Assembly: GCA_027083345.1 (NCBI GenBank)
Contig: JALWOZ010000008.1
Coordinates: forward strand, 5,006-69,005
DNA length: 64,000 bases
Source of the DNA: Candidatus Kaiserbacteria bacterium
Lineage (GTDB): Bacteria; Patescibacteriota; Minisyncoccia; Phycocordibacterales; UBA2100
Direction: 5' to 3'
In this document: positions 1-64,000 of the stretch, one piece after another
How positions within the stretch are numbered: position 1 is the first letter of the stretch
Layout of the letters: every line of letters begins with the position of its first letter
Notes under the pieces: model-generated
Seen by the model: only the letters and a program-made list of their open reading frames with translations
Database searches by the model: none
Told to the model about the DNA's origin: nothing
Translations under genes and position numbers: made by a program

Positions 1-1097
1 GGATAAATAACATACAAAAGAAGTTTGGCTACCAAGCTGTAACCATACCCCACATTACCAAAAGTGACTTATACAAAACCTCTGGGCATTGGGAGAAGTT
101 TGGAGAGGAGCTATTTAAAGTTAGGGGTCAAAGCAATGTGGAGTTTGTAATGAAGCCGATGAACTGCCCCCACCACACTCAAATATACGCCAGCTCTCCA
201 AAAAGCTATAAAGACCTCCCAATACGCTATGCAGAATCCACAATGGTCTACAGAGATGAGCAGGCAGGAGAGCTACTTGGCCTTGCCAGAGTGCGCTCTA
301 TAACTCAAGACGATGGGCATGTATTTTGTACTAAAGAACAAATAAACCAAGAGGTTAATAACATAATCTCTGTTATAAAAGAGTTTTACTCATCTCTAGG
401 TATGTTTGAAGATGGTAAGTTCTGGGTCTCTGTCTCTGTACGAGACAAGAATGATATGAGCAAATATTTAGGCGACCCAAAAATCTGGGACGATGCAGAG
501 GCAACTCTGGAGCAAATAGTAAAAGACAATAACTTTAAATACAAAGTAGTGCCCGGAGAGGCAGCCTTTTATGGGCCTAAAATAGACTTTATGTTTTTTG
601 ATGCACTGGGCAGAGAGAGGCAGTTAGCTACAGCTCAATTGGACTTTGTGATGCCAGAGAGGTTTGGGCTAGAGTACACAGACAAGAGTGGCAAAAAACA
701 AACTCCAGTGATGATACACCGTGCCATAGCCGGCTCTCTTGAGAGATTCTTAAGCATAATGATAGAGCACTTTGCAGGACACTTCCCCACTTGGCTCTCT
801 CCCGAGCAAGTACGCATAGTACCCGTTGCAGAGGCTCATAACCCATATGCTAATAAAATATTAACAGAATTATCTGATATAGACATAAGAGCTACTATAG
901 CAAATGCAACAGACTCATTAGGCAAAAGAATACGCAATAGCAAAAAGAGCAAGATCCCCTACATATTGGTATTAGGAGATAAAGAGGAAAAAGAGCAAAC
1001 AATAACTGCCGAATTGCCTAATGGCGAAAAACTAGAGATGCCGACAGCAGACTTTAAAAATCATATACTCAAAGAGGTGGGCACACCCACAAACTAA
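1..1097 (+). CDS. thrS: Threonyl-tRNA synthetase, C-terminal catalytic + anticodon-binding part (5' end outside window)
   Basis: Frame 3 is open from nt 3 and translates ...FGYQAVTIPHITKSDLYKTSGHWEKF...MKPMNCPHHTQIY... These are class II ThrRS motifs, and the ORF track shows 138..1097 in the same frame with stop at 1097. Confidence 0.9.
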   Translation, partial: INNIQKKFGYQAVTIPHITKSDLYKTSGHWEKFGEELFKVRGQSNVEFVMKPMNCPHHTQIYASSPKSYKDLPIRYAESTMVYRDEQAGELLGLARVRSITQDDGHVFCTKEQINQEVNNIISVIKEFYSSLGMFEDGKFWVSVSVRDKNDMSKYLGDPKIWDDAEATLEQIVKDNNFKYKVVPGEAAFYGPKIDFMFFDALGRERQLATAQLDFVMPERFGLEYTDKSGKKQTPVMIHRAIAGSLERFLSIMIEHFAGHFPTWLSPEQVRIVPVAEAHNPYANKILTELSDIDIRATIANATDSLGKRIRNSKKSKIPYILVLGDKEEKEQTITAELPNGEKLEMPTADFKNHILKEVGTPTN

Positions 1098-1909
1098 CTA
1101 TCAACAACACTACGAGTAAGCACAATCTTGGGGTACTCTCCGGACTTGTCTAATATTATTTCGTCTTTAAATGTCTCTTGTAGAGTCTCTACTGCTCTCT
1201 CTACTGCAGGGTGCTCTTGTGGTAGTTGCTCTTGTTTTTGCTCAGTATTTATAGTATCAGCACTTTTATCACCATCATCGTCTAATTGACTCAATACATA
1301 GTCTATATCTTTAACTACCTCTTTAACGGAGACCTCCTGTTGTGTATTGAGTTGGGCTACTTTTTGAGAGTTGGTACTACCACTATCTCTGGGGTGCCAA
1401 TCGTCATCTGGATTCACCCCATCAAAGTCAACTACAGCAAAATCCTCTTCAGAAAATTCGTCTGGCATCTGCCCAACCCTACTCACCTTAAGCTCCTCCT
1501 CTACCGCCCTTTTGACTCTCTCTTCAACCTCTGGGTCTATGGTTAGATTATTATACTCTCTATCCGCCTTTGGGTTCTCTTCTACAATATGCTCATTTAT
1601 TTGTATTTGTGGTGAAGGTGTAGGAATAGATACGGAAGTAGATATATACTCTGGGGTTTGATCAACAATAATATGCTCCATTCTGGTGCCCTTCTGCCCT
1701 ATGAAAATCTTAACCAAACCGGCAAATAACTTGTTAATGAGCCACAAATTACTCAAGATTATATGCGCTATAAAAAAGCTCCACAAAGCAAGAGCCACCC
1801 AAAAAAGAGAGTTATACACTGGCCCATAATCAAAGCCCATATTTTGTAATTGCACTATTGTGTCTACTGAGTTATCCATAAAAATATTGTACCATAAAAT
1901 TAAAAACAC
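1094..1909 (-). CDS. Hypothetical membrane protein with acidic C-terminal region
   Basis: 271-aa ORF. N-terminal TM segments (FWVALALWSFFIAHIILSNLWLINKLFAGLV) are followed by a D/E-rich tail. It overlaps the thrS stop by 4 nt. Confidence 0.45.
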   Translation of the reverse strand: MFLILWYNIFMDNSVDTIVQLQNMGFDYGPVYNSLFWVALALWSFFIAHIILSNLWLINKLFAGLVKIFIGQKGTRMEHIIVDQTPEYISTSVSIPTPSPQIQINEHIVEENPKADREYNNLTIDPEVEERVKRAVEEELKVSRVGQMPDEFSEEDFAVVDFDGVNPDDDWHPRDSGSTNSQKVAQLNTQQEVSVKEVVKDIDYVLSQLDDDGDKSADTINTEQKQEQLPQEHPAVERAVETLQETFKDEIILDKSGEYPKIVLTRSVVDS

Positions 1910-1987
1910 TCCGCCTTGTGAGCAGAGTGTCTTTAATTTTCATTTTGGAGCTAAGTTCAATAACTATAGGCGACGGCTTTTGAGTTA

Positions 1988-3322
1988 TTAAACCCTATAT
2001 AATCTCCTCCTGCGACTATCTAGACCTAGAATCGTCAATATGTTACCTCCTTGTGCGTAAAGAGCATATAGTGCGCTTAATGCCAATACTGCGTATAGTG
2101 CTAACCATATTGGGTCATCAAATCCTGTATATGGAGCATCTGATAGAGTAACTGTTTTATAAGTAGGTACTACTGAACTTGTTAGGGTTACTGTAGGATT
2201 AGTATATGTAGGTGTATATATCTGCTTATTTTGTACAGGGATGTATACATTACATGTCTTGCTTGCTCCCGTAGAAGTATCCCTCACTATGGCATAACAG
2301 GTTGTATTGCTCTGTGGGTAGATAGACCTTGTGCCTATCGCCGACACACGAGAGTTACCCAATACTCCTCCTGTACAATACACGTCTGTTGTGTCTCCAA
2401 GACTCGTAGCCCATGAGAGAGTTACTTTAGCTCCATTGTATCTGCTTGGAGTAGCATACATAGAACATTGAGGAGTAGAGACTGTGGTTGGAGGGTGGTA
2501 AACAGGATACACTGGTGTTACTGCTACTGGTGCTGGAGTTACTGTATTTGTGTTTACGTTATTATTAACATTGTTGTTCACTATATTTATTGGTGTTGCT
2601 GTTGGATATGTCGGAGCCGGTGGGTACACAATCACTGGAGGCTCGTAAACTGGCGGATTATATACTGGAGGCTCGTATACAGGAGGGTTGTAAGTAGGTG
2701 GCTCGTTATAATCTATAACTACAGGGGTATTATATGTAACTGAGGTACTATGGTCATCATAATCATATACTACTTTTGATGGTACGAACTTACCATACTT
2801 AGAGTATGTCTTCGTTTTAGTCTTTGAGCCGTAGTTGCTATAAGTCTTAGCTTTTGTCTTATAACCATAATTTGAGTATGTTTTTGTTTTAGTCTTTGAT
2901 CCGTAGTTAATGTACTTGGACTTTGTCTTAGTCTTATGTCCGTAATTAGAGTATGTCTTAACTTTAGGTTTTGAAGAACCGTAATTAGAGTATGACTTAG
3001 CTCTTGTTGTTGAACCGTAGTTTGAGTATGTTTTACCTAAAGACTTTGATGATCCATAATTAGAATATGTTTTTGTTTTAGACTTTGAGCCGTAGTTACT
3101 ATAAGACTTGGTTTTTGTTTTGTGCCCATAGCTTGAGTATGACTTAGCTCTAGATTTTGAACCATAATTTGAGTATGTTTTTACTCTAGACTTTGAGCCG
3201 TAGTTACTGTAAGTCTTTTGTAGAGACCCACCTGCACTAACCACACTAGCAGTGCTTAGCAACATAACAGGTATCATAAGCATACCTATCACTATTTTGT
3301 TTATGTTAATAATATTCTTCAT
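1988..3322 (-). CDS. Secreted repeat protein: signal peptide, ~14 tandem K-TYSNYGSK-x-K repeats, PPVY/NNNV low-complexity, Cys-bracketed domain, C-terminal DAPYTG + TM + RRRR tail (putative sortase substrate)
   Basis: Direct translation: N-terminal hydrophobic signal, the repeat block, then the shared Cys domain. It ends ...SDAPYTGFDDPIWLALYAVLALSALYALYAQGG...DSRRRRLYRV. Confidence 0.7.
   Translation of the reverse strand: MKNIININKIVIGMLMIPVMLLSTASVVSAGGSLQKTYSNYGSKSRVKTYSNYGSKSRAKSYSSYGHKTKTKSYSNYGSKSKTKTYSNYGSSKSLGKTYSNYGSTTRAKSYSNYGSSKPKVKTYSNYGHKTKTKSKYINYGSKTKTKTYSNYGYKTKAKTYSNYGSKTKTKTYSKYGKFVPSKVVYDYDDHSTSVTYNTPVVIDYNEPPTYNPPVYEPPVYNPPVYEPPVIVYPPAPTYPTATPINIVNNNVNNNVNTNTVTPAPVAVTPVYPVYHPPTTVSTPQCSMYATPSRYNGAKVTLSWATSLGDTTDVYCTGGVLGNSRVSAIGTRSIYPQSNTTCYAIVRDTSTGASKTCNVYIPVQNKQIYTPTYTNPTVTLTSSVVPTYKTVTLSDAPYTGFDDPIWLALYAVLALSALYALYAQGGNILTILGLDSRRRRLYRV
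2752..3215 (-). repeat. Tandem ~36-39 bp coding repeats (YSNYGSK unit)
   Basis: Periodic ...tatgagtat/gtttgagtatg... units are visible in the DNA. The protein shows 14 copies of TYSNYGSKxKxK. Confidence 0.7.
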
Positions 3323-3402
3323 GTTTTTTATATCTACTTACTTAATAATCCTCTTAATGCCTATATACTACCATATAATCTCCGGTATGTCAAGCTTTTT
3401 AT

Positions 3403-3447
3403 ATGAGAAAGGGCGGAATCATTGACTCAATAAGTTATTGAGTATAA
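3403..3447. terminator. Imperfect inverted repeat (gggcggaat...ttattgagt / actcaataa...tccgccc), possible terminator of the minus-strand small gene
   Basis: Arms gggcgga/tccgccc and actcaataa/ttattgagt lie directly 3' of the stop of the 3470..3805 minus-strand ORF. Confidence 0.3.
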
Positions 3448-3469
3448 CTCCGCCCATTCCCCCAATTTG

Positions 3470-3805
3470 TTATTCCCAGGGGCCTGGCGAGGCCCCGCCC
3501 CGCTCCAGGCATGTGTCAATCACATGCCTGATGTCCGGATTCCTCAGAAGGGAATCCTCAAATCGAAATCCGAAGCCCTCCATGAGGAGGACCCCACCAA
3601 TCGTACGGTCTTCGACTACGACCTCATAGTCGTAGTCCTCGTTGATAACCCCACCCGCCTCCTCGCGGGGGGTCATATCTGCCTCAATGAGGCAGGACTC
3701 GATATTCATCAAGTCCTGCCTCAGGTCCTCCTGCCCGAAGGCAGGGATGGCGGTCAGGGCGGTGGCGGTCAGGGCAGCGATGACGGTCAGGATGGTGATT
3801 TTCAT
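3470..3805 (-). CDS. Small secreted acidic protein encoded in a visibly GC-rich insert
   Basis: Minus-strand ORF MKITILTVIAALTATALTAIPAFGQ(signal)-EDLRQDLMNIESC... It is preceded by GGAGAGAG 6-8 nt upstream of the ATG at 3805. GC-rich runs (cccaggggcctggcgaggccccgccccgctcc; ggcggtggcggtcagggcagcgatgacgg) contrast with AT-rich flanks. Confidence 0.5.
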   Translation of the reverse strand: MKITILTVIAALTATALTAIPAFGQEDLRQDLMNIESCLIEADMTPREEAGGVINEDYDYEVVVEDRTIGGVLLMEGFGFRFEDSLLRNPDIRHVIDTCLERGGASPGPWE

Positions 3806-3856
3806 TTTCTCTCTCCGTTTTTGCAAGGCCGTTGTGGCCTTGCTTCAAAGGTAGGT

Positions 3857-3915
3857 GAGTATCTCTCAACCCACCTAATTAAAGCATTTAATATAACGCG
3901 CTAATTAGGTGAGTT
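3857..3915. repeat. 17-bp near-perfect inverted repeat (ctcaacccacctaattaa ... ctaattaggtgagttgag) with 18-nt spacer
   Basis: Seen directly in the sequence at the boundary of the GC-rich insert. Confidence 0.5.
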
Positions 3916-4048
3916 GAGGGATTACCGCCAAACACACATAACAAATTGGGTTCTAAAAGAACAGCTCAAGCAAGAGTACTCGTACTCTTGCTTGAGCTTG
4001 CATATTATAACATATTAGTTGTAGAGTGTCAATATTATACTCTAAAAA

Positions 4049-4783
4049 TTATGGCAACACCACCACCGTACTGCCTATACCTAATGTCTGCTGTACTAAG
4101 TCGGCATCTGACTTTAGAGCGTTAACACAACCATGTGAAGAATCTAAATATAAATATGTTTTTTGGACTTTTGTATCAGGATTTGTAAAAGTTCGGAAGT
4201 TAGGACTCCCATGAAAGGCTATACCACGCCTAGACTCAAAAAAGCTTGCCCACGCCATATTAGGCTTCTCCGGGTCACTAGCGGGGAACTCTCTAGATGA
4301 ATAATCCTCACCTTCTTGCCGAGTTATATTAAACTTACCCTCCGGAGTACTCAACCCAGCACTAGTCATAGCTGTGCCAACCGGCCCGGTACGCAAAAGC
4401 TTACCATCTTTAAAGAGCCAAAAACGATGGAATCTTTTACTTATTATAAGCCCTGTGTCTGCGCCGAGTATCTGCTCTGGGTCTGGCACCGGTATAGACT
4501 GTCGCATTATATCATCTACTAGTACCAAACTCCCCTGCTCTTTGCTATTTACAGGGTCTGGTACGATATCTGCCCACTCTGCCGGCTCCGGCACAGACTC
4601 ATTAGCTTCAGGCTCGTCTCCTAATACGAGTGATGCCAAAGTAGCACCTGCACCCGCCAAAAACCCCCGCCTAGATGTAGTCGATGCTCTACCAGTCTCT
4701 ATGTCTTTTGTTGAGTCGGTTTCCTCAACTTTTTTATTATGTTTATTATGCAATTGCTCCATATACAGAGCATTATAACACAA
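4049..4783 (-). CDS. L,D-transpeptidase (YkuD family) with twin-arginine (Tat) signal peptide
   Basis: TTSRRGFLAGAGATLASLVLG is a Tat motif (SRRGFLAG). The catalytic region has ...GIAFHGSP... and ...SSHGCVNA..., matching YkuD H-G-S / SHGC(V/I). The likely start is the internal M (MEQLHNK, ~4762). Confidence 0.7.
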   Translation of the reverse strand: MCYNALYMEQLHNKHNKKVEETDSTKDIETGRASTTSRRGFLAGAGATLASLVLGDEPEANESVPEPAEWADIVPDPVNSKEQGSLVLVDDIMRQSIPVPDPEQILGADTGLIISKRFHRFWLFKDGKLLRTGPVGTAMTSAGLSTPEGKFNITRQEGEDYSSREFPASDPEKPNMAWASFFESRRGIAFHGSPNFRTFTNPDTKVQKTYLYLDSSHGCVNALKSDADLVQQTLGIGSTVVVLP

Positions 4784-4810
4784 AAATATTTATATCTGCT
4801 ATATACCTTT

Positions 4811-5635
4811 TTATTTAGAACTCTTAACCTTACTCATTATAAATATAAGCAATATAATCAAAACTAAGAATACTACTCCTACGGGTATTGCTATCTTTTT
4901 AAATGCTTCTCCAAACAATCCCCCCGAACCAGAACCATTAGTAGGATCTGTGCTTGTAGCAGTTGGGTCTGTACTGGTACTTATCGGATCCACCTCTACC
5001 TTAACCTTAACTATAGCTCCACATGTCCCTGTTATACCAGCATCATTTAAGACCGTCATGTTGTATGCTGTGTCTTTAGTAGGAGTTACTATACGAGAGC
5101 CACTCACAGTATTAACATGTCCTATACCGCTATCTATAAAGGCTACTGTAGCTCCTATAGTCGTCCACTGCAACTCTATAGCCCCACTTGGGGTTATGGC
5201 GGGGACAAGTGAGCATACCGGCTTAGGCAACTGATCATCACCAACCTCTACTACAGCTCCACATTGCTTTTTATTAACCAATCTATAGGCAACTCTACTA
5301 CAAGTTGTACAAACCTCTCCTGAGTCATCTGTATCTACACTTGAGGCTCTAGCACTAGAGTATGAATAATTATATGGATTAGAGTATGTATAAGTCGCAT
5401 TACTGTCAGGGGTAGAATAATTATCATAATAATACCCGCTACTACTCTGTGTATACACTACATGAGGCTGATAAACCTGCTGAGCAGGCATATTATTGGT
5501 ATTTATATTATTATTTACATTATTATTTACATTATTATTTGCTATATTAACTTGTGCAAAGCTAATATTGGGCAAAGACCCTATAGAAGTCAAGACAAAT
5601 ACTAAACCAAATAATACGCTGTTTATGTTTTTCAT
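4811..5635 (-). CDS. Secreted surface protein, paralog of 1988..3322 and 5738..6292 (shared Cys-bracketed domain), C-terminal TM anchor
   Basis: Signal peptide MKNINSVLFGLVFVLTSIGSLPNISFAQ; NNNVNNNVN low-complexity as in the 1988 protein. The domain C-x-LVPAITPSGAIELQWTTIGA...GIGHV...IVTPTKDTAYNMTV...GTCGAIV is shared. C-terminal FKKIAIPVGVVFLVLIILLIFIMSKVKSSK. Confidence 0.65.
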   Translation of the reverse strand: MKNINSVLFGLVFVLTSIGSLPNISFAQVNIANNNVNNNVNNNINTNNMPAQQVYQPHVVYTQSSSGYYYDNYSTPDSNATYTYSNPYNYSYSSARASSVDTDDSGEVCTTCSRVAYRLVNKKQCGAVVEVGDDQLPKPVCSLVPAITPSGAIELQWTTIGATVAFIDSGIGHVNTVSGSRIVTPTKDTAYNMTVLNDAGITGTCGAIVKVKVEVDPISTSTDPTATSTDPTNGSGSGGLFGEAFKKIAIPVGVVFLVLIILLIFIMSKVKSSK

Positions 5636-5737
5636 ATAAGTATTATAGTACCATATAAATAGCTACGTGTCAATACTCCTGCCTATATTACCGCGTCAAA
5701 AACAGTTATAATAGGATGCGCTTAACAAAAAATTATA

Positions 5738-6292
5738 TTAGACAAATAATGTTTTACGGGCATTAGTAGCTACAAAACCTGCAGTTAACAACATAACTAA
5801 CAAAAATAGTGTGTATATAACATTCTCTGCCATACCTGTATAAGGCGCATTACCTAAGTTGACACTACTACCTGCCGGATAGATAGCTAGAGTCTGTAAT
5901 ACAACATTGGGATTAACTGCGCTGATAGTACCATCTCCATTAACAACAGCTATGGTAGAGCAATACCCTCCCTCTCCTTGTGAGTTCCAGCTATGCATTG
6001 TGTATATAGTGTATTTATCAGGTGATACAAACATCTCTCCATCTGGAGCTATATTACCTATACCATTGTCTAAACTGGCAAATATAGCACCCTCCGTAGA
6101 TGTCCACTTTAGTTTAGCCATATTAACTCCATTGCCCATAGGTACTAAAGTTATAGTACAACTTGGCACTAGAGATCCTTTATTCTTTGAAGCGTTAACT
6201 ACACCAAAGGAACTAAATAAAACCAAAGTAGCTATTAAAGCCATGCTACTAAATTTACCTGCTAAAATTAAAAAGTTATTCATAATGCGCAC
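5738..6292 (-). CDS. Secreted surface protein paralog with C-terminal NAPYTG + TM + basic tail (putative sortase substrate)
   Basis: Signal anchor; domain CTITLVPMGNGVNMAKLKWTSTEGA...GIGNIAPDGEMFVSPDKYTIYTM...GYCSTIAV. It ends ...NLGNAPYTGMAENVIYTLFLLVMLLTAGFVATNARKTLFV. Confidence 0.65.
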   Translation of the reverse strand: MRIMNNFLILAGKFSSMALIATLVLFSSFGVVNASKNKGSLVPSCTITLVPMGNGVNMAKLKWTSTEGAIFASLDNGIGNIAPDGEMFVSPDKYTIYTMHSWNSQGEGGYCSTIAVVNGDGTISAVNPNVVLQTLAIYPAGSSVNLGNAPYTGMAENVIYTLFLLVMLLTAGFVATNARKTLFV

Positions 6293-6378
6293 TTATAATA
6301 AATTATTAAATAATGTTATTAATGATATAACCATAGATAGTACATAAAGTCAATACTTACTAACGTACCTTACTCACA

Positions 6379-7059
6379 TTATTGCTCTAAAGATACATCT
6401 CTAGGATAACTGCCAACAAAGTCGGCTGTAACTATCCACCTATCAGCCTTTTTGCCTAAGGTATTACAAGTAACCAATGTAATCTGCTGTACTCCTGGCT
6501 TTGGAGTAAAGTCTATTATAGCGTCGGAGGCCTTCCTCATCTCTTTATTGCTCACTGTATATACATATTCTTTATCTCCACTTATAAGCTTTATAACATT
6601 ACCCTCCTCTAAATGTGGGACCTGATTAAAAGCTTGATACATCTTATTGTGCACCGTACGATAGCTAGTAGAATGGCCTAAAATAAGCATATTACCGTCT
6701 CTACCTAAAGTACCTGAACCCGGATAACGGATAATAGATGTTAACAACTCTTGGTTCAGCACTTTTACATCTGTTGTATTCGGATTAGTTAAAGGTAAAT
6801 CCACTCCAAAGGCAGGCATAGTGAGTCTGGTCGGTAGGATAACCCTAGTCTCAACCGGTTTGAGCTTCTCTTGTTCTGCCTTTTTCTGCTCTTCCTCTAA
6901 TCTTTTTACAACTTCTGCTCTCTCTTTATTGCTCAGAGACCCGTCTACATAATAAGGTACAAAACCTACAGAATTTAATACTGTTAAAGATAATACAAAT
7001 ACCCACGCAGTAACAACTATATATAAAAATCCACTAGGTTTGTTTCTACCTGCTATCAT
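6379..7059 (-). CDS. Sortase family transpeptidase (class D/E-like)
   Basis: N-terminal TM anchor, then NMLILGHST (His motif), QITLVTCNTLG (TLxTC catalytic Cys) and a downstream R (ADRWIV). This is the canonical sortase triad arrangement. Confidence 0.8.
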   Translation of the reverse strand: MIAGRNKPSGFLYIVVTAWVFVLSLTVLNSVGFVPYYVDGSLSNKERAEVVKRLEEEQKKAEQEKLKPVETRVILPTRLTMPAFGVDLPLTNPNTTDVKVLNQELLTSIIRYPGSGTLGRDGNMLILGHSTSYRTVHNKMYQAFNQVPHLEEGNVIKLISGDKEYVYTVSNKEMRKASDAIIDFTPKPGVQQITLVTCNTLGKKADRWIVTADFVGSYPRDVSLEQ

Positions 7060-7190
7060 ATTTACCTAATTGTAACACATGGGCACAAGGCACAACTTAT
7101 TGACACAAGGTCGTATATATGGTAATAAACAGTTAAATAATACTTTTAATAAGCAATTTATTAATTTAATAATCATTAATTTATCAAAAT

Positions 7191-8228
7191 ATGACGGACA
7201 ATAATACATATGAGGCAGAGAGTCGTGGAGTAGCAATGAACATTTTTGCCATTCTTGGATTTATAGCAATTCTACTCGCAGGACTTTGGGCTACCATGCA
7301 ACTGGTCAGGCAAGTATCTAACATATCTACCTCTTTTAATAAGCCGGGTATTACTCTTCCGTTTTTAGCAGATAAGAGCAAGTTGGCTTTGGTAGACAAT
7401 AGAGATGCTATACAATCTGGAGAGAGTACTAAAATAGCTTGGACACTTGGCAAAAATAAGAGAGAGGCTGAGGGTAGTATTGTTACCTTATCTTATGCTT
7501 GTAAGTATGGGGTATACTTGAAGGTATTAAACCCAACTACAGACGAGTATAATGCCTTACCATGTAATGCATCATATAACGTACCGGCCACAGACTCGGA
7601 TATCTCTATTATACCGATACTAACAGACAATAAAGATAGCGAGGTTGCATTTTCTCTGACTTATACACCAACTAAAGGTTCTGACGAATCTGTAAACGGA
7701 ATACTAAAAGTAGTGAATAAGAGTGCTCTAACTACAAAAACAACTACTGAAAATCCTAATTCTAAAGGTACTATAACTCCAAAAACTACAGATAAGGAAG
7801 GAATAGTGGGCCACAGACAAGTTGTAAACCCTCCTAAAAAGACTATAAAGAAAACCATAAAACAAGTTGTTGTGCCCGTGAGGAGATCCAACCCTAATGG
7901 GCTACCAGATCTTACAGTACGTATATTGCAAATTATTCCTATAAACAGCACAGGTAAGGTGTCTGTAAAGCTAGAGGTGTCTAACATAGGCACAAAAGTA
8001 GCAAAAGGTTGGACATTAACCGCAACCCTACCAACTAATCCTGCATATACATATACATCAGGTACTCAAAGCGCACTATATGCCGGGGAGCGAGCTGAGA
8101 TGCTGTTGACCTTTGACAAGGTTAAGCCAGGTGCAAATGCATTACTATTAACCGTAGATGCATCAAACTCAATAACGGAATCTTCAGAGACGAATAATTC
8201 TGCATCTGGGATTATTACTACTCAATAA
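7191..8228 (+). CDS. Membrane-anchored protein with C-terminal CARDB-like domain
   Basis: N-terminal TM (IFAILGFIAILLAGLWATMQLV). The C-terminal region has LPDLTVRI...VSNIGTKVAKGWTL...GERAEM...LLTVDASNSITESSETNNSAS, matching the CARDB pattern (DL.V...N.G......VD..N.V.E.NE.NN). Confidence 0.55.
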   Translation: MTDNNTYEAESRGVAMNIFAILGFIAILLAGLWATMQLVRQVSNISTSFNKPGITLPFLADKSKLALVDNRDAIQSGESTKIAWTLGKNKREAEGSIVTLSYACKYGVYLKVLNPTTDEYNALPCNASYNVPATDSDISIIPILTDNKDSEVAFSLTYTPTKGSDESVNGILKVVNKSALTTKTTTENPNSKGTITPKTTDKEGIVGHRQVVNPPKKTIKKTIKQVVVPVRRSNPNGLPDLTVRILQIIPINSTGKVSVKLEVSNIGTKVAKGWTLTATLPTNPAYTYTSGTQSALYAGERAEMLLTFDKVKPGANALLLTVDASNSITESSETNNSASGIITTQ

Positions 8229-8231
8229 AAT

Positions 8232-8262
8232 CTTGCAAAAACAATTAGATTTTGTATAATCC
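8232..8262 (+). promoter_or_regulatory. Sigma70-like promoter upstream of rpsA (TTGCAA-16-TATAAT)
   Basis: tcTTGCAAaaacaattagattttgTATAATcc lies ~100 nt upstream of the rpsA start. Confidence 0.35.
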
Positions 8263-8359
8263 AGTAGTTCTAAAAATTATTAACACGGAGAATGCTTAAC
8301 CCTCTCACCGCGAATACTCAAAGGTACGATGGTGACAGAGGCAGACTCTAACAATTATT

Positions 8360-9508
8360 ATGACACATTCGACAAGCTCAGTACGAGCACAATCAAAAAA
8401 CTCAGCACAAGCTGAAACAAATAAAAATAGTGCCATGAGTGCACTAATAAATAATATCCCAGACTCCCTAACAATTGGAGACACCGTAGAAGGCTCTATA
8501 GTTAATATAGATCGTGGACGAGTGTATATAGACATCCACCCCTATGGTACAGCTATTATATATGGTCGAGAATACCTCTCTGCCAGAGACATGCTGAAGA
8601 ATCTAGGCATCGGCGATACTATAGAAGCCAAAGTTATAATGGTAGAGAATAAAGATGGCTATATAGAAGTCTCTTTAAGGGAGGCTCGCCAAAAACAAAT
8701 ATGGAATGATGCTCTAAAAGCAGTTGAAGAAAAGACTCCTCTAGAGATAGTTGTAAAAGACGCTAATAAAGGAGGCCTTATGGTAGAGTGGGAGGGTATG
8801 ACGGGCTTCTTGCCTGCCTCTCAACTATCTGCTGAGAACTATCCTAAGGTACCAGACGGAGACAAAGATAAGATCTTTATAGAACTTAAGAATCTAATAG
8901 GCAAGACTCTAACCCTAACAATGATAACTGCCGATCCTCAAGAGGGTAAGATAATCTTCTCAGAGAAGTCTACCGGCTCAACTATTAAGAAACCATCTCA
9001 AGACAACCCTATAAAACCGATAGATGAATACAAAGTAGGAGACGAATTAAAAGGTGAAATTACAGGTGTTACAGACTTTGGAGCTTTCGTAAGGGTTGAG
9101 GGTGGCATGGAGGGCTTAGTACACATCTCAGAGATGGATTGGGGATTGGTAGAGAATCCAAAAGAGCTTTATAAGCCTGGAGATGAAATAGATGTAAAGA
9201 TTATAGAGATTAAAGACGGCAAGATCTCATTATCTATAAAAGCCCTTAAAGAAAACCCATGGGAGACGGCTAAAGATAAGTATAAAACAGGAGACAATGT
9301 TAATGCTGTTATAATTAAATACAATCAACATGGTGCTCTTGCCTCTATAGAGGAGGGTGTTGCAGGCCTAGTGCACATCTCAGAATTTGGTGATGAAGAG
9401 AAGATGAAGACAGAGTTAAAACTAGGTATGCCTTATGAGTTTACTATTTCTATATTCGAGCCGGAGAATCGCAAGATGACTCTTGTATATAAGAAAAAAG
9501 AAGAATAA
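8360..9508 (+). CDS. rpsA: 30S ribosomal protein S1 (short, 4 S1-domain form)
   Basis: Repeated S1 OB-fold signatures (GDTVEGSIVNIDRGRVYIDI; GDELKGEITGVTDFGAFVRVEGGMEGLVHISEM; GDNVNAVIIKYNQHGALASIEEGVAGLVHISEF). Confidence 0.85.
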   Translation: MTHSTSSVRAQSKNSAQAETNKNSAMSALINNIPDSLTIGDTVEGSIVNIDRGRVYIDIHPYGTAIIYGREYLSARDMLKNLGIGDTIEAKVIMVENKDGYIEVSLREARQKQIWNDALKAVEEKTPLEIVVKDANKGGLMVEWEGMTGFLPASQLSAENYPKVPDGDKDKIFIELKNLIGKTLTLTMITADPQEGKIIFSEKSTGSTIKKPSQDNPIKPIDEYKVGDELKGEITGVTDFGAFVRVEGGMEGLVHISEMDWGLVENPKELYKPGDEIDVKIIEIKDGKISLSIKALKENPWETAKDKYKTGDNVNAVIIKYNQHGALASIEEGVAGLVHISEFGDEEKMKTELKLGMPYEFTISIFEPENRKMTLVYKKKEE

Positions 9509-9530
9509 TATAAACTCTCAAGTAAGTATT

Positions 9531-9565
9531 AAAAACATCGCAGTCTGCAGACTGCGATGTTTTTA
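9531..9565. terminator. Bidirectional rho-independent terminator (aaaaaCATCGCAGTCTGCAGACTGCGATGttttt)
   Basis: A perfect palindrome is flanked by an A-run and a T-run, between convergent rpsA (+) and pth (-). Confidence 0.8.
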
Positions 9566-10123
9566 ATTAAACTTATTCATTGCACTATCTACTCCATATT
9601 TAACAATCTCCTCCACTACCCTACTTACTCGATCAAATATATTAGATATCTCTTTGCGCTCTAATATACCAAACTTTTTTAATACAAAGCTACTCACCGC
9701 TCTTGACCCTCTAGGTTTGCGCTGTTTACCTAAAAATACTGGGGTAACACCAATACGCACACGGACAAAGTCTTTAGTACCAATTGCCTTTACTATATCC
9801 TCTACGCCTTTTTGCCCGCCTGAGCCACGTGCCTTACTCACTTTTACATCACCAAAAGGTAGGTCTATGTCATCATGTACGACAATCAAGTATTGAGCAT
9901 TCGCTCTACGCTCTTGCTTATCTTTACCAAGAGCCTTAGCCACCGGCCCACCTGAGAGATTCATATAAGTATCCGGTACTAACACCTCCACATTATCAAA
10001 GGTTTCAAATCGTTTTTTAAACCTTCCTACTATATCTTTACCAATATTATGCCGGGTACCTTCATACTCACTACCGGGATTCCCCAATCCAACTATGAGC
10101 CAATTTATACCATTTAGTATCAT
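9563..10123 (-). CDS. pth: Peptidyl-tRNA hydrolase
   Basis: LIVGLGNPGSEYEGTRHNIG...YMNLSGGPV...VVHDDIDLPFGDVKVSKARGSGGQKGVEDI are Pth family motifs. Confidence 0.85.
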   Translation of the reverse strand: MILNGINWLIVGLGNPGSEYEGTRHNIGKDIVGRFKKRFETFDNVEVLVPDTYMNLSGGPVAKALGKDKQERRANAQYLIVVHDDIDLPFGDVKVSKARGSGGQKGVEDIVKAIGTKDFVRVRIGVTPVFLGKQRKPRGSRAVSSFVLKKFGILERKEISNIFDRVSRVVEEIVKYGVDSAMNKFN

Positions 10124-10196
10124 TATTACAGAATATCACACTAGCACACGCATACAAGTTTGGTGTCAAGCTCAGCTTGTAGTATACTACTCTCTA

Positions 10197-10811
10197 ATGA
10201 CAACTTCTCCACAACAATTTACAATTTCTAACGACTCTGACACTAATAATTCTGCCTCATCAAAGACTAACAAATCCTCTACCTTATCTTTATTAATCAC
10301 AGGATTAATCGTATTAGGGATAGTACTATCTTTAAGATTTTATATAGTTAAGCCGTTTATTGTCAGCGGAGTGTCTATGTACCCAACTTTTAACTCATGG
10401 CACTATCTAATTATAGATGAGTTTACATATAACTTTATGAGAGAACCACAACGAGGTGAGGTTATAGTCTTCCACTATCCTAAAAACACTAAAAGATACT
10501 TTATAAAAAGAGTAATTGGCTTACCCGGAGAGACAGTATCTATACACGGCACAAAAGTCAGCATAAACAATTCAGCACCATTAGATGAACCTTACATCGC
10601 CAAAAACAAAGAGAAGATAGACGACATATCTATAAAATTAGCTAATGATGAATACTTTGTAATGGGCGATAATAGAAAGGAGAGTGCGGACTCTCGTTAC
10701 TGGGGTCCTCTTAAACGCAAATTTATAGTAGGCAGAGTATTAACAAGACTATTCCCCTTCTCTAAACTTGGGTGGCTACCTGGCTCTACCACATACGCAT
10801 TAGAGAGATAA
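10197..10811 (+). CDS. lepB: Signal peptidase I
   Basis: GVSMYPTF (catalytic Ser box), KRVIGLPGETV and GDNRKESADSRYWGP. The start was moved to the internal M (MTTSPQQ) to avoid a 5' extension that overlaps pth. Confidence 0.8.
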   Translation: MTTSPQQFTISNDSDTNNSASSKTNKSSTLSLLITGLIVLGIVLSLRFYIVKPFIVSGVSMYPTFNSWHYLIIDEFTYNFMREPQRGEVIVFHYPKNTKRYFIKRVIGLPGETVSIHGTKVSINNSAPLDEPYIAKNKEKIDDISIKLANDEYFVMGDNRKESADSRYWGPLKRKFIVGRVLTRLFPFSKLGWLPGSTTYALER

Positions 10812-10827
10812 AATAACTCATTTATAA

Positions 10828-11970
10828 ATGTTGAACCTTAAAGACATTACTATACGAAATACTAAAGAATTTATTGAAGAAGCCATAAACGCTGCAGATT
10901 CATTTGGCTTCTCAAACTTAGACAATATTCTAAATAAACTACCTTCAAAAAGATTAAAGGCTGCAAATAAAGTTATACATGCCAATCCAAGAGAGAAAAA
11001 CTTCCTAAAAACAGTCCGTAAATTAGCTACAAAAAATACACAAAAAACTAAAGAACACATATTAGGATACAGCATTAACAAAAATAAAGAGTCTGAGAGT
11101 ACCTTTACCCTAAATGTGGCGGGTACGAATAATCCTATATCTGAGGCTACTATCATAGCTACAGCATATACTCTACTAGATAATATAGGGATACCTGATA
11201 CGACAGTACATATAAACTCTCTCGGTACACATGAGTCTTTTACTAGATACATACGCGACTTAACTAAATACTTAAAAAAGATATCTAAAGATACCCCTCT
11301 ACAAGTCCGTGCAGACCTGGCCATATCTCCTTTAAGGGCATACGCTAGATTATGCAATAACAATAAAGACTTAGCCAAAGGTTGTCCCCAAGCAATAGAC
11401 TACTTAAATGATGATGGTCGCTCGCACCTATGGGGCCTATTAGAGTACCTAGAGGGAGCAAGAATACCTTATGTATTAGACAACACTGTAACAGGTAGCG
11501 GGGACTTTTTTGAACATACAATGTTTGAAATCTGGGACGATAAAAAAGACAACTTAATAGCTTATGGCGGTAGACATAATGTATTAAGCAGAAAAGCTTT
11601 CAATAAAAACATACCGATCACCACACTCTCTATAGATATAAACGGTAATGTAAATAAATTTAAACAAATCAAAGAAGACAAAAATCCAACATTTTACTTT
11701 GCTCAACTAGGTAATAATGCAAAAAAATTAGGATTAAAGGTATTACGAGATCTACACAACGCTGGCATAAAGGTTAAACATACAATAACCCATAAAGAGC
11801 TAACTAAACAAATGAGTAACCCCCTAGCCAAACAAGTACCTTTTGTCATTATTATAGGCCAAAAAGAGGCCTTAACAGATTCTGTAATAGTCCGAGATAC
11901 AGCTACCCATAAACAAAAAGTTGTACCAACTAAACAATTGGTGAGGTACTTGAAAAAGTTACAACGATAA
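10828..11970 (+). CDS. Histidyl-tRNA synthetase-like protein lacking catalytic motif 2 (HisRS paralog / pseudo-synthetase) with intact anticodon-binding domain
   Basis: Aligns by eye to HisRS. LNVAGTN occupies the place of LRPEGTA, HINSLG is present, PLRAYARL matches NPLRVLD, GGRHN replaces GGRYD, and the C-terminal HGPT-type anticodon-binding domain is kept (FYFAQLGNN...VPFVIIIGQKE). The ~60-aa motif-2 segment (FRYERPQ.GR) is absent. Confidence 0.55.
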   Translation: MLNLKDITIRNTKEFIEEAINAADSFGFSNLDNILNKLPSKRLKAANKVIHANPREKNFLKTVRKLATKNTQKTKEHILGYSINKNKESESTFTLNVAGTNNPISEATIIATAYTLLDNIGIPDTTVHINSLGTHESFTRYIRDLTKYLKKISKDTPLQVRADLAISPLRAYARLCNNNKDLAKGCPQAIDYLNDDGRSHLWGLLEYLEGARIPYVLDNTVTGSGDFFEHTMFEIWDDKKDNLIAYGGRHNVLSRKAFNKNIPITTLSIDINGNVNKFKQIKEDKNPTFYFAQLGNNAKKLGLKVLRDLHNAGIKVKHTITHKELTKQMSNPLAKQVPFVIIIGQKEALTDSVIVRDTATHKQKVVPTKQLVRYLKKLQR

Positions 11971-11987
11971 GGTAGTATACACACCAT

Positions 11988-12245
11988 ATGACATTAAATG
12001 TAAAAATAGAAAAAGATGGATCTAAGAGCACAGCTCGCATATTAAGTGAGTTTTCTAGAGCTATGTTTGGCACAGGTATAGTGCGCCACTTAAAAATGAA
12101 CAAGCGCTACTTCTCTCGTAATGTATCAGCTCTACAAAAAAAGCAAGCAAAATTGCGTAAGATGGAGAAAGTAGCTAAACTTGAGCAAGACATTAAAGAT
12201 GGCAAAGTACTTATTAACTCTCAAGGCAGAGTAATAAAACGATAA
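11988..12245 (+). CDS. rpsU: 30S ribosomal protein S21 (probable)
   Basis: 85-aa basic protein whose pattern (V.V..KDG....A.R.FSR....GI.....NKRYF...S..QKK.AKLRK) resembles the bS21 family. Confidence 0.5.
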   Translation: MTLNVKIEKDGSKSTARILSEFSRAMFGTGIVRHLKMNKRYFSRNVSALQKKQAKLRKMEKVAKLEQDIKDGKVLINSQGRVIKR

Positions 12246-12274
12246 TTCTTAAAAATCTGTTATAATATAGCTAT

Positions 12275-12655
12275 ATGGTTAGCTGTGTTATACGAAAGAC
12301 AATCCACAAAAGGCACCCGTCGGTGCCTTTTGTGGATATTGCCGATAACATCTTACCTAAAAAATATGAACTCTCTGTAGTTTTAATAGGAGACAATCTG
12401 GGTAAAAAATTAAATAAAAAATATAAAAATCGCAATTACCCAACCAATGTACTCTCTTTCCCCTTAGATAGCGACAATGGTGAGCTTTTCTTAAATATAA
12501 GAAAAGCTGAGAGAGAAGCTAGTAAATTCAACCACAGTAAAAATAAGCATATTATTTACTTATTTATACACGGATGTTTACATTTGGCAGGTTACGAGCA
12601 TGGCAGTATAATGGAGAAACTAGAGCAAAAGTATCTAAAACAATTTATAAAATGA
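12275..12655 (+). CDS. ybeY: rRNA maturation endoribonuclease YbeY
   Basis: HGCLHLAGYEH metal-binding motif near the C-terminus; size ~126 aa. Confidence 0.8.
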   Translation: MVSCVIRKTIHKRHPSVPFVDIADNILPKKYELSVVLIGDNLGKKLNKKYKNRNYPTNVLSFPLDSDNGELFLNIRKAEREASKFNHSKNKHIIYLFIHGCLHLAGYEHGSIMEKLEQKYLKQFIK

Positions 12656-13803
12656 ACAAGAACATAATAACAGGTATAGACTTAGGTACGAATACAATTA
12701 AAATCGTAGTGTCTGAGTTAGATGACAATAACTCAATAAAGATACTTGGAGTTGGTACAAGCAAAGCTGAGGGCTTACGCAATGGTTATATAGTAGACAT
12801 GCCATCTACAGTTAAGAGTATAAGCAGAGCTTTAGACAACGTAGTTAAAAACTCCAGACTCCGCCCTGACAAAGCATATCTATCTATAGGAGGCATAAGC
12901 CTCTCTGGGTTAAATGCAAATGGTACAGCTTACATACGACATAGCGACTCTATTATCACCGAACAAGACTTTAATAACTCTCTCTCTGACGCATCTAAAA
13001 AATTAGCCAATAAACTCACAAATAAAAAAATAATACATGATATACCAATAAAAACCTCAATAGACGACGAAGTGGCTTTGTGTAATCCAATAGGCATGCA
13101 GGGCTCTAAACTAGAGAGTAAGGTATTAATAGTAAACGCTTTAGAGAGTCATATAGATGACTTTGTATCAGCAGTGGAGGACACGGGAGTAGAGGTTGTA
13201 GATGTTACAGCAGCACCTTTAGCGGCTAGCTTCTCCTCTATAACTACACCTCAAAAGATGCAAGGTTGCATGTTATTAGACATAGGTGCTGAGAGTACAG
13301 ATATAATAATCTTTGAAAATAATATGCCTATATTCTTAAAAGTCTTACCTATAGGCTCTAACGATATAACCAATGCCTTAGCAATAGGATTAAAGGTCTC
13401 AATAGAGGAAGCTGAACAAATTAAGAAAGGTTCTCTTGTAGGCACCAAATATACAGAAACCACTATAAACAAGATAATATCCAAAAGTTTAACTAATCTT
13501 TTTCAAGAAATTAAATCTATACTCAGAGAGCTGGACAACAATACCATGCTACCATCTGGTATTTTAATAACAGGTGGAGGATCTAGACTTAATAATATAG
13601 AGGACTTAATTAAAACCAATCTAAAATTACCTACAAAAGTAGTATATGCTGACGAAAAGCAAATCGTAGGCAATCCTGAGTTTACAGTATCATATGGATT
13701 ATGTATCTGGGGAGCTAACAGTGAGAACGCTAGTACAACTATCCAAAAAATGAAAGCATATATGCTAAAAATTGTAACCTGGTTCAAACAATTCTTACCC
13801 TAA
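12652..13803 (+). CDS. ftsA: Cell division protein FtsA (actin-like ATPase)
   Basis: GIDLGTNTIKIVVSEL (phosphate-1), EGLRNGYIVDMPSTVKSISRALDNV, LDIGAESTDIIIF and ILITGGGSRLNNIEDLIKTNLKLPTKV. The start at the internal MNKNII overlaps the ybeY stop by 4 nt. Confidence 0.65.
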   Translation: MNKNIITGIDLGTNTIKIVVSELDDNNSIKILGVGTSKAEGLRNGYIVDMPSTVKSISRALDNVVKNSRLRPDKAYLSIGGISLSGLNANGTAYIRHSDSIITEQDFNNSLSDASKKLANKLTNKKIIHDIPIKTSIDDEVALCNPIGMQGSKLESKVLIVNALESHIDDFVSAVEDTGVEVVDVTAAPLAASFSSITTPQKMQGCMLLDIGAESTDIIIFENNMPIFLKVLPIGSNDITNALAIGLKVSIEEAEQIKKGSLVGTKYTETTINKIISKSLTNLFQEIKSILRELDNNTMLPSGILITGGGSRLNNIEDLIKTNLKLPTKVVYADEKQIVGNPEFTVSYGLCIWGANSENASTTIQKMKAYMLKIVTWFKQFLP

Positions 13804-13818
13804 AAATATTATATAAGA

Positions 13819-15120
13819 TTATTCTCCTGTTTTAAAATACTCTACCGCTCTATCCATTATAGGATCCTCACCCTCTTTAAACTCTTTGATCTTTCTGTCT
13901 TCTAAAATCTTTCTTAAATCTACTTTAATATTAGGCTCTATACCATCAGTACCAATATGCACCCCTCCAGGCAAGAGCCACAAAGCTACAGTTACCTTTA
14001 AAGAAGAATTATCTGTAATATTAACCAACTCTTGCACAGAGCCCTTACCATAAGTGTTTGTACCGATTAATTTAGCTTTTTTATACTCCTTGAGCGCACC
14101 AGACAATATCTCTGATGCTGAGGCAGATCCTTTGTCTACTAAAATAACCATATCTAATTTATTGTTAAATATATCGTAACCTCTACTCCTATGTACAATC
14201 TTCTTACCATTTTTGCCATAATCCTCTGTAACCACAACAGAGCCTTTAGGTAAAAACCAACTGGCAATATCTACTGCGGATCCTAAATACCCTCCCGGAT
14301 TACCTCTCAAATCTAATATGAGTTTATGCTTACCGCTATTTTTAAACTCTAATATTGCTTTCCTAAATAGATCTGCAGAATTAGCACTGAAGTGCATCAA
14401 CTCTATAACAAACTCACCTGTCGGTAAAGTTTTGGTCTCTATGGTTGGTATCTCTATAACACCTCTTTTAACTTTTATATTTAATAATTCCGGCTCACCC
14501 TCTCTAAGTATCTCAAACTCAACTATAGAGTCTTTAGGGCCTCTAATCTTTTTAACAGCAGTATTAATATTTATATTTTTAGTACTAACCCCGTCTATTT
14601 TTAATATTCTATCCTTAGCCTTTATCCCAGCTGTAAATGCAGGAGTACCTTTTAATGGAGATACAACAGTTAAAAGTCCGTCTCTTAATCCTATCTCCAT
14701 ACCCACTCCCTCAAATTCTCCACTTATATCATCTGTAAAAATCTCAGCATCAGAAGGGGGAAAGAATATTGTATAAGGATCATCGGTACTGGCGGCAAGA
14801 CCCTGTGCTAATCCCCAAACTCTTTTTTGGTTAATCTCTTTTTTGGTTAATTTTTCTGTACTTGTAGCACTCACCTCGTGAGAAGGTACGAACTTACTAT
14901 CTAATAAATACCAAACCTTCCAAACAGGGTCAAGATCTATATTTTTTGGAGCACTTGAGTATAAAGAGGCACTCACTTCAGCCGGCAAAATGTTTGAACC
15001 CAATCTATTAGCCCCTACTAACACCCCCAATACAAATGTGAGCAAAATGATCGGGACTACAACAAAAGGGGAGCTCAGAGGGAACTTTGTGCAAACAAAT
15101 TTAATTTTGTCTTTAACCAT
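13819..15120 (-). CDS. ctpA: Carboxyl-terminal processing protease (S41) with PDZ domain
   Basis: LILDLRGNPGGYL and DKGSASASEILSGALKEY motifs; N-terminal TM. Confidence 0.85.
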   Translation of the reverse strand: MVKDKIKFVCTKFPLSSPFVVVPIILLTFVLGVLVGANRLGSNILPAEVSASLYSSAPKNIDLDPVWKVWYLLDSKFVPSHEVSATSTEKLTKKEINQKRVWGLAQGLAASTDDPYTIFFPPSDAEIFTDDISGEFEGVGMEIGLRDGLLTVVSPLKGTPAFTAGIKAKDRILKIDGVSTKNININTAVKKIRGPKDSIVEFEILREGEPELLNIKVKRGVIEIPTIETKTLPTGEFVIELMHFSANSADLFRKAILEFKNSGKHKLILDLRGNPGGYLGSAVDIASWFLPKGSVVVTEDYGKNGKKIVHRSRGYDIFNNKLDMVILVDKGSASASEILSGALKEYKKAKLIGTNTYGKGSVQELVNITDNSSLKVTVALWLLPGGVHIGTDGIEPNIKVDLRKILEDRKIKEFKEGEDPIMDRAVEYFKTGE

Positions 15121-15141
15121 AAGTTTAAGTAGTATACCACA

Positions 15142-16929
15142 TTAATCGTTGCGCAATACCTTCATAAAGGTATCTTGTGGAATATGCACAGAGCCTGTAC
15201 CTCTAGCCAGAGCTGCCTTTTTACCCCTTTTTTGTTTGTCTAGTAATTTATTCTTACGAGTTACATCTCCTCCATACAATTTAGCAGTAACATCTTTACG
15301 CATGGCACTCTTGCGTCTACTAGCTATTATATTACCACCAGCTTTAGCTTGTATCTTTAAAACAAATTGCTGTCTAGGTAGCACCTCTTCTAACTTCTCT
15401 ACCATCTTATCTCCCTCCTCTCTTGCTCTACGTCTAGAGACTATACGAGTAAATGCCGGGCTCACCTCCTCTGCAATAAGAATATCTAATCTTGTAACAT
15501 TAGCATCTCGCATACCTATGGGTTTATAACTCAACGAAGCAAAGCCACTTGACACATTTTTTAATCTATCAAAAAAGTTCCTCATCATCTCTCGTAAAGC
15601 CATCTCCGCCACAAGCTCAGTACGACCATCTGGCATAGTGTTAGTGTCTACAACATCTGCCTCATGTTCGTGTAATAATTGCATAACTCCACTTATGTAA
15701 TCTGACGGCACTAATATACTCAAACTAACCCAAGACTCTCGTACGCTACTGTATTGATTATCATCTGGGAATTTTATAGGTGAATATATATTTTCAATTT
15801 TACCGTCCTTATGGGTTACCTCATACACTGTTGTAGGCATTGTTACAACAAGATCGAGATTAAACTCCCGCCGCAAACGTTCTGTAATAATCTCCATATG
15901 TAACATACCTAAAAAGCCACATCTAAACCCTCTACCAAGAGTACCGCTAGCCTCTTCTTCATATGACAATGACGAGTCCATAAGGCGCAACCTCTCTAGG
16001 CTTTGTCTAAGACTTGCTAGATCATCTTGGCTCTCAGGGTAGACACTCGCCCATATCACTGGGTCCGGTTCGCTATAACCCCCTAAAGGCTGCACAGAGC
16101 CTTTGGGAGACAAGACTGAGTCTCCAACATTTACTATTCCAGGCTTTTTAATACCTGTTACTATATAGCCTATCTCTCCAGCCCTTAACGATCCTCTTGG
16201 AGTCTCTTGTGGAGTAAACACTCCAACCTCGTTAGCCTTAAAACTCTCTTTAGACACCCCGAACTTTAACGAGTCTGACTTTTTAATCTCTCCATCCATA
16301 ACTCGTACAAAAAGTACAATACCTCTATGATCGGAATATTTGAAGTCAAATATCAGAGCTCTCGGATCATTAACTGTAGTGTCAGGTGAAGGCACGCTAC
16401 TAACAATAACGTCAAGTAACTCCTTAACTCCTTCCCCTGTTTTACCTGAGACTAAAAATATATCCTCTTCTTCTACTCCCAAAGTAATAGCAACCTCCAT
16501 ACGCACTTCATCTACTCTGGCTAAAGGAGAGTCTATTTTAGACAAAGCCGGTATAATGGTTAATCCCAACTTCTTAGCTATAGACAACGTACTCATTGTC
16601 TGTGCCTCTATACCTTGTGTAGAATCTACTAATAAGATAGCCCCCTCTATGGCACTAAGCGCCCTAGAAACCTCATAGGCAAAGTCTATATGACCAGGGG
16701 TGTCTATTAGATTTAGTACATGCTCTCTCCAGTTCATACGAACAGGTTGCATCTTAATAGTAATGCCACGCTCTCTCTCAAGCTCCATAGAATCTAGCAC
16801 TTGATCTTGCATATTACGTGCCTCCACCGTATTGGTAATCTCTAACATTCTATCAGAAAGGGTGCTCTTACCATGATCAATATGGGCGATAATTGCAAAA
16901 TTCCTTATTTTTTGTATTTCTTTATCCAT
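15142..16929 (-). CDS. lepA: Elongation factor 4 (LepA)
   Basis: IRNFAIIAHIDHGKSTL G1 motif, DTPGHIDF, and the full-length LepA-specific C-terminal region. Confidence 0.9.
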   Translation of the reverse strand: MDKEIQKIRNFAIIAHIDHGKSTLSDRMLEITNTVEARNMQDQVLDSMELERERGITIKMQPVRMNWREHVLNLIDTPGHIDFAYEVSRALSAIEGAILLVDSTQGIEAQTMSTLSIAKKLGLTIIPALSKIDSPLARVDEVRMEVAITLGVEEEDIFLVSGKTGEGVKELLDVIVSSVPSPDTTVNDPRALIFDFKYSDHRGIVLFVRVMDGEIKKSDSLKFGVSKESFKANEVGVFTPQETPRGSLRAGEIGYIVTGIKKPGIVNVGDSVLSPKGSVQPLGGYSEPDPVIWASVYPESQDDLASLRQSLERLRLMDSSLSYEEEASGTLGRGFRCGFLGMLHMEIITERLRREFNLDLVVTMPTTVYEVTHKDGKIENIYSPIKFPDDNQYSSVRESWVSLSILVPSDYISGVMQLLHEHEADVVDTNTMPDGRTELVAEMALREMMRNFFDRLKNVSSGFASLSYKPIGMRDANVTRLDILIAEEVSPAFTRIVSRRRAREEGDKMVEKLEEVLPRQQFVLKIQAKAGGNIIASRRKSAMRKDVTAKLYGGDVTRKNKLLDKQKRGKKAALARGTGSVHIPQDTFMKVLRND

Positions 16930-16941
16930 AACATCACTTTA

Positions 16942-18621
16942 CTAATTTAATTCAGTATCTGCAATAACCTTTTTAGTCTTCCATACCCTGTGATGTAAAA
17001 CTCTCCAAACAGTACGAATCTCACCATTACCTATGATAACCAATGCTACCACTCCTAATATTACCCCGATCAACCCAGCTAGAGCTCCTTGTATAAATAC
17101 CTCCAAAAGAGTATTAATCGTTACTATACCTGAAGCTGTTATGCCTTGCAAAACAAGATATGCTGTAATACCTATAACAAACGAACCAACCAAACTCTCT
17201 AATAATGTACGTATCACTGCTCTTAAATTATTACATTTAAAATCATACATAAATAACATAAAAAATAATAAGGCTGTAACTATGCTAGACAAACTATATG
17301 CCATAGGCAACATCAATACAGTAGTATTCCCTACATCTAGAGTCCTTGTAATAGCTTCTAAGAAGTCTCGCCAATATTGGCTACTAGCATAAAATTTGCT
17401 TAACACAATTGCAAAAAAGATAGTCATACCTGCAGATAAAATACTGAGTATCTGAGGTTTTATAGTACGACCTGACGCATAATATCCACGTATAAGTAAT
17501 AAAACCAGACCTTGTGATACCAAGCTTAAAACAAACAACGCAAGTGCAGCCGCAGTTAAACGTGTGTCTGACCAATCAAAAGCACCAGAACCATATATAA
17601 CCCTAACTATCTGTGCTCGTAAAACAATTACTAAAGCCATTATTGGTAAAGACCAAAATATAATATGTCGAGAGGCTGTTATTATTTGCTTTACAAAACC
17701 ATCAAAATCCTTGTTTGCAAATAACTTAGACAACACAGGGAAGGCCGCAGTAGAATAACTAACGGCAACAATAGAGAGTGGGGCTGCTTGCAAATTAAAA
17801 GCCAAATTAAATACAGATATAGAGCCCTCACTCATCGCACCTGCCATAATAATCAACATGAGTAAAGTAACTTGATTAGCGGACAAAGCTATGGTTCTTG
17901 GTATGGATACAGCCATAACTTTAACAGCATCTTGCAAAACAGTTATATGGAAGTTCTTTCCAAATCCCAACGAGTAAAAACTGGGCAATTGTATAGCAAC
18001 ATGCATCAAAGCCCCCAACACAACACCTATAGCCAAACCATAAATCCCAAACATAGGGACTAGCCAAACTATACCTATTATAATACCTAAATTATACAAA
18101 ACAGGAGCTAACGCATATATAAAATACTTACCATAATATTGCACTACACTAGATATTATACTAGAGAGCCCCAATATGATGGGTTGGAGCAACAAGATGT
18201 GTACCATCTTTATCAATATCTCCCCATAACCCCTTATAACCATCTCTGTGAAAAACCTATCCATTATGAAAGGGGTGAATAAATACATAATAAAACTCAC
18301 CATAAATAAAAGAGCACCAAAAACAAAAAGAAGAGTATGCACAAACTCTTGTCTCGCTTTATCACTCTCTTTATTTGATAAAAAAGGTATCAAAATGAAA
18401 ACAGAAACCATAGAGGCCACAACTGTGTACACCAAATCCGGAACCCTGAAGGCGGCGTAATATATATCAAGGTCAACCCCTGCACCAAAACTATAAGCCA
18501 ATAGTTTATCTCTTAAAAGAGCCAATATCGTAGAAAATAGGGCAAAACCAGCCAAGAGATACGCAGCATCATGTATGTTGCGTATCTCTCTATTTAACCT
18601 TTTTATAGCCTTACTAATCAT
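16942..18621 (-). CDS. murJ: Lipid II flippase MurJ (MviN)
   Basis: N-terminal ...RDKLLAYSFGAGVDLDIYYAAFRVPDLVY..., ~14 TM helices, 559 aa. Confidence 0.8.
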   Translation of the reverse strand: MISKAIKRLNREIRNIHDAAYLLAGFALFSTILALLRDKLLAYSFGAGVDLDIYYAAFRVPDLVYTVVASMVSVFILIPFLSNKESDKARQEFVHTLLFVFGALLFMVSFIMYLFTPFIMDRFFTEMVIRGYGEILIKMVHILLLQPIILGLSSIISSVVQYYGKYFIYALAPVLYNLGIIIGIVWLVPMFGIYGLAIGVVLGALMHVAIQLPSFYSLGFGKNFHITVLQDAVKVMAVSIPRTIALSANQVTLLMLIIMAGAMSEGSISVFNLAFNLQAAPLSIVAVSYSTAAFPVLSKLFANKDFDGFVKQIITASRHIIFWSLPIMALVIVLRAQIVRVIYGSGAFDWSDTRLTAAALALFVLSLVSQGLVLLLIRGYYASGRTIKPQILSILSAGMTIFFAIVLSKFYASSQYWRDFLEAITRTLDVGNTTVLMLPMAYSLSSIVTALLFFMLFMYDFKCNNLRAVIRTLLESLVGSFVIGITAYLVLQGITASGIVTINTLLEVFIQGALAGLIGVILGVVALVIIGNGEIRTVWRVLHHRVWKTKKVIADTELN

Positions 18622-18641
18622 TACTGCGCAGTATAGCTATT

Positions 18642-20789
18642 TTATTGAGTACTTTCCAGTTTCTTTGTAGTAGTGGCTTCAGTGGATTTAATCTCAGCCT
18701 TTGATGTAGATTTACCTATCCTAGCCTTTAAAGAGTCCACTAATTTCCTTACATCTTTATTGTCAGGATTCAACACTACAACTCTTTGCATCACAACCAA
18801 CGCTTCTTGAAGTCTCCCCTCTTGAATCAAAGCTAAAGATAGATAATACAAAGCATTGGCATTATTTTGATCTATCTGTACAACAGCACCTAAAGCCCTT
18901 ATGGCTGTTTTAGCGTCCTGCTCAGAGAGTTTTAAAAGTCCGTATTGATAAAGTGCAGGTTCGTAATTAGGTTTCAGTCGTAGAGAAGCCTCGAGTGCTT
19001 TAGTCATTTGTTCTTTATCACCCAGTACTCCGTTTACCCTAGCAATGGCAAGAGGTATAAACGGATTCTTAGGGTCAAGCTCTAGAGCTTTAGTATAAGC
19101 AGCTAATGCACTCTCTCCGGCACCCCGTATCTTAAGTGCCATTAGTTGCTCACTAATATCACCTAATATCATATAATTTGTTGGATTTGTTGGATCTTTC
19201 TCTATGGCTAATTTTGCATGAGTTAAAACATTAGACAAAGCACCTTGCAAAGTCTTTTGATCTATTTTACTATCCTTCTTATTTTTGTCAGCCTTTAAAA
19301 GAGTAGCTAATTTTGTTATTGCTACTCTGGTATATCCCCTTTCTACCTCTGCTGAATTAGCTAAGCCTCTTACTTTGTCTAATAATTGTTCTGCCTTATC
19401 AACCTTACCATTTAGCGCAGATGTTGACGCTTGTGATATAAATAAATCTACAACTGCTCTGTGCCCCACCACCGCTAACGACCCCACACTAGCCACACCT
19501 ACTACAGGCAAGAGTATGAATACTAATAATCTATTCTTACCTTCTCCTCTTAATTTATAATTAATAACCTTAACCGTACGAGCTCTTGTTAAATCTGACA
19601 CAAATAATCCAGTTACAACAAACCCTATTAAAAATACCAAAGTACCCACAGGGTTAAAGATCATAAATACCCAAACAAATAACGTAGGTAATGCAAAAAC
19701 AGAATTTCTATTACGCAATACAGCTAATAACAGTACCAATAAAAACACCAACCACCCAACTAATACTACTATACCCCCAGTTATGACACTTGTAGGCACC
19801 AATCCTACTGCGCTATTAAAATTAGCTCCCCAAAAACGAGTAATGTTTACAGTTGTAGGTTTATAGACTCTCCATAAGTTGTTAAAAGATCCAGACCCTT
19901 GACCAAATAACTTTGTGGTTATATCTGACGTACCTATAGACCCTTTTGCAACAGTTAAAGTCCCTTGCCAGTTAGGTCGCACATCAACAAAAGACACCTT
20001 AGACCAACCCTGCAAAGTATTACTTACTCGTGCATTTATTAATGTATTATCTACAATAAATAATCCTGATAATACCAACACTACCAAGGGTAAGAATGTG
20101 AGACTGTTTTTGAAGTTAAATGCAAATACAAAATGGCCCTCGTCGTTTTTATGTACCATTACTTGCCATAGTTTAAATATTGAGAATAAAAACAGAACTA
20201 CAAATATATTATTAATATTTGTAAAGACACCCATAAAGATAAGCGTAAAAACAACAATTGTTATATATAACGAATGCTTCAACTTACCCTTATCCACCAA
20301 TTGCTTATTCACACTAAGTATCATCACCACCATCAAACCTATCATAGAAGCTACATCTATCCACGTTCTAACCGGCATAAATGGTGCCAACCAAGATACT
20401 ATACTCAAAGACAACACATTTAATAAAATCTGCAATATAAATAATACAAAGACAAACACAGATACCCCCATCACAAACTTCTTTATTTTGTCTGCAGTTG
20501 CCTTCTTAACACTTAATAAAACTGTTAATGACAAAGACAAAAAGCCTAATGTGGTTACAATTAATGAATCTGTATTAAAACCATAACCTAAGACTGCTGT
20601 ATTTTTATCTACTGCAAAAATAGCTGACAACAAATAAGCCACTGGCAACAATGCTGATGTAAACAATATAGAGGAGCTAGGTATCATTAAATTGCCTCTA
20701 CGTAGACTCTTTACTAACACAATAAGCAATGGCAAAGTTACTATTGTTGTAACTACTACTATTTTAATTATTATTGATATTAGTTCCAT
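18642..20789 (-). CDS. Polytopic membrane protein (Wzy/O-antigen-ligase-like) with C-terminal TPR repeats
   Basis: More than 10 N-terminal TM helices. The C-terminal ~250 aa have repeated TPR-like A..Y..AL.L.P.N patterns. The family assignment is tentative. Confidence 0.4.
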   Translation of the reverse strand: MELISIIIKIVVVTTIVTLPLLIVLVKSLRRGNLMIPSSSILFTSALLPVAYLLSAIFAVDKNTAVLGYGFNTDSLIVTTLGFLSLSLTVLLSVKKATADKIKKFVMGVSVFVFVLFILQILLNVLSLSIVSWLAPFMPVRTWIDVASMIGLMVVMILSVNKQLVDKGKLKHSLYITIVVFTLIFMGVFTNINNIFVVLFLFSIFKLWQVMVHKNDEGHFVFAFNFKNSLTFLPLVVLVLSGLFIVDNTLINARVSNTLQGWSKVSFVDVRPNWQGTLTVAKGSIGTSDITTKLFGQGSGSFNNLWRVYKPTTVNITRFWGANFNSAVGLVPTSVITGGIVVLVGWLVFLLVLLLAVLRNRNSVFALPTLFVWVFMIFNPVGTLVFLIGFVVTGLFVSDLTRARTVKVINYKLRGEGKNRLLVFILLPVVGVASVGSLAVVGHRAVVDLFISQASTSALNGKVDKAEQLLDKVRGLANSAEVERGYTRVAITKLATLLKADKNKKDSKIDQKTLQGALSNVLTHAKLAIEKDPTNPTNYMILGDISEQLMALKIRGAGESALAAYTKALELDPKNPFIPLAIARVNGVLGDKEQMTKALEASLRLKPNYEPALYQYGLLKLSEQDAKTAIRALGAVVQIDQNNANALYYLSLALIQEGRLQEALVVMQRVVVLNPDNKDVRKLVDSLKARIGKSTSKAEIKSTEATTTKKLESTQ

Positions 20790-20816
20790 ATTGTTTTTAT
20801 TTATTATTTAATAAAG

Positions 20817-21368
20817 TTATTTAGCTAAGAAAGAGCTCATGACCAACTCTTTATTAGCATTACTTATAGGCTCATCTGTTTTTAAGCTAAACTCTTTATC
20901 ACCGTTATCTTTATACAACACTACTACATAATTCTTATTATGCTCTGTACCCCTCAACAAATACACCTTAACATTCTCACTCTTCCCGGGATCCACTCTG
21001 GTAGCTCCTAAAGCATTGGCTATGACTCCACCATTAAGCTCATGTACCACAACCCACCCACTGTCATACTTAGAATCTAGATCTACTGATTTAACTAGCA
21101 CTGAGTCTCCTGCACCTTGAGAAGCAACGACTACAGCGTCTGACTGAACACTTAAAGGGCTGATAGTAGTAGCACTATCATTACCTACACTTACATTATG
21201 TTGCGGAGTTAAATCTGCCTCTAAGCTACTCTTAGTTACAGATTCTAGAGCCTCCTCGTCTTTAGTATCACTAAAAAAATGACTCCAACTATACAAACCC
21301 ACTATACCAACAAAAAAACCTAGCACAAAAAATATAATTTGTTTCAAGTTTATAGTATTCATAGACAT
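20817..21368 (-). CDS. Hypothetical secreted/membrane-anchored protein
   Basis: N-terminal signal anchor (IIFFVLGFFVGIVGLYSW); no recognisable motif. Confidence 0.4.
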   Translation of the reverse strand: MSMNTINLKQIIFFVLGFFVGIVGLYSWSHFFSDTKDEEALESVTKSSLEADLTPQHNVSVGNDSATTISPLSVQSDAVVVASQGAGDSVLVKSVDLDSKYDSGWVVVHELNGGVIANALGATRVDPGKSENVKVYLLRGTEHNKNYVVVLYKDNGDKEFSLKTDEPISNANKELVMSSFLAK

Positions 21369-21405
21369 TACATTATATTAATTAAATTAGATGCCTATTT
21401 TATCA

Positions 21406-22242
21406 TTAAACTCTGGTTAGTGCATCTAATTGTATCAACACTTTATCCACTTTATCAGCACTGACTCCAGCATCTAAAAGAACATTCCTATCGCCTACAA
21501 CATCTCTACATAACACCTTATTCATCTCTAGTAAATTACGCTTCTCTCTATTTGTTAGAGTAGTCAACATAGTTATAGGGTGGAGCTTGGCTTCTTCAAT
21601 CAGAACTTCTAAACCTTTATTACGTGGATAATCCCAACCCAATAACTTTATAGTACCTACACAACGTGCATATTTTATTACATTATGGGTAAAACGAGTA
21701 TTGGTAACTAACCAACCTTGCACCACCTTATTGCCACCTCTAGCCCTAGCCAAATCATCAAAACGAGACTTAATATATAATATCACTTTTAGATCAGATT
21801 TAGTACCTAAAGAATTATGAAATTTAACCTCCATGCCAAATCTCTTACCCTTTAAAATACCCGTAACATCTATCTCATGAGAGACACACGCCCCTTGCAT
21901 AACTACCCCTGTTTCTACATCCTCAGCTCCTTGTGACTCCATAACTCCTGCTATAAATTGCTCAAAGGGGAAGCCACTAGGACCCAACTCGAGTATCGCT
22001 CTTTTAATAGAATATCGGGCAGCCACCTCCGGATGCTCATGTTCATATTGTCGTAAGGTGTTAAAGGCATGCTTATATATCTCTTGGGTTGTCATCCCCT
22101 CTTTTAACTCATGTTGTATATGTTGAGCCACCTTTTCTATTATCTCATTATTAGAACCGGAACGTTTAAGAGAACGTTTTAATTTAGCCACATCAAAGAA
22201 TTCCTTCTCCCCGTCTGCTTTTTTTATTAAAATCTTAGGCAT
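21406..22242 (-). CDS. ATP-cone domain fused to Mrr-type restriction-endonuclease-like domain
   Basis: N-terminal ILIKKADGEKEFFDVAKLKRSLKRSG (ATP-cone). The middle region FEQFIAGVMESQGAEDVE...DVTGI...KSRFDDL...VTNTRFTHNVIKYA matches the Mrr_cat pattern (FE.lv..ll...G......D.G.D.......QcK.......v....G.....a....VT...FT..A..). Confidence 0.5.
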   Translation of the reverse strand: MPKILIKKADGEKEFFDVAKLKRSLKRSGSNNEIIEKVAQHIQHELKEGMTTQEIYKHAFNTLRQYEHEHPEVAARYSIKRAILELGPSGFPFEQFIAGVMESQGAEDVETGVVMQGACVSHEIDVTGILKGKRFGMEVKFHNSLGTKSDLKVILYIKSRFDDLARARGGNKVVQGWLVTNTRFTHNVIKYARCVGTIKLLGWDYPRNKGLEVLIEEAKLHPITMLTTLTNREKRNLLEMNKVLCRDVVGDRNVLLDAGVSADKVDKVLIQLDALTRV

Positions 22243-22243
22243 C

Positions 22244-22660
22244 TTATTTAACTATTATATCTCTATTATCTCCATTTATCTTAACCTTTATAGGTGTATG
22301 CTCATCCCCATCAAATTGTATAAAAAATGTCTCAGACACACTCTTATCCACATCACCACCTTCACAAACATAAGGCTTATCAACTGTAAACTCTAATAAT
22401 TGTTCTCCATTTATCTCGTTGTTATCTAGAAACAATTGACTACAGGAGTTAGGCAACAAAATACTACCCGTTAGGGAGACCTTGCCATTACTAACCTCTC
22501 TATAGGCTATTATAGGTTCGGTGCCACCATCCGACAATAAAATACCTCCAGCTATAAATAAATACGCAACACCACCAATAATCAACATTATTATAACAAC
22601 CCATACTAAATATAAGAGCGTCCCTAAAATATTGTCTTGCATACTATGTTTCTCTAACAT
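22244..22660 (-). CDS. Hypothetical small membrane protein
   Basis: One TM (LLYLVWVVIIMLIIGGVAYLFIAGGILL); probably co-transcribed with 21406..22242 (1-nt gap). Confidence 0.4.
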   Translation of the reverse strand: MLEKHSMQDNILGTLLYLVWVVIIMLIIGGVAYLFIAGGILLSDGGTEPIIAYREVSNGKVSLTGSILLPNSCSQLFLDNNEINGEQLLEFTVDKPYVCEGGDVDKSVSETFFIQFDGDEHTPIKVKINGDNRDIIVK

Positions 22661-22734
22661 CTGCCTAATGATACTACTATATTGTAGTATTGGCTAAGAG
22701 CATTTCCACAACACCACAGTATAAAGAATAAATC

Positions 22735-23811
22735 TTACAAATAGTACATCTCTCCACCACCTAAACACTCAGCACCATCATAAACCGCTAAAAACTGACC
22801 TTGTGCAAGAGCGTAAGGAGTATCTATAAAATTAACTGTATCCGCCTGTAAAGAACATCTATATAAGTCTCCTCTATGCCTAATCCTACACTCATACACT
22901 CTGCCTACTATAGGGGGCTCATTTATCCAATTAGTATTAATAAGCTTTATAGTCTTTATACTTTTCTGCCACGAATCAAACTCTTCTTTATTACCTACTG
23001 TTATAGTATTAGCCTCAACATCTCTTTTAATAACAAACAACCTAGACATATTAGATGTCTGATATTTAGGCAAAATAGTAAAACCATGTCTCTCTCCTAT
23101 TGTAGAGAGTTTACTACCTTTATGACTACCGATCACCTCTCCTTTTGTATTTAGTACATCTCCACTCTCTTGTTTAATATATTTCTTTAAAAAATCTTTT
23201 ACTTCTATCTCATAGCCTATAAAACATATACCTTGCGAATCTTTCTTGTCAGCATTATGTAACCCTATCTCTCCAGCCAACTTCCTAATCTCACCTTTTT
23301 GATACTCTCCCACCGGGAAGAGTGTACGACTCAAAACACTTTTAGATACTTGGGATAAAAAATAGCTTTGATCTTTATTATTGTCTACACTTTTAAAAAG
23401 CTTCGTATTGCCATTATGTGTAGAGACTCGCGCATAATGGCCGGTTGCCAAAAAATCCGCCCCCATGCCAAAAACCTTCTCAGCAAACACACCAAACTTA
23501 ATCTCCTTATTGCAAATAATATCAGGATTTGGAGTATTGCCCATATTATATTCTCTAATCATATAATCAAAAACCCTTTGTTTATACTCCTCTTCTAAAT
23601 CTAATACTTTAAATGGGACGTCTAATTGTTTACACACCTTTTGAGCAGACAATCCCTGCTCTCGACAATACTCTCTATTACCATCAGGTTTATATGTTTT
23701 AAAATATACTCCAGTTACATCGTACCCTCGCTCTTTTAAAAGAGCGAGGGCCATAGAGCTGTCTACACCACCACTAAGGGCGACAAATACTTTTTCATCT
23801 TTATTAATCAC
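22735..23811 (-). CDS. mnmA: tRNA-specific 2-thiouridylase MnmA
   Basis: VFVALSGGVDSSMA PP-loop, GHYAR, DQSYFL motifs. Confidence 0.85.
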   Translation of the reverse strand: MINKDEKVFVALSGGVDSSMALALLKERGYDVTGVYFKTYKPDGNREYCREQGLSAQKVCKQLDVPFKVLDLEEEYKQRVFDYMIREYNMGNTPNPDIICNKEIKFGVFAEKVFGMGADFLATGHYARVSTHNGNTKLFKSVDNNKDQSYFLSQVSKSVLSRTLFPVGEYQKGEIRKLAGEIGLHNADKKDSQGICFIGYEIEVKDFLKKYIKQESGDVLNTKGEVIGSHKGSKLSTIGERHGFTILPKYQTSNMSRLFVIKRDVEANTITVGNKEEFDSWQKSIKTIKLINTNWINEPPIVGRVYECRIRHRGDLYRCSLQADTVNFIDTPYALAQGQFLAVYDGAECLGGGEMYYL

Positions 23812-23850
23812 TTTATTACTCTACATCAAGCCTATACACCTTTCAACCTG

Positions 23851-25152
23851 TTAAGGTGTTGGTAATATCTCAATAGTAAAGTCTTTTGCATTTTTAGGGA
23901 AAGTCTTACGCCAAAATGGTCTTATAATAGCCTCTGCTTTGTCTATAGTTGGATAACCCGTAAGTATGGTCAATAAGGCATCCTTTTGCTTGCCTGCCAA
24001 GTCTTTTATAAGATTTTGTTTATCAAACATCCACACAAAGTCTGCGTCTCCGTTCACAATCAATTTAACACTATCAGCATCAGAGTCGTCTGTCGTCTTT
24101 TGTACTATCTCCACACTCAACTTGCTTGGGTCTTTAATTGTTGGGTAACCTTTGTCTGGATTACCGGCAACACTGGCAGACAAAACCCTAGCCAACTCAA
24201 CTTTGTCAAATACAATAACCTTAACTTTAGCATTCTCTACTATTTGGACCTTACCTCCTATCTCACTCTCACTTGTGTCTGCAAATTCTATATATACTCC
24301 ACTGTCAAAATATCTCGTGTCTTCCGGTATTCTATTTTTAATCTCAGTTAATACCTCCTTTTTTATCTTATTCCTTAAAGTTGCACTAGCAGAACTCTTA
24401 CTCTCTTGACTCACAACCGCTCGCTCCCCATCGAAGCCTCCGGTAATTGGAGATTTAACTTTAGCATATATATTAGTATACATATCCGGGAGACTCTTGA
24501 GTCCGGGTAGAGTTAAGCTACCACTTTGTATGTTATACGACTCTCCTGCCTCGTCTGCATATACGCGCACATCTAATGTACCCGGAGCACCAGATGTCTT
24601 GCCTGGTACTACTATAGACTCTCTCACCCTATACACATGACCATCACTTGTCTCAAAACGAGTATTCTTAATTAATCGTTGCTTATTCTTAGTAAAATTA
24701 TTATACACAGTAATTACACCAGAGGCTTTCTCTTTAACCTGCTCACGACCAGTAGGTTCTAAATCAACCTTATCTGTTGAATCCCATTCTACTACAGAAT
24801 AATTAAGGGTGTTGAGGCCATCATTTGTATCAGATTGAGAATTCTTTAAAAATGCATTAAATATGGCATCGTTAAATGTAGCCTTAGTTACAACAGGTTT
24901 AATTCTAATAGTTGTATCTGAAAAGATTGTAGGTATAGACACCACAAGAGCCAGTATAAATAATATACCAATTAACAGAAACCAAAACAGTCCCGACTTT
25001 TTACGCTTCTTACTCTCACCATGCTTAAGTGCGTTAGTATTAGAGTTATTTACTCTGGGCATCCTACGCTTGTATCCATCTCCATTACCACGACTGGCTC
25101 TATCTATTTGTAAATCTCTAATTGAAGCTCTTTTGTTTTTGGGTTCGTCCAT
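23851..25152 (-). CDS. Hypothetical membrane-anchored protein (basic N-terminus, single TM, large extracytoplasmic domain)
   Basis: KRKKSGLFWFLLIGILFILALVVSIPTIF TM; no recognisable catalytic motif. Confidence 0.4.
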   Translation of the reverse strand: MDEPKNKRASIRDLQIDRASRGNGDGYKRRMPRVNNSNTNALKHGESKKRKKSGLFWFLLIGILFILALVVSIPTIFSDTTIRIKPVVTKATFNDAIFNAFLKNSQSDTNDGLNTLNYSVVEWDSTDKVDLEPTGREQVKEKASGVITVYNNFTKNKQRLIKNTRFETSDGHVYRVRESIVVPGKTSGAPGTLDVRVYADEAGESYNIQSGSLTLPGLKSLPDMYTNIYAKVKSPITGGFDGERAVVSQESKSSASATLRNKIKKEVLTEIKNRIPEDTRYFDSGVYIEFADTSESEIGGKVQIVENAKVKVIVFDKVELARVLSASVAGNPDKGYPTIKDPSKLSVEIVQKTTDDSDADSVKLIVNGDADFVWMFDKQNLIKDLAGKQKDALLTILTGYPTIDKAEAIIRPFWRKTFPKNAKDFTIEILPTP

Positions 25153-25157
25153 GTTAT

Positions 25158-25877
25158 CTATAGTATAGCATTAGTAATAGCTTGCAAATCTCCTGCTGTG
25201 TATATCTCTCTATATAATATTGGGTCATCCAACTCTACTACTAGCTCTTTATAAGTATATGTTATGTCTCTATTAAAAGTCTTATCCAAAACTCCAACTA
25301 ACCCTTGCCAAAACTCAGACACTATCAACTCCTTCACTATCTCTATATTTATAGTCTTAGCCCACCTATTTAATACTTTGGGGGTGAGGTATCCATTAAG
25401 CTTAATCTGAGACACCTTCTCTGAGAAGATTGCATACCTTTTGGGTATAGAGTCTATATCATCTGACAACTTCTCTCCCTTTTTAACCGCATCAGACAAT
25501 ATCTTGGTAGTTATTTTAATCTTATCTTTTAAATCTAAAAAATACTCCGCTCTAGAGGCTTTAGCCAGAGGATCGTTTATAAAACAAATAGCTCTCGCTC
25601 CACCAATGTTAAAGTCTACATGCTTTAGCTCCTCAGCAACAATTAAAGTATGAGACATATCCTCTACTCTCTTGGCAAGATCGTTAAAAGATCTTTTCTT
25701 CATCCCTTTATCTGTTAAATTCGGTACACGTTTTTTATAAACAATCTCTGCCATTGTATCAGCTACATCATTAAAATTTGTATATCTAATAGCCCCAACT
25801 TCTAAAAAGTCCTCATTAATTTGGAAGATAATGGAATCTTTCGTATTTGTAGATTTTAACTTTAAATCAATATGCAT
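25158..25877 (-). CDS. Hypothetical cytoplasmic protein
   Basis: 239-aa ORF, 6 nt upstream of 23851..25152 on the same strand; no recognisable motif. Confidence 0.4.
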   Translation of the reverse strand: MHIDLKLKSTNTKDSIIFQINEDFLEVGAIRYTNFNDVADTMAEIVYKKRVPNLTDKGMKKRSFNDLAKRVEDMSHTLIVAEELKHVDFNIGGARAICFINDPLAKASRAEYFLDLKDKIKITTKILSDAVKKGEKLSDDIDSIPKRYAIFSEKVSQIKLNGYLTPKVLNRWAKTINIEIVKELIVSEFWQGLVGVLDKTFNRDITYTYKELVVELDDPILYREIYTAGDLQAITNAIL

Positions 25878-25997
25878 ATTAATTTAAGTATATCAGAATA
25901 ATACAAAATAACTCTGGCGTAAAAATAAGAAATGTGTATAATATCGACACTACAAAAGGCAAGCATGGCTGTGCCCTGCATAGCTCTAACGTAGTAA

Positions 25998-26069
25998 GGT
26001 CCTATAGTATAATGGTTAGTACATCGCCCTCTCACGGCGGAGATCGGGGTTCGACTCCCCGTAGGATCA
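25998..26069 (+). tRNA. tRNA-Glu (anticodon CUC)
   Basis: Folded by hand. Acceptor GGTCCTA/TAGGATC (one G-U), D-arm with GG loop, anticodon stem TCGCC/GGCGG with loop CT-CTC-AC, 4-nt variable region, T-arm CGGGG-TTCGACT-CCCCG, discriminator A, no encoded CCA. Confidence 0.8.
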
Positions 26070-27756
26070 CATCAAGGGATTTTTGTCCCATATACTCATC
26101 AGATAGCCTGAAAATAGGCGACATTTTTGGTGTTCCATTAAGTATTTCTTGGTATGTTGGTGTTTCTTCAAATACAAGACCAAATAATGCCTGTTGAGTA
26201 CCTAAATCGTCATTATTTATAAGCATTTCTACTGGGTGTTCCATTAGATGTTTTGCATATCGTACAAATGCCTTTATTTTCTTCTCACTAACCTCAATAG
26301 TATTGCGTTGTGTCTCTGCCAATAGTATATCTTTTTCTAGTTGGTCTATTTCTTCCTCTTTCTTTTTTCTAACAACAGCACTCTCTATCATATCAAGTGC
26401 TTGAAGTTTTACCGCTTGTTGACTTTTTAGGTCTGCAACATTTCTATTTATTTGTGATGCTTCTTGCACTATGTCTTTTTCTCGTGCTCTATATCTTTTA
26501 AGGAGTACATACTCTAATGAGTTTGCAAAGTCATCTTCAAACTTCATATTTTCAACAAAGTGCTTTATATTTTTCTCAAACTCTTCTTTTGGTATACGAT
26601 TGTATTTATGTGCTCTCTTGCCAGTTTTATAACCCCCACAGTGGTATGCTGGGTGCTTTTTGCCAAGTTTACCTCTTGAAGCACTTCCCAATAATGGCTT
26701 TTTGCACTCTTGGCATAATAAAAACTTGAATGGATAATCTGGATTATTTTTATTACGTTGCTTCTGCCACGGAGAATAGTCTTTGAGTATTTTTATAGAA
26801 CCATCTTCATTCTCTTGTATAAAAACCTTTCCGTGGTTTGCTTTATTAAATAGTTCAATGGAAACTAAGCCGTCATATTGAGTACGTATAGGCTTATTGT
26901 GTGTCCATCTTTCAGTACGAATGCCAGCATAGATGGTTCTTTGTATGTATCTTTGCAGTTGCTTTACTGTAAGTTTATTCCCACCAACACTTCCGATTAT
27001 ATGCATTTTATCTTTACTCCATCTATTCATCTTAGGTGTTCTGAAACCCATTGCATTTAGTTTCTTAACAATCTCTTTATCTGGGACACCTCGTGCACGC
27101 AACTCAAACATTTTTATAAAATAATGTGCCCTGTCTGGGCTTGGAACTGCAATAAATCTCTTCTTTCCGTTAATAAGTACCTTTTTATTAGCATATCCAT
27201 CGTTTGCTCTGCGTACCGTATAACCGTCTTGTATAGTTCTTATTGAAGCACCAACCATTCTAGTTAAAATACCAGATACGTCATCTTCTGCCCTTTGTGC
27301 CTCCATAAGTTGTGCACTTGCAGTGGCAGAATGCTTACTCCAAGAGTACTCAAATCCTAAATCACCAAGTGTATTTATTTCAGGTTGTATTATTCCATAC
27401 GTGTCTACCAGTTCTACACCCAAACTTCTAAGACTGTCTTTCATACTTTGATAAGTAACAGCACCGTCTCTTGTAATCCTATCTATACTTTTTATTAAAT
27501 AATAGTGTACTTGTATACCTTTTGATTTTAACTCTTTTATGTATGTAAGTATCTGCTTAAAATCCTCTCTTTCTTCTGCACGTCCAGAATATACCTTACT
27601 AAATATATTAAGTGTATTCCATTTTTTTGCATCAGCATAACTTGTACACATCATCTTTTGCTCGTCTAAACCACCACCAGTGAGTTGTTTCTGGGAACTA
27701 ATCCTACAGTCTATTATGCAGTTTTTTTGCTCTTCTGGTTTTTTTAGAGTATTCAT
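26032..27756 (-). CDS. Large serine recombinase (phage-type serine integrase)
   Basis: N-terminal resolvase domain (CRISSQKQ with catalytic Ser; DRITRD), recombinase domain, Cys-rich zinc ribbon (CQECKKPL...YHCGGY) and a C-terminal coiled-coil. The last ~12 codons overlap the 3' end of the tRNA-Glu. Confidence 0.85.
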   Translation of the reverse strand: MNTLKKPEEQKNCIIDCRISSQKQLTGGGLDEQKMMCTSYADAKKWNTLNIFSKVYSGRAEEREDFKQILTYIKELKSKGIQVHYYLIKSIDRITRDGAVTYQSMKDSLRSLGVELVDTYGIIQPEINTLGDLGFEYSWSKHSATASAQLMEAQRAEDDVSGILTRMVGASIRTIQDGYTVRRANDGYANKKVLINGKKRFIAVPSPDRAHYFIKMFELRARGVPDKEIVKKLNAMGFRTPKMNRWSKDKMHIIGSVGGNKLTVKQLQRYIQRTIYAGIRTERWTHNKPIRTQYDGLVSIELFNKANHGKVFIQENEDGSIKILKDYSPWQKQRNKNNPDYPFKFLLCQECKKPLLGSASRGKLGKKHPAYHCGGYKTGKRAHKYNRIPKEEFEKNIKHFVENMKFEDDFANSLEYVLLKRYRAREKDIVQEASQINRNVADLKSQQAVKLQALDMIESAVVRKKKEEEIDQLEKDILLAETQRNTIEVSEKKIKAFVRYAKHLMEHPVEMLINNDDLGTQQALFGLVFEETPTYQEILNGTPKMSPIFRLSDEYMGQKSLDVILRGVEPRSPP

Positions 27757-27758
27757 AT

Positions 27759-27998
27759 TTACATAACTTTATTATACATCTCTTGTACACTTTTTTCTTC
27801 TACAAGCCATCTGTCAAGAAGTATATCTGCCAACTTAGATTGAGTATGGTATAAATCTTTGATTTCATTATCAGACATAGATAATCCCTTTTTACCAAGT
27901 GATTTCTTAAAGCCATTAAACCACTCCTCTGCACCAAGTTGTTTACTATTTAGACTATTGTTTTGTGTTTGTTGAGGTTGCATAGTATTTTGCACCAC
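27759..27998 (-). CDS. Small hypothetical protein adjacent to integrase (possible recombination directionality factor)
   Basis: 79-aa ORF 2 nt upstream of the integrase start on the same strand; no motif. The RDF role is a guess from position only. Confidence 0.3.
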   Translation of the reverse strand: MVQNTMQPQQTQNNSLNSKQLGAEEWFNGFKKSLGKKGLSMSDNEIKDLYHTQSKLADILLDRWLVEEKSVQEMYNKVM

Positions 27999-28214
27999 AA
28001 CAACACATCAACACAAAAAAGTGTCCGATAAGACACTCATTAAAACTCCTCTAAAGTTTAGTCAACAAGAGAAGATGAATGCTCATCTTGACTGTTGTTG
28101 CAGTCGTACCCCCGTCCCCAACAGAAGATAAACTGACTAAACTTGCTATTATTTTGTATCTTTAAGTATACTCAAAATATGAGAAAACACAATACACCGC
28201 TATAAATAAGGGTT

Positions 28215-28282
28215 ATTTGACTGCCATTGGTTAGGCACTGTCTGTCATTGGTATGCCACTGTCAGCCAATGGTTTGTCATAA
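28215..28282. promoter_or_regulatory. Cluster of short CCATTGG/CCAATGG and GSCACTGTC repeats (candidate operator/att-type site)
   Basis: tgactGCCATTGGttagGCACTGTCtgtCATTGGtatGCCACTGTCagCCAATGGtttgtca, in the intergenic region upstream of 28292..28759. Confidence 0.35.
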
Positions 28283-28291
28283 TGATTGTGG

Positions 28292-28759
28292 TTACATTGA
28301 AGAAAAAGCACTCATACTCTCTCCTTGTTGTGTTCTATGTCGTACTTGCTCGCCAAAAACATTACAGTTAGGGTCTGTTGGAATAATAGAAGTATTACTT
28401 TCTATCTTTGGCTCAATAGGATTACGGGGTGGTGTGTTTGCAAGTTGCTCTGCCAAACTCTCTATCTGCTCATCTGTTATACTGGAAATATCCAGTATTA
28501 ACTCCTGCTCTGGTCGCTCTGGGTTGAGTATTACAGCCTTTGGTGGCTTTCTGTTCTCCATTCCACTCTCGCCATAACCTAATATCTCAAGTTCCTGTCT
28601 GACTAATGGGCTATTAAAGACCTTGTGTGGCTGACGAACAACTGCATTACTATAACCTGCCTTACGTAGGGCATCTGCCTTACTCTTTCTACCGCCCTCA
28701 ATCCAAAGTTCTATCGCTCGTCTTTGAGGGTAGGATAACTGCTTACCTTTTGTACTCAT
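28292..28759 (-). CDS. Phage terminase small-subunit-like HTH protein
   Basis: LSYPQRRAIELWIEGGRKSKADALRKAGYSNAV matches the Terminase_2 pattern (L.kq..F...Y.....n...Aa..AGYS...A). Confidence 0.5.
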   Translation of the reverse strand: MSTKGKQLSYPQRRAIELWIEGGRKSKADALRKAGYSNAVVRQPHKVFNSPLVRQELEILGYGESGMENRKPPKAVILNPERPEQELILDISSITDEQIESLAEQLANTPPRNPIEPKIESNTSIIPTDPNCNVFGEQVRHRTQQGESMSAFSSM

Positions 28760-28857
28760 AGTGGTATTTTAGCATAAAAAGGTCTCTCCCGAGTGAGATT
28801 TTGCTACCTTTTGCTACCGTCTACTACCGACTAAAACGTATGTTTCCTATAATGAAG

Positions 28858-29754
28858 TTATTCTTTTGTACTAACCTCAATGACTTCATCTGGCTTTGTA
28901 ACCCCCTTATATACATCAATCAAAAACTTTTTTACACTTGAAAAAATATCTGGACTTATTTCTTCATCGCTTGTATGGTTATCCTTTATATTTTGCATTG
29001 GAGAAGAGTATAGATTGCTGACCGACTTTAAGATAAATGCCAACTTTTCTTTCTGTGTTTCAAGTTTTTGTTTTGAATAAGCATCGTCCAAAATCTCTTT
29101 ATATGCTTCAAAAGAGCGAGCAATCGCTGACTTAAATGTATATTCTTCTATAAGGTTACGAGTACGAGCATACTCACGGTTAAAAAACACAACAGCATAT
29201 ATAAGTGGAGAGGTGATGGCTATTTTTGTTAGAAAACTTAAATCATATATAGTTTGCGTCTCATAAACTTGCCACAGAACTATTACAGTGGTTACAAAAA
29301 CGAGAAATCCAGTTGCCTTTGTTAACTTTTTAAGCCATTCATCACGCTCTTTTGTTAGATTTTCCTGCACCACAGAAAATGTATGTGCAAGTTTTTCGTT
29401 TGACGCTTTTCCAAGTTGTGAGAGTGTCTCTTGTCGTAACTCATCGGTTTTTATTTGTAGTTCTTTTGTCTTATCTACAAGAGTTGCTGTACTTTTCTCT
29501 CTTTTGTCTAACTCTGCTTTAAGTGCTACAACTTGTTGTGTTAGGTCAGTTAACTTTTCTTCATCATCTGGGAGTTTAGTAAGAACAACGTCAAGTTTTT
29601 CCTTTTGCTCCGTTAAATCTTCTGCAAGTAGTTGTAACTTATTGCCCTCATCAACAAGTACAGACAAATCACCTAACTCTCCCAAGCGTAGTTCTATCTT
29701 TCTCAACATTTCTTCCAACTCCTTTTTGGTCATAATATGTCTATTGTACCACAA
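28858..29754 (-). CDS. Coiled-coil membrane protein, hypothetical
   Basis: Long heptad-like region (LEEMLRKIELRLGELG...), then two TM helices (FLVFVTTVIVLWQV / ITSPLIYAVVFF). Confidence 0.4.
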   Translation of the reverse strand: MWYNRHIMTKKELEEMLRKIELRLGELGDLSVLVDEGNKLQLLAEDLTEQKEKLDVVLTKLPDDEEKLTDLTQQVVALKAELDKREKSTATLVDKTKELQIKTDELRQETLSQLGKASNEKLAHTFSVVQENLTKERDEWLKKLTKATGFLVFVTTVIVLWQVYETQTIYDLSFLTKIAITSPLIYAVVFFNREYARTRNLIEEYTFKSAIARSFEAYKEILDDAYSKQKLETQKEKLAFILKSVSNLYSSPMQNIKDNHTSDEEISPDIFSSVKKFLIDVYKGVTKPDEVIEVSTKE

Positions 29755-29821
29755 AATGGCTATGTTTACAGTTTATTATCCAACAAGGAAACAGACGCTG
29801 ACTACTTATTTTATAGTTGAC

Positions 29822-30241
29822 TTACTTTAACAAAGTAGATTGCGTAATATCTTTAAGTTGTTGCTCATTCTTGCGTAAATCTATCTCAATAAGTTTATGC
29901 TCTGCATTATGAGTGTATAAAACCTCTTTTTCTTGAAGTGTTGCGTCATCATCTAGCCACAGGAAATCTCGTCCAAAATCTATACCTTCAGTTTTATGTT
30001 CACTCCATACAGTATGCTTATATCCGACAGTAAGTGCGTACACATCTTCTGGCAAGAAACGTTGTAGGTACTTCTGTAAGTGTGTTAAGTCGCCATCGTG
30101 GCAGTGAGTAGTGAGCCAATACACATCATAATCACTTGCATTAAGTGCTTGTAGAAACTCTTTGAGGTATGGTGCAGGAGTGCCAAGGTCGTGCAGACCG
30201 TCAAAGATGAGTGTTCCGTCAATATCAAGATAAATGTTCAT
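29822..30241 (-). CDS. HAD-superfamily hydrolase-like protein
   Basis: N-terminal IYLDIDGTL (HAD motif I, DxDGT); 139 aa. Confidence 0.45.
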   Translation of the reverse strand: MNIYLDIDGTLIFDGLHDLGTPAPYLKEFLQALNASDYDVYWLTTHCHDGDLTHLQKYLQRFLPEDVYALTVGYKHTVWSEHKTEGIDFGRDFLWLDDDATLQEKEVLYTHNAEHKLIEIDLRKNEQQLKDITQSTLLK

Positions 30242-30250
30242 ATTAGAGGC

Positions 30251-31783
30251 TTATTGGCATTCTGGACTTACTAAACCGCCTATATATACACCTGTTGTAG
30301 AAACACTCCTTGCTTTTTGCAGTGCACATTTCTGCTGAACGGTCTGGGTGTATGGTTCACAACGAGTATTGTAAGCCCTATTTTTCTTAAATATACTGTC
30401 ATTAGTTGTTGTATAGCACTTCACGGATTGTGTGCTTGGTATTGGCTGTGTAAAACTTTGTTCGGCTTGCCTTGTAATCATATTAAGACTTGCTTGCGTT
30501 GATTGAACTATACCTGAAAGGCGTGATATTCGCTCCAAATCGTCTAAAATATCCTCCTCTGCTCGTTTAGTGTGTGTTCCTATTGTCTCAAATACAAGGT
30601 TATCAACCTCAACTAACCTATCTGTGATTTTTGTAAAATCTTCTGTATATGAACCATTGTCGCCAAGTGTCATAGCCAACCTCATTCCACAGGTTAAATA
30701 CATTTTATTTTCTACCCATTCAGACGTATTCAACCCTATACACTCACGAAGTCTGTCTTGGTCTTCTGTGATAACTGAAACTACATCTTTTTTCTTTAAG
30801 GCATCTATAAAATACAAATCTACTGTCTCGTATAGGGAGTTTATATGACCAGTAAGATAATCACTGTCTGCAACAATACTATCTCTTCGTAGTTCAAGTA
30901 TATCCTTGTAACGACTTGGTACAGATAGAGAACTCTCAATGGCAACATTAGCCCACTGGTTCAACAAGTCTCTTGCGTGTGCAATATGTTTACCCCTATG
31001 TTCTTCTACCGTCTCTTTGAGAAGTAAGTAGTTCTTCTTATCTTCTTCAAGTAGCCCTACTAAAATCTCGGCTTTATCTATAAACTCTTGATGTTCAGTC
31101 TCGTAATCTCTCTCGGTATTTTTTTGATTTGTAACTGGTCTTATTTTATCAGAAAATGAGAACTTATTTGTTTTATTATTATCTTTTTTTACTGGTTCTA
31201 GTATGCGAAAATCTGAAGATGGTTTCTTTGGCTGATTTTGATTTGATACAGTCGGTTTAGTTTTGTTTTTGGGCGTTTGTACAGCGATTTTAATATCTGT
31301 CTCTATGTTTTGCATAAGAGAGCCATTTTTATCAACAGTGTAAAGTCGGTTGATTAAATCCATAGCCGTTTTATCTACTGTTCCAAAGTTATTTGGAGTT
31401 TGAAAATATCCATATTTACCAACTAATCTTGATACAGCCCAGTGTGTTGCCGACCCATAATAGCAAGTAACTGGTTTGTCAAAAACACCCTCTTTTTTCA
31501 GTATCTCTTGTAATGTGCACACATCATTACCTTTTGCACCCTGCTCCATAAAATGCACTACTGGACGTCTCTCAAAGTTCGTACTGTTAATCAACACGTC
31601 CTCTTCTGTACTGGTCGCAGTAGTTTCTACCAACTTGGTAGGTTGTATATTATTTCTGTCTTCTGTCTGTTTTGTAACATAATATCCACCAGTGCTAACA
31701 ACTGTAAGTACTAATACGGCGATAGCCAGTATTGGTATTTGTATAAAACCTTTTTTATTGTTTTGATTAAAACTCATAGTCAT
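30251..31783 (-). CDS. Membrane-anchored protein with peptidoglycan-binding (PG_binding_1) domain
   Basis: N-terminal TM; GAKGNDVCTLQEILKKEGVFDKPVTCYYGSATHWAVSRLVGKYGY matches the PG-binding domain pattern. Confidence 0.5.
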   Translation of the reverse strand: MTMSFNQNNKKGFIQIPILAIAVLVLTVVSTGGYYVTKQTEDRNNIQPTKLVETTATSTEEDVLINSTNFERRPVVHFMEQGAKGNDVCTLQEILKKEGVFDKPVTCYYGSATHWAVSRLVGKYGYFQTPNNFGTVDKTAMDLINRLYTVDKNGSLMQNIETDIKIAVQTPKNKTKPTVSNQNQPKKPSSDFRILEPVKKDNNKTNKFSFSDKIRPVTNQKNTERDYETEHQEFIDKAEILVGLLEEDKKNYLLLKETVEEHRGKHIAHARDLLNQWANVAIESSLSVPSRYKDILELRRDSIVADSDYLTGHINSLYETVDLYFIDALKKKDVVSVITEDQDRLRECIGLNTSEWVENKMYLTCGMRLAMTLGDNGSYTEDFTKITDRLVEVDNLVFETIGTHTKRAEEDILDDLERISRLSGIVQSTQASLNMITRQAEQSFTQPIPSTQSVKCYTTTNDSIFKKNRAYNTRCEPYTQTVQQKCALQKARSVSTTGVYIGGLVSPECQ

Positions 31784-32001
31784 TTAACTATGGCGTAGAC
31801 ATACAAAAAGCCCATCGCCAGAGGTGGACAGAAGCCCACTATGCAGGTTTCCCCACATAACCAGAAGAGCAGTCCCTGAACGACGGGTTCTTTACACTCT
31901 TCTGGTTTTTGCACCATACCTCTCAAATGAGAGGGTTAGGTACTCCATCTTGTTAGATGTTACCATTATTCTAACATAAGATTGCGATTTAACCTCACTC
32001 T

Positions 32002-32012
32002 GCGAGGGTTAT
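32002..32012 (+). promoter_or_regulatory. Extended -10 promoter (TGtTATAAT) for the KAP NTPase gene
   Basis: gggttaTGtTATAATggtttatt, ~17 nt upstream of the ATG at 32029. Confidence 0.4.
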
Positions 32013-32028
32013 GTTATAATGGTTTATT

Positions 32029-33285
32029 ATGAGTACATCTGGATTTGTTAAAGATAGAGAAATACTTGAAGAAACTCACAAGGTTGAGGATTTGTTGCAC
32101 TTCACTGACGAGATAATGCGACTTAAAGAGACAATAGACCGTATTCCATATTCAGCACTTATTGGATACATTGGCAAGTTTGGAACAGGTAAAAGTACGG
32201 CTATATATCAGTTAAGAAAAGCATACGAAGATGTTAGATGGTTTGAGTTTGATGCGTGGAAATATCCAGACAGAAAGGATTTATGGGAGGGTTTTGTACT
32301 AGATATTGCAGACCAACTTGGCGATAAGAAAAAGACCACAGGAAAGATAGATGGAAAAACTAGCACTAGTAAAACAGTCCGTGCAATAGCACAGATAGCA
32401 CAGTTTGCAGGAGTGGCGACAGGTCTTTCTTTTATAGCGGAGAAGTTTAGTTATTTGTTTGAGGGACAGCGAATAGAGCGAGTTTTTGAAATACAGGGAC
32501 TATTAAATGATATGTTATCTACCGTTACAGAAGATGAGATTTTTATTGTTGTTGAAGACATAGACCGTTCAGGTGATGCAGGTAAATACTTTTTGGAGAC
32601 ACTAAAACAGTTTGTTAAAAATAATACTTCTAAAAAGAGAATAGTTGTTATTGTGCCAATAGGAGAAGAAGTCTACGAGCAAGACATAGATTTACAAGCA
32701 TCTTACTATAAGTCATTAGACCATATACTGTATTTTGAACCTAAGAACACTGACTATTCTGGGTTTATAGATATGGTTTTTGATGAAAGTGTATTTCCAA
32801 AAGATTTTCAAAGCCAACCAAATGTTGCTGTTGAAGCAATATGGAAAGTACACCTTGAGGAATGGTTTCAACTTGCATCTGGCTCTTTAACAATACGTGA
32901 GATAAAGGCGACTATAAGAGAAGCAAATATCCATTACCGTAGATTGTACGCAGACGGTTATGAGCCTGACCCACGTATTATGTTAGCACTTACACTTTTG
33001 ACCAAGATTAAAACAGATGGAGGGAAACGTTGGATTTCAAAAATAAATACAAACAATCCTATACAAGGAAGTTGTCCTATTTATCCTTATTTACAGTCAG
33101 TTGCCAAAAATATGACACTAAACCAAACTTCTCAAAAGGGGTACGTACTTATGGATACTAAGTTTATTCAAGATAAGAGGTATACAATACCAGTTATAAA
33201 TAATGCCATTGGTATTTCAGAAAAAGATGTATCTTATATATTGTCAGATTTTTATCTAATACCATTTGGTATTATTCAAAGGTAA
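32029..33285 (+). CDS. KAP-family P-loop NTPase
   Basis: Walker A LIGYIGKFGTGKST. It is followed by FEFDAWKYPDRKDLWEGFVLDIADQL, the KAP-family signature (F.AW.Y.....LW..ll..i). Walker B-like IFIVVEDIDR. Confidence 0.6.
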   Translation: MSTSGFVKDREILEETHKVEDLLHFTDEIMRLKETIDRIPYSALIGYIGKFGTGKSTAIYQLRKAYEDVRWFEFDAWKYPDRKDLWEGFVLDIADQLGDKKKTTGKIDGKTSTSKTVRAIAQIAQFAGVATGLSFIAEKFSYLFEGQRIERVFEIQGLLNDMLSTVTEDEIFIVVEDIDRSGDAGKYFLETLKQFVKNNTSKKRIVVIVPIGEEVYEQDIDLQASYYKSLDHILYFEPKNTDYSGFIDMVFDESVFPKDFQSQPNVAVEAIWKVHLEEWFQLASGSLTIREIKATIREANIHYRRLYADGYEPDPRIMLALTLLTKIKTDGGKRWISKINTNNPIQGSCPIYPYLQSVAKNMTLNQTSQKGYVLMDTKFIQDKRYTIPVINNAIGISEKDVSYILSDFYLIPFGIIQR

Positions 33286-33474
33286 GCCACCAAAACATAC
33301 TCACTACTATTGTTCTACTCCCTGTTAGGTAAATACATCAAGAGATGATATGTAGTATTCTTCATATTTTAAGCCATTATACTGTAACTGGTATTGGTAT
33401 CTTGTATGTGTTGAAAACATAATCCCACCGTAGTACCATACTTTCTATGGTGTTCCATTGTAGGGACTGTATGT

Positions 33475-34185
33475 TCACAAATTGAAGTAATTCCACAAGA
33501 TGGCGTCTAGGTGGAGTGGTGGAATTTGTAACTCTTTTGCTATTTTGTTATAGAACTCTCTAACTTCTGTGATATTTTTTAAGCCTTTTGGCGCTAATTT
33601 AATAAGTCTGGAGTCAATGGGTGCTGATAACTCAAACGGATATTGTATAAATTTGCCATAAACTACTCTACCGGCATAGCCAAACATCTTGATGGCGAAG
33701 AGTATCGTCTTGTCTGTCACTCTCTGCCTCATTACGCTTGCCAAGCTCTCGGCTAGGCTGAGCATATCATTATAATACTCCCTCGCTTGCCCTCGCTCTA
33801 TGAACTCTGCATAAAACTCGCGGAGCTTCTCTACTCTCTTGAGTTTAACCTCTACTAGCCTCTTATTGCACACTGAGTTGGGTAAAAAAGCACTAAAGAA
33901 GGCAACAACATCGCCAAAAGAAGCTACAGTAGGCAACTCCTCAGCAACACACTCTGCAAACTCTTCCCAATAGTCCTCACCCTTGCCAGAGAGCTGATAG
34001 CACACTAGAGCATTAGTAATAACTAAAAACAAATAACTCTCCACCGCCAACCTGCCACTCACACCCAACCAAAGACTCCTTAACGCCAAAAACTGTCTAT
34101 CATTGCTCTCTGTTTTTAACACTTGTGTAAATGTAATGTCGTGCAAATTATATTGCTTAATAAATTCTCCATAATCCATAAACAT
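33475..34185 (-). CDS. AGOG-like N-glycosylase/DNA lyase (tentative)
   Basis: DRQFLALRSLWLGVSGRL...GEDYWEEF... and KTILFAIKMFGYA resemble the archaeal 8-oxoG glycosylase (AGOG) family as I remember it. GC is visibly higher than in the core genes. Confidence 0.4.
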   Translation of the reverse strand: MFMDYGEFIKQYNLHDITFTQVLKTESNDRQFLALRSLWLGVSGRLAVESYLFLVITNALVCYQLSGKGEDYWEEFAECVAEELPTVASFGDVVAFFSAFLPNSVCNKRLVEVKLKRVEKLREFYAEFIERGQAREYYNDMLSLAESLASVMRQRVTDKTILFAIKMFGYAGRVVYGKFIQYPFELSAPIDSRLIKLAPKGLKNITEVREFYNKIAKELQIPPLHLDAILWNYFNL

Positions 34186-34215
34186 CTTATATCACCAACA
34201 TGCTTATAGAGACAA

Positions 34216-35565
34216 TTAATTTAATGTCTGTATATCTTTTGCATACTGATCTCTATAACGCATTGTCTTGTCTCCATACCACCAATATTCGCTCTTCTCT
34301 GCATTGCGCCAGCCAGCCAAATATCTCACAGCAGCCTTGTGCTCTGCTTTGCGTGTACCTTTGTCTGCACCATTATCCATCATCAAAAGAGCTGTAGCAA
34401 ACACAGCCGTACGAGGATCCCAAGGATTTGGCGGATTCTGCCCACTTATACGAGCCACTCTATCTTTATACAAAACCCAAGTAGAGGGTATAAACTGAGC
34501 CGGCCCCATAGCACCACCATAACCATAACCACATTTATTACCCGGCCCAACTGCCTTACGTCTGGCAGCAGAACATGGTCTGGCAGAGACAGGCATCTTG
34601 TCTGGATCAAGACCCAACTCGGCTACTATTTGTTTAAATATTGGTACATCTCTGGTTGGGTGCATGTCCTCATCCCACTTGCCCACCCCCAAAGTCTTGC
34701 CCAAATTAGTCTCTACTGTAAGTATAGCCAATATAAGAGCGGGATTTACCCCTGTAGCTTTACCTGCTTCTTTAGCATAACCGAGCATAGTCCCAAATGA
34801 CACATCTGCCCCATTGGAGTCTCTAAGTGCAAACAACCTCGCACGTATCTCTGCTACGGTCTTCTCTTTACTCTTTATAGTATTTTGATACTCTTCCTCT
34901 TTATTTTTAACTTTACTAATTAATTCTTCCTTCCTCTTTTTATCGGCTATCACATCTTGCCGTTGCCTCTCTTGCAAAATCTTTAACTCTTCTTGATCTC
35001 TACGAGCTGTGGCGAGCTTCTCTTGCTCACTACGGAGACCTTGTTGAGTTTGAGATATCTCTTTAAAAGATTTATTTAAAGCTTCTTTTAAAGTACTAAA
35101 TCTATCTATATCCGTAAAAGCCTCTGAGAATGAGCTACCTCCCAATACGATCTCTACCATAGAGACTTCGTCATTCTCATTAGTCTTACGCAAAAGTTGA
35201 GATAAACTAGACTTCTCTCGCATTACCTTTTTGTCTAAGTCTATTATGGTAAGCTCTTTATCTTTTATCTTATAATTGAGACTTTTAATAGCTAGGGAGC
35301 GCTTACGGATATATAAATTAGCTTTCTCTATACTCCTTTTCAACTCGGCTGCTTCTCCTTCATAACCTTTTCTCTCATTCTTTTTGTTCATCAATTTTAT
35401 CCTATCTGCTTGTATCTCTAGCTCCTTTTGGACTATCTCATTTTTCAGTCTTGCACGCTCCGCCTCTATTTGTTGTTTAGTTAACTCTTTAGCATATAAC
35501 ACAACCGGTAAGAGACTCACTCCTACTAAGATAATAAATATATAAGTTTGTAACTTATGCCCCAT
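34216..35565 (-). CDS. Lytic transglycosylase (SLT_2 / MltB-like) with N-terminal signal anchor and long coiled-coil
   Basis: YGGAMGPAQFIPSTW, DPRTAVFATALLM and AGW match the MltB-family pattern GAMGQTQFMPSTW...ASAANYL...GW. The N-terminal ~250 aa are predicted coiled-coil. Confidence 0.6.
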   Translation of the reverse strand: MGHKLQTYIFIILVGVSLLPVVLYAKELTKQQIEAERARLKNEIVQKELEIQADRIKLMNKKNERKGYEGEAAELKRSIEKANLYIRKRSLAIKSLNYKIKDKELTIIDLDKKVMREKSSLSQLLRKTNENDEVSMVEIVLGGSSFSEAFTDIDRFSTLKEALNKSFKEISQTQQGLRSEQEKLATARRDQEELKILQERQRQDVIADKKRKEELISKVKNKEEEYQNTIKSKEKTVAEIRARLFALRDSNGADVSFGTMLGYAKEAGKATGVNPALILAILTVETNLGKTLGVGKWDEDMHPTRDVPIFKQIVAELGLDPDKMPVSARPCSAARRKAVGPGNKCGYGYGGAMGPAQFIPSTWVLYKDRVARISGQNPPNPWDPRTAVFATALLMMDNGADKGTRKAEHKAAVRYLAGWRNAEKSEYWWYGDKTMRYRDQYAKDIQTLN

Positions 35566-35616
35566 AAAATTATATTTGACACTTTATTATATCATATATA
35601 GTGTATAATATTATTC

Positions 35617-36795
35617 ATGTTAATAGCACACTCAATATTACCAAGAGGAGCAAGAGGGGCTTTATATATACTAAATCTAATACTCAGTGTACACATAGCA
35701 TTAATTGTATATTTTAATTCTAATTTATTAGACAGCAGAGGAGTACCTAAAGACCTTCTTGGCATCTTGTTTATGTTTGGGTCTATGCTGAGTCTCCTGT
35801 TCTACTATCTCTCCACCCTAGTGTTACGCTATATAGGTGTATATAAAATGATAATATATTTAACTGTATTAGAATTCTTATTGTTTTTAGGAGTTGGATT
35901 TATCACGTATTCTCCAGTGTTTATATTGTTATTTGTAATGTCATTAGCACTCACAGTGCCTATCTTTTATAGTTTAGACATATTACTTGAAGCAAATACC
36001 AAAAATGAAAATAATACGGGAGATGGTCGCGGAGCTTTCTTAACTATGGGTAACATAGCTTATGTGGTGGCACCCTTCTCTGCTGGACTTATATTAAATG
36101 CCTATAACTTCTCTATCTTATACACCGTTGCGGCTTTTATTTTAATACCATTTTTATTCTTAATAAATAAATATTTCAAGAAGTTTAAAGATCCAGTATA
36201 TAAACAACTCAACTTTTTACCAACGATTAGGTCTCTACGTCAAGACTCAAACCTACGCAATATTTTCATAATACAATTTTTAATAAGAGTATTCTTCTCT
36301 TGGATGGTTATATATGTGCCGTTATACTTACATGACAACATAGGATTCTCCCTCTCAGCTATAGGTATAATCTTTTCTGTCATGATATTACCTTATATAT
36401 TACTAGAGTGGCCTCTTGGGCACTATGCAGACAAACGATATGGAGAGAAAGAATTTCTCATATCTGGTTTTTTAATTATTGCCTTTTCTACCTTTTATTT
36501 GTCTTTTATAACTACTGCCGATTTTGCTCTCTGGATGCTAATGCTATTTATAACCAGAATAGGCGCAGCAATTATAGAAGTGATGAACGAGACATACTTT
36601 TTTAAACATGTTAATAGCAGTAACTCAGATACTATAAGCGCCTTCCGTATGCTCTCACCAATAGCTTACATAGCTGGACCAGCAATAGGCTCATTGTTAA
36701 TACTAATAATACCAATACAATACATGTTAGGAGTATTAGGTATAATTATGCTGTCTGGAGTTATACCCACATCTAAGCTAGAAGATACCGTATAG
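35617..36795 (+). CDS. MFS-type transporter (polytopic membrane protein)
   Basis: ~11-12 predicted TM helices across 392 aa; no specific substrate motif. Confidence 0.5.
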   Translation: MLIAHSILPRGARGALYILNLILSVHIALIVYFNSNLLDSRGVPKDLLGILFMFGSMLSLLFYYLSTLVLRYIGVYKMIIYLTVLEFLLFLGVGFITYSPVFILLFVMSLALTVPIFYSLDILLEANTKNENNTGDGRGAFLTMGNIAYVVAPFSAGLILNAYNFSILYTVAAFILIPFLFLINKYFKKFKDPVYKQLNFLPTIRSLRQDSNLRNIFIIQFLIRVFFSWMVIYVPLYLHDNIGFSLSAIGIIFSVMILPYILLEWPLGHYADKRYGEKEFLISGFLIIAFSTFYLSFITTADFALWMLMLFITRIGAAIIEVMNETYFFKHVNSSNSDTISAFRMLSPIAYIAGPAIGSLLILIIPIQYMLGVLGIIMLSGVIPTSKLEDTV

Positions 36796-36808
36796 CGGGA
36801 AGTAGACT

Positions 36809-37456
36809 CTACTCTTGAGTAGATTCCGTAGCCTCATCAGACTTATCTTCACTACTCTCATCTGCCTCCTCACTCTCCGGCATAGCGTCTCCTACAGGAG
36901 CTGACAAATCCTCCTCTGTGGCCTCTGTAACTGAGGCTACTGCATCTGTTGCATCTAATGTAGTAGTGGCACTCTCGGGCAATTTTAGATCAGCTATTGT
37001 TATTGTGCTAGACAAATCAACCAACTTTGTTAAATCTACCTCTATGTATTGCGGTAACTCGCTAGGACGCACCTCCATCTCTATCTCGTGCATCGCTTTG
37101 TTTACGTTGCCACCCAACTTCTCTGCGGGAGCCTCACCCACAAACTCAAGAGGTACGCTTACAGTCAATTTTTTACCTCTCTCAAAGACATAAAAGTCTA
37201 CATGCACGGCATCATCGGTAAGAGGGTGCCATTGTACAGTCTTAATTAGAGCCTCTTTGTCGTCTCCAACTCCTTTAAGAATAACTATGGTACTCTCTCC
37301 AGCCTCTTTCCAAATTCTATAAAACTCACTAGCGTTTAATGTAATAGGAGTAGACTCCTCTTGAGGACCATAAAACACAGCACTAATATACCCACTCTGC
37401 AGTTTAGATTTAGTCTCTCTTTCTTTTATGTTTACTGTTATTGTATTACTTGTCAT
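36809..37456 (-). CDS. rplY: 50S ribosomal protein L25 / general stress protein Ctc form
   Basis: ITVNIKERETKSKLQSGYISAVFYGPQEESTPITL...; the acidic C-terminal tail is typical of Ctc-type bL25. Start trimmed to the internal MTSNTI. Confidence 0.75.
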   Translation of the reverse strand: MTSNTITVNIKERETKSKLQSGYISAVFYGPQEESTPITLNASEFYRIWKEAGESTIVILKGVGDDKEALIKTVQWHPLTDDAVHVDFYVFERGKKLTVSVPLEFVGEAPAEKLGGNVNKAMHEIEMEVRPSELPQYIEVDLTKLVDLSSTITIADLKLPESATTTLDATDAVASVTEATEEDLSAPVGDAMPESEEADESSEDKSDEATESTQE

Positions 37457-37547
37457 TGCGCCGTAGTATATACAATAGTTGCACAATTGCAACTATTGTA
37501 ATGACACTGTATAATACCAAGTAATTAATAAATATAATTAAACTTTT

Positions 37548-37769
37548 ATGCTAGAGCGATTACTTAATCAATTTGGGCGCCCAAAACAATCTCCAGAAGA
37601 GTTAAGCTCAAAAATTAAAGAGCTAACAGATGACTCTAACGGGATATTAAATGACATAGACTCAGGTTTATCTAATTTGACAAATAAAGAGTTGGGAGAT
37701 CTAGCTACCGAACCAGAGATAGCAGACGTAATGGAAGCTGTAGGTAAAATAGCTAACAACCAAATATAA
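37548..37769 (+). CDS. Small hypothetical protein
   Basis: 73-aa acidic ORF upstream of infC. Confidence 0.3.
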   Translation: MLERLLNQFGRPKQSPEELSSKIKELTDDSNGILNDIDSGLSNLTNKELGDLATEPEIADVMEAVGKIANNQI

Positions 37770-37786
37770 GTAATTGGATTACGATT

Positions 37787-38011
37787 ATGAACTCAGATAT
37801 AGATACAAAAACTATAGCGAAAATAGTGGCACGAATACGAGTTGCTAGCGGCACCCCTGTAGATGAAGAGCAACTCTCAACTATACTAAGTAACTCTTTA
37901 CAACAACTAAAAGAGCAAGATGCAGAGAAATACCTTGATGTAATCAAAGACTTATCAAACAAGCTAGAGGCTATGGCTACCGAGATAGGCAAACTACAGA
38001 TGCAAAAATAA
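37787..38011 (+). CDS. Small hypothetical coiled-coil protein
   Basis: 74-aa ORF upstream of infC. Confidence 0.3.
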   Translation: MNSDIDTKTIAKIVARIRVASGTPVDEEQLSTILSNSLQQLKEQDAEKYLDVIKDLSNKLEAMATEIGKLQMQK

Positions 38012-38037
38012 GCATATTGTGCTAAACTATTCGCACA

Positions 38038-38619
38038 ATGCCAAGAGACAACGACAGAGTTAGAATAAATGAAGAGATACGCGTGCCTGAGGTGCGTGTA
38101 GTTGGTAGTGAGGGTGAAAATCTAGATATAATGCCTACCAGCGAAGCTGTAGCAAAAGCCAGAGCTCTAGGCTTAGACCTTATAGAAATCTCTCCTAAAG
38201 CCAACCCTCCCGTAGCAAAGATAACGGATTATGGCAAATATCAATACGAAGCAAAGAAGAAGGCAAAGGAGATAAAGTCAAAACAAACCAAAACAGAAAC
38301 AAAAGTAGCGCAAGTTAAGATAGGCACAGGAGAAAACGACCTAAAACGCAAAGCAGACAAAGTGGCTCAATGGCTCTCTAATGGGCACAGGGCTAAAGTT
38401 GATCTCTTCCTCTGGGGGCGCTATAAGTACATGGATTTTAAGTTTTTAAAAGAGAAGCTTGAAAGATTCCTTGCAATTATCCCAGAATCGTTTAAGATAG
38501 CCGACGAAATCAAAAAAAGCCCTAAAGGTCTGACTGTAGTAATAGAGTTAGACAAAACAGGCAAAGGAACGACATTTGATTTCTCCCTCGACGACACTCG
38601 AGAAAAGCAAAGAAAATAA
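38038..38619 (+). CDS. infC: Translation initiation factor IF-3
   Basis: INEEIRVPEVRVVGSEGENLDIMPTSEAVAKARALGLDLIEISPKANPPVAKITDYGKYQYE is the IF-3 N/C-domain signature; followed by rpmI-rplT. Confidence 0.9.
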   Translation: MPRDNDRVRINEEIRVPEVRVVGSEGENLDIMPTSEAVAKARALGLDLIEISPKANPPVAKITDYGKYQYEAKKKAKEIKSKQTKTETKVAQVKIGTGENDLKRKADKVAQWLSNGHRAKVDLFLWGRYKYMDFKFLKEKLERFLAIIPESFKIADEIKKSPKGLTVVIELDKTGKGTTFDFSLDDTREKQRK

Positions 38620-38625
38620 ATTAAA

Positions 38626-38811
38626 ATGAAAACTAATAAAAGTTACAAAAAGAGAATAAGAGTTACAAAGAATGGTAAGGTGCTAGCTCGCAAAACTGGT
38701 CAAGACCACTTTAACTCTAAGAACACAGGAGTGCAGCGCCTAGCTAAGAAACGTATGCGCAAACTAACATTAAGTCAGAGAATTAAGAGGCGTTTTTTAG
38801 CAGGAGTATAA
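38626..38811 (+). CDS. rpmI: 50S ribosomal protein L35
   Basis: MKTNKSYKKRIRVTKNGKVLARKTGQDHF. Confidence 0.85.
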   Translation: MKTNKSYKKRIRVTKNGKVLARKTGQDHFNSKNTGVQRLAKKRMRKLTLSQRIKRRFLAGV

Positions 38812-38825
38812 ATAAATTCTAAAAC

Positions 38826-39173
38826 ATGGTACGAGTAAAAAGAGGAACAACATCAAATAAAACACGTAAAAACGTATTAAAACAAGTAAAAGGTTATCGT
38901 TTTAATAGAAGCAACAAGGAGCGCGAAGCTCGCGTAGCCATTGCCCACGCTGGTAATCACGCATTTGCCCATAGACGCAAAAAGAAAGGCAACTTCCGAC
39001 GTCTATTTACCATTCGTATCAACGCCTCATTGCGCGCACTTGGCACAACATATAGCAAGTTTATAGATGCATTACATAAACAAAATATAGAGCTAAACCG
39101 CAAGGTACTCTCACAAATAGCACAAGAGTCTCCAGAATCTTTTAAAAGAATTATTTCTAAGGTTACTAAGTAA
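38826..39173 (+). CDS. rplT: 50S ribosomal protein L20
   Basis: MVRVKRGTTSNKTRKNVLKQVKGYRF... Confidence 0.9.
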   Translation: MVRVKRGTTSNKTRKNVLKQVKGYRFNRSNKEREARVAIAHAGNHAFAHRRKKKGNFRRLFTIRINASLRALGTTYSKFIDALHKQNIELNRKVLSQIAQESPESFKRIISKVTK

Positions 39174-39192
39174 AAAACTTTACTTAAAACAA

Positions 39193-40611
39193 CTAAAACT
39201 CTACCTCTACACTCTGATTGTGCTCCGGGACCACTGCATCTACTCCTAAAGCATCTCTGAGTCTCTGAGCCAAAAAAAGTGAGGAGCGTGGCTCGCCCAT
39301 TGCTATAAATACTTTCTTTAAGGTACTAGCTGTACTCTCTACAAACTTAACCAAATGACTACTATCTTTATGTGCTGAGAAGCCACTTATAGAGTTAACT
39401 CTTGCACGTACATGCACCTTCTCTTTATTAATATAAACAATTTTATTACCATCTTGTATCTGTCTACCAAGAGAGTGTACTGCTTGGTACCCAACAAAAA
39501 GTATCTCATTATCTTTGTCTCCTAAAAATCTCTTCTCATGACTAAGCACTCGCCCACCGACACTCATACCAGAGCTAGATATTATAATCTTAGCTCCCTT
39601 ATTTTTAGAGAGCTTTGCAGAACCTATTGAATTTTCTATTTCTATAAACTTAGGGAAATCAAAAATATCATCTCCGGCCTTAATCTCTGCCTGTACTCTA
39701 TCATTAAATATCCTTGTATACTTCCTAAATATGTCTGTAACCTTAGAGCCTAGTGGTGAATCCAAGTACACTGGTATACTCGGTACACTACCGCTCTCTA
39801 TAAGCTTATTAAGCTCATATAAGAGTATCTGTGTGCGTTGCATAGAGAAGGCCGGTATAAGCAAAGTACCTCCACTCTTAGCAGTACGCTTTATGGCTTT
39901 AGCTAATTTAGCAATTCGGTCTTCTCTATCTTCATGATCTCTATCGCCATACACACTCTCCATCAACAAATAATCTACATCCACTATCTTATCTGTTTCT
40001 CTCAACAAAGGTGCTGGGGTGTTACCTAAGTCCCCTGTAAAAACAAAAGTCTTTCTATCTTTGCCTACCCCTCTCTTCATCTCAACCATAACAGACCCTA
40101 ATATGTGCCCCGCCTCTAAAAAGCGAATAGACATATCTCCTATGCTAAACTCCTCATAATAGTCTTTGGATTGCCATAGGGCTAAAGCATCATCAACGTC
40201 TTTATTACTATATATAGGATCTCTACCTAGCTTACGTGCCTCTTCTCCCATCACTTTTACGGCATCTGCCAACATTGGTTTAGCTAGATCTTTAGTAGCA
40301 GGAGATGAATATATAACTCCATTAAAGCCGTCTTTGACTAGTTTGGGTACTTTACCTAAGTGGTCGGCGTGCGCATGAGTAACAATAAGCACATCTACCT
40401 TAGACGGATCGTAATCAAACTTACTATTTTGTTCAAATCCACCTTTAGCCTGTAATATGCCACAATCTATAAGGATAGTCTTACCCCTAACCTCAAACAT
40501 AAAGTTAGCACCCGTAACTGTACCCGCCCCACCGTAGAATGTTAGTCTGCTTTTTTGTTGATTATTTTTGTTTGACATATTCATTGTAATTGTTATTATA
40601 TTTATAACCAT
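39193..40611 (-). CDS. rnj: Ribonuclease J (metallo-beta-lactamase / beta-CASP)
   Basis: VTHAHADHLG (HxHxDH), beta-CASP region, 472 aa. The true start is probably the internal MNMSNK (~40584). Confidence 0.8.
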   Translation of the reverse strand: MVINIITITMNMSNKNNQQKSRLTFYGGAGTVTGANFMFEVRGKTILIDCGILQAKGGFEQNSKFDYDPSKVDVLIVTHAHADHLGKVPKLVKDGFNGVIYSSPATKDLAKPMLADAVKVMGEEARKLGRDPIYSNKDVDDALALWQSKDYYEEFSIGDMSIRFLEAGHILGSVMVEMKRGVGKDRKTFVFTGDLGNTPAPLLRETDKIVDVDYLLMESVYGDRDHEDREDRIAKLAKAIKRTAKSGGTLLIPAFSMQRTQILLYELNKLIESGSVPSIPVYLDSPLGSKVTDIFRKYTRIFNDRVQAEIKAGDDIFDFPKFIEIENSIGSAKLSKNKGAKIIISSSGMSVGGRVLSHEKRFLGDKDNEILFVGYQAVHSLGRQIQDGNKIVYINKEKVHVRARVNSISGFSAHKDSSHLVKFVESTASTLKKVFIAMGEPRSSLFLAQRLRDALGVDAVVPEHNQSVEVEF

Positions 40612-40612
40612 A

Positions 40613-40660
40613 CCTGCCTAAGGCAGGCTCCGACCCCCCGCTTTACGGCGGGGGGGTTAT
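40613..40660. terminator. Two adjacent GC-rich hairpins (cctgcc-taa-ggcagg; CCCCCCGC-tttac-GGCGGGGGGG) followed by a T-rich run
   Basis: Seen directly. The intergenic region between the mazF-like stop and the rnj start is otherwise AT-rich. Confidence 0.45.
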
Positions 40661-41043
40661 TTTATACCATTTATATTTTTCATTTTGTTTATTATATTAT
40701 TAAATTCGTCTAGGTCTAACCTCCTTATATTTCTGCTTAACCTCTTACTACTCACTGTCCTGCTCTGTGTGAGTGCCAAATAAGATATGACATCTCCTCG
40801 TGATAATTTATAGTAAAACCTAGCATTACCTCCAGACTTAGTCATTGGTATAACTAAACACGTATCATTAGCAAATCTCTTTATTACTAGTACAGGTCTC
40901 TCAAATAACTTACCAACACCATCCTGTTCATGACCTATGTTAACACCAATAGACGCCCACCAAATCTCTCGGCGCTTTGGATAACCGTGTCGTATGTTAT
41001 TTATCTTCTGCTTCTCTATACACCAAGCATCAAAGTCTTTCAT
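40657..41043 (-). CDS. MazF/PemK-family endoribonuclease toxin (orphan; no protein antitoxin ORF upstream)
   Basis: ...IWWASIGVNIGHEQDGVGKLFERPVLVIKRF...CLVIPMT matches MazF (GSEQAGHRPAVVLSPF....C.P.T). Confidence 0.7.
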   Translation of the reverse strand: MKDFDAWCIEKQKINNIRHGYPKRREIWWASIGVNIGHEQDGVGKLFERPVLVIKRFANDTCLVIPMTKSGGNARFYYKLSRGDVISYLALTQSRTVSSKRLSRNIRRLDLDEFNNIINKMKNINGIK

Positions 41044-41049
41044 AACTAA

Positions 41050-41215
41050 AAGTATACCACGGCCAGATACGAAAAAACCGACAACAAAAGTCGGATTCTT
41101 CGTATCGCGGGTTTATTGACCTGAGCAATTCAGGTGGGTGCTCGCAACTATTTGCCAAGACAAACAGCAATATAAAGCTCCCTTTATATGATTATTCGGT
41201 AATAATCCCCGCGAC
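41050..41215 (-). ncRNA. Candidate small structured RNA (promoter-like TTAACA-16-TATAAT, nested hairpins, intrinsic terminator ccgac-ttttgtt-gtcgg-tttttt) immediately upstream of the mazF-like gene
   Basis: Minus strand: ...ttaacattttactaaagtaaggTATAATacattaagtcgcggggattattaccgaataatc...cctgaattgctcagg...gatacgaagaatCCGACttttgttGTCGGttttttcgtatc. The 219-nt spacer between ndk and mazF has no ORF of 60 aa or more. Confidence 0.35.
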
Positions 41216-41262
41216 TTAATGTATTATACCTTACTTTAGTAAAATGTTAATTCACCTACTCC

Positions 41263-41736
41263 CTATTTACCCATAAGCTTATCTGAGTAAACCATCTCTG
41301 CATCAGGACGATTATAGTCAAACAACTCATCCTCTGTAAAGAATCTGGCAACCTCCTTTTCACCATTTTCGGGAGAGTCTGAGGCGTGTACTAAATTAGA
41401 CTGAGTAGAAAGAGCTAAATCGCCTCGTATAGTACCGGCATCTGCAACAACAGCGTCAGTAACCCCAACTATAATACGCGTAGCCTTAACTGCATTAAAA
41501 CCGGAGATCACCATAAGCACAACTGGTGCTGACTGCATAAACCCCTTAACATCAGGAAAGAATGGTTTATCAGCTATATGGCTATAATGCTCATCCAATG
41601 CAACGTCACTAAGCTTGGTCATCTTAGTACCTATAATTTTAAGCCCCTTGCGCTCCAGACGATGCACTACTTCACCGAATAAACCTCTTACTAACGCATC
41701 TGGCTTGATAATAATTAAAACTTTCTCTTCTTTCAT
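41263..41736 (-). CDS. ndk: Nucleoside diphosphate kinase
   Basis: LIIIKPDALVRGLFGEVVHRLERKGLKII and NLVHASDSPENGEKEV (NxxHxSD active-site His). Confidence 0.9.
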   Translation of the reverse strand: MKEEKVLIIIKPDALVRGLFGEVVHRLERKGLKIIGTKMTKLSDVALDEHYSHIADKPFFPDVKGFMQSAPVVLMVISGFNAVKATRIIVGVTDAVVADAGTIRGDLALSTQSNLVHASDSPENGEKEVARFFTEDELFDYNRPDAEMVYSDKLMGK

Positions 41737-41797
41737 ATTTAAACTTATATATTTATAATTGCCCGCAACTTTAACACATTACTTTCCAGTAGCAAGA

Positions 41798-44749
41798 TTA
41801 GAATCCGGAGATACCGGCGAAGGGGTCTGTTGGTTGTATCGGATTCTGTGGCTCTTTCTTTTTATATCTCTCTTGTATCTCTGCCTCTACCTCCTCTCTC
41901 GGTCTACCATATTTATTATATGACTCTTGTTTCAACTCCTCTATATGAGAGTAATCGGGTTCGTCGACTACAGGGAAAGTGATTATATCAAACGGAGCTG
42001 TCGGAGAGCCCCCAACGAGCATTTTTAAGTAAGCATTCCTATTCGGTAAACCTGTAATATCTCCAGCATTAAACTCAGGTTGAAACTCTTTCTCCAAAAA
42101 CTCTGCATCCTCTTGAGAGACCCTAAAGATGCATTTAGTACCGACATTACCAAATACAGCATCTCGTATTTCATCACTAAGTTGCTTTATGTATTGGTGG
42201 GCTAAATTAAGACTTAAAGCATATTTACGAGCCTCAGAGAGTATTGTAGCGATACTAGGTGTTGTAAAATTTTGGAATTCGTCTATATATAAGTAGAAGG
42301 GGTGCCTTTCTTCTTCAGGTAGATCTACCCTTGCAAGAGCAGACTGGAGTATCTTACTTACAAATATAAGTCCTAAAAGCTCTGCATTAATATCTCCAAT
42401 ACGACCCTTAGAGAGATTGACGAGTAATATTTTCTTATTGTTCATTATGTCAGATATACTAAAGGCACTCTTAGACTGAGCGATAATAGGACGCATTATC
42501 TCATTACCCATAAAGAGGTCTGTCTTAGCAGTGATATATGGCACTATATTCTCTAAGCTTGCTTCACCGCCCGCCTTCTCTGCTATCTCCTCCCAGAATT
42601 GGTTTACAACAGGGTTTTGACTGCGGGCTAAACAACTATGGCGAAATTCCTTATCAGAGAGCACTCTGGAGATATCTCCTATCGTAGCCGTACCATGCTC
42701 CATGCCCTCAAGTACCAACATAGCAGAGTTACGGAAGTATTGCTCAAACATAGGCCCCATACTCTCGGGACTCTTCTTGCCAAATATCTGCATGAAAATC
42801 TGGAAGAGCTCATTAACTACAAAAGTCTTTTCTTTTGGATCGTCCTTATTAAACTCCATAAAATTAAGACCCATAGGCATATCTGTATAACCAGGATCAA
42901 AATATATTACATCATTATGTCTATTTTCTGGCACGCTAGCTAATACATCCATAATATCTGAACCGTGCGGATCTATATAACAACAACCCTCTCCATTATT
43001 AATATCTTGTATTATCATCTGCTTCATCAAGAATGTTTTACCTGTACCGGTCTGGCCTATCTCATAAAAATGCCTCATCCTATCTATGCTACCAAATTTA
43101 ACTATGGTCTCATTAACCCCAAACTTATTCTTACCTAAGACTATGCCTTCTGTGTCTCCTACATCTATAGGAGCTGGTTTGTGTTTTGCCTTGTTTTGTT
43201 TTAACTCACGACTCGTTGATACAGCCTGCCCAGTTAAGTGATACATAGTTGTGAGCTCCTCTATAGATAAAGGGATTTGTTGTGAAGATGCAAAAATTCT
43301 CATAATAAATCCTCTCAGAGATTTGTTCAATTTAGCTCCTTTTAATCGCTTCCATACTATTACATTGCCTTGCCCTTTATCAAACTGATTAAATGTACTT
43401 GTTATATCCTCAAGAATCTCAACAGCACGAGGCCTAGTTGAGGCACTGGCAACTGCACGCACCGTTACGGGCACAACTCTTTTTGAGGATTTCTCAGTTA
43501 TAAGGTCTAGAGTTATCTGGTCTACAACATTAGACTGGGCATCCTCCCCTCTAGGAGACCTTATTGTATTTTTAAAATCAACCCATACCTTACTCCACAC
43601 TCCTCTATTCTTAGCTATGGCATCCTCGACGGTGTCTCCTTTGCGGATAGCATCTATTATTTTTTTATATTTTTTATTTATACTTGTCCCCTTATTGCCT
43701 ATGACAAATTGTAAAGATGCTCCTTCTCCATGTTTCTGCAATTTAGAAAAGGCAGACAAAATCACATTCAAAGGATCATGTGTAAACTCTTTATAAACTT
43801 TAAGCGGATATATCTCATCTCTACCCAACTGCGCCTCAGCACAAGCATCTTCTCCAGAGTTATTAAAGATATTATAATCATTACGTTGCTCCTCTATAAC
43901 AGCGTCAGGGAATATAGACAAAAAATGCTTCTCAAACATACCTTTTTTAGTTACTGGAACCGATACATAGAAAATAGCCTCCTCACTCCCCTCACTGACG
44001 GCTACCTCCACAGTAAATACTTTATTATTCTTCTTAGCTAATCCAAGAAAGTCCTTCCCCCCGTCGGTAGTAGTTAACAACCCTAGATACAATTGCTCCA
44101 TTGCGCCTAATAACTTCTCTAGCTCTTGTGCCTTATCACTCTCCTCTTTACTCTTAGGGGAGGAGACAGACACCTTGTACAATGTCATATGTAATGCTTG
44201 CCATATTTCCCCCGTATGTCGCAAATCTTTAACAGGCATACCCTCTTGTACATATTGAGCTAATATTCTATGTAAGTCATCCTCTATATGGTGATTACCT
44301 ATCTTTTTAGCCACTATTAAGGCATTCTTAATTCCCCTATCACGTGCTAAAGCCAACAGCTCATCTATTTGCCTATCATGCTCCTCTTGCTCTAAGCCTA
44401 TAGCCACTCCGGCCGACTCGTACTCCCCCATGGCATAATCATCTTGCAACACATTTTGCACAGGCTCTACTGAGTAGTCTTTGATAACTCTTTTATGTGC
44501 TCTGTCTGACTCAAACTTATTACCACCTAAATCTAAATTATCTGGATGGGCTTGCAATTTCTCTTGGTGAGCCACCTTAGCCCTGAGATACTCCAACTCC
44601 TCTTGAGGGGAACTGAACCTATTGTCTACCGAATCTTTCTTTATGTTCACCTGCCCAGAGGCCGAATCCCTAACCTTTTTATTAGTATGCTCAGGTGGCG
44701 TAACAGTCTCATTTAGTATTATTGGTTCTTGTGCAATCTCCTTAGACAT
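41798..44749 (-). CDS. TraD/TraG/VirD4-like P-loop ATPase (type IV secretion coupling-protein family) with large N-terminal domain
   Basis: Walker A YEIGQTGTGKTFLM; LYIDEFQNFTTPSIATILSEARKYALSLNLAHQYIKQL (DE Walker B plus RK..QS..QL) as in TraD/VirD4-type ATPases; 983 aa. Confidence 0.5.
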   Translation of the reverse strand: MSKEIAQEPIILNETVTPPEHTNKKVRDSASGQVNIKKDSVDNRFSSPQEELEYLRAKVAHQEKLQAHPDNLDLGGNKFESDRAHKRVIKDYSVEPVQNVLQDDYAMGEYESAGVAIGLEQEEHDRQIDELLALARDRGIKNALIVAKKIGNHHIEDDLHRILAQYVQEGMPVKDLRHTGEIWQALHMTLYKVSVSSPKSKEESDKAQELEKLLGAMEQLYLGLLTTTDGGKDFLGLAKKNNKVFTVEVAVSEGSEEAIFYVSVPVTKKGMFEKHFLSIFPDAVIEEQRNDYNIFNNSGEDACAEAQLGRDEIYPLKVYKEFTHDPLNVILSAFSKLQKHGEGASLQFVIGNKGTSINKKYKKIIDAIRKGDTVEDAIAKNRGVWSKVWVDFKNTIRSPRGEDAQSNVVDQITLDLITEKSSKRVVPVTVRAVASASTRPRAVEILEDITSTFNQFDKGQGNVIVWKRLKGAKLNKSLRGFIMRIFASSQQIPLSIEELTTMYHLTGQAVSTSRELKQNKAKHKPAPIDVGDTEGIVLGKNKFGVNETIVKFGSIDRMRHFYEIGQTGTGKTFLMKQMIIQDINNGEGCCYIDPHGSDIMDVLASVPENRHNDVIYFDPGYTDMPMGLNFMEFNKDDPKEKTFVVNELFQIFMQIFGKKSPESMGPMFEQYFRNSAMLVLEGMEHGTATIGDISRVLSDKEFRHSCLARSQNPVVNQFWEEIAEKAGGEASLENIVPYITAKTDLFMGNEIMRPIIAQSKSAFSISDIMNNKKILLVNLSKGRIGDINAELLGLIFVSKILQSALARVDLPEEERHPFYLYIDEFQNFTTPSIATILSEARKYALSLNLAHQYIKQLSDEIRDAVFGNVGTKCIFRVSQEDAEFLEKEFQPEFNAGDITGLPNRNAYLKMLVGGSPTAPFDIITFPVVDEPDYSHIEELKQESYNKYGRPREEVEAEIQERYKKKEPQNPIQPTDPFAGISGF

Positions 44750-44765
44750 TGCACTAATTATACCA

Positions 44766-46529
44766 CTATTTTTTAATCAATTTTTCTAAGGCCTTAATAT
44801 CTTTCTCAATCATGTTCATACCGTCTTGCCAAAACTTCTCTGTTTTTACATCTACACCAATACTCTTAAATATATACTCCGGAGTACCACTACCCCCAGC
44901 AGAGAGGAATTTATCTATTTGTTTTATATAACTTTTATCTTGTTTATATCTCTCAAATAATACATTACTTATCAATTGTCCAAAAGCATATGAATATACA
45001 TAAAAATGCCTACGAAAGTGTCCTATATATACAAAAGAGTATCCATCTAGCTCATCTACCTTAACACCTTTGCCTAAATACGCTCTCAGGTGCTTAACCA
45101 ATAATTTAGCTATGCTCTCTTTTGACAGCCAACCATTACTCCTTATAGCATTATTTAACTCAAGCTCAAAATTAAAGAAAGCCACTTGCCTAAATATCGT
45201 TGCTATATCGTCTTGTATTTTATTATGCAGAGCAATTATCTTCTCATTCTCACTTAGAGTTTGGAATATCTTATCAAAAGCAACTCTCTCGAAAAAAGTA
45301 CTAGCAGTCTCTGCTACTGCTGTAGAATAATTTTGATATATTATAGGTTGAGTTTTAGACCTCTCGGTATGTATAGCATGGCCCATCTCGTGAGCTAAAG
45401 TATAAAGAGAATTTAAATCGTCTGTATGATTAAGTAGAATCATAGTTGGCATATTTATATTGCCTGAGCAATATGCTCCACCACTTTTACCTACTTTGGG
45501 ATACGCATCCACCTGCCCATTACTTATAAGCTTGTTAAATATATCTCCATATTCTTTATCTACATCATAAAAAGCAGACGAAACAATCTTTACGGCCCTG
45601 TTATAACTAATTCTCTTATTACTCTTACCCACAGGAGCGCTCCTATCTGCATAATACATTTCACTAAGACCCAGCATTCTTTGTTTAATATGCATAAACT
45701 TATGCACTAACTTATAATTATCTGTAACAACCTTAATAAGAGACGCGACACTGCTGAGAGAGTTCTCATAACCTATTATGGTAGCGTCATACGGATTTTT
45801 AAATCCTCTCATTTCATCACTCACTTTTTTGTTAGTATATATTGCATTGATCTCACTCTCTGGGAACTCGCTAATACTCTCTAGCTTTTCCATAACTGCC
45901 TTACTCCATGCTCGACGCTTAGTAGCGCTCTCCATATGTGGAGATCTACTTAATACATCGTTTATAGGCATCTCCTCTTTACCCATACGCACAACCTGTT
46001 TGTTTACCAACTTCTCCACACCGGAGACCCACAAAGAAGACCTCGAGGGTGAGGTGAGTGCTAACACCCTCTCTTCTGCCTCACTTAATGTATATTTACC
46101 TTCTAAAAATAATCTCTGTAAGTAATATTTATATTTTTTAAGAGTCTTATCTGCCAAAAAGACTTTCTGTTGCTTTTTACTTATTTTTGATAATCTATTC
46201 TCAAAAAACATTACAAGAGTACCAGCTTTAGTGAGCCTATCTTGTAATTTCATAATTAACGCATCAGCATCTGCTCTAGATCCGTCAAGCTCTCTAACAT
46301 AGAATGCATAATATAAAGCTTTGTTTCCAGGTAGCTCATTGAGAGCTTCGTACCTCTCTAATGCAACCAAAAGCCCCCTAGAGTCCTTGAGCCAACTGTC
46401 GTTCTTATAAAAATCTTTACTAAACTTTCTATACGCTCTTTCCGTCTTCTCTATATCTCTATCTATGCGTTCGTCTTTTAATGAGTTATACAAAAGTGTT
46501 AAATCCCACTTTGTCTGCACCTTAGACAT
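44766..46529 (-). CDS. pepF: Oligoendopeptidase F (M3B metallopeptidase)
   Basis: HEMGHAIH zinc-binding HExxH in the M3 context; 587 aa. Confidence 0.8.
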   Translation of the reverse strand: MSKVQTKWDLTLLYNSLKDERIDRDIEKTERAYRKFSKDFYKNDSWLKDSRGLLVALERYEALNELPGNKALYYAFYVRELDGSRADADALIMKLQDRLTKAGTLVMFFENRLSKISKKQQKVFLADKTLKKYKYYLQRLFLEGKYTLSEAEERVLALTSPSRSSLWVSGVEKLVNKQVVRMGKEEMPINDVLSRSPHMESATKRRAWSKAVMEKLESISEFPESEINAIYTNKKVSDEMRGFKNPYDATIIGYENSLSSVASLIKVVTDNYKLVHKFMHIKQRMLGLSEMYYADRSAPVGKSNKRISYNRAVKIVSSAFYDVDKEYGDIFNKLISNGQVDAYPKVGKSGGAYCSGNINMPTMILLNHTDDLNSLYTLAHEMGHAIHTERSKTQPIIYQNYSTAVAETASTFFERVAFDKIFQTLSENEKIIALHNKIQDDIATIFRQVAFFNFELELNNAIRSNGWLSKESIAKLLVKHLRAYLGKGVKVDELDGYSFVYIGHFRRHFYVYSYAFGQLISNVLFERYKQDKSYIKQIDKFLSAGGSGTPEYIFKSIGVDVKTEKFWQDGMNMIEKDIKALEKLIKK

Positions 46530-46533
46530 TATA

Positions 46534-46911
46534 TTAAACTTTTGTTATTTTAACCAAAGTATACGGTTGACGATGTCCAAGTTTACGAAAATAACGACTC
46601 TTAGCTCGAAAGCGGATAACATGTAACTTTTTATCTCTATCGTCTGCCACTAAAGTAGCCTCTACCTTAGAACCTTCTATTGTGGGAGTACCTATTTTAG
46701 TGTCTTTGCCATCATCTGTTAATAATACATTATCAAAAACTATCTTATCTCCCTCTTTGCGTTTATCTGCACCAGATAATTGCTCCACTTTCAATAAATC
46801 ACCTTCACGTACAACATATTGTTTACCTCCAGTAGCTATCACCGCAAAACCAGCGTTTACATTAGTTTTAGTTTCTTTTTTTGTATCTTTGTTTGTTGTA
46901 TCCTGAGCCAT
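46534..46911 (-). CDS. rplU: 50S ribosomal protein L21 (with N-terminal extension)
   Basis: FAVIATGGKQYVVREGDLLKVEQL... Confidence 0.85.
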   Translation of the reverse strand: MAQDTTNKDTKKETKTNVNAGFAVIATGGKQYVVREGDLLKVEQLSGADKRKEGDKIVFDNVLLTDDGKDTKIGTPTIEGSKVEATLVADDRDKKLHVIRFRAKSRYFRKLGHRQPYTLVKITKV

Positions 46912-46932
46912 AATAGGCGCTATGATACTAGA

Positions 46933-47349
46933 TTATGATTGATAGTCAAGCAATTTTTTACCCTCTCCATAACGTTTAGTAAGTATATAATCTATAACAA
47001 CCCCTGCAATAGACCCAGCTATAAGAACCCACCAAAACAATCCCCACCCTATATCACCACTAGCTAACATGCTAGTTGCCAATAATAAAGACATCCAAGA
47101 ACCTCCATCTACCCCTCTTAGAACAGGACCAACTTTCATCTTTGGGTACAACGGGTGCACAGTAAATAAACCGTACATACCTATAACTATACCTAGCGTT
47201 ATCCTATTAAACATTATTGCCCAAAAAGTGGCATTACTCCAATCAAATGCTCCTTGTATACCGTGAGTCGATGCTACATAACTGGCCACTAACCCTATAA
47301 TAACTCCCAGGCTAGCTCCAACTAATAATCTCTTTGTAAAATTATTCAT
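46933..47349 (-). CDS. Hypothetical 4-TM membrane protein
   Basis: Four predicted TM helices in a 138-aa ORF. Confidence 0.4.
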   Translation of the reverse strand: MNNFTKRLLVGASLGVIIGLVASYVASTHGIQGAFDWSNATFWAIMFNRITLGIVIGMYGLFTVHPLYPKMKVGPVLRGVDGGSWMSLLLATSMLASGDIGWGLFWWVLIAGSIAGVVIDYILTKRYGEGKKLLDYQS

Positions 47350-47547
47350 AATAATTATATTATTATATTAATAAACATTTTTAGAAAGACGATGTAATAA
47401 GTACTATACCAAAACTAATCGCTATAATTATAGTAAATCCAAATAAAAATCTAAAAAAAGAATCCGTAAACAAGTTATTAAACTTTTTTTGCCATGTCAT
47501 ATTTTTATTATACACCATAACAACAAAAGTGTATAATAAAATACACA

Positions 47548-48795
47548 ATGTTACAAAAAATAAAAAAGAGAGTAGCATCTATAGATGTAGAGACTATTTA
47601 TTTAGCTAAGGGAGGTTTTTGGCTTATGATGGCCAAAAGCTCTAGTGCTTTAAGCTCTTTAATCGTTACTATTGTATTAACAAACTTACTCCCTAAAGAA
47701 GAGTTCGGGCAATACACTTTTATATTATCCGTGGTAGCCATAATCACCATCTTCACGTTACCGGGTATGGGTACTGCTATCATCCGTTATAAAGCATTGA
47801 GTCATGACTTAAACTTACAAAAAATAGCTAAGTCTAAAATATTGTATGGACTACTAGGTTCCGTCGTTAGTCTACTCGGTGCTTTTTATTATTATTTACA
47901 TGACAACAATCTAACCCTCACTTATGCATTTATCATTACAGCAATATTCATCCCTCTATATGAGGCATTTTTTATATACTCTTTTTATTATAAAGGATGC
48001 AAAAACTTCAAAACTCCAGCCATATACGAATCCATTTCTAAGGTGGCACAAGCAATAATAATGCTGACAACAATTCTATTAACGAAGTCTATCCTAGCAC
48101 TTCTGTTCTCCTTCTTTTTGGGTATAACCATAACAAGATTATTCTTTTATAAAAAGATGATTAAGTCAACATACGCGAGACACGATGATAACTCTAGTAT
48201 AGAAGTAATCAAATATGGTAAGTACCTCACCCTTATAGCTATATTTGGGATTATATTAGCTAATTTAGATAAGTTATTGCTTTGGCACTACTTTGGCGCA
48301 GAGTCTACGGCAATATATGCCATTGCCATATTAATACCAACTACTCTATCAATACCTATAGAATTACTTGCCCAAGTTTTATTTCCTAAATTATCTAATC
48401 TCAAACTATACAATAAGGCAACTTTACACAAAACTCTAAAAGAGATGCTCAAATTATCTAGTTTGTCATTGTTAATACCGATATTTTATATACCTACTGC
48501 ACCACTATTTTTTAAACTATTATTCCCCTCATATACTGAGAGTATCTTACAAACTCAGATCATGGCGTTGCTCGTACCCTTGCTTGTATTAAATGCCTTC
48601 ATGTGGAATTTATTATTAGCACAAAAAAAGACAAGATACATGCCATCTATTTTAATCATTGGCATAATTATACAACTGTTGACTTTCTTTATCTTTAAAG
48701 ATTATCTAGATACTTTTGTTATCTACCTTATGATCGGCGTATACAACATTGCAATAATATCATCCTCATACTTAGCCATGAGGTACGCAGAGTAA
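47548..48795 (+). CDS. Polysaccharide/oligosaccharide flippase (Wzx / MOP superfamily)
   Basis: ~12 TM helices across 415 aa; sits at the head of the glycosyltransferase cluster. Confidence 0.5.
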   Translation: MLQKIKKRVASIDVETIYLAKGGFWLMMAKSSSALSSLIVTIVLTNLLPKEEFGQYTFILSVVAIITIFTLPGMGTAIIRYKALSHDLNLQKIAKSKILYGLLGSVVSLLGAFYYYLHDNNLTLTYAFIITAIFIPLYEAFFIYSFYYKGCKNFKTPAIYESISKVAQAIIMLTTILLTKSILALLFSFFLGITITRLFFYKKMIKSTYARHDDNSSIEVIKYGKYLTLIAIFGIILANLDKLLLWHYFGAESTAIYAIAILIPTTLSIPIELLAQVLFPKLSNLKLYNKATLHKTLKEMLKLSSLSLLIPIFYIPTAPLFFKLLFPSYTESILQTQIMALLVPLLVLNAFMWNLLLAQKKTRYMPSILIIGIIIQLLTFFIFKDYLDTFVIYLMIGVYNIAIISSSYLAMRYAE

Positions 48796-49632
48796 GTCTG
48801 CTTGTGCACTCTTTATTAATAATTCTTTTATAAAACTTTCTTTATTGTCTATTAGACATCTAGATCTTGCATCAAGAATATTATATCCCAAATCAGTTAT
48901 CATTTGTAATAAACTTAGACTACTGCCCGGTACTTGACCTTCATATAAGACAGGGGAAAATTCAAATATAATAATTGGCATATCTCTTTTTATAATTTCT
49001 TGAGCTCCTTTAAACACTTCCACCTCGAATCCTTCTGTATCTATTTTTATTAAATCAACTTTCTCTTTTATAAACTCAAAATCTAATGTACTCACATTAA
49101 TGTCAATCGACTCATAACTATCATTATGCAATTTGATACTTGAAGCTCCTATATTACCTCTAACTAGATTAATTTTTGCTATTGCATTTTGAGCACCACA
49201 GGCCTTATTCCTAATCTCTATATTCTCAATATTATTGCGTTCTATACTTAAAGAAAATTGCTTATGTAAAAAATCAATAGGCTCAAAAGACACTACCTTC
49301 TCACATAATCTTGAAGCATATAAAGAGAAAAATCCTATATTAGCTCCAACATCAACAAAGACAGATTCTGAGGTAAGGTGCTCCTTTAAGAGCCTCAATA
49401 TATGCTCGTCCCAAGTGCCGTTTGTGTATATAAAGTCATCTACTAACCCGTTCTTATGTGAGAGCAGTATATCAAATTCTATACCATCAATGTTAATCTT
49501 CTTAAAACCCTCACTATACCCAATCTCCTCCGGTTTAACATTAAAATATTTAATAAACCTAAATATACTAATAACAAATCGTGATACAGGTACTGGCAAC
49601 AATAATAGTATCTTTATATATACATCTTTCAT
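48772..49632 (-). CDS. FkbM-family methyltransferase
   Basis: FVDVGANIGFFSLYAS (SAM-binding motif of the FkbM family). Confidence 0.65.
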   Translation of the reverse strand: MKDVYIKILLLLPVPVSRFVISIFRFIKYFNVKPEEIGYSEGFKKINIDGIEFDILLSHKNGLVDDFIYTNGTWDEHILRLLKEHLTSESVFVDVGANIGFFSLYASRLCEKVVSFEPIDFLHKQFSLSIERNNIENIEIRNKACGAQNAIAKINLVRGNIGASSIKLHNDSYESIDINVSTLDFEFIKEKVDLIKIDTEGFEVEVFKGAQEIIKRDMPIIIFEFSPVLYEGQVPGSSLSLLQMITDLGYNILDARSRCLIDNKESFIKELLIKSAQADLLCVPHG

Positions 49633-49653
49633 TCAGAGTAGTATACTTAAGAT

Positions 49654-50346
49654 ATGCAAAAGATACCAGAGACTATACATTATTGTTGGTTCGGCAAACA
49701 ACAAAAACCAAAAATATTCTTAAAGTGCCTGGCATCTTGGAACAAATACTGCCCACATTATAAGATCATAGAATGGAATGAGAGCAACTTTGACGTAAAT
49801 GCACACTCCTATACAAAAAAAGCATACAATGAGGGAAGGTGGGCCTTTGTCTCTGATTATGCAAGGATTAAAATCTTAAATACATATGGAGGCATATATT
49901 TAGATACCGATGTGGAACTTATAAAACCTGTAGATCCACTACTCTTAAGCGCCACTTTTTTAGGATTTGAAACTAAAACAATAGTAAACACAGCCATAGT
50001 AGGTGCTATAAAAGATAATGCTTTCTTAAAAGATATCTTACAAATATATGACAATCTTACAGAATTTGAGACTATACCAAATATAGTAACCAGAGTATTA
50101 AATACTTATGGATTAAAAGAATATAAAAAACAGATAATTAATAATGTATCTATTTATCCAACAGAATACTTCTACCCCACCCCATTTGGAGAAAGATTCT
50201 CAAAAGACAAAATTACCAAAAATACTTATACTATACATTGGTGGGATTACTCATGGGGCTCAACCACTTCCAGACTATTTAATAAATTGGGTATACTAAA
50301 CACTAGTATACAATTTAAAAAATATATCAAACATTTAATAAAATGA
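49654..50346 (+). CDS. Glycosyltransferase, GT32-like (DXD sugar-binding region)
   Basis: IHYCWFGKQQKP... and FVSDYARIKILNTYGGIYLDTDVEL match the Gly_transf_sug / OCH1-like pattern. Confidence 0.65.
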   Translation: MQKIPETIHYCWFGKQQKPKIFLKCLASWNKYCPHYKIIEWNESNFDVNAHSYTKKAYNEGRWAFVSDYARIKILNTYGGIYLDTDVELIKPVDPLLLSATFLGFETKTIVNTAIVGAIKDNAFLKDILQIYDNLTEFETIPNIVTRVLNTYGLKEYKKQIINNVSIYPTEYFYPTPFGERFSKDKITKNTYTIHWWDYSWGSTTSRLFNKLGILNTSIQFKKYIKHLIK

Positions 50347-51188
50347 GTAGAGAAAGCATAAAATTTAGTATAATCACGCCAACTTATAATAGGCTCGAGC
50401 TTATAAAACAAAGTATTGACTCTGTATTAGCGCAAACCTACTCAAACTGGGAGATGATTATCGTAGATGATAGCACTGATAATAAATTATATAATTCAGA
50501 TTGGATTAAAAATCTGGACGAAAGAATCATATATTTGAAAAATAAGCAAAATATGGGAGCCAATTATTCTCGCAATAGGGCGCTAGACAATATAAGCGGT
50601 GAATTTGTGATATTACTAGACGATGATGACAAACTAGACCCTAACTGCCTAAAACATGCATATGAGACCATATTAAAAAATAACAACTACTCTTGGTATT
50701 TATCTAACAAAATATATGAAGATGGAAAGTGTGTTACCTATGTAGAAAAATATGGCAGAGCTTATGCATATGTTTTAGATTACTTACTAGGTAGTAAGAT
50801 AGCAGGAGACCATACAGCGTGTATAAGAGCTAACTCTATAAAGAATATAAGATTCCCACATGACGTGAAAAATGGAGGAGAATGGGAATTTTTTGCTAAA
50901 TTAGGCAATAAGTATAAAATCTTTACTTACGACTTCCCCTCCACAACCGTGAGATATTTGGAAGATGGTCTAAGTAAGAATCTAAATACGAGCATCTTTC
51001 TACTCAAAACTAAACTGAGAATGCTCAAATTATTACCCAAAATAGAACCTAAAACCCCAATGCTATTTTTATACATAACCACTATATTATCTGTACCCCC
51101 TATAATATATCTATATGACTTAACAAAAAAGATACTGCACAAAACAAAGTTACTCCTACCTCTTAAAAAACTTCTTACCAGTAGATAA
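50343..51188 (+). CDS. Glycosyltransferase family 2
   Basis: FSIITPTYNR...IIVDDSTDN...LLDDDD. Confidence 0.75.
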   Translation: MSRESIKFSIITPTYNRLELIKQSIDSVLAQTYSNWEMIIVDDSTDNKLYNSDWIKNLDERIIYLKNKQNMGANYSRNRALDNISGEFVILLDDDDKLDPNCLKHAYETILKNNNYSWYLSNKIYEDGKCVTYVEKYGRAYAYVLDYLLGSKIAGDHTACIRANSIKNIRFPHDVKNGGEWEFFAKLGNKYKIFTYDFPSTTVRYLEDGLSKNLNTSIFLLKTKLRMLKLLPKIEPKTPMLFLYITTILSVPPIIYLYDLTKKILHKTKLLLPLKKLLTSR

Positions 51189-52142
51189 AACTTTATTAGG
51201 ATCTTCTATGTCATTTAATAAATCTGGATACTTTACCTGAGCCTCTCTCCAACTTATTAAAAGAGGGTTATACAGATTATTTTTCACCTTTTGCGCTTGT
51301 TTTGAGGTTAAGCCCTCCAAAGAGCTTACGCCTCTATCAACCTTAACTCCTTTTAAATGATAAAATAACACCCCCAAAGACCTGCGAGTAAAGTACATAA
51401 GCAATGGCAAATGTAGAGACTCACAATTATTTCTATGTGTAAAATAAACTCCTCTAACTACAGGGAAGAAGCCACAATCATACCCTGCCGTAAACGGAGC
51501 TTTAGAATTAACAGTTAACTCACCTTCTGCAGAGGTAAACAAATTAACACCGTAGAAATATAGCATCTTCTTGTTCTTCCATCTCTTAACTCTCTCTACG
51601 GCATTATGAAATTTATCAGATATGGCTATATGATCCGCATCAATCTTAACAACTATCTTCTTTGAGGTCTTAGCCAAAGCATAATTATAATAGTTAACCA
51701 AACTATGTGGAGACCAAGACGGTGTTAAAAGGTGCTCTTTAGACAAAGCCGGATAAACTTTAGGTTTATATTCATATACATAAACCTTGTCTTTGTACTT
51801 ATTGGCCAATTCTTCTGCTATCTTAGGGGTAGAATCTTGACAATCATTATAAACTATAACCACCTCATCTAAATAATCTATATGCGACTCCACAGACAAT
51901 GCTAGTAGATCTGCCTCATTACGCACACGATACATCCCTGAGATACCTATACTCCTATCTTTTTTATATAAACTTCTCTTATTTATAACAAAATCTTTAT
52001 AATCAACTTTAACTTGTGTTTGCCTTATAAAAAATACTATGTTAACAGCTCTACTACAAAACTTATACACATTCTCAACTATCAATCGTATTGCAAAACG
52101 CGTTACTTCTATTAAAAATCTCATAATAAGAGTATAATGCAA
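51156..52142 (-). CDS. Putative glycosyltransferase (GT2-like fold, tentative)
   Basis: VRNEADLL...LDEVVIVYNDCQDST resembles a GT-A N-terminal region; weak. Confidence 0.35.
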   Translation of the reverse strand: MHYTLIMRFLIEVTRFAIRLIVENVYKFCSRAVNIVFFIRQTQVKVDYKDFVINKRSLYKKDRSIGISGMYRVRNEADLLALSVESHIDYLDEVVIVYNDCQDSTPKIAEELANKYKDKVYVYEYKPKVYPALSKEHLLTPSWSPHSLVNYYNYALAKTSKKIVVKIDADHIAISDKFHNAVERVKRWKNKKMLYFYGVNLFTSAEGELTVNSKAPFTAGYDCGFFPVVRGVYFTHRNNCESLHLPLLMYFTRRSLGVLFYHLKGVKVDRGVSSLEGLTSKQAQKVKNNLYNPLLISWREAQVKYPDLLNDIEDPNKVLSTGKKFFKR

Positions 52143-53270
52143 TATATGAGCAAAACAATTGTTATATCAGCTAATACCGCTTGGTTTTTATTACATTTTG
52201 AGAGAGAGTTAATAATCAATCTCATACAAGATGGATACAATATACATTGCATAAGTAAATACGATAAGACCACCTTCAGAAAACTCAACAAACTTGGTTG
52301 CACCTGCCACAAAATACACATAAACCGCAAAGGTATGAGCCCTATAGAAGAGACATATACTCTCTTGCAATATCTATTACTTTATATAAAAATACGCCCA
52401 AAAGTAATACTCAGCTTCACCATAAAACCAGTTATATATAGCGGTATTATAAGTAGAATATTAAAAATAAAGACTATTAATACTATAACAGGTCTTGGTA
52501 CAGCATTTATAAATGAAGGATTACAAAAGAAGATAGTCATAACACTTTATAAATCCGCATTAAAAAAAGCAGATAAAGTGCTTGTCTTAAACAATTACGA
52601 TAAAAAAATATTTATAAAATATAAGCTATGCAATAAAGAGATTCTAAATATTATACCTGGAGCTGGTGTAGATATAAATAAATTTAAATACTCTATAAAA
52701 CCACCAAGCAGTATAATTGACTTTGTATTCATAGGTAGGATACTAAAAGACAAAGGTATCTTAGAGTTTATAGAAGCCTCAAAGAAAATACTACTTAATT
52801 ATGAAAATATAAAGGTACAGATAGTGGGTCCAATAGATACAGATAATATATCCGCAATAAATACGGAAGAGCTTGAAAATCTAATAAAAGATACAAAAAT
52901 AAAATATCTGGGAGAATCAGCGGACATATACCCCATCTTAAAACAATCTGACTGCATCGTGCTCCCATCTTATAGAGAGGGTGTGCCCACGGTATTACTT
53001 GAGGCTATGGCTACAGGCAGACCAATTATAACCACGGATGCTCCAGGTTGTACAGAGCTAGTCATTAACAACAAAAACGGATACAAAGTCCCGATTAAAG
53101 ACCCAAAAGAACTCTCAAAAGCCATGACTAAAATAATCAACCTATCAAATGCTGAGAGGGTAACTATGGGCAAATTAAACAGAGAGATTATAAAGCAAAG
53201 ATACACCAAAGAGATGGTAGTAAACGAGTATAAAAGCTTATTAAGAACGCTTTATAAAAATCTTAAATAA
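52137..53270 (+). CDS. Glycosyltransferase family 4 (GT-B)
   Basis: PSYREGVPTVLLEAMATGRPIITTDAPGCTELV (E-x7-E region). Confidence 0.8.
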   Translation: MQYMSKTIVISANTAWFLLHFERELIINLIQDGYNIHCISKYDKTTFRKLNKLGCTCHKIHINRKGMSPIEETYTLLQYLLLYIKIRPKVILSFTIKPVIYSGIISRILKIKTINTITGLGTAFINEGLQKKIVITLYKSALKKADKVLVLNNYDKKIFIKYKLCNKEILNIIPGAGVDINKFKYSIKPPSSIIDFVFIGRILKDKGILEFIEASKKILLNYENIKVQIVGPIDTDNISAINTEELENLIKDTKIKYLGESADIYPILKQSDCIVLPSYREGVPTVLLEAMATGRPIITTDAPGCTELVINNKNGYKVPIKDPKELSKAMTKIINLSNAERVTMGKLNREIIKQRYTKEMVVNEYKSLLRTLYKNLK

Positions 53271-54530
53271 TAGTAACTTTACAGTACGTATTATTATCTT
53301 TAACTCTAAAAATACAGACAAATTTTTAATATAATACAAATCATAAGCCAATCTCTCTCTACTTTCCTCTACACTTTGCGGTATGACCCCCTGACTAACT
53401 TGAGCCCACCCTGTAAGACCAGGTCTTACAATATATCTCGCATTATAATATCTAATCTTATCTGCCAACTCTCTACCAAGTTTAAACATATCTGGTCTGG
53501 GCCCTATCATAGATATATCTCCCTTTAAGACATTCCATAATTGTGGTAACTCGTCTATACGACTCCTGCGCAAAAAAGCACCAACTTTAGTTACGACAGA
53601 TGACTGATCTTTATGCCACTTACCATCATCGTCCAGAGTCATAGTCCTAAACTTGTATAACTTAAATATCTGCCTATTTTGCCCTAATCTCTCCTGTACT
53701 ACAAATACCTTACCTCCGTCTTGAAGTTTTATAGCTAAAGCAACAATTGGTAATAACAACAAATATATAGGCATAAGCAACAAAGACACGACTATATCTA
53801 GAATACGTTTAATTACTAAAAAGGTTCTAAGGTTTCTCTTTTGCAAGGCTTGCAATAACCATTCCTCATCTACATAATTAAGATTTACCCTACCTGTCCA
53901 CTCCTCATCTATTTTATTTTTATCTAAAAATACTATGCCGGAGAGCATTAGAGTGTGCAAACCTGGTAAAAGCCTAGAGAGTTGCGGACTCTTAAAATCT
54001 ATAATAACCCTATTGATGCCATTTTGGATATGAGCACTTGCAATAGAACTCAATATAAGGTTTGTGTCGCTGTTCACCGGTATTATACTAACAATATCAA
54101 ATCCTCTAGGTAAGGGCGGTGATCCCACCAATATAACAGGCAAAGATGCTACCCTTAAAATCTTATTTGTATAAAAATGACATAAAAATAATAAAGGGAA
54201 TAAAAAAGATACAAATAATACAAAAGTAATTTTAGGAGTTAGTCCAAATATTGGCAAGAAATAAAACAAAGAAATAGTTACAATCGTAAAGAAAAATAAA
54301 GTAGTGATCAACGAATTAAATACATTCTTAGCATTTGACCTAAAACCTTTACTATAAAATCCGGCCATATACAACAAAAAGCCCAGTATAAAAAACAATA
54401 AGGTAAACGATGGCAAATGCCTAAAATAAAACTCAATGTCTACAACACCTCCAACTCTTGTAGACAAAGCCAAAAACAAAGCCAAATAAAATACCACGAA
54501 ATCCGCAACAACCAAGACTATTGTATTCAT
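53241..54530 (-). CDS. Polyprenyl-phosphate sugar phosphotransferase (WbaP/bacterial sugar transferase family)
   Basis: KRILDIVVSLLLMPIYLLLLPIVALAIKLQDGGKVFVVQERLGQN...FKLYKFRTM...DELPQLWNVLKGDISMIGPRP. Confidence 0.85.
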   Translation of the reverse strand: MNTIVLVVADFVVFYLALFLALSTRVGGVVDIEFYFRHLPSFTLLFFILGFLLYMAGFYSKGFRSNAKNVFNSLITTLFFFTIVTISLFYFLPIFGLTPKITFVLFVSFLFPLLFLCHFYTNKILRVASLPVILVGSPPLPRGFDIVSIIPVNSDTNLILSSIASAHIQNGINRVIIDFKSPQLSRLLPGLHTLMLSGIVFLDKNKIDEEWTGRVNLNYVDEEWLLQALQKRNLRTFLVIKRILDIVVSLLLMPIYLLLLPIVALAIKLQDGGKVFVVQERLGQNRQIFKLYKFRTMTLDDDGKWHKDQSSVVTKVGAFLRRSRIDELPQLWNVLKGDISMIGPRPDMFKLGRELADKIRYYNARYIVRPGLTGWAQVSQGVIPQSVEESRERLAYDLYYIKNLSVFLELKIIIRTVKLLLFKIFIKRS

Positions 54531-54542
54531 ATATTGTTAAGG

Positions 54543-55331
54543 TTAGAACAAAAGTATAGCAAAGGCAAGAGCAAAACAATATGGAGCAAAAATAACCCAC
54601 CTACCCTCTATAAGTTTAAGCATATACTTTATAGAAAATATTGAAGAAGCAAAGCTGGCTACAAAAGCCAATAGCAAAGTCGACACAAAAGTTGAGGAGT
54701 CAAGCATAACTGAGCCTATGGGTAGGTCTTTAATTGTTAATATAAAAGCTCCTAATATTGTAGGTATTGCAAGTAAGAAAGAGACTCTGGCTGACTCTCG
54801 ACGAGCTATACCCACAAGCACCAAAAATGCTATAGTAAGCCCAGACCTGGAGATACCCGGCACTACCGCAAGACCCTGTATCAAACCCAACAACACAACA
54901 ACTCCCCAAGTTAGATCTCGAGCTTTTTTAGGTAAATACTCTGAAAATAAGATTAGCAAGCCCGTTATTATAAGAGTATACGCAACCATATGTGGAGTTA
55001 AATCTGCAAAGGGTAAAACCTTCTCAGTTAATAAAGCCGTCGGTACAGTCAATACAGTTGCAACACCTAACTTTAAAGCCAAGTCTGCATCCTTATTCAA
55101 TTTACGCTCTACAGTTGCACTCCAGAGACCTACCAACAACTCAGATATATCTTTCCTAAAATAAATCAACACCGCCAACAAAGATGCAACATGCAATAAA
55201 ATAGCAAGCTCTATACCTCCTTTTATACCAAAATAACTATCTAATAAAAAAGTATGCCCCGAGCTAGATATGGGTAAAAACTCCGTAACCCCTTGCACTA
55301 CTCCCATTATTATACTTTCTAAAATATTCAT
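54543..55331 (-). CDS. uppP: Undecaprenyl-diphosphatase
   Basis: GVVQGVTEFLPISSSGH N-terminal motif and 8 TM helices. Confidence 0.85.
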   Translation of the reverse strand: MNILESIIMGVVQGVTEFLPISSSGHTFLLDSYFGIKGGIELAILLHVASLLAVLIYFRKDISELLVGLWSATVERKLNKDADLALKLGVATVLTVPTALLTEKVLPFADLTPHMVAYTLIITGLLILFSEYLPKKARDLTWGVVVLLGLIQGLAVVPGISRSGLTIAFLVLVGIARRESARVSFLLAIPTILGAFILTIKDLPIGSVMLDSSTFVSTLLLAFVASFASSIFSIKYMLKLIEGRWVIFAPYCFALAFAILLF

Positions 55332-55341
55332 ATCTAATTCT

Positions 55342-57255
55342 TTATTTTACTTTTATAAGTGCATACCCATAAGCATACGGGGTTCCAAATCTAGATTCAC
55401 CATCTTTAGTTGCTCTAATATTCGTCCAGCTAGGGTTTCTTATACTTAACTCTTGTAAAGATAACTTGACATCAACTTTCTCTCCTTTTAACTCAAACTC
55501 CATCCCATCTACAGGTACTTCTACCGAGGCGCCATTGTAATCATTTACTACTTTCTCGGGATTATTTATAATACTTTTATAAATATCTCTTAGAGAAAAC
55601 TCCTCTATAAAATCTGAACCTTTATATATCCTTAAGGCTTGATTTAGTGTACCCATAATAACTCTATAAGAGTTCTTTGATGTTATTACAGGGCTCTTGA
55701 TGCCAGACACCTCCAATTGCACGTAATAATCATATCCAGATACCGATATGACACCTCCTTTATTAAATACACTATGGTAAGACACGTAACCTTGATTTTG
55801 TAAGTCTACTGTACGTTGCTGTGGGCGCACCTTCAACCTATTAGTTAGCTCTCGCATCACATCCCAATAACCATACTCGTTTGTAGCAATTAGATAATCA
55901 TTGGTAAATATATTATTCATAGACCTACACCCATTGTGAGAACATAAATATCTTATAGAACTATAGATAGTGTCGCTTAATTTTGGATCTATGTCATCAT
56001 ACTTATTTAGTGGGTGTATAATACCCTCTTGATCTAAAATATTAGCCTCAATTAAACTAGATTTTAAGTGTGATAGTTGCCTATATTTTGGATAAGCATA
56101 TACAGACCATGGCCCTATAGATATCAGAATGGTAAACAATATAAGACTCATAGGTATGACTCCCAGATATTTATTTTTAGAGAATATGAAATGTAAAGTT
56201 ATAACTGTTAACCAAATACCAAATACAACTACTAAATACCTATTTATAGTAAGATCATATTGTACGATGCGTAGAGATATAGCATAAAATAACATTATAA
56301 CCTGAGGCAAAACCAAAAATGGGAAGTATTTGCGAAAAGTCTCAGCAAAAGCAAAATCTTTAACAAAGACAAATAAAGCACTGTACACGAAGTATCCAAA
56401 TATAGAGAACACTATAACCAGCCAAGCAACCTCTCCATGTGGCCACTGAGAGAAATTAAATAAGACCTTAAGGCTATATGCGTACAATATAATTAAATAT
56501 ACAGATATGGCTGGCAAAGCCACAAACCTAACTAAAAAAGAGTAAAACTTATTATCTGTAAGAGTTTGGCCTACTCTCTTATCTGTTACCAAAGGCAAAT
56601 TGGTAAGAAAAAATATGGGAGCAAATAATACTAAAGACACATTAACCCAATGACTATATACCTTATCAAAATGTATATCAAATAAAGTTAAGATGGAGAA
56701 AAGAGCTACAGAGCCCATCACCAATGTTACTATTCCTATAACAACAGATTTTATTATGTTTATACATAATTCATATGTAAGTACATAAAACTCATTTTGG
56801 TCAACTTTCCTCTCTATTATACTCTTTACAAAAGGTGCTATAAATATGGCGGAAGAAACTCCGATCATCGTAACAACTACATATACAAAATTCTCAGTAT
56901 AAAAATCAGTTAATAAGTTATCTTCAAAAAAATAGTAAAATACTCCTCCAAATATTATAGTCAACACTTGATTGCGCCATACTGTAAAACTACTTAGTCT
57001 ATATGTCTCTGCGTGCATATATACAGCAATAGATAATAAAAACATTACCACCAAAGTAACAATACTTTTACCTATTATGCTGGCTACATAAACACTCAGA
57101 TTGTCTGAGACTATAAGATAAACAAATGCTGTAAAAGCCATCAATACAAAAACAATAGACATTGGAACTCTCTCAAATGTCTTTCTTAAGGTCTCTATAA
57201 TTATATCTACACTAAACTTTGAGTTTATTTTTTTAAATATATTAAATTTATACAT
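55342..57255 (-). CDS. Hypothetical polytopic membrane protein with ~240-aa C-terminal soluble domain
   Basis: ~12 TM helices, then a hydrophilic domain; located at the end of the glycan cluster. It may be a GT-C-type glycosyltransferase or polymerase, but I did not recognise a motif. Confidence 0.35.
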   Translation of the reverse strand: MYKFNIFKKINSKFSVDIIIETLRKTFERVPMSIVFVLMAFTAFVYLIVSDNLSVYVASIIGKSIVTLVVMFLLSIAVYMHAETYRLSSFTVWRNQVLTIIFGGVFYYFFEDNLLTDFYTENFVYVVVTMIGVSSAIFIAPFVKSIIERKVDQNEFYVLTYELCINIIKSVVIGIVTLVMGSVALFSILTLFDIHFDKVYSHWVNVSLVLFAPIFFLTNLPLVTDKRVGQTLTDNKFYSFLVRFVALPAISVYLIILYAYSLKVLFNFSQWPHGEVAWLVIVFSIFGYFVYSALFVFVKDFAFAETFRKYFPFLVLPQVIMLFYAISLRIVQYDLTINRYLVVVFGIWLTVITLHFIFSKNKYLGVIPMSLILFTILISIGPWSVYAYPKYRQLSHLKSSLIEANILDQEGIIHPLNKYDDIDPKLSDTIYSSIRYLCSHNGCRSMNNIFTNDYLIATNEYGYWDVMRELTNRLKVRPQQRTVDLQNQGYVSYHSVFNKGGVISVSGYDYYVQLEVSGIKSPVITSKNSYRVIMGTLNQALRIYKGSDFIEEFSLRDIYKSIINNPEKVVNDYNGASVEVPVDGMEFELKGEKVDVKLSLQELSIRNPSWTNIRATKDGESRFGTPYAYGYALIKVK

Positions 57256-57296
57256 AAGAAGTTTAAATTACAGTAAAGTATACTAAAATTAAGTAA

Positions 57297-57345
57297 ACTC
57301 AGCAAACAAAAACCGCACTCAATGTGCGGTTTTTGTTTGCTGAGT
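57297..57345. terminator. Perfect 22-bp stem hairpin (ACTCAGCAAACAAAAACCGCAC-tcaat-GTGCGGTTTTTGTTTGCTGAGT)
   Basis: Seen directly, 20 nt downstream of the stop of 57368..58162 (minus strand). Confidence 0.75.
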
Positions 57346-57367
57346 CTTATGCGATCTATAAACCATA

Positions 57368-58162
57368 TTAGTTTGAGCCATCTTTCTTTCTCTTCCAAAT
57401 TAAGAAGAATCCAGTAAGAACGATAAAGATACCTAACCAGTAATACCACTTCATTCCTCCATTACTACTCTTAGGATTTGCTGCGGCCGCTAACTGATCT
57501 GTAGATGTGCTTGTAGTAGCTGTCTCCGTTGTGGTAGTAGCCTCAGCAGTTGTTGTAGCTATTGTTGTTGTAGTTTTGCTCAGGCTCTTTTTACCTGTTG
57601 TATTGCCCTTAGCTCCCGTAGTTGGAGTCTTTGGCAGAGAAGGTGGAGTTATAGTAGCATCTGACTTAGGTTGAGTCGTAGGCACCACAGGTGCCGGAGC
57701 GCTCACTGTAAACACTGCACTAGGAGATGTACCGGTCTTATCTGCGTTATTATTGTCCAACAATTTAGCACTTGAAGAGACAGATACAGTAGTTTGTCCA
57801 TCTGCCTTAGCTTTAAATGTGATTGTCGCAACCTTTGTAGATGCTGTAATGCCCGGATTAAAAGCTACATTATCTACAACCGTACCTGCGGTGTTATCTG
57901 TCTTGGATCCTACGTGAGCCAAGATATTACCACCTGAGGTGGGTGTGTAAGCAGTAACCTCTAACTTACTAGCTGGGAAATTGAGCATGACTTTAGTGGC
58001 AGTAATAGTCTCACCAGCTCCGGGATTAACATACACAGAAGTTGTTATAGTATCTCCTGTATGGTAGTTACCAACAGCAGGTACGAAGGTGAAGTTAGCA
58101 GCTTGAACACTCATCGGTGCAACTATTGCCAATGCTAAGGCTATAATAAATGTCTTTTTCAT
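57368..58162 (-). CDS. Secreted cohesin-like domain protein with T/P-rich linker and C-terminal TM anchor
   Basis: Signal peptide. The ~130-aa domain FTFVPAVGNYHTGDTITTSVYVNPGAGETITATKVMLNFPASKLEVTAY...ATITFKAKADGQTTVSVSS follows the cohesin beta-sandwich pattern. C-terminal WYYWLGIFIVLTGFFLIWKRKKD. Confidence 0.5.
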   Translation of the reverse strand: MKKTFIIALALAIVAPMSVQAANFTFVPAVGNYHTGDTITTSVYVNPGAGETITATKVMLNFPASKLEVTAYTPTSGGNILAHVGSKTDNTAGTVVDNVAFNPGITASTKVATITFKAKADGQTTVSVSSSAKLLDNNNADKTGTSPSAVFTVSAPAPVVPTTQPKSDATITPPSLPKTPTTGAKGNTTGKKSLSKTTTTIATTTAEATTTTETATTSTSTDQLAAAANPKSSNGGMKWYYWLGIFIVLTGFFLIWKRKKDGSN

Positions 58163-58202
58163 AATTTTTCTTTAATTTTAATTAATCTTAATACTTTAAT
58201 AA

Positions 58203-58805
58203 TTATCCTGTCCATGTTGTAGACAAAGTATTAAGATCAAATATGTCTACTTTACCATCACAGTTGGTGTCTCCGGTACTGTCAGTAGCTGTTGAGCTAC
58301 CAAAGTTTGCAGATAATATATTAAGATCAAATATGTCTACTTTACCATCGTTGTTAAAGTCAGCATCAGATGTACAAGATGCAGGTGGCACAACACCTCC
58401 ACCACCACCTCCCCCACCACCACTGGCAGGAGCAGATCCTGAGTTTATAGTATAAGAGTAAGATGCCACACCAGACTCGGCTCCTCCAGGGTAACATGCT
58501 ATAGCCTTAAGAGTAAGTGATGCAGACACATTTACTGCTCCACTGTAGAGTGTGCCTGCTCCAGAACAACTTGGTGTTGAGCCATCAGTTGTGTAGTAGA
58601 TAGCTGTTGAGCCTGTGCTTGTGAGTGTTACGCTTTGCGCTCCGGTGTATGTCCCCGCCGGCGGGTTTGCCAACGGGTTGGACATTACCGTGCCTGTTAC
58701 ACCTGTTTGTACTCCCGTTGAGAGCGTACCGGTCTGCTCTGAGGCAAATACTGGTGTAGAAGTAATTGCGAGGAGCAGAAATGTTGTGAATATATATTTC
58801 TTCAT
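58203..58805 (-). CDS. Secreted protein with CHB_HEX_C-like (Fn3-like) domain, poly-Gly linker and C-terminal dockerin-like double repeat
   Basis: PPAGTYTGAQSVTLTSTGSTAIYYTTDGSTPS...; GGGGGGGGG linker; DFNNDGKVDIFDLNILSANFG and DTNCDGKVDIFDLNTLSTTW match the D.N.DG.V...D...L pattern of dockerin calcium-binding repeats. Confidence 0.6.
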   Translation of the reverse strand: MKKYIFTTFLLLAITSTPVFASEQTGTLSTGVQTGVTGTVMSNPLANPPAGTYTGAQSVTLTSTGSTAIYYTTDGSTPSCSGAGTLYSGAVNVSASLTLKAIACYPGGAESGVASYSYTINSGSAPASGGGGGGGGGVVPPASCTSDADFNNDGKVDIFDLNILSANFGSSTATDSTGDTNCDGKVDIFDLNTLSTTWTG

Positions 58806-58832
58806 AATCTGTTTTTAATTATCTCCCCACTT

Positions 58833-61800
58833 TTATAATGACCTCACTCCGTAACTTGTTGAGTATGAGCCACTTGTTGTACCGACCGGTACTTTCATCT
58901 CTACATATACTGTTACCTGGCGACCTCCCTTGCTTGCATCTTCATCAATTGCTGATACGTCGATGTTTGTAGCTGGATACGCTCCATTTGCTGTAATAGC
59001 TGTCCAAGTTGCGTCATCTACTGAGTAGCGCATATTGTTTGCCGCGTCAAGCGTATTTGTGCCACTTACCCATTGGTCAAACTTCATTGCAAGGTTAGTC
59101 TCTGTAAGGTTATTAAGTGTGATGTTGAACTTCCACTTCCAACCATTTGCATAAGTGTCGTCTGCCACAGCGTAGCTCTTTATAGCCTGTATTGAGTCTA
59201 CTGAGAGTCCTGTACTTGATGCCGCTGTAGTAAAGCTCATTGGTATTGAGTAACTTGTCTGACCATTTTTTACAAAGCGTACTTGGTAGTAGTAAGTAGT
59301 GTTTGCAGTTAGGCCACTTAGAGCTTGTGAACCACTTGCTCCACCTATTGTCATAGCTGTCCAAGTGCCACTATATGGTGTGATTGCCACGCGATAGTCT
59401 CCGCTTGCCGGTGTAGCGTCTGTCGCCCAGTCTATCTGTGCAGATGTATCTGCCACAGCTGATACTGAGAGCCCTGTTAGGTTGATAGCCCCACCTTGTG
59501 CTGTCTGCTGTGTGTAAACCTTTACACGCTCGTTGCCTGCTGAATCCTTTACACTTACTCGTACATAGTAGAGCGTATCTGACGTTAGTCCACTTACTGT
59601 CTTTGAAAGAGGCCCTGCAGCATACGCTGCACTGTATGCAACTGTCTGGTCTATTGAACCAAAGTTTGAGTCAGTGTCTACCTCTATCTTAACGTCGAAG
59701 CTCTCGTCGGCAGATGTAACTACGTCGAATCCTGCACTAACTACATTTGCAAAGCTTGATGTAAAATCAGGTGCTGTAGTATCTAAACATGCTGAAGTTG
59801 TAAATGTTGCATTGCTTGTTGGAGTTGCAAGATTACCACTTGCATCCCTAGCTGCTACTTGGAAGTTATATGTAGTACCGCATGCTAGTCCACCAAGTGT
59901 AATACCGTTGTTACCATTTGACATTGTTTGCCATGTTGTAACATTACCATAGCTACTTGTTGTTCCGTAGCTTACCTTTGCTTCTCCTGCCTCGTCGGAA
60001 GTGAAATTAATTGATGCGCCAGTTTGAGTTATAGCTGTTACAGCCGGAGATGTAAGAGCTATTGTTGGTGCTGTTGTGTCGTTAGGATTTACGACATGTA
60101 CTGTTAGTGAAGCATCTTTTTCATTGCCCACTGCGTCTTTGACTGTAATGTTGAAGTTGTGAACTCCAGCAGACATTGATGAATCTGAGTACGTAACAGT
60201 AAGTGTTGTTCCAGATAGGTTTATGCTTGTGTTTGCCGAAGCCTTAACATCAGACCCGTCCATTGTGAAGCTCACTACATTATTTCCTGCAGTGGCATCA
60301 AATGCCGTATCATCTGTAAAGGTAAACACTACATCCGACACGCTTCCAACTGTTTGCTCTATACTTGGTGCTGTGCTTGTTAGAGTAGGTGCTGTTGTAT
60401 CTGTCGCTGTTGCTGACTCATCCACGGTAAGAATACCACTTTGAACTCCGTTGTTGCTGAGATCGTATGCTTCTGCGTAGTATTTTGTTTGAACACCTTG
60501 TGGTAGGTTTACCAAGACCTCCCAATGCCCTTCTGTAGGACCAAAGGTAAATGTGCCTACTTCTACATCGTTTGTTCCAGATGGCGATCCTCCAACCATG
60601 CGGAATACCTTAACGAGTTTGTAATTTGAGTCAGTTACATTACCTGTGATATTGTATGTGTCTGCGTCAATGTTTACTGTTGTTCCAGCTCCGTCTAATG
60701 TGATAACCGGTGCAGTAGTGTCGCTGGAGACACTAAGCGTCTCTGTTAAGATATCGTTTGAGCCATTACTGTCTTTATCAAGTGGCTCGTCATTAACAGT
60801 ATCTTTACCGACAACATAAACATTGTAAGTATTTCCTCCGGCTACACCAGGTATCGCGCTTGGCACAATTGTCTTTTTGTATGTCTTTGTTTTGCCACCG
60901 TTTGAGATTTGGTCTTCTGTCATTGCCCCAAGGTCAACTGCTGAGCCACCCACTTCAATATAGAGCTCAGCTCCGTTTGGTGCCACATCGTCATTTACCG
61001 TAGCGGTAATCACTACCGGTATATTCATTCCCGCTGCAGCAGGTGTAACTTCAAGTCCTGTTGTTTGCGGATAAGTTGAATCCACAACCACATCCATAAC
61101 AAGCCCGGAAAGAATGTGCATCACATTTCCGCTTGTGTCTTGCGCGTCGTTATTTGAATGGAATGTGTATGTTCCGCTTGCAGGAGTTCCTGACTCTATA
61201 TGTGCAGTTGCACCATGGGTAGAATCAAAGTATGTGCCTGTCCACTTGTTGCCCGTAAAGTAATTTGTGGCAGCTGGAGATGTTGCCGCTATCTCATGCC
61301 CGGCAACACCAAACAATGAGGGGAAACCTAATGTTCCAGATCCAGTAAGAGTATGTGCTCCCGTCTCCATATCCTCAGAGAAAGTAAGTGTCACATTTAC
61401 ACTATCACCAATACCAGCTGGGTTAGCTACAGCGCTGAATGCAGTAAGCACTGGCTGTGCACCATCTGTAATTGCTGTATTTGTCTGAGCAACTGCTTGG
61501 TTGTTCATCCAGTCTTTTACAACTCCTGCGACATAAGTAATGTCTAGGGGTGCTGTAGTTTGATCTACGTCTGATGAATCCAAAGATAACCCGATTATTT
61601 TATTATTGGTTGGGTTTGCAGGACCATTTGGTACCGTTACGCTTGACACTGTAATTTCTGCACCATTTGGTGCCACTTTAACTGTGTAATCACTGCCCGT
61701 AGTTGAGCTAGTTGTCACATCCTCAGAGTACACAAGAGTCATTATTGCAGTGTTACCACTTCCGTCTCCGGTTGTCTTTGTTAGTGGGTCTGCTGTGAGA

Positions 61801-63980
61801 AGTACCGGCGCTGCCTTGTCCACAATCTCTGCATGTACCTGCGATATGAGAGTGTTATTTATATTACTTGCAGAATCTTGTAGGGAGAATGAATTTTGAG
61901 TGTCAAATGTGATACTTACAGTATCATCACGAGTGTCTACAGGAGTCGCCGGTGTACCAAGAGGTATTGTCACATCACTTCCACCAACTGTAAGTAAGTC
62001 TGTTGCATTAGATCCAAATGCCATATTTGTAAAGTCTCCAACACTTGTAAATACAAGATCATTAGCACTTAGAAAAGAAGATGCTGTGACATATTCTGAG
62101 AAGAGCAATTTAACACTATCAATTTTACCATCCCCATTACCATCAAGATATTGAAGCTCTTTGATTTGCGGTTTTGCCTTATCATTTGCATAAACTGCAC
62201 TTATGTCTGCTAACTTATTGCCAGCCGGGTCTTTAATATCGTCGCCTCCATCGTTTGTATACTTGTAGTGCATTTTATGTGTACCAGAAACAACTGATGG
62301 CACTGAATTAAAGTATAGTTTTGCATAATCATCATAAGAGTCATGGTCAACAGCAAGAACATCTACTTGCTCACTGAATTGATCAAAGTTCTCCCATGTA
62401 TTAGCCCCATCTGAGCTTAATGCCCAGTCCGCTACCGCATTGGATGTAAATGTAGCATCATCCATATACTCTGAGAATTGAAGCTCGAGAGTATCTACGA
62501 TTCCGTCCGGAGATGTACCTCTGTCAACAGTTGCTGTGTCTATTACAACCGGTGCTGCGGCGTCAACCATTGTAGTTGCCCCTGAGGCTATCGCTGTCCA
62601 TAGGTTGCCTGCGGCATCTTGCAACGTGTCTGTAGTGTTGTAAGTGTAAGACCATGTTGGCTCTGAACCTCCATTTGCTCCCGTTTGGTTTGTGGTCGCG
62701 CCTGCTGTGGTAAAGAATACATTGTCATCTCCATCTCCAACACCCCCAATTGCGTTAGGGTTTGTAAATCCCGTAAGAGCTCCCGATGAAGTAATTGCTG
62801 TTCCGGCCTCTATGTTTCCAAAAGATCCATGCGGCGTAATTGATATGTCTTCAGAGAAATACACCCTAAACCTATCCACACTTGATAGAGCTGACGGGTC
62901 GTTGAAGTACTCAGTCTTAATGGCAACGGGAGCTGCACCATCTGCCGGTGTGCTGTGGCTACCCGGGTCAGCTTGAGTAAGCTCATTTCCAGGTAGGTCT
63001 TTTACAGATTGACCAGATGATATTGCCATAAGAGGAGTTGCGTCTGTGTCCGGAGTGCCGCTCTCGGGCATTGCCAGAGTTACAAATCCTGCAGGTGCTT
63101 CTATTGCCGTTGTTATAGGCGTATGTCCGTTAACCGTAAAATCACCAGCTCCCAGCGCACCACCGTCTATATCCTCAGAAAATTGCACATACATTGTGTC
63201 TATCTGCCCATTGCTATCCGCATCATCTGTTTTTGAACCAACTATAGCAGGTTTTGCCCCGTCTGTCGCCGGAGCTGAAGCATACGCATTTGCAATATTT
63301 GTTGCAGGGTCCGCAAGAGTGCCCGGAGTGTAGGCGACATTTGATGTATCGTCTGTGTCACAACCTGTCTGGTCTGTGAAATCACAAGTATTTGCATTTT
63401 CTGTTACAGGTATTGTGAATGTATCATCTGTATTTGTTGTTGTGCTCCATGTACCGTTCGCTCCCAAAGTGTAAGAACCGTATGTGAAGCCCGTTGTGCT
63501 AGTGATTGAGTTGTCCATAGTCTCGTCAAACACAACTATAAGCTGATCTACCTTACCGTTACCATCTGAGTCGTTTGTAGTGGCTGATGATATTGTTGGT
63601 TTTGTATTATCAACCGTAAAGGCCGCGTCACTCTCATCGTTGATTGCCGGAGAGTTTACAACTACTTTTATCAAGCCGTTTGCTGACTCTGTGTTAGGAA
63701 TTGCCGTCGTATCCCAAGACCATGTGCCAACACTTGCTGTTATAGAACTGCCGGTGTATCCAACACCTTCCCATGTTGTACCTCCGTCTGGAGAATACAA
63801 AATGTCATTGACCGTAGTATCTGAACATTTTGGAGATACCCCATCGTCAGTACATATCCAAGTGATGCTTTGTGTAGCGTTCCAAGCTTCACCTCCGTTT
63901 GGAGCTGTTACTGTCACACTGCTAATAGCAGCACTGGCAGTTTGTGCCATTGCGAAAAGCGCAACGGCAAATATCGCCAT
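58833..63980 (-). CDS. Giant (1715 aa) secreted Thr/Ser/Asp-rich surface protein with multiple Fn3-like/Ig-like repeats (adhesin-like)
   Basis: Signal peptide MAIFAVALFAMAQTASA. Several Fn3-like modules (e.g. TAPTIALTSPAVTAITQTGASINFTSDEAGEAKVSYGTTSSYG...TTYNFQVAARDASGN; ...LTSDTLYYVRVSVKDSAGNE; ...LTANTTYYYQVRFVKNG). T/S/D/G low-complexity throughout. Confidence 0.7.
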   Translation of the reverse strand: MAIFAVALFAMAQTASAAISSVTVTAPNGGEAWNATQSITWICTDDGVSPKCSDTTVNDILYSPDGGTTWEGVGYTGSSITASVGTWSWDTTAIPNTESANGLIKVVVNSPAINDESDAAFTVDNTKPTISSATTNDSDGNGKVDQLIVVFDETMDNSITSTTGFTYGSYTLGANGTWSTTTNTDDTFTIPVTENANTCDFTDQTGCDTDDTSNVAYTPGTLADPATNIANAYASAPATDGAKPAIVGSKTDDADSNGQIDTMYVQFSEDIDGGALGAGDFTVNGHTPITTAIEAPAGFVTLAMPESGTPDTDATPLMAISSGQSVKDLPGNELTQADPGSHSTPADGAAPVAIKTEYFNDPSALSSVDRFRVYFSEDISITPHGSFGNIEAGTAITSSGALTGFTNPNAIGGVGDGDDNVFFTTAGATTNQTGANGGSEPTWSYTYNTTDTLQDAAGNLWTAIASGATTMVDAAAPVVIDTATVDRGTSPDGIVDTLELQFSEYMDDATFTSNAVADWALSSDGANTWENFDQFSEQVDVLAVDHDSYDDYAKLYFNSVPSVVSGTHKMHYKYTNDGGDDIKDPAGNKLADISAVYANDKAKPQIKELQYLDGNGDGKIDSVKLLFSEYVTASSFLSANDLVFTSVGDFTNMAFGSNATDLLTVGGSDVTIPLGTPATPVDTRDDTVSITFDTQNSFSLQDSASNINNTLISQVHAEIVDKAAPVLLTADPLTKTTGDGSGNTAIMTLVYSEDVTTSSTTGSDYTVKVAPNGAEITVSSVTVPNGPANPTNNKIIGLSLDSSDVDQTTAPLDITYVAGVVKDWMNNQAVAQTNTAITDGAQPVLTAFSAVANPAGIGDSVNVTLTFSEDMETGAHTLTGSGTLGFPSLFGVAGHEIAATSPAATNYFTGNKWTGTYFDSTHGATAHIESGTPASGTYTFHSNNDAQDTSGNVMHILSGLVMDVVVDSTYPQTTGLEVTPAAAGMNIPVVITATVNDDVAPNGAELYIEVGGSAVDLGAMTEDQISNGGKTKTYKKTIVPSAIPGVAGGNTYNVYVVGKDTVNDEPLDKDSNGSNDILTETLSVSSDTTAPVITLDGAGTTVNIDADTYNITGNVTDSNYKLVKVFRMVGGSPSGTNDVEVGTFTFGPTEGHWEVLVNLPQGVQTKYYAEAYDLSNNGVQSGILTVDESATATDTTAPTLTSTAPSIEQTVGSVSDVVFTFTDDTAFDATAGNNVVSFTMDGSDVKASANTSINLSGTTLTVTYSDSSMSAGVHNFNITVKDAVGNEKDASLTVHVVNPNDTTAPTIALTSPAVTAITQTGASINFTSDEAGEAKVSYGTTSSYGNVTTWQTMSNGNNGITLGGLACGTTYNFQVAARDASGNLATPTSNATFTTSACLDTTAPDFTSSFANVVSAGFDVVTSADESFDVKIEVDTDSNFGSIDQTVAYSAAYAAGPLSKTVSGLTSDTLYYVRVSVKDSAGNERVKVYTQQTAQGGAINLTGLSVSAVADTSAQIDWATDATPASGDYRVAITPYSGTWTAMTIGGASGSQALSGLTANTTYYYQVRFVKNGQTSYSIPMSFTTAASSTGLSVDSIQAIKSYAVADDTYANGWKWKFNITLNNLTETNLAMKFDQWVSGTNTLDAANNMRYSVDDATWTAITANGAYPATNIDVSAIDEDASKGGRQVTVYVEMKVPVGTTSGSYSTSYGVRSL

Positions 63981-64000
63981 TGTTATTGTAGCAACTGTTT

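Follow-up and report, generated by a model that had tools for sequence, protein, structure and literature searches.

The question raised by this locus is whether a sortase gene and the adjacent genes of secreted proteins, two of which end in an APYTG-containing tail, encode an enzyme together with its own substrates. Sortases have been reported from over half of the genomes of CPR/Patescibacteria (PMC6744442). The signals and substrates of these enzymes have not been previously described; nothing relevant was found in the literature on sortase signals in CPR or Patescibacteria, and no mention of APYTG, VPYTG or IPYTG was found in the literature searched on sorting signals. The 64,000-nucleotide stretch of DNA analyzed here (the window) is best explained as containing a dedicated sortase–substrate cluster of an uncultured Parcubacteria (Paceibacteria-type) bacterium, in which proteins A and C are probably sorted by means of APYTG, while a third protein, B, is held in the membrane.

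The gene at 6379..7059 on the minus strand encodes a 226-aa protein, which in a Pfam search matched the Sortase family PF04203 with 64.9 bits (cut-off 26.6; E 7.8e-18). The alignments showed that residues H129 (in LGHS), C198 (in TLVTC) and R207 (in DRW) are invariant in 15 of 15 orthologs and in 36 of 36 wider homologs. Together with the Pfam match, this bears out the initial annotation, which had recognized a sortase from its His, TLxTC and Arg motifs: the product is a true sortase with a His-Cys-Arg triad. Its N-terminus is a membrane anchor, followed by a conserved juxtamembrane motif, GFVPYY[IV]DG, and by the catalytic domain. The best match to a PDB sequence had an E value of 4e-9. The closest NCBIfam model was that of class E (NF033747), with 49.8 bits versus a cut-off of 160, while the class C model NF033745 gave 33.1 bits (cut-off 160), and the class D models NF033746 and NF058671 gave 20.8 bits (cut-off 165) and 22.4 bits (cut-off 140), respectively. 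Hence, no characterized class could be assigned to the sortase, and its specificity cannot be inferred by homology, which counts against the explanation preferred here.

The proposed substrates are encoded on the same strand as the sortase. Protein A (1988-3322, minus strand, 444 aa) carries a signal peptide and about 12 repeats rich in K, S and Y (YSNYGSKxKxK), then a Pro-rich region, a INIVNNNVNNNVNTNT motif, a four-Cys module (nt 2234-2479) and a tail with APYTG at nt 2123-2137. It ends in ...TVTLSDAPYTG-FDDPIW-LALYAVLALSALYALYA...-RRRR-LYRV, where the signal L-S-D-APYTG precedes a transmembrane (TM) helix and the RRRR cluster. Protein C (5738-6292, minus strand, 181-184 aa) has a signal peptide followed by one Ig-like module bracketed by Cys (nt 5942-6172) and, after a linker, by L-G-N-APYTG (nt 5834-5848), the TM helix and ARK; its end reads ...SVNLGNAPYTG-MAENV-IYTLFLLVMLLTAGFVA-TNARKTLFV. 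The tails of both proteins thus have a P-x-T-G core, a spacer of 4-6 residues, a hydrophobic helix of about 20 aa and a basic cluster, which is the arrangement that had been read from the sequence at the outset. The hydrophobic segment and basic tail are at the extreme C-terminus in A, in C and in all C orthologs, where the motif is followed by 30-44 residues. Protein B (4811-5635, minus strand, 274 aa) has a signal peptide, a INIANNNVNNNVN motif, a Cys-rich segment, the module (nt 5003-5230), a TM helix and the tail KVKSSK; it contains no PxTG, and its C-terminus is instead a plain, conserved TM anchor. The DPNTG and NPGTG strings of some B orthologs were considered as signals and rejected, as they are not conserved.

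The window's motif is A-P-Y-T-G, not the L-P-x-T-G pentapeptide, and the curated LPXTG models did not recognize it: the anchor model PF00746 gave a sub-threshold 14.4 bits with C (cut-off 20) and no match with A, while TIGR01167 matched neither protein.

To place these tails in a wider context, 85 related loci, 80 from a genome scan and 5 fetched around close orthologs, were compared together with the window. The scan was seeded with the 15-sequence sortase alignment, since the 36-sequence version was too diverse to serve. The set contained 79 sites of xPxTG followed by a TM helix, of which 65 read [VILMA]PYTG, and all 65 of these were on the sortase strand and downstream of the sortase, many of them within 100 bp. 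When only the 50 Parcubacteria loci with at least 3 kb of sequence downstream of the sortase were considered, a same-strand gene with [V/I/L/M]PYTG and a TM helix was found directly downstream of the enzyme gene in 44, and three more carried VPATG, IPATG or VPSTG. The absence of such tails from genomes with orthologous sortases, which would have spoken against a sorting signal, was therefore not observed. The extended consensus of the tag was L-S-Q-[IV]-P-Y-T-G-[LF]-[DE]; among 206 distinct contexts, Tyr was present in 91% and Leu at position -3 in 96%, and Lys or Arg followed the TM helix in 184. The residue before the pentapeptide was usually Q, E or N. The relatives read [VILM]-P-Y-T-G, with Leu at position 1 in only about 7%.

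The same comparison bears on whether APYTG could stand before a hydrophobic C-terminus in two unrelated proteins by chance. The window itself offers two instances only, with no further APYTG-type tails in its 64 kb beyond A and C, but 17 orthologs of C and 3 of A keep the tag at the corresponding position, and P, T and G are invariant in the C orthologs. Because of this conservation, the strand and placement of all 65 related sites and the 206 contexts, coincidence can be set aside as extremely improbable. The alanine itself is rare: it was found at position 1 in none of 88 related loci and in one other database protein, while the other C orthologs have Val (13 VPYTG and 1 VPHTG), Leu or Met. 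The initial proposal of [DN]APYTG as the family motif did not survive this comparison, and Leu at -3 is the conserved upstream residue. Judged by the alignments, APYTG can be regarded as the form taken in this genome by a signal, [V/I/L/M]PYTG, that is shared across the clade, and, as the [V/I]PYTG form is found in dozens of related genomes, it represents a real but moderate variant of known anchoring. Calling it a non-LPXTG signal was correct in that position 1 is not Leu, but it overstated the difference, as P, T and G are intact and Val, Ile or Tyr at position 1 is established for class C pilin signals, such as those of S. pneumoniae RrgA (YPRTG), RrgB (IPQTG) and RrgC (VPDTG) (PMC5640630).

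Proteins A, B and C have in common a Cys-bracketed module of about 75 aa with the features of a beta-sandwich fold. The pairwise similarity of B and C was clear in BLASTP (E 2e-8, 36% over 77 aa), while that of A and B was weaker (E 0.006). Profile comparison using hhalign linked the C family to the B family (96.3%, E 1.7e-9) and to the A family (97.9%, E 5.7e-13, in an alignment that takes in the tail). The shared module, whose failure under formal alignment would have spoken against the initial reading, therefore holds under both methods (96-98% in hhalign). Both bracketing cysteines are invariant in the 17 C orthologs, but the two-Cys description does not extend to the A family, which keeps four conserved cysteines. 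The suggestion that the module is lineage-specific was not upheld, as it occurs as a tandem repeat in at least 4,133 clusters at 50% identity and is very common in Patescibacteria. In Pfam searches A, B and C gave no PKD or Ig-family match to the module at E 0.1 or better, and six repeat-rich proteins carrying it gave no significant match and none at the gathering threshold; neither Pfam nor NCBIfam models were found for the module, for the PYTG-TM segment or for the cytoplasmic region described below.

The sortase and its neighbors form a conserved unit. In close relatives the gene order CARDB(-), sortase, C, B, A, D, ThrRS(-) is kept, and the adjacency of sortase and tagged genes extends across about 50 genomes. 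The membrane-anchored CARDB-domain protein (7191..8228, plus strand; Pfam CARDB E 1.2e-9) is encoded divergently from the sortase, and a divergent CARDB homolog was present less than 600 bp from the sortase in 61 of 76 loci. Genes of wall synthesis in the window include MurJ, SLT and YkuD. The tagged neighbors in relatives bear typical sortase-substrate domains, which are SpaA_2, Cna_B, DUF11 and PKD, and there was also a weak isopeptide-domain match among them. These data agree with the idea of a substrate family with its dedicated sortase, although not with one defined by a lineage-specific module.

The following steps are proposed for the window's proteins. A and C would be exported by Sec, and their C-terminal helix and basic cluster would then retain them in the membrane, where the membrane-anchored sortase would recognize the extended signal L-x-x-[A/V/I]-P-Y-T-G, with Ala here and Val or Ile elsewhere. 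Cys198 would cut between Thr and Gly, and the acyl-enzyme would be resolved by an amine of a peptidoglycan precursor, so that C with its single Ig-like module, or A with its repeats and module, would become covalently attached to the wall, while the third paralog, B, would stay in the membrane via its anchor. We infer that cleavage is at T|G, that the wall is the acceptor and that this sortase tolerates Ala at position 1.

This scheme resembles that of the housekeeping sortase SrtA of S. aureus, which acts on LPXTG cell-wall sorting signals. Both involve a membrane-anchored Cys transpeptidase with a His-Cys-Arg triad, and substrates with a signal peptide, P, T and G at the same positions of the pentapeptide, a hydrophobic helix and a basic cluster. 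On the other hand, position 1 here is Ala, or Val/Ile in relatives, the X position is fixed as Tyr, the signal reaches upstream to Leu -3 and downstream to [LF][DE], the tails escape the Pfam and TIGRFAM LPXTG models, and the substrates are encoded beside the enzyme. Class E sortases of Actinobacteria are housekeeping-type enzymes of organisms with non-Gly cross-bridges, and read LAXTG signals with Ala in place of Pro at position 2. Class E gave the best NCBIfam score of the window's sortase, if far below its cut-off, and both systems use a variant pentapeptide; however, Pro is invariant here and it is position 1 that varies. Dedicated pairs of a sortase and a single target are also known, for example a marine proteobacterial sortase and its adjacent target (TIGR03784/TIGR03788). 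These are similar in having one sortase beside its own few substrates with a lineage-specific signal, but no sequence relationship to them was detected, and the phylum and substrate domains differ.

The class C systems raise the alternative that the sortase is a class C-like polymerase, which joins C and/or A into a pilus-like fiber through a Lys nucleophile instead of anchoring monomers. The hydrophobic, non-Leu position 1 typical of pilin signals (PMC5640630), the clustering of enzyme and substrates, the Ig-like nature of the latter, and the SpaA_2, Cna_B and weak isopeptide-domain matches in relatives are all shared with such systems, and the small protein C has a nearly invariant Lys62, while the VPYY motif at the sortase N-terminus could act like a lid. 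Yet Lys62 is replaced by Arg in one ortholog, inspection of A and C by eye revealed no YPKN-type pilin motif or E-box, both proteins are far smaller and simpler than pilins, the cluster contains a single sortase, and the class C model was not matched (33 bits versus 160). Polymerization is therefore considered quite unlikely.

A further alternative comes from the relatives, most of which have the motif and TM helix inside the protein, followed by 100-400 residues that include a conserved cytoplasmic region. The initial description of the tails as classic tripartite signals thus applies to the window's clade, but not to most relatives. Conservation extends well past the pentapeptide, over a 41-aa motif+TM module (GLDLGPxGTxLYWxxLIxWSxAxAYL). 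A profile of the cytoplasmic region found no match among PDB sequences, and its C-terminal domain is predicted to have a clamp-loader collar fold (domain III, an oligomerization domain). An internal motif with a strongly conserved TM segment and cytoplasmic residues is atypical of sortase signals, and this counts against the preferred explanation. The same is true of protein D (1094-1909, minus strand, about 261-271 aa), which has a short N-terminus, LQNMG, a TM helix (FDYGPVYNSLFWVALALWSF), and a cytoplasmic tail that is acidic and ends in GEYPKIVLTR. D orthologs have [VL]PYTG after only about 10 residues, hence with no cargo, while in the window's D the motif has decayed to LQNMG and the TM helix is kept. 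D matched the long-tail family over the 41-aa module (hhalign 97.7%, E 1.6e-12), and on this similarity it corresponds to the membrane and cytoplasmic part of the long PYTG proteins found in other Parcubacteria.

These features could mean that PYTG and its TM helix form an uncleaved juxtamembrane/membrane unit in a family of type I membrane proteins, serving, for example, in complexes with the sortase-like protein or other partners. In that case the likeness to a sorting signal would have nothing to do with proteolysis. The conservation beyond the pentapeptide, the cytoplasmic region, and the motif-bearing but cargo-less D orthologs alongside a D that keeps the TM helix without the motif are in its favor. 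Still, we consider this unlikely, as invariance falls precisely on the sortase core P-x-T-G, a catalytically intact sortase lies immediately upstream in most loci, and the tails of A and C in this clade are short and classical and lack a cytoplasmic domain.

Sorting by cleavage can also be reconciled with the internal position of the motif, if the signal lies in the middle of a precursor. The sortase cut would then yield a wall-linked ectodomain of Ig-like repeats and a membrane/cytoplasmic fragment with its own function, for example in assembly, signaling or scaffolding at the inner face, and in the window's lineage this system would have undergone a natural fission, with A and C as classical short-tailed substrates and D as the free-standing membrane/cytoplasmic half that no longer needs the motif. 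In the window's clade one gene encodes the ectodomain (A) and another the TM/cytoplasmic half (D), which fits two halves that are normally parted. This extension is tentative, and we regard it as possible but somewhat doubtful; if true, a sortase would act here, in a role not described before, as the protease that matures transmembrane proteins built of two parts. In most lineages the signal is internal and stands before a conserved cytoplasmic region, and cleavage at such a site, if confirmed, would be unusual for a sortase. More generally, the consensus L-x-x-[VI]-P-Y-T-G with a TM helix predicts, from sequence, wall-anchored surface proteins of uncultured, probably episymbiotic bacteria, and it also flags a very abundant Ig-like repeat for which neither Pfam nor NCBIfam yielded a model.

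Widespread cargo-less forms, suggested by many database proteins of 270-330 aa with a short N-terminus, PYTG, a TM helix and a tail, were also considered and were rejected after three loci had been inspected. The short forms in L087 and L088 are gene-calling truncations of 740-935-aa ORFs, and frame changes interrupt that in L086. Only in the window's clade does D stand as a true gene of its own.

Two further genes lie between A and B. A YkuD L,D-transpeptidase with a Tat signal (4049..4783, minus strand; Pfam YkuD E 8e-13; TIGR01409 20.6 versus a cut-off of 16.7) is present, among the loci compared, only in the window and in L001, L003 and L005. A small secreted protein of 118 aa (3470..3826, minus strand) is encoded in a GC-rich islet (0.54), and homologs occupy the corresponding position in L005 and L084. 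The two genes together make up an accessory cassette, which lies within the cluster but outside its conserved core and has a GC content of 0.49-0.54 versus a background of 0.37.

The sortase gene (6379-7059) belongs to a minus-strand run of seven ORFs, bordered by the convergent ThrRS gene (138-1097, plus strand) and by a divergent gene encoding a membrane-anchored CARDB-domain protein (7191-8228, plus strand). The other genes of the run, all on the minus strand, encode the paralogous secreted proteins C (5738-6292) and B (4811-5635), a YkuD L,D-transpeptidase with a Tat signal (4049-4783), a small secreted protein (3470-3826), the third paralog A (1988-3322), and the separate membrane/cytoplasmic protein D (1094-1909). 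The synteny around the sortase is deep: the gene order sortase, C, B, variable genes, A, D is maintained in close relatives, the cluster ends with ThrRS in 43 loci, and in 61 of the 76 related loci a divergent CARDB gene is located at most 600 bp away from the sortase. The CARDB-domain protein may be a functional partner.

The sortase matched Pfam PF04203 (64.9 bits, E 7.8e-18), and its residues H129, C198 (in TLVTC) and R207 are invariant across 15 orthologs and 36 wider homologs. None of the curated sortase class models was reached, with 49.8 bits for class E and 33.1 bits for class C against a cut-off of 160, and 20.8 bits for class D against 165, while the closest solved sortase was a distant sequence match (E 4e-9). 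Right behind the N-terminal TM helix of the sortase (residues 32-40; 6940-6970) there is a juxtamembrane motif, GFVPYY[IV]DG, in which P is conserved in 36/36 homologs, V in 34/36, Y36 in 27/36 and Y37 in 30/36 (sortase homolog alignment A2). This segment is similar to VPYTG, the signal of the substrates, and may act as a lid or pseudo-substrate.

Both A and C contain a Sec signal peptide, and their C-termini consist of APYTG, a 4-6 residue spacer, a hydrophobic helix of about 20 residues and a basic cluster. The initial annotation, which described a sortase accompanied by APYTG tails, was correct as written; no further tails of this type were found among the other ORFs of the whole 64 kb. The Pfam LPXTG anchor model scored C below threshold (14.4 bits, cut-off 20), and B ends with a conserved TM helix and KVKSSK, without PxTG. 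The N-terminal part of A (2790-3205) is made of about 12 tandem K/S/Y-rich units, YSNYGSKxKxK, with DNA periods of 36-39 and 75 nt; at the same place its orthologs have other Tyr/Ser/Asp-rich repeats (SDYSSY, SDWSTYDT), which indicates fast evolution of this region. The A and B families also have in common an invariant low-complexity motif, INI[VA]NNNVN(N/T)NVNTNT (2540-2590 in A, 5500-5560 in B; hhalign 94%, E 1.2e-7).

The comparison across genomes used 80 loci with sortase relatives, out of 187 confirmed relatives and all from Patescibacteria/Paceibacterota-type MAGs, and five added loci around close orthologs, in which every ORF was scanned for xPxTG with a hydrophobic segment behind it. 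The related loci and the window together contained 79 such sites, which were VPYTG (36), IPYTG (23), LPYTG (3), APYTG (2, both in the window), MPYTG (1) and scattered other spellings. The 65 PYTG sites share the strand of the sortase and lie downstream of it without exception, many less than 100 bp away, and chance is an extremely improbable explanation for the window tails. Among the 50 loci whose sequence extends 3 kb or more beyond the sortase on its downstream side, 43 have a PYTG gene, and a looser hydrophobicity cut-off added a 44th (L009). Three more have VPATG, IPATG or VPSTG instead, and the last three, which belong to a distinct sortase subclade, contain no tagged gene. The presence of the tails beside orthologous sortases strongly supports the predicted pairing of the sortase with the tagged neighbour genes.

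In 17 C orthologs the P, T and G of the signal are invariant and Y nearly so, while position 1 is V (13 VPYTG, 1 VPHTG), L or M, with Ala in the window only. The consensus over 206 distinct contexts was [VLI]-Y-L-S-Q-[IV]-P-Y-T-G-[LF]-[DE], with 96% Leu at -3 and 91% Tyr, residues that the search pattern did not prescribe, and a basic residue followed the TM helix in 184/206. The signals of the two window proteins, TLSDAPYTGFD and NLGNAPYTGMA, both match this consensus. On the other hand, the literal string [DN]APYTG, proposed as the mark of the family, turned out to be genome-specific, with one further APYTG among 120 tail homologs.

These sequence patterns suggest that the sortase probably cuts A and C after the Thr of their PYTG and attaches them to the wall, with Ala at position 1 as a tolerated local variant. 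Because MurJ, an SLT transglycosylase and YkuD are encoded in the window, peptidoglycan is a plausible acceptor in this bacterium. In other lineages the tagged neighbours contain domains typical of sortase substrates, namely SpaA_2, Cna_B, DUF11, PKD and He_PIG. The relatives with SpaA_2/Cna_B, as well as V or I at position 1, could also point to pilus-type polymerisation, but no pilin motifs were seen in A or C and the class C score is low (33.1 bits versus 160), so that this explanation is quite unlikely. The PYTG signal has the same P-x-T-G core as LPXTG, from which it differs by the fixed Tyr and extended flanks. V, I and Y are established position-1 residues in pilin signals of class C (IPQTG, VPDTG and YPRTG; PMC5640630). 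Hence, the label "non-LPXTG" was too strong, and the signal is an LPXTG-like variant. In the papers searched, none of the strings APYTG, VPYTG and IPYTG was mentioned as a sorting signal, and sortase signals of CPR or Patescibacteria were not described; Méheust et al. 2019 (PMC6744442) reported only that a sortase family is present in over half of the CPR genomes. The feature is real, and the window case is a clade-wide [V/I]PYTG sortase signal of Parcubacteria in a rare Ala form with minimal single-module substrates.

The Cys-bracketed Ig-like module of about 75 residues, said to be common to A, B and C, held in pairwise comparison (B versus C, E 2e-8; A versus B, E 0.006) and in profile comparison of the C family with the B family (96.3% probability, E 1.7e-9) and the A family (97.9%, E 5.7e-13). 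The bracketing Cys pair is invariant in 17 C orthologs, and the A family has four conserved Cys. The module is not lineage-specific as had been supposed, since the C-family profile, run against 1.84 billion cluster representatives, matched 4,133 proteins at E ≤1e-3 and 1,277 at ≤1e-10, with up to 47 tandem copies per protein. No curated model for it was found, and six repeat-rich module proteins gave no significant Pfam match. The module is real and among the commonest Patescibacteria surface repeats, and A, B and C represent its minimal form, with one copy each.

Most other lineages differ in that the motif and TM helix do not stand at the C-terminus: 100-370 residues follow them in the loci, and a median of 191-265 (maximum 407) in database matches. 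The usual architecture there is a signal peptide, Ig-like repeats, a Gly-rich linker, PYTG, the conserved TM helix and a cytoplasmic region. The most interesting lead, this internal position of the signal ahead of a conserved cytoplasmic region, comes from outside the window. Window D matched the conserved 41-residue motif and TM segment, PYTGLDLGPxGTxLYWxxLIxWSxAxAY (97.7% probability, E 1.6e-12), with LQNMG in place of the [VL]PYTG of its orthologs, which start M-x(8-10)-[VL]PYTG-FDYG-TM and continue with an acidic tail (in the sortase loci L081, 15311-16144; L084, 14976-15653; L005, 10574-11266). These orthologs are apparent cargo-less sortase substrates. The window clade has classical short-tailed A and C and a separate D gene, an arrangement that we infer to be a fission of the usual long protein. 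A hint of such a fission is that, in L081, L084 and the window, the stop codon of A is in frame with the D ORF. An uncleaved juxtamembrane module is an unlikely alternative, favoured by the conservation of the TM helix, by the cytoplasmic region and by the D orthologs without cargo; the fission reading fits an ectodomain and a membrane half that normally work apart, as cleavage by the sortase would leave them. Apparent cargo-less short PYTG forms in the database were gene-calling truncations of 740-935-aa ORFs in 2/3 loci inspected. Long PYTG genes of GC-rich Parcubacteria are often mis-called (L087, 4072-6879; L088, 4494-6716; L086, 4304-6999), with an antisense ORF annotated and the real gene shortened to its last ~290 codons, and hence public protein sets include many short PYTG-TM-tail proteins that are artefacts.

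The ORF at 3470-3826 and the L,D-transpeptidase are located in a GC-rich islet (3400-4783; 0.49-0.54 versus 0.37). Since this transpeptidase occurs only in the window and three related loci (L001, L003, L005), it was probably acquired as a cassette. The islet also contains a perfect TTGACA-17-TATAAT site (4032-4004, minus strand) and, after it, a hairpin whose stem is 16 bp long (3998-3963). An integrated mobile element at ~26 to 46 kb is suggested by a large serine recombinase and a coupling protein of the TraG/TrwB-like type (26032-27756 and 41798-44749). Next to each other in the region 57368-63980 are a protein with a cohesin domain and a C-terminal TM anchor (57368-58162) and a 1715-aa surface protein containing fn3/PhoD_N; neither has a PxTG tail, and the GC content rises to 0.44 from ~58 kb onward.

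Follow-up and report, generated by a model that had tools for sequence, protein, structure and literature searches.

Histidyl-tRNA synthetase (HisRS) counts as a universal and essential enzyme, and no indirect pathway to His-tRNA-His is known to us. A gene of a Candidatus Kaiserbacteria bacterium, whose product resembles a HisRS with a degenerate catalytic domain, raises the question of what job such a protein performs at present, and of what loads histidine in these tiny-genome bacteria. The analysed stretch (hereafter the window) comprises 64,000 nt, positions 5,006–69,005 of the forward strand of contig JALWOZ010000008.1 (assembly GCA_027083345.1). The gene, recognised from the list of open reading frames (ORFs) and from its homology to HisRS, occupies 10828..11970 (+) including the stop codon and encodes 380 aa in an intact frame. 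The source scaffold carries an identical protein call, and the identical protein is also present in independent assemblies.

The initial annotation described the product as a HisRS homolog and quoted the strings HINSLG, SPLRAYARL, GGRHN and LNVAGTN, all of which are present in the ORF. The homology was borne out by several kinds of comparison. Residues 92–377 matched the HisRS structure 1qe0 in the PDB (E = 2.6e-20), profile alignment with canonical Patescibacteria HisRS by hhalign gave a probability of 100% (E = 3e-61), and the top Foldseek matches of the predicted structure were bacterial HisRS (E ~ 1e-21). The NCBIfam hisS model (TIGR00442) was matched by 21/21 members of the family, with a best E-value of 7.6e-41; the window protein itself scored 128.6 bits over model positions 126–405 only, which is below the equivalog cut-off of 286.75 bits, and the Pfam tRNA-synt_His model gave 15.1 bits, short of its cut-off of 25. 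The AlphaFold2 (AF2) model has a confident HisRS-like fold (pLDDT 89, pTM 0.90), in which the hairpin of motif 2 is shortened and its loop is gone. The fold and the order of domains are thus those of canonical HisRS (class IIa; TIGR00442; PDB 1qe0, 4e51 and 1adj/4rdx), although the protein is about 45 residues shorter and has deletions of the motif 2 loop and of the ordering-loop/LRPEGTA segment.

The helical insertion domain (residues 134–212, 11227..11463 (+), IDYLNDDGRSHLWGLLEYLE, containing SPLRAYARL), delimited by full-length alignment to canonical sequences, is specific to HisRS and well conserved in the family of the window protein, with R140, R143, L175, P187, L193 and R198 invariant. 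The HisB motif GGRHN (residues 247–251, 11566..11580 (+)) corresponds in the alignments to GGRYD, as had been proposed, and retains its arginine; 45/46 degenerate sequences have R287, as do 148/150 of the best representatives of clusters formed at 50% identity, and 38/46 degenerate sequences have Y288. The C-terminal part is an anticodon-binding domain of the HGTP type (residues 288–378, 11689..11961 (+)), matched by Pfam PF03129 over residues 295–377 (E = 2.8e-12). This is the best conserved domain of the degenerate clade, with a mean pairwise identity of 0.49 compared with 0.33–0.45 for the other domains. In Thermus thermophilus HisRS, E388, K397 and Q404 recognise the bases of the GUG anticodon through specific contacts (PMC4357726). 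Their equivalents, mapped through the 1adj alignment, are E347, R356 and Q363, all contained in the segment QKEALTDSVIVRDTATHKQ (residues 345–363, 11860..11916 (+)). Among the degenerate loci E347 is conserved in 45/45, R356 (as R or K) in 45/45 and Q363 in 43/45, and each of the three positions is conserved in 149/150 of the best representatives, again allowing R or K at R356. The glutamate, the lysine or arginine, the glutamine and the HisB Arg/Tyr pair are therefore features that the degenerate form shares with canonical HisRS.

The retention of this domain bears directly on a possible identity as HisZ, the regulatory subunit of ATP phosphoribosyltransferase. HisZ is bacterial, derived from HisRS and devoid of aminoacylation activity, among the HisRS-like proteins of bacteria it is the one known to be catalytically inactive and the only one that reviews on such proteins name, and the NCBI pipeline calls some members of the present family 'ATP phosphoribosyltransferase regulatory subunit'. 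The hisZ model (TIGR00443) does find the window protein, at 19.6 bits, and the best E-value in the family is 1e-9 to 1e-10. However, this score stands far below both the hisZ cut-off (271.65 bits) and the score of the hisS model, so that the comparison of profiles clearly favours HisRS even though neither model reaches its cut-off. HisZ is typically without a functional anticodon-binding domain, and here, unlike in HisZ, that domain is strongly matched and its reading residues are conserved, as the initial annotation had anticipated. There were no HisZ structures among the top 50 fold matches, and no homolog of hisG, hisD, hisB, hisH, hisA, hisF or hisI was found at E ≤ 0.01 in the window and 90 related loci (1.36 Mb). 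HisZ is, moreover, a true paralog that exists alongside HisRS and works with HisG in histidine biosynthesis, whereas the gene described here replaces hisS in a slot amid translation and cell-division genes. On the scores, the domain content, the locus and the lack of his genes nearby, the HisZ identity was rejected as very improbable.

The catalytic domain presents a different picture. The motif 1 region (residues 12–30, 10861..10917 (+)) is still recognisable as a helix (residues 12–25 in the AF2 model) followed by the 'SFGFS' strand, and hhalign pairs 'ElleRAixvAxSFGFS' with 'vxxxaxxxAxxYGFxxIxTP' of canonical HisRS, but the invariant motif 1 proline (P44) is absent from the window protein and unaligned in all degenerate forms. 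In place of the TDIVxKEMY...LRPEGTA segment stands a Lys/Arg-rich loop without regular structure, LPSKRLKAANKVIHANPREKNF (residues 38–59, 10939..11004 (+)), which the AF2 model shows as coil with a pLDDT of about 80. Here 14–16 residues are deleted, seen as a 16-column gap in the MAFFT alignment and a 14-column gap in hhalign. MAFFT deletes LRPEGTA altogether, while hhalign leaves at most 'NPREKNF' (residues 53–59) beside its gap, which is possibly a remnant of the motif; on that reading T85 would be lost and E83 could survive as E56. In canonical enzymes this LRPEGTA/ordering loop, with E83 and T85, binds histidine. Glu64 of T. thermophilus HisRS is essential for the binding of A76 (PMC4357726), and its equivalent appears to fall within the deleted stretch.

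The loss of the motif 2 loop, the central claim of the initial annotation, was upheld. The segment FRxERPQxGRYR with R113, E115 and R121 is deleted in the MAFFT, hmmalign and hhalign alignments, none of which restores a loop. What is left, HILGYSINKNKESESTFTLNVAG (residues 78–98, 11059..11121 (+)), consists in the AF2 model of the two flanking strands (78–84 and 91–98) linked by a 6-residue turn. The accompanying claim that LRPEGTA had been replaced by LNVAGTN was mistaken: the comparison with 1qe0, MAFFT and hhalign all place LNVAGTN on the second and last strand of motif 2, where it pairs with LGCEVFG of the Escherichia coli enzyme. In functional HisRS, motif 2 with its loop (fRxE...GR; R113, E115 and R121) binds ATP, A76 and G-1.

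Further losses extend the earlier list. HisA, RGLDYY in canonical enzymes, has become GSGDFF within the remnant 'TGSGDFF' (residues 222–228, 11491..11511 (+)), so that the catalytic R259 is replaced by Gly223 and the histidine-binding tyrosines Y263 and Y264 by Phe227 and Phe228. In motif 3, where alignment to GFAMGLER identifies 'TLSIDINGN' (residues 266–274, 11623..11649 (+)), the G-x-G-x-G-x-E-R pattern is gone and the ATP-binding R311 is replaced by Gly273. E131 is replaced by Asn, and to these must be added the unalignable proline of motif 1. In comparison with canonical HisRS the window protein is thus without R113, R259 and R311, and E83/T85 are absent or ambiguous. The ThrRS encoded in the same window has a normal catalytic core (152 bits), which indicates that the degeneration is specific to HisRS. 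Judged against the established enzymology of HisRS, neither the formation of histidyl-adenylate nor tRNA charging would be possible for such a protein by the canonical mechanism, and the likely inactivity suggested by the initial annotation is supported, since the residues used for canonical activation and transfer of histidine are absent.

The window protein is not an isolated case. Of 79 species-level Patescibacteria loci, 45 carry the degenerate form, under Kaiser-, Campbell-, Zambryski- and Taylorbacteria labels, and it also occurs in the best 150 cluster representatives. The canonical forms provide a sharp contrast: the key residues are kept in 34/34 canonical Patescibacteria loci, where three positions vary conservatively between E and D, and in 119/119 canonical database matches, with minor variation at two positions; R311 is present in all of both sets. 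In the degenerate loci R259 is missing in 45/45, and the position is occupied by Gly in 42/46 degenerate sequences; among the best representatives it is missing in 148/150. R311 aligns to an arginine in only 1/46 degenerate sequences, and R113, R259 and R311 occur together in 0/150 of the best representatives. E83/T85 and the glutamates binding A76 are almost always missing. An intermediate subclade (loci L025, L026, L034, L036 and L038) keeps part of motif 2 and E131 but has already lost R259 and R311, which speaks for a decay in steps.

Such widespread erosion, together with the long branches of the degenerate forms, might be taken for a decaying pseudogene or for an artefact of annotation or assembly. 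Nevertheless, 45 species-level genomes and at least 150 clusters (50% identity) have an uninterrupted frame of consistent length (median 397 aa among 150), the predicted structure is confident, and the recurrence of the identical protein in independent assemblies speaks against an artefact. The dN/dS of the degenerate gene is 0.046 at a dS of 0.66, compared with 0.016–0.046 for canonical pairs. Purifying selection on the gene is strong (dN/dS about 0.05), and this, with the distribution, rules out a pseudogene, to which we assign practically no chance. The maintenance of a non-catalytic gene across many reduced genomes calls for a strong selective reason.

The chromosomal neighbourhood reveals where the gene came from. 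Upstream lie pth, encoding peptidyl-tRNA hydrolase (9563..10123 (-); identified by Pfam on the source scaffold and by synteny), and, immediately adjacent, lepB, encoding signal peptidase I (10197..10811 (+)), a link common to canonical hisS and the degenerate gene. Directly downstream is a gene for a small basic, S21-like protein (11988..12245 (+)), so called from a weak Ribosomal_S21 match of the syntenic gene at locus L006, followed by ybeY (12275..12655 (+)) and ftsA (12652..13803 (+)), both identified from the source scaffold and by synteny. The slot pth(-)-lepB-[gene]-ybeY-ftsA is filled by either canonical hisS or the degenerate gene in nearly all 79 loci. In a neighbour-joining tree the degenerate forms make up a single clade with long branches, nested inside canonical Paceibacteria HisRS. 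The shared slot and the nested single clade show that the degenerate gene is, by position, the ortholog of hisS, and that a single degeneration took place, in the ancestor of a large clade. The proposal of a tRNA-His-binding regulatory paralog therefore stands only in part: a non-catalytic, tRNA-His-binding protein is the best reading of the conserved residues, but a paralog it is not. A canonical hisS at locus L054 was considered as a displacing copy and rejected, as it lies in a secDF-recJ-relA-hisS arrangement with no tie to the degenerate clade.

If the ortholog of hisS has lost its catalytic residues, another source of histidylated tRNA has to be sought. Since the proteins of these cells contain histidine (e.g., the His motif of YbeY), some functional HisRS activity must be present, and a functional HisRS is expected to be encoded elsewhere in the genomes. 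A six-frame HMM scan of the 64-kb window found no second HisRS, the only other match being the anticodon-binding domain of ThrRS; the 79 related loci with their flanks likewise gave none, each having exactly one HisRS-like ORF. Neither the window nor the related-locus sequences contained a tRNA-His gene.

The lack of a second HisRS in these sequences lends some weight to the view that the degenerate protein is itself the sole route to His-tRNA-His, either as an anticodon-reading subunit working with a catalytic partner or with a re-invented active site. The partner would be a HisRS-like protein reduced to the catalytic domain, or an unrelated protein, encoded elsewhere and possibly forming a heterodimer. 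In all examined genomes of the clade the degenerate gene sits at the hisS locus, no other HisRS lies in the window or flanking the related loci, the gene is constrained as strongly as a real HisRS, its anticodon readers are intact, and small genomes rarely keep redundant genes. For the complete Campbellbacteria chromosome CP011215, the depositors named the degenerate protein its histidyl-tRNA synthetase. Against a sole route speaks the catalytic domain, in which no sequence unites R113, R259 and R311, and in which E83/T85 and the glutamates that bind A76 are nearly always gone; no class II synthetase is known to us to work without the arginines of motifs 2 and 3. Nor has a new set of residues taken over. 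Apart from the glycine at position 259, almost every position conserved at 85% or more across the degenerate clade is inherited, being structural or part of the anticodon domain, and no new polar residue of the catalytic domain is conserved across the whole clade. The former active-site pocket has acquired forms that are conserved within subclades (e.g., H131/N262/H263/Y-R-Y-S-R of the Zambryski type), where a ligand could still be bound, and these forms differ from subclade to subclade, which fits poorly with one conserved chemistry. Finally, the conserved neighbourhood holds no candidate partner. We therefore regard the sole-route explanation as unlikely, and a highly divergent synthetase, the other option of the initial annotation, is unlikely as well. 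It is likewise doubtful that these genomes encode no HisRS homolog besides the degenerate protein and that His-tRNA-His arises by an undescribed route, which might involve an unrecognised catalytic partner using the degenerate protein as a tRNA-His adaptor, or charging that depends on a host.

A parallel comes from eukaryotes. Gcn2's HisRS-like domain (PDB 9c9q/9c9r and 8t7t), which binds uncharged tRNA, likewise combines the folds of the catalytic and the anticodon-binding domains, and the model of the window protein matched 9c9r and 8t7t at E ~ 1e-13. The Gcn2 domain is a proven pseudo-enzyme in which HisB is kept, the HisA arginine and tyrosine hydroxyls are lost, and the side chains that decode the anticodon have disappeared (PMC11363354). 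HisB is similarly kept in the window protein, HisA reads INEAFF in Gcn2 and GSGDFF here, and both proteins have lost the side chains that bind ATP and histidine. There are, however, clear differences: the Gcn2 domain is part of a multidomain eIF2-alpha kinase and retains its motif 2 loop for regulation, whereas the Patescibacteria protein stands alone, has this loop deleted and keeps its anticodon readers. With its nesting among Paceibacteria HisRS, the bacterial form has, to judge from the sequences, an independent origin, and the likeness to Gcn2 is convergent. Other class II folds that have lost aminoacylation and are kept for binding or regulatory roles, namely SLIMP (SerRS-like, of insect mitochondria) and the accessory subunit of DNA polymerase gamma (GlyRS/ProRS-like), are eukaryotic, derive from other synthetases and represent extra paralogs rather than the decay of an ortholog at its own locus. 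A search of the literature yielded no description of a HisRS anomaly in CPR, Patescibacteria or Parcubacteria, nor of such a HisRS pseudo-enzyme in bacteria.

The parallel invites the suggestion that the protein is a general sensor of uncharged tRNA, with a Gcn2-like function, or an RNA-binding factor without specificity for tRNA-His. The matching changes in the catalytic domain, as well as the new Lys/Arg-rich loop in the ordering-loop region (residues 38–57), agree with it. No effector domain is fused to the protein, however, and its near-invariant readers, which Gcn2 has lost, point to specificity for GUG, so we give a general role little credence.

We favour, with a probability of roughly 0.6, the reading that in a subclade of Paceibacteria/Parcubacteria the positional ortholog of hisS has turned into a pseudo-synthetase that binds tRNA-His. 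The ancestor of the clade would have lost the HisA arginine R259 (replaced by Gly), the arginine of motif 3 and the LRPEGTA/ordering-loop segment, and the motif 2 loop would have been deleted later, in most descendants including the organism of the window. These losses would remove the residues for ATP, histidine, the tRNA 3' end (A76) and G-1. Selection would meanwhile have kept the scaffold of the class II core, the HisB 'GGRY' motif, the helical insertion domain and, most of all, the anticodon-binding domain, including the three side chains predicted to read G34-U35-G36. The most likely activity is then that the protein binds tRNA-His specifically, via the anticodon arm and without catalysis. 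Downstream of such binding, the pseudo-synthetase might act as a sensor, a chaperone, a sequestering factor or a non-catalytic partner of the enzyme that charges tRNA-His. Weighing against this reading are the finding of a single HisRS-like gene in the window and at each related locus, since a sole copy would argue for some activity, the naming of the protein as the histidyl-tRNA synthetase of CP011215, the pocket forms conserved within subclades, and the demand for a strong selective reason.

The hisS ortholog of a large and diverse clade has thus lost the canonical catalytic residues and yet shows conservation at the level of a synthetase, with its anticodon readers kept. This has practical consequences, as hisS belongs to standard sets of bacterial marker genes such as bac120 of GTDB. 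The names given to the degenerate proteins in databases conflict (HisRS, HisZ, 'hypothetical', 'C-terminal domain-containing'), and because of this inconsistency metabolic reconstructions may over- or under-call an essential function. If a second HisRS exists in these genomes, the protein would be a bacterial counterpart of the HisRS-like pseudo-enzyme of Gcn2, the ortholog of a displaced essential enzyme kept for a non-catalytic, tRNA-specific job, and a pointer to a new function linked to tRNA-His in organisms with minimal regulatory repertoires. If there is no second HisRS, the account of how histidine enters translation would need extending, and, should the degenerate gene truly be the sole copy, these bacteria would become the first case of a free-standing bacterial lineage that has no canonical synthetase for an amino acid with no known route of indirect charging.

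The gene at 10828..11970 (+) is an intact open reading frame for a 380-aa protein, and its translation contains all the strings quoted in the initial annotation (HINSLG, SPLRAYARL, GGRHN, LNVAGTN). The C-terminal anticodon-binding domain proposed there gives a clear Pfam match (HGTP, residues 295-377, E=2.8e-12). The Pfam model of the HisRS catalytic domain reaches 15.1 bits, below its cut-off of 25, and the NCBIfam hisS equivalog model (cut-off 286.75 bits) gives 128.6 bits, with only its positions 126-405 covered. The closest solved structure by sequence is S. aureus HisRS (1qe0, E=2.6e-20), with the alignment starting at query residue 92. The AlphaFold2 model of the protein is confident (pLDDT 89.4, pTM 0.90); bacterial HisRS structures lead its fold matches (E~1e-21), the HisRS-like pseudo-enzyme domain of Gcn2 ranks lower (E~1e-13), and the top 50 include no HisZ structure. 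NCBI gives a HisZ-type name to some members of the family, but identity with HisZ, the regulatory subunit of ATP phosphoribosyltransferase, was rejected: the hisZ model scores 19.6 versus 271.65 bits, domain content and locus are also contrary, and histidine biosynthesis genes are absent from the 1.36 Mb of window and related loci surveyed.

Three independent alignments, namely MAFFT with E. coli HisRS, hmmalign to a purpose-built canonical profile, and hhalign of the family alignment against canonical Patescibacteria HisRS (probability 100%, E=3e-61, 364 columns), agree on the main anatomy. The motif 1 region corresponds to the N-terminal helix and the 'SFGFS' strand of the protein. Approximately 14-16 residues of the TDIVxKEMY/LRPEGTA segment are absent; LRPEGTA is deleted according to MAFFT, and hhalign leaves a possible remnant, 'NPREKNF', at residues 53-59. 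LNVAGTN, previously taken as the replacement of LRPEGTA, corresponds instead to the second motif 2 strand (LGCEVFG in E. coli). The reported deletion of the motif 2 segment was confirmed, as the FRxERPQxGRYR loop is missing in all three alignments, shrunk to a short turn joining two strands. In E. coli numbering, hmmalign shows the deletion of R113, E115 and R121 and the changes of E131 to Asn, R259 to Gly223, Y263/Y264 to Phe227/Phe228, and the motif 3 residue R311 to Gly273. GGRHN matches the HisB position and is indeed altered relative to GGRYD, with G286 and R287 retained. In the T. thermophilus HisRS-tRNA structure, Glu64 and Glu114 contact A76 and are absolutely essential, and the acceptor-end/G-1 pocket is shaped by the Arg115/Arg122 pair and Gly72'/Gly73' (PMC4357726). 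By our reading of the alignments, the equivalents of all these residues would fall within the deleted segments. Without R259 and the arginines of motifs 2 and 3, the protein should, on established HisRS and class II enzymology, be incapable of forming histidyl-adenylate.

In the protein search, some 20 close relatives (378-392 aa) ranked first, and after two distant, short ones came canonical HisRS at 28-31% identity. The family profile gave 767 matches at E<=1e-30 among 1.84 billion cluster representatives, and the best 150 of them scored 258-596 bits, nearly all being 375-430 aa long. With one genome scanned for each GTDB species, 79 loci were found, all in Patescibacteria, with labels including Kaiser-, Campbell-, Zambryski-, Taylor-, Moranbacteria and Paceibacterota, and with the complete chromosomes CP011215.1 (752,630 bp) and OZ253947.1 (644,490 bp) among them. 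Their scores with the canonical HisRS profile are sharply bimodal: 34 of the 79 cover the profile fully and reach 462-552 bits; the other 45 lack the N-terminal third and reach 84-227 bits. All 20 key positions are retained in 34/34 canonical loci, with conservative E/D variation at three, and R113, R259 and R311 are kept in 119/119 canonical Patescibacteria HisRS listed from a separate search. None of the 46 degenerate sequences, from 45 loci and the window, has Arg at position 259, where 42 have Gly; a single one (L050) has Arg aligned at R311, three retain E83 and none T85, and the motif 1 Pro is in no case aligned. None of the 150 top representatives combines R113, R259 and R311, and R259 is absent in 148. 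One subclade (L025, L026, L034, L036, L038) has kept much of motif 2 and E131, with R259 and R311 already gone, suggesting that the loss of catalysis preceded the decay of the remaining active-site residues. A Zambryskibacteria-type subclade (L037, L039, L040, L044, L046, L049, L050, L052, L057, L059-L061, L069, L070, L075, L079, L081, L087, L089) possesses its own strongly conserved set of residues in the former active site, H131, N262, H263 and Y-R-Y-S-R replacing G-R-Y-D, a pattern that points tentatively to a remodelled pocket, perhaps one that binds a ligand. At another pth-lepB locus (L090, 3287-4564), the 425-aa full-length HisRS P0031 has degenerate motifs without large deletions (LRPE to VRWA, RGLDYY to SPLPYQ, GxER to DLKA) and may mark an early stage of this decay, or an independent one.

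The initial annotation considered a paralog of HisRS, a view that the genomic context does not bear out. The gene order S1 - pth(-) - lepB - X - S21 - ybeY - ftsA is common to the window gene and the distant short relatives, and the nearest canonical HisRS genes likewise lie directly after lepB. In tblastn searches, nearly all 79 loci have lepB next to the gene (within ~300 nt of the ORF as delimited here) and ybeY and ftsA downstream of it, whichever HisRS form they carry. By neighbour joining, the degenerate forms group as a single, long-branched clade inside canonical Paceibacteria HisRS, sister to the canonical protein of L035. Judged from sequence and gene order, the degenerate gene is a hisS ortholog. 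The decay is specific to HisRS, since the catalytic core of the window ThrRS, also of class IIa, is normal (152 bits). The lepB-hisS arrangement is not universal among Patescibacteria-labelled genomes, as L054 carries a canonical hisS (9614-10897) in another context, secD-secF-recJ-relA/spoT-hisS-radical SAM/MiaB-like.

The sole degenerate pair with unsaturated dS, L072 and L063 (the latter on CP011215.1), gave a dN/dS of 0.046 (dS 0.66), and canonical HisRS pairs gave 0.016-0.046. A decaying pseudogene is excluded by dN/dS together with the distribution of the family. Within the degenerate clade, conservation is highest in the anticodon-binding domain (mean pairwise identity 0.49; insertion domain, 0.33; residual N-terminal catalytic part, 0.35), and on this pattern of conservation the tRNA-reading end is the part maintained by selection. 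T. thermophilus E388, K397 and Q404 make base-specific contacts to G34, U35 and G36 (PMC4357726), and through the 1adj alignment they correspond to E347, R356 and Q363 of the window protein. These readers are conserved in the degenerate loci (E 45/45, R/K 45/45, Q 43/45) and in the top representatives (149/150 for each), so that a sensor binding tRNAs non-specifically is disfavoured. Positions at least 85% conserved in the degenerate clade are inherited structural or anticodon-domain ones plus Gly259, with no new polar residue of the catalytic domain among them. A tRNA-Val(GAC)/tRNA-Ser(CGA)/tRNA-Glu(TTC) group, in some cases tRNA-Val only, recurs ~4-9 kb downstream of the degenerate gene, past ftsA-ftsZ (L018, L021, L026, L034, L036, L037, L039, L040, L044, L049, L050, L052, L069, L070, L079, L087, L089); no tRNA-His gene was found in any locus fetched.

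Histidine is in use in these organisms, for example in the adjacent YbeY, whose HGxLHLxGYxH motif is intact, hence His-tRNA-His must be made. Neither the 64-kb window nor the flanking sequence of the 79 related loci, a small fraction of each genome, yielded a second HisRS. The degenerate protein of CP011215, AKM84236.1, was named 'histidyl-tRNA synthetase' by the depositors, which is how they read it and no proof of a sole copy. We consider unlikely a scenario in which these genomes have no other HisRS homolog and the degenerate protein participates in charging by an unconventional route.

Elsewhere in the window, a 574-aa large serine recombinase gene (26032-27756, -) overlaps at its end tRNA-Glu(CTC) (25998-26070, +) and is followed, past several ORFs without Pfam matches, by a KAP-family NTPase (32029-33285); the region from 25998 to ~33300 may be a mobile element integrated at the tRNA gene. 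An AGOG-family (archaeal-type) 8-oxoguanine DNA glycosylase (33475-34185, -; Pfam E=4e-49) is encoded in this bacterial genome, as is a 983-aa, type IV secretion-like protein (41798-44749, -) in which coupling-protein domains of the TrwB/TraG type match weakly. A polysaccharide biosynthesis cluster of low GC (~0.32; 47548-55331) comprises a flippase, several glycosyltransferases, an FkbM methyltransferase, a sugar transferase and BacA. G+C rises to 0.44 at 58000-64000 versus ~0.35 elsewhere; this part, which may be a foreign or surface-protein region, holds a 1715-aa ORF (58833-63980, -), just after a cohesin-domain protein (57368-58162, -).

No description of the degenerate family was found in the literature searched. 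A 2022 review lists HisZ as the sole HisRS-like paralog, and a 2016 survey goes no further on this point than recording HisRS as 'missing' from 9% of genomes when a strict motif criterion was applied. Members are inconsistently named in public databases, as 'hypothetical protein', 'ATP phosphoribosyltransferase regulatory subunit', 'His/Gly/Thr/Pro-type tRNA ligase C-terminal domain-containing protein' and 'histidyl-tRNA synthetase'; the 90%-identity cluster of AKM84236.1, one member of which is reported on a 1,443,026-bp contig, includes all but the third. The most economical reading of the sequences is a pseudo-synthetase that would use the retained HisRS scaffold to bind tRNA-His specifically through the anticodon arm, possibly with help from the insertion domain and from a new loop rich in Lys and Arg (residues 38-57), and would no longer hold ATP, histidine, A76 or G-1. 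Sensing or buffering of tRNA-His, or a role as non-catalytic partner of the charging enzyme, appear the most plausible uses. The Gcn2 domain keeps HisB GGRYD and has HisA RGLDYY changed to INEAFF, with the Arg and Tyr hydroxyls lost (PMC11363354), and the Patescibacteria protein, with GSGDFF at HisA, shares this catalytic-domain signature. Unlike the Gcn2 domain, it is standalone, has lost the motif 2 loop and retains the anticodon-specific side chains. On this reading, the protein belongs with aaRS-derived pseudo-enzymes, an already known kind; what is unusual is that the degenerated ortholog sits at the hisS locus itself, throughout a large clade.

Follow-up and report, generated by a model that had tools for sequence, protein, structure and literature searches.

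The window, that is, the whole stretch of 64,000 nucleotides that was analysed, contains a single tRNA gene according to ARAGORN, a tRNA-Glu with the anticodon CTC called at 25998–26070 on the forward strand. The Rfam tRNA model (65.5 bits) ends one nucleotide earlier and delimits 72 nt, and the pairing of the acceptor stem can be read directly from the sequence. Antisense to the 3′ half of this tRNA lies the 3′ end of a reading frame for a large serine recombinase (LSR). The overlap amounts to 38 nt up to the discriminator A26069, or to 39 nt if the tRNA end given by ARAGORN is used, and the stop codon TGA of the LSR (26032–26034) is the complement of the anticodon bases 35–36 together with A37. 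Thus the first-pass annotation, which had described a canonical 72-nt tRNA with anticodon CTC overlapped over about 38 nt by a 574-aa recombinase on the opposite strand, is confirmed for both genes, for the recombinase also by Pfam and PHROGs matches. An alternative code reading TGA as sense was discarded, as the long ORFs of the window are intact under table 11. The features of the locus are collected in Table 1.

Table 1. Features of the tRNA-Glu locus and of the inserted element (positions of the window)
Feature	Position	Strand	Basis or remark
Host tRNA-Glu(CUC)	25998–26069	+	ARAGORN; Rfam RF00005; intact; final 3 bases in the crossover core
LSR, integrated form, 574 aa	26032–27756	-	Pfam, PHROGs, homologues
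Host-encoded LSR end I564–P574 (ILRGVEPRSPP) and TGA	26032–26067	-	antisense strand of the tRNA; direct reading
attL core TCACA (TGTGA on the LSR strand)	26067–26071		tRNA positions 71–73 and 2 nt downstream
Whole integrated element, both cores included	26067–33479		unit length 7,408 bp
Small ORF, 79 aa	27759–27998	-	directly upstream of the LSR, co-directional; candidate accessory or directionality factor
Four cargo ORFs, 155, 298, 139 and 510 aa	28292–31783	-	no conservation in other elements
LOOT RNA (Rfam RF03000)	31824–31942	-	40 nt upstream of the 510-aa ORF
KAP-family P-loop NTPase cargo gene, 418 aa	32029–33285	+	Pfam KAP_NTPase, 8.8e-9
Displaced C-terminal LSR exon NIQSLQWNTIESMVLRWDYVFNTYKIPIPVTV and stop	33377–33475	-	motif search; tail HMM E = 3.7e-14; in-frame reconstruction
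attR core TCACA	33475–33479		stop codon TGA of host AGOG lies within it

The LSR matches the Pfam family Resolvase with 4.7e-10 (40.2 bits, cut-off 23.3 bits), Recombinase with 3.7e-7, which is also above the cut-off, and Zn_ribbon_recom with 7.7e-5, where 23.4 bits are slightly below the cut-off of 25.3 bits; the PHROGs integrase family is matched with 7.4e-34. The catalytic domain is a Resolvase domain with the serine nucleophile and the Arg and Asp residues of the class: R18 and S20 in the motif CRISS as well as D92, R93 and R96 show little or no variation across 32 family members. It is followed by the Recombinase domain and a zinc ribbon with coiled coil (the Zn_ribbon_recom match being below cut-off), and C348, C351, H372 and C373 are invariant among the family members aligned (n = 32). 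The AlphaFold model of the homologue P0100 has long paired helices at residues 398–477, and Foldseek matched this model to the full-length integrases of SPbeta (1.8e-14), Bxb1 (4.6e-11) and phiC31 (4.1e-10). Tyrosine recombinase chemistry is excluded by the Pfam domains and by this fold. We found 437 homologues of the LSR at E ≤ 0.001. A sequence search of the PDB with the LSR gave no match and the plasmids of PLSDB contained no member of the family; the best family matches among GenBank phages were merely 21–24% identical, with no close match, and a scan of 2.9 million IMG/VR contigs returned one locus only.

The overlap between LSR and tRNA is not due to chance because 47 of 58 related loci likewise have an LSR 3′ end over an antisense tRNA. 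An artefact of assembly or gene calling, which might be suspected as one Logan contig terminates within the tRNA, has a negligible probability, since the locus was assembled independently in the ENA/NCBI and in the Logan data and the same architecture is present in dozens of independent MAGs.

The first-pass annotation had proposed that an integrated element supplies the 3′ end of the tRNA, and had suggested searching near ~35.6 kb for a partial copy of the tRNA marking the other junction. There is none: the window does not contain the tRNA 3′ segment a second time, even with up to 3 mismatches allowed, and general repeat finding in the window returned chance-level repeats only and no longer repeat flanking the element. 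We place the far junction at ~33.5 kb because the TCACA core of the tRNA terminus recurs at 33475–33479; this pentanucleotide is the sole sequence common to both junctions. In the window alone a core of 5 nt is just modestly significant and it gains its weight from the recurrence across the family. The stop codon of the host AGOG gene is directly followed, just within the far junction and in the orientation of the LSR, by a displaced exon encoding the conserved natural tail of the LSR, ...SLQWNTIESMVLRWDYVF....

Joining the two ends of the element at the core gives the reconstructed attP junction GGGACAAAAATCCCTTGATGTGAACATACAGTCCCTACAATGG; the reconstructed attB junction is ACTTCAATTTGTGATCCTACGGGGAGTCGAACC. 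The attP form carries an open LSR gene of 595 aa (...KSLDV|NIQSLQWNT...*), the exon joining codon V563 of the LSR in this excised form only. The attP core is thus located inside the integrase ORF, which receives a new 3′ end upon integration, and consequently insertion exchanges the final 32 residues for 11 tRNA-antisense residues.

A sister element was found both free (L061) and integrated (L016). The L061 contig is colinear across attP with both ends of the integrated element of L016 at 92% identity, and the two alignments overlap by the 4 nt GTGA. The free sister, which is devoid of tRNA-like sequence, diverges from the integrated form exactly at this GTGA, at the end of the tRNA. Therefore the 38 overlapped nucleotides at our locus are host tRNA, with the LSR ORF reading into it. 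The free-form contigs are linear and no terminal overlap was found in them.

For tyrosine-integrase islands in tRNA genes the usual picture is that the tRNA 3′ half is donated by the element. Transferred to our locus the crossover would be inside the tRNA, in the anticodon/T-arm region, and the donated half would also be the recombinase C-terminus, for which the overlap of LSR and tRNA itself could be quoted. We consider this very improbable: the junctions share just 5 nt, and these are at the tRNA terminus, no displaced tRNA 3′ segment was detected in the window (3 mismatches allowed), the free sister continues after GTGA with the tail exon instead of tRNA sequence, and 15–17 of the 120 homologues listed are free forms that run directly into the conserved WNT tail (..SPLSLEWNTxExMVxxWxxVF..). 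The proposed donation of the tRNA 3′ end was therefore abandoned.

The arrangement is a recurring one. The tRNAs under the LSR 3′ end in the 47 loci are mostly tRNA-Glu (37), followed by tRNA-Trp (7) and one each for Ala, Lys and Tyr, and about 93 of the 120 homologues listed have a tRNA-antisense C-terminus (...VTLRGIEPRF.., ...GIEP...). Of 57 genome loci, 25 are matched by an HMM of the tail, and every one of these matches is upstream of the LSR and on its strand, the opposite strand giving none at E < 0.05 among the 57. With the core search limited to the tRNA 3′ end, and with the cores of L015, L020 and L043 being ambiguous ties, LSR and tail could be rejoined in frame via a core of 3–8 nt in 21 of the 21 loci having both features; the elements in these loci measure 2.0–11.1 kb. 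Across the family the core reads (T)GTGA and occupies the corresponding position of the tRNA. A short att site with a small crossover and no long repeats, as in the LSR class, is therefore present here (5 nt) and in the 21 loci (3–8 nt), the exact 2-bp crossover within the core being unreadable from sequence. The motif W-N-T-x-E-x-x-V-x-x-W-x-x-V-F is kept in free forms and stranded exons of LSRs that are only 41–55% identical, from which we conclude that selection acts on the tail helix of the free form. The C-terminal residues of the free tails are heterogeneous and contain no consistent degron, so that an ssrA-like degron was rejected. Some family members end at an early stop, ...QRIEL.

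Comparison with related genomes, as advised in the first-pass annotation, upheld a site-specific integration at the tRNA by an element that is apparently mobilised by its LSR. L065 and L067 are syntenic around the locus, with the order AGOG ... tRNA-Glu(CTC), orf239, orf433, MnmA, orf138, ATP-cone, and all seven element genes are absent from them. Neither an isogenic empty site nor an attP form of this exact element was found, and the JGI metagenome contigs gave 0 matches each for the attB pattern (exact or degenerate) and for the exact tRNA 3′ half. The GC content of the element is 0.362, compared with 0.364 and 0.386 for the flanks, and the GC shift assumed for the cargo is thus ruled out.

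Possibly the element is a fixed, immobile remnant whose recombinase is decaying or has been domesticated. Direct evidence for excision of this copy is absent, and a GC content equal to that of the host is compatible with a long residence. We nevertheless regard a remnant as improbable: the LSR ORF is full length and has kept the conserved residues R18, S20, D92, R93 and R96, the stranded tail exon is without stops and scores on par with any other (E = 3.7e-14), the two cores are identical, and the closest syntenic relatives do not carry the element.

The anatomy of the element, its junctions and the family-wide recurrence are demonstrated, as are both states in a sister element. We conclude that very probably an integrative element of 7.4 kb, in a genome of Patescibacteria type, was inserted by its own LSR at the 3′ terminus of tRNA-Glu(CUC), with attP inside the LSR gene. 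According to this model attP would be situated 32 codons ahead of the natural stop, and the free form would encode 595 aa with the conserved helix ...SLQWNTIESMVLRWDYVF... at the end. Strand exchange with the host site would take place within TCACA (tRNA positions 71–73 plus 2 nt). After integration the tRNA is intact, the LSR ORF runs antisense into it and terminates at TGA, giving 574 aa with 11 residues dictated by the tRNA, and the natural tail exon is stranded 7.4 kb away at the opposite end of the element. The complete LSR gene would be regenerated by excision.

Phage Mx8 likewise inserts at a tRNA gene, namely at its 3′ end. With IntP and IntX it is the closest analogue, sharing with the LSR family the layout of attP within the gene; its attP is inside the integrase coding sequence, and upon integration the recombinant gene acquires a different 3′ end and its product is altered yet active, IntP and IntX having been described as a molecular switch (PMC6070905). 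Mx8 Int, however, comes from a tailed phage, has tyrosine recombinase chemistry and stands as a single case, whereas here the design is family-wide among LSRs of small non-phage Patescibacteria elements; despite the shared layout our LSR does not belong to the protein family of Mx8 Int. The integrases of the fuselloviruses SSV1 and SSV2 also contain the att site within the int gene, which is interrupted by integration (PMC5861418). These are tyrosine recombinases as well, and their gene is split in two large parts, whereas in our element the exchange affects no more than the final 32 codons and leaves all catalytic and DNA-binding domains together in a single ORF. In the integration-dependent immunity systems of the mycobacteriophages BPs and Brujita and their relatives attP is near the 3′ end of a gene, and integration swaps the C-terminus and changes the behaviour of the protein (PMC6109161). 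In those phages, which again use a tyrosine integrase, it is the repressor that is rewired and thereby deprived of an ssrA-like tag; in the present family the recombinase itself is rewired, and no consistent degron was seen at its tail ends.

With phiC31, Bxb1, SPbeta SprA and A118 our LSR has in common the resolvase catalytic domain, the recombinase domain and the zinc ribbon with its long coiled coil, as borne out by the fold match, and like the canonical phage LSRs it uses a short att core without long direct repeats. In canonical phage LSRs, to our knowledge, the int ORF does not contain attP, and the usual targets are protein-coding genes. The present family, in contrast, targets tRNA 3′ ends, has an extra helical C-terminal region and a tethered tail, and is less than 25% identical to any GenBank phage match. 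As in tyrosine-integrase tRNA islands the tRNA 3′ end is the landing site and the tRNA is preserved. Those islands duplicate 15–50 nt of the tRNA as direct repeats, whereas the junctions of the present family have only 3–8 nt in common, without duplication of any tRNA segment. In the literature, which we covered incompletely, no description of attP within the integrase gene turned up either for serine recombinases or for elements of Patescibacteria; this does not prove its absence.

By analogy with IntP and IntX of Mx8, it is quite conceivable, if short of probable, that the tail swap alters the activity or the directionality of the recombinase and thereby stabilises the integrated state. Homologues of the small upstream ORF, of 50–130 aa, are present at the same position in about 30 loci, and its product may be a partner of the LSR; the 79-aa protein belongs to no known family, a search of Pfam and PDB returning no significant match and only weak EF-hand-like noise. 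The tail exchange could equally well be without effect on recombinase activity, stability or directionality, which we also hold to be a real possibility. In the AlphaFold model of the free-form homologue P0100 the tail has a pLDDT of 37–54 and is docked nowhere, and a specific role of the tail therefore finds no support in the model. Moreover, the tRNA-derived residues are set by the tRNA and not selected, and some members end early at ...QRIEL; directionality control could be supplied by the conserved small upstream ORF alone. On the other hand, the tail helix motif is kept across LSRs just 41–55% identical, such a swap alters integrase behaviour in Mx8 (PMC6070905), and a directionality factor fused to the C-terminus can flip the directionality of an LSR, as described in two reports (PMC5737554; 10.1101/2025.05.02.651858).

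More speculatively, and to our mind rather doubtfully, the tail exchange could be a built-in state sensor of the serine integrase, directionality being set by the DNA rearrangement and not by a regulated separate factor. The tethered amphipathic helix of the free enzyme would then permit integration, or block the action of the co-transcribed small protein as directionality factor, and the integrated form without the helix would be inert or excision-competent. If true, nature would have its own equivalent of the engineered integrase–RDF fusions, spread across hundreds of LOOT-carrying Patescibacteria elements.

Irrespective of the function of the tail, the placement of attP inside the integrase gene, known from tyrosine integrases (Mx8, SSV1), has evolved in LSRs too and is the rule for a whole LSR family of several hundred proteins in the ultra-small Patescibacteria, whose mobile elements are poorly described. 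For an apparently major class of these elements the boundaries are hereby defined precisely, together with a core of two conserved genes and a rule for the target (tRNA 3′ terminus, mostly tRNA-Glu). A coupling of serine-integrase activity or directionality to the integration state, if it occurs naturally, would bear on the long-standing question of LSR unidirectionality and on the use of these enzymes in genome engineering. Gene callers will systematically give a false C-terminus for these LSRs, and the reconstructed free-form sequence should be used for expression.

The cargo does not have the phage character ascribed to it in the first-pass annotation: capsid, terminase, portal, tail and lysis genes are missing among the six cargo proteins when searched with Pfam, PHROGs and PADLOC. 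A prophage is ruled out, with no hallmark genes, a single IMG/VR locus and no close GenBank phage match. The LOOT RNA reaches 79.2 bits, the gathering score being 46.4, and covers the full model (1–121), and is thus a member of this RNA family. LOOT is found inside 12 of 19 delimited elements, and this orphan RNA thereby gains a genomic home. The KAP NTPase matches PDC-S20 (3.9e-8) and PifA (5.2e-5) in PADLOC, and a 53% identical copy is carried by the element of L005.

The only tRNA that ARAGORN finds in the 64-kb window is a tRNA-Glu, which scores 65.5 bits against the Rfam tRNA model (25998-26069) and whose acceptor stem pairs from G25998-C26068 to A26004-T26062, so that A26069 is the discriminator base. 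On the opposite strand, the ORF of the large serine recombinase (LSR) lies above the Pfam cut-offs for Resolvase and Recombinase, slightly under the cut-off for Zn_ribbon_recom, and matches a PHROGs integrase family (7.4e-34). The protein ends with ...KSLDV ILRGVEPRSPP, and its final eleven codons and the TGA that closes the ORF correspond to tRNA positions 35-72 read in reverse complement, this stop being the complement of anticodon bases 35-36 and A37. The first-pass annotation had described a tRNA(CTC) overlapped in antisense by the C-terminal codons of a 574-aa LSR, and this description is correct throughout as judged from ARAGORN, Rfam, Pfam, PHROGs and the sequence. An independent assembly of the locus (L002, a contig of Logan SRR13853571) ends at locus position 11741, inside the tRNA and 16 nt beyond the LSR stop; the contig may break off at the attachment site because occupied and empty sites coexist in the population, or simply because the tRNA is repeated.

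A homologue search in 5.8 billion proteins returned 437 relatives of the LSR at E <= 0.001, and we inspected the C-termini of the best 120 of the 437 (44-74% identical). About 93 of these 120 carry a conserved ...NGTPKLS..F.LS..F...KSQLV followed at once by a peptide such as TLRGIEPRFxx, TLPGIEPGLPx or TLQRIEL, where GIEP is the translated complement of a tRNA T-arm. A minority of 15-17 among the best 120 has a conserved proteinaceous tail, (S/N)P(L/V)xL(E/Q)WNTxExxVxxWxxVF, and then 5-20 variable residues. The two classes suggest that the WNT tail is the natural end of the enzyme and that the tRNA-type ends are generated by integration. If so, the far end of an integrated element should encode the tail in the same orientation as the LSR.

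A six-frame search for the natural-tail motif gave exactly one site in the window (...VNIQSLQWNTIESMVLRWDYVFNTYKIPIPVTV, then a stop), just beyond the stop codon of AGOG, the host gene for an N-glycosylase/DNA-lyase. Read on the LSR strand, the junction between LSR and tRNA is cccttgaTGTGAtcctacgggg and that between AGOG and tail is ttcaattTGTGAacatacagtc, and both contain the core TGTGA. Rejoining LSR and tail at this core keeps the frame (...GQKSLDV/NIQSLQWNT...PVTV, then the stop) and gives a protein of 595 aa, whose junction region matches homologues with the natural tail (free forms), e.g. P0103 (...LLVNQPSLEWNS...). The element is 7,408 bp long. Since the core spans only tRNA positions 71-73 and two bases downstream, the tRNA is host-derived and preserved; the earlier idea that the element supplies the tRNA 3′ end has to be abandoned, and so has the partial second copy sought near ~35.6 kb, as the tRNA 3′ half occurs only once in the window and the far junction lies at AGOG.

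The crossover core contains the TGA stop of AGOG (33475-33477). Without the element, as reconstructed, AGOG and tRNA-Glu would converge so that the AGOG gene terminates precisely at the final bases of the tRNA; the C-terminus of AGOG is the same in the occupied and the empty site. The tail-exon bases adjoining the core (33464-33474, ACATACAG) resemble, when read on the LSR strand, the tRNA acceptor strand adjoining the core (26056-26066, TCCTACGG), and a similar resemblance is seen in the compared loci L016 and L010. Similarity of the inner half-sites is usual for serine-integrase att sites, and the resemblance would fit this; the first tail codons would then be constrained both as DNA and as protein.

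Coordinates of the features in the window and of LOOT RNAs in compared loci (L numbers)
Feature	Position	Strand	Remark
tRNA-Glu	25998-26070	+	anticodon CTC
Core at tRNA	26067-26071		TCACA on (+)
LSR ORF	26032-27756	-	574 aa
Small ORF	27759-27998	-	directly upstream of LSR, co-directional
LOOT RNA	31824-31942	-	Rfam match, RF03000
KAP-family NTPase	32029-33285	+	weak match to PADLOC candidate defence families PDC-S20, PifA
Tail exon	33377-33475	-	displaced C-terminal LSR exon
Core at AGOG	33475-33479		TCACA on (+)
AGOG	33475-34185		Pfam 4.4e-49
LOOT RNA, other loci	L005 9407-9523, L006 1529-1650, L007 8635-8753, L010 8744-8864, L011 4847-4965, L013 7429-7560, L015 8730-8851, L031 6666-6788, L033 3623-3734, L043 4662-4784, L047 9350-9467, L064 3066-3178

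The same arrangement recurs in the LSR family. Scanning GTDB with one genome per species gave 57 loci, almost all from Patescibacteria MAGs (Paceibacterota, Saccharibacteria, Yanofsky-, Staskawicz- and Moraniibacteria, among others). With one viral contig added there are 58 loci with an LSR 3′ end, and at 47 of the 58 this end overlaps an antisense tRNA (Glu-TTC 25, Glu-CTC 12, Trp-CCA 7, Ala, Lys and Tyr 1 each). The tail HMM matches 25 of the 57 genome loci, always in the orientation of the LSR and upstream of it; among the 57 there is no opposite-strand match at E < 0.05. At all 21 loci with both tRNA and tail exon, a core of 3-8 nt at the tRNA 3′ end rejoins LSR and tail in frame, and the rejoined ORF is open as far as the tail stop. 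The tRNA-Glu cores of this set are mostly (T)GTGA, and its elements are 2.0-11.1 kb long.

Some family members use other targets, either tRNA-Trp, Ala, Lys or Tyr or a non-tRNA site (loci L021, L006, L028, L029, L032, L033, L035, L040, L042, L044 and L048); L021 has the core ATTTGTGG and no tRNA. At tRNA-Trp, Lys and Tyr the overlap amounts to 66-75 nt, the LSR ORF extending in antisense across the whole tRNA or the greater part of it.

The free-form protein P0100 is encoded on L061, an 8.6-kb contig which aligns with the integrated element of L016 at 92% identity in two pieces. The first (L061 1079-3303, L016 9423-11636) covers the LSR as far as the tRNA terminus, the second (L061 3300-4199, L016 4281-5180) the far element end from the tail exon onward, and they share 4 nt of the query, GTGA. 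Judged from the sequence, this pattern is what site-specific recombination at a GTGA core leaves behind, and it shows that the free form carries no tRNA sequence. The free-form contigs examined are linear as assembled and have no terminal overlaps.

The order AGOG ... tRNA-Glu(CTC), orf239, orf433, MnmA, orf138, ATP-cone is conserved in two relatives (AGOG 71% and 47% identical), in which none of the seven element genes has a match; an isogenic empty site for the window element was not found in our searches. In the compared locus L065 the family core (...GTGA...) follows the tRNA with no adjoining recombinase. The interval between AGOG and tRNA-Glu holds a 154-aa ORF and a terminator in L065 (4740-5376), YbjQ, a tRNA-Ser and an MscS channel in L067 (3276-4738), and the element in the window; it looks like a variable hotspot.

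Our data show attP within the LSR gene and attB at the tRNA 3′ terminus; integration swaps the last 32 LSR codons for 11 tRNA-antisense codons. We hold this anatomy of junctions and tail exchange with high confidence. An AlphaFold model of P0100 (89-sequence alignment, mean pLDDT 84.8) shows a complete LSR and matches the full-length SPbeta, Bxb1 and phiC31 integrases in Foldseek (E = 1e-14 to 1e-10). Beyond the coiled coil it has an extra helical region (~480-545, pLDDT 64-89 by 10-residue block), a low-confidence linker (549-561) and then the tail helix (563-576, pLDDT ~37-54). In this monomer model the tail looks like a tethered amphipathic helix and not like part of a folded domain.

Besides the LSR, the sole widely conserved element gene is the small ORF (F.EFKK.LG....SDEEI..LR..QD.LA..FFD.WL), present at the same position in ~30 loci, e.g. 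L016 9816-9977 and L064 5444-5698. It encodes 50-80 aa in compact members and, as called, up to ~130 aa, and since it abuts the LSR start the two form a conserved module. It matches no known family, with no significant hit in Pfam or the PDB, and may be a directionality factor or regulator. Possibly this ORF alone supplies the control, which speaks against a regulatory role of the tail swap. A regulatory role of the swap is itself a tentative proposal, to which three observations point. The tail motif is conserved in free forms and stranded exons alike at 41-55% overall LSR identity. In Mx8 a swap of this kind changes how the integrase behaves and is regarded as a switch (PMC6070905). Finally, one paper reports reversed directionality when a directionality factor is appended to the LSR C-terminus (PMC5737554), and the phiC31 excisive complex was solved using an LSR-directionality-factor fusion (10.1101/2025.05.02.651858).

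Mx8 IntP/IntX, the closest analogue, has the same layout with attP inside the integrase gene, but its enzyme is a tyrosine recombinase. SSV-type integrases (PMC5861418) and integration-dependent immunity (PMC6109161) are more loosely alike in layout and also employ tyrosine recombinases, whereas the window enzyme belongs to the LSR protein family and to none of these. From studied phage integrases it differs by sequence distance and by attP inside its own ORF, and its family by the tRNA 3′-end targets and the almost exclusively Patescibacteria hosts. In the literature searched, whose coverage is incomplete, we found no description of this LSR design, and within that coverage we regard it as a variant, in an LSR, of the known attP-in-integrase layout.

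The remaining cargo consists of four ORFs without assigned function and the KAP-family P-loop NTPase, of which one other family element carries a copy (L005 7252-8502, 53% identical). The cargo had been called phage-like and GC-shifted; neither label applies, as Pfam, PHROGs and PADLOC revealed no phage hallmark gene and the GC content of the element (0.362) equals that of the flanks. Free-form LSR genes occur near conjugation-type genes in L063 (107-1294, 12305-12958) and L069 (1809-7857), namely a coupling-protein-like ATPase (TrwB/VirD4-like), DUF87/VirB4-like and a Replic_Relax relaxase; L063 additionally has a gene for a tyrosine integrase. Conjugative or mobilisable elements may thus exist among the relatives.

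LOOT, an orphan RNA, was to our knowledge known only from unclassified metagenomic DNA. Copies scoring 61-86 bits lie inside 12 of 19 delimited family elements and on one free-form contig, with none in the host flanks scanned. Their orientation relative to the LSR varies, and usually an ORF follows on the same strand after 35-90 nt, its product beginning with a transmembrane or signal-like segment.
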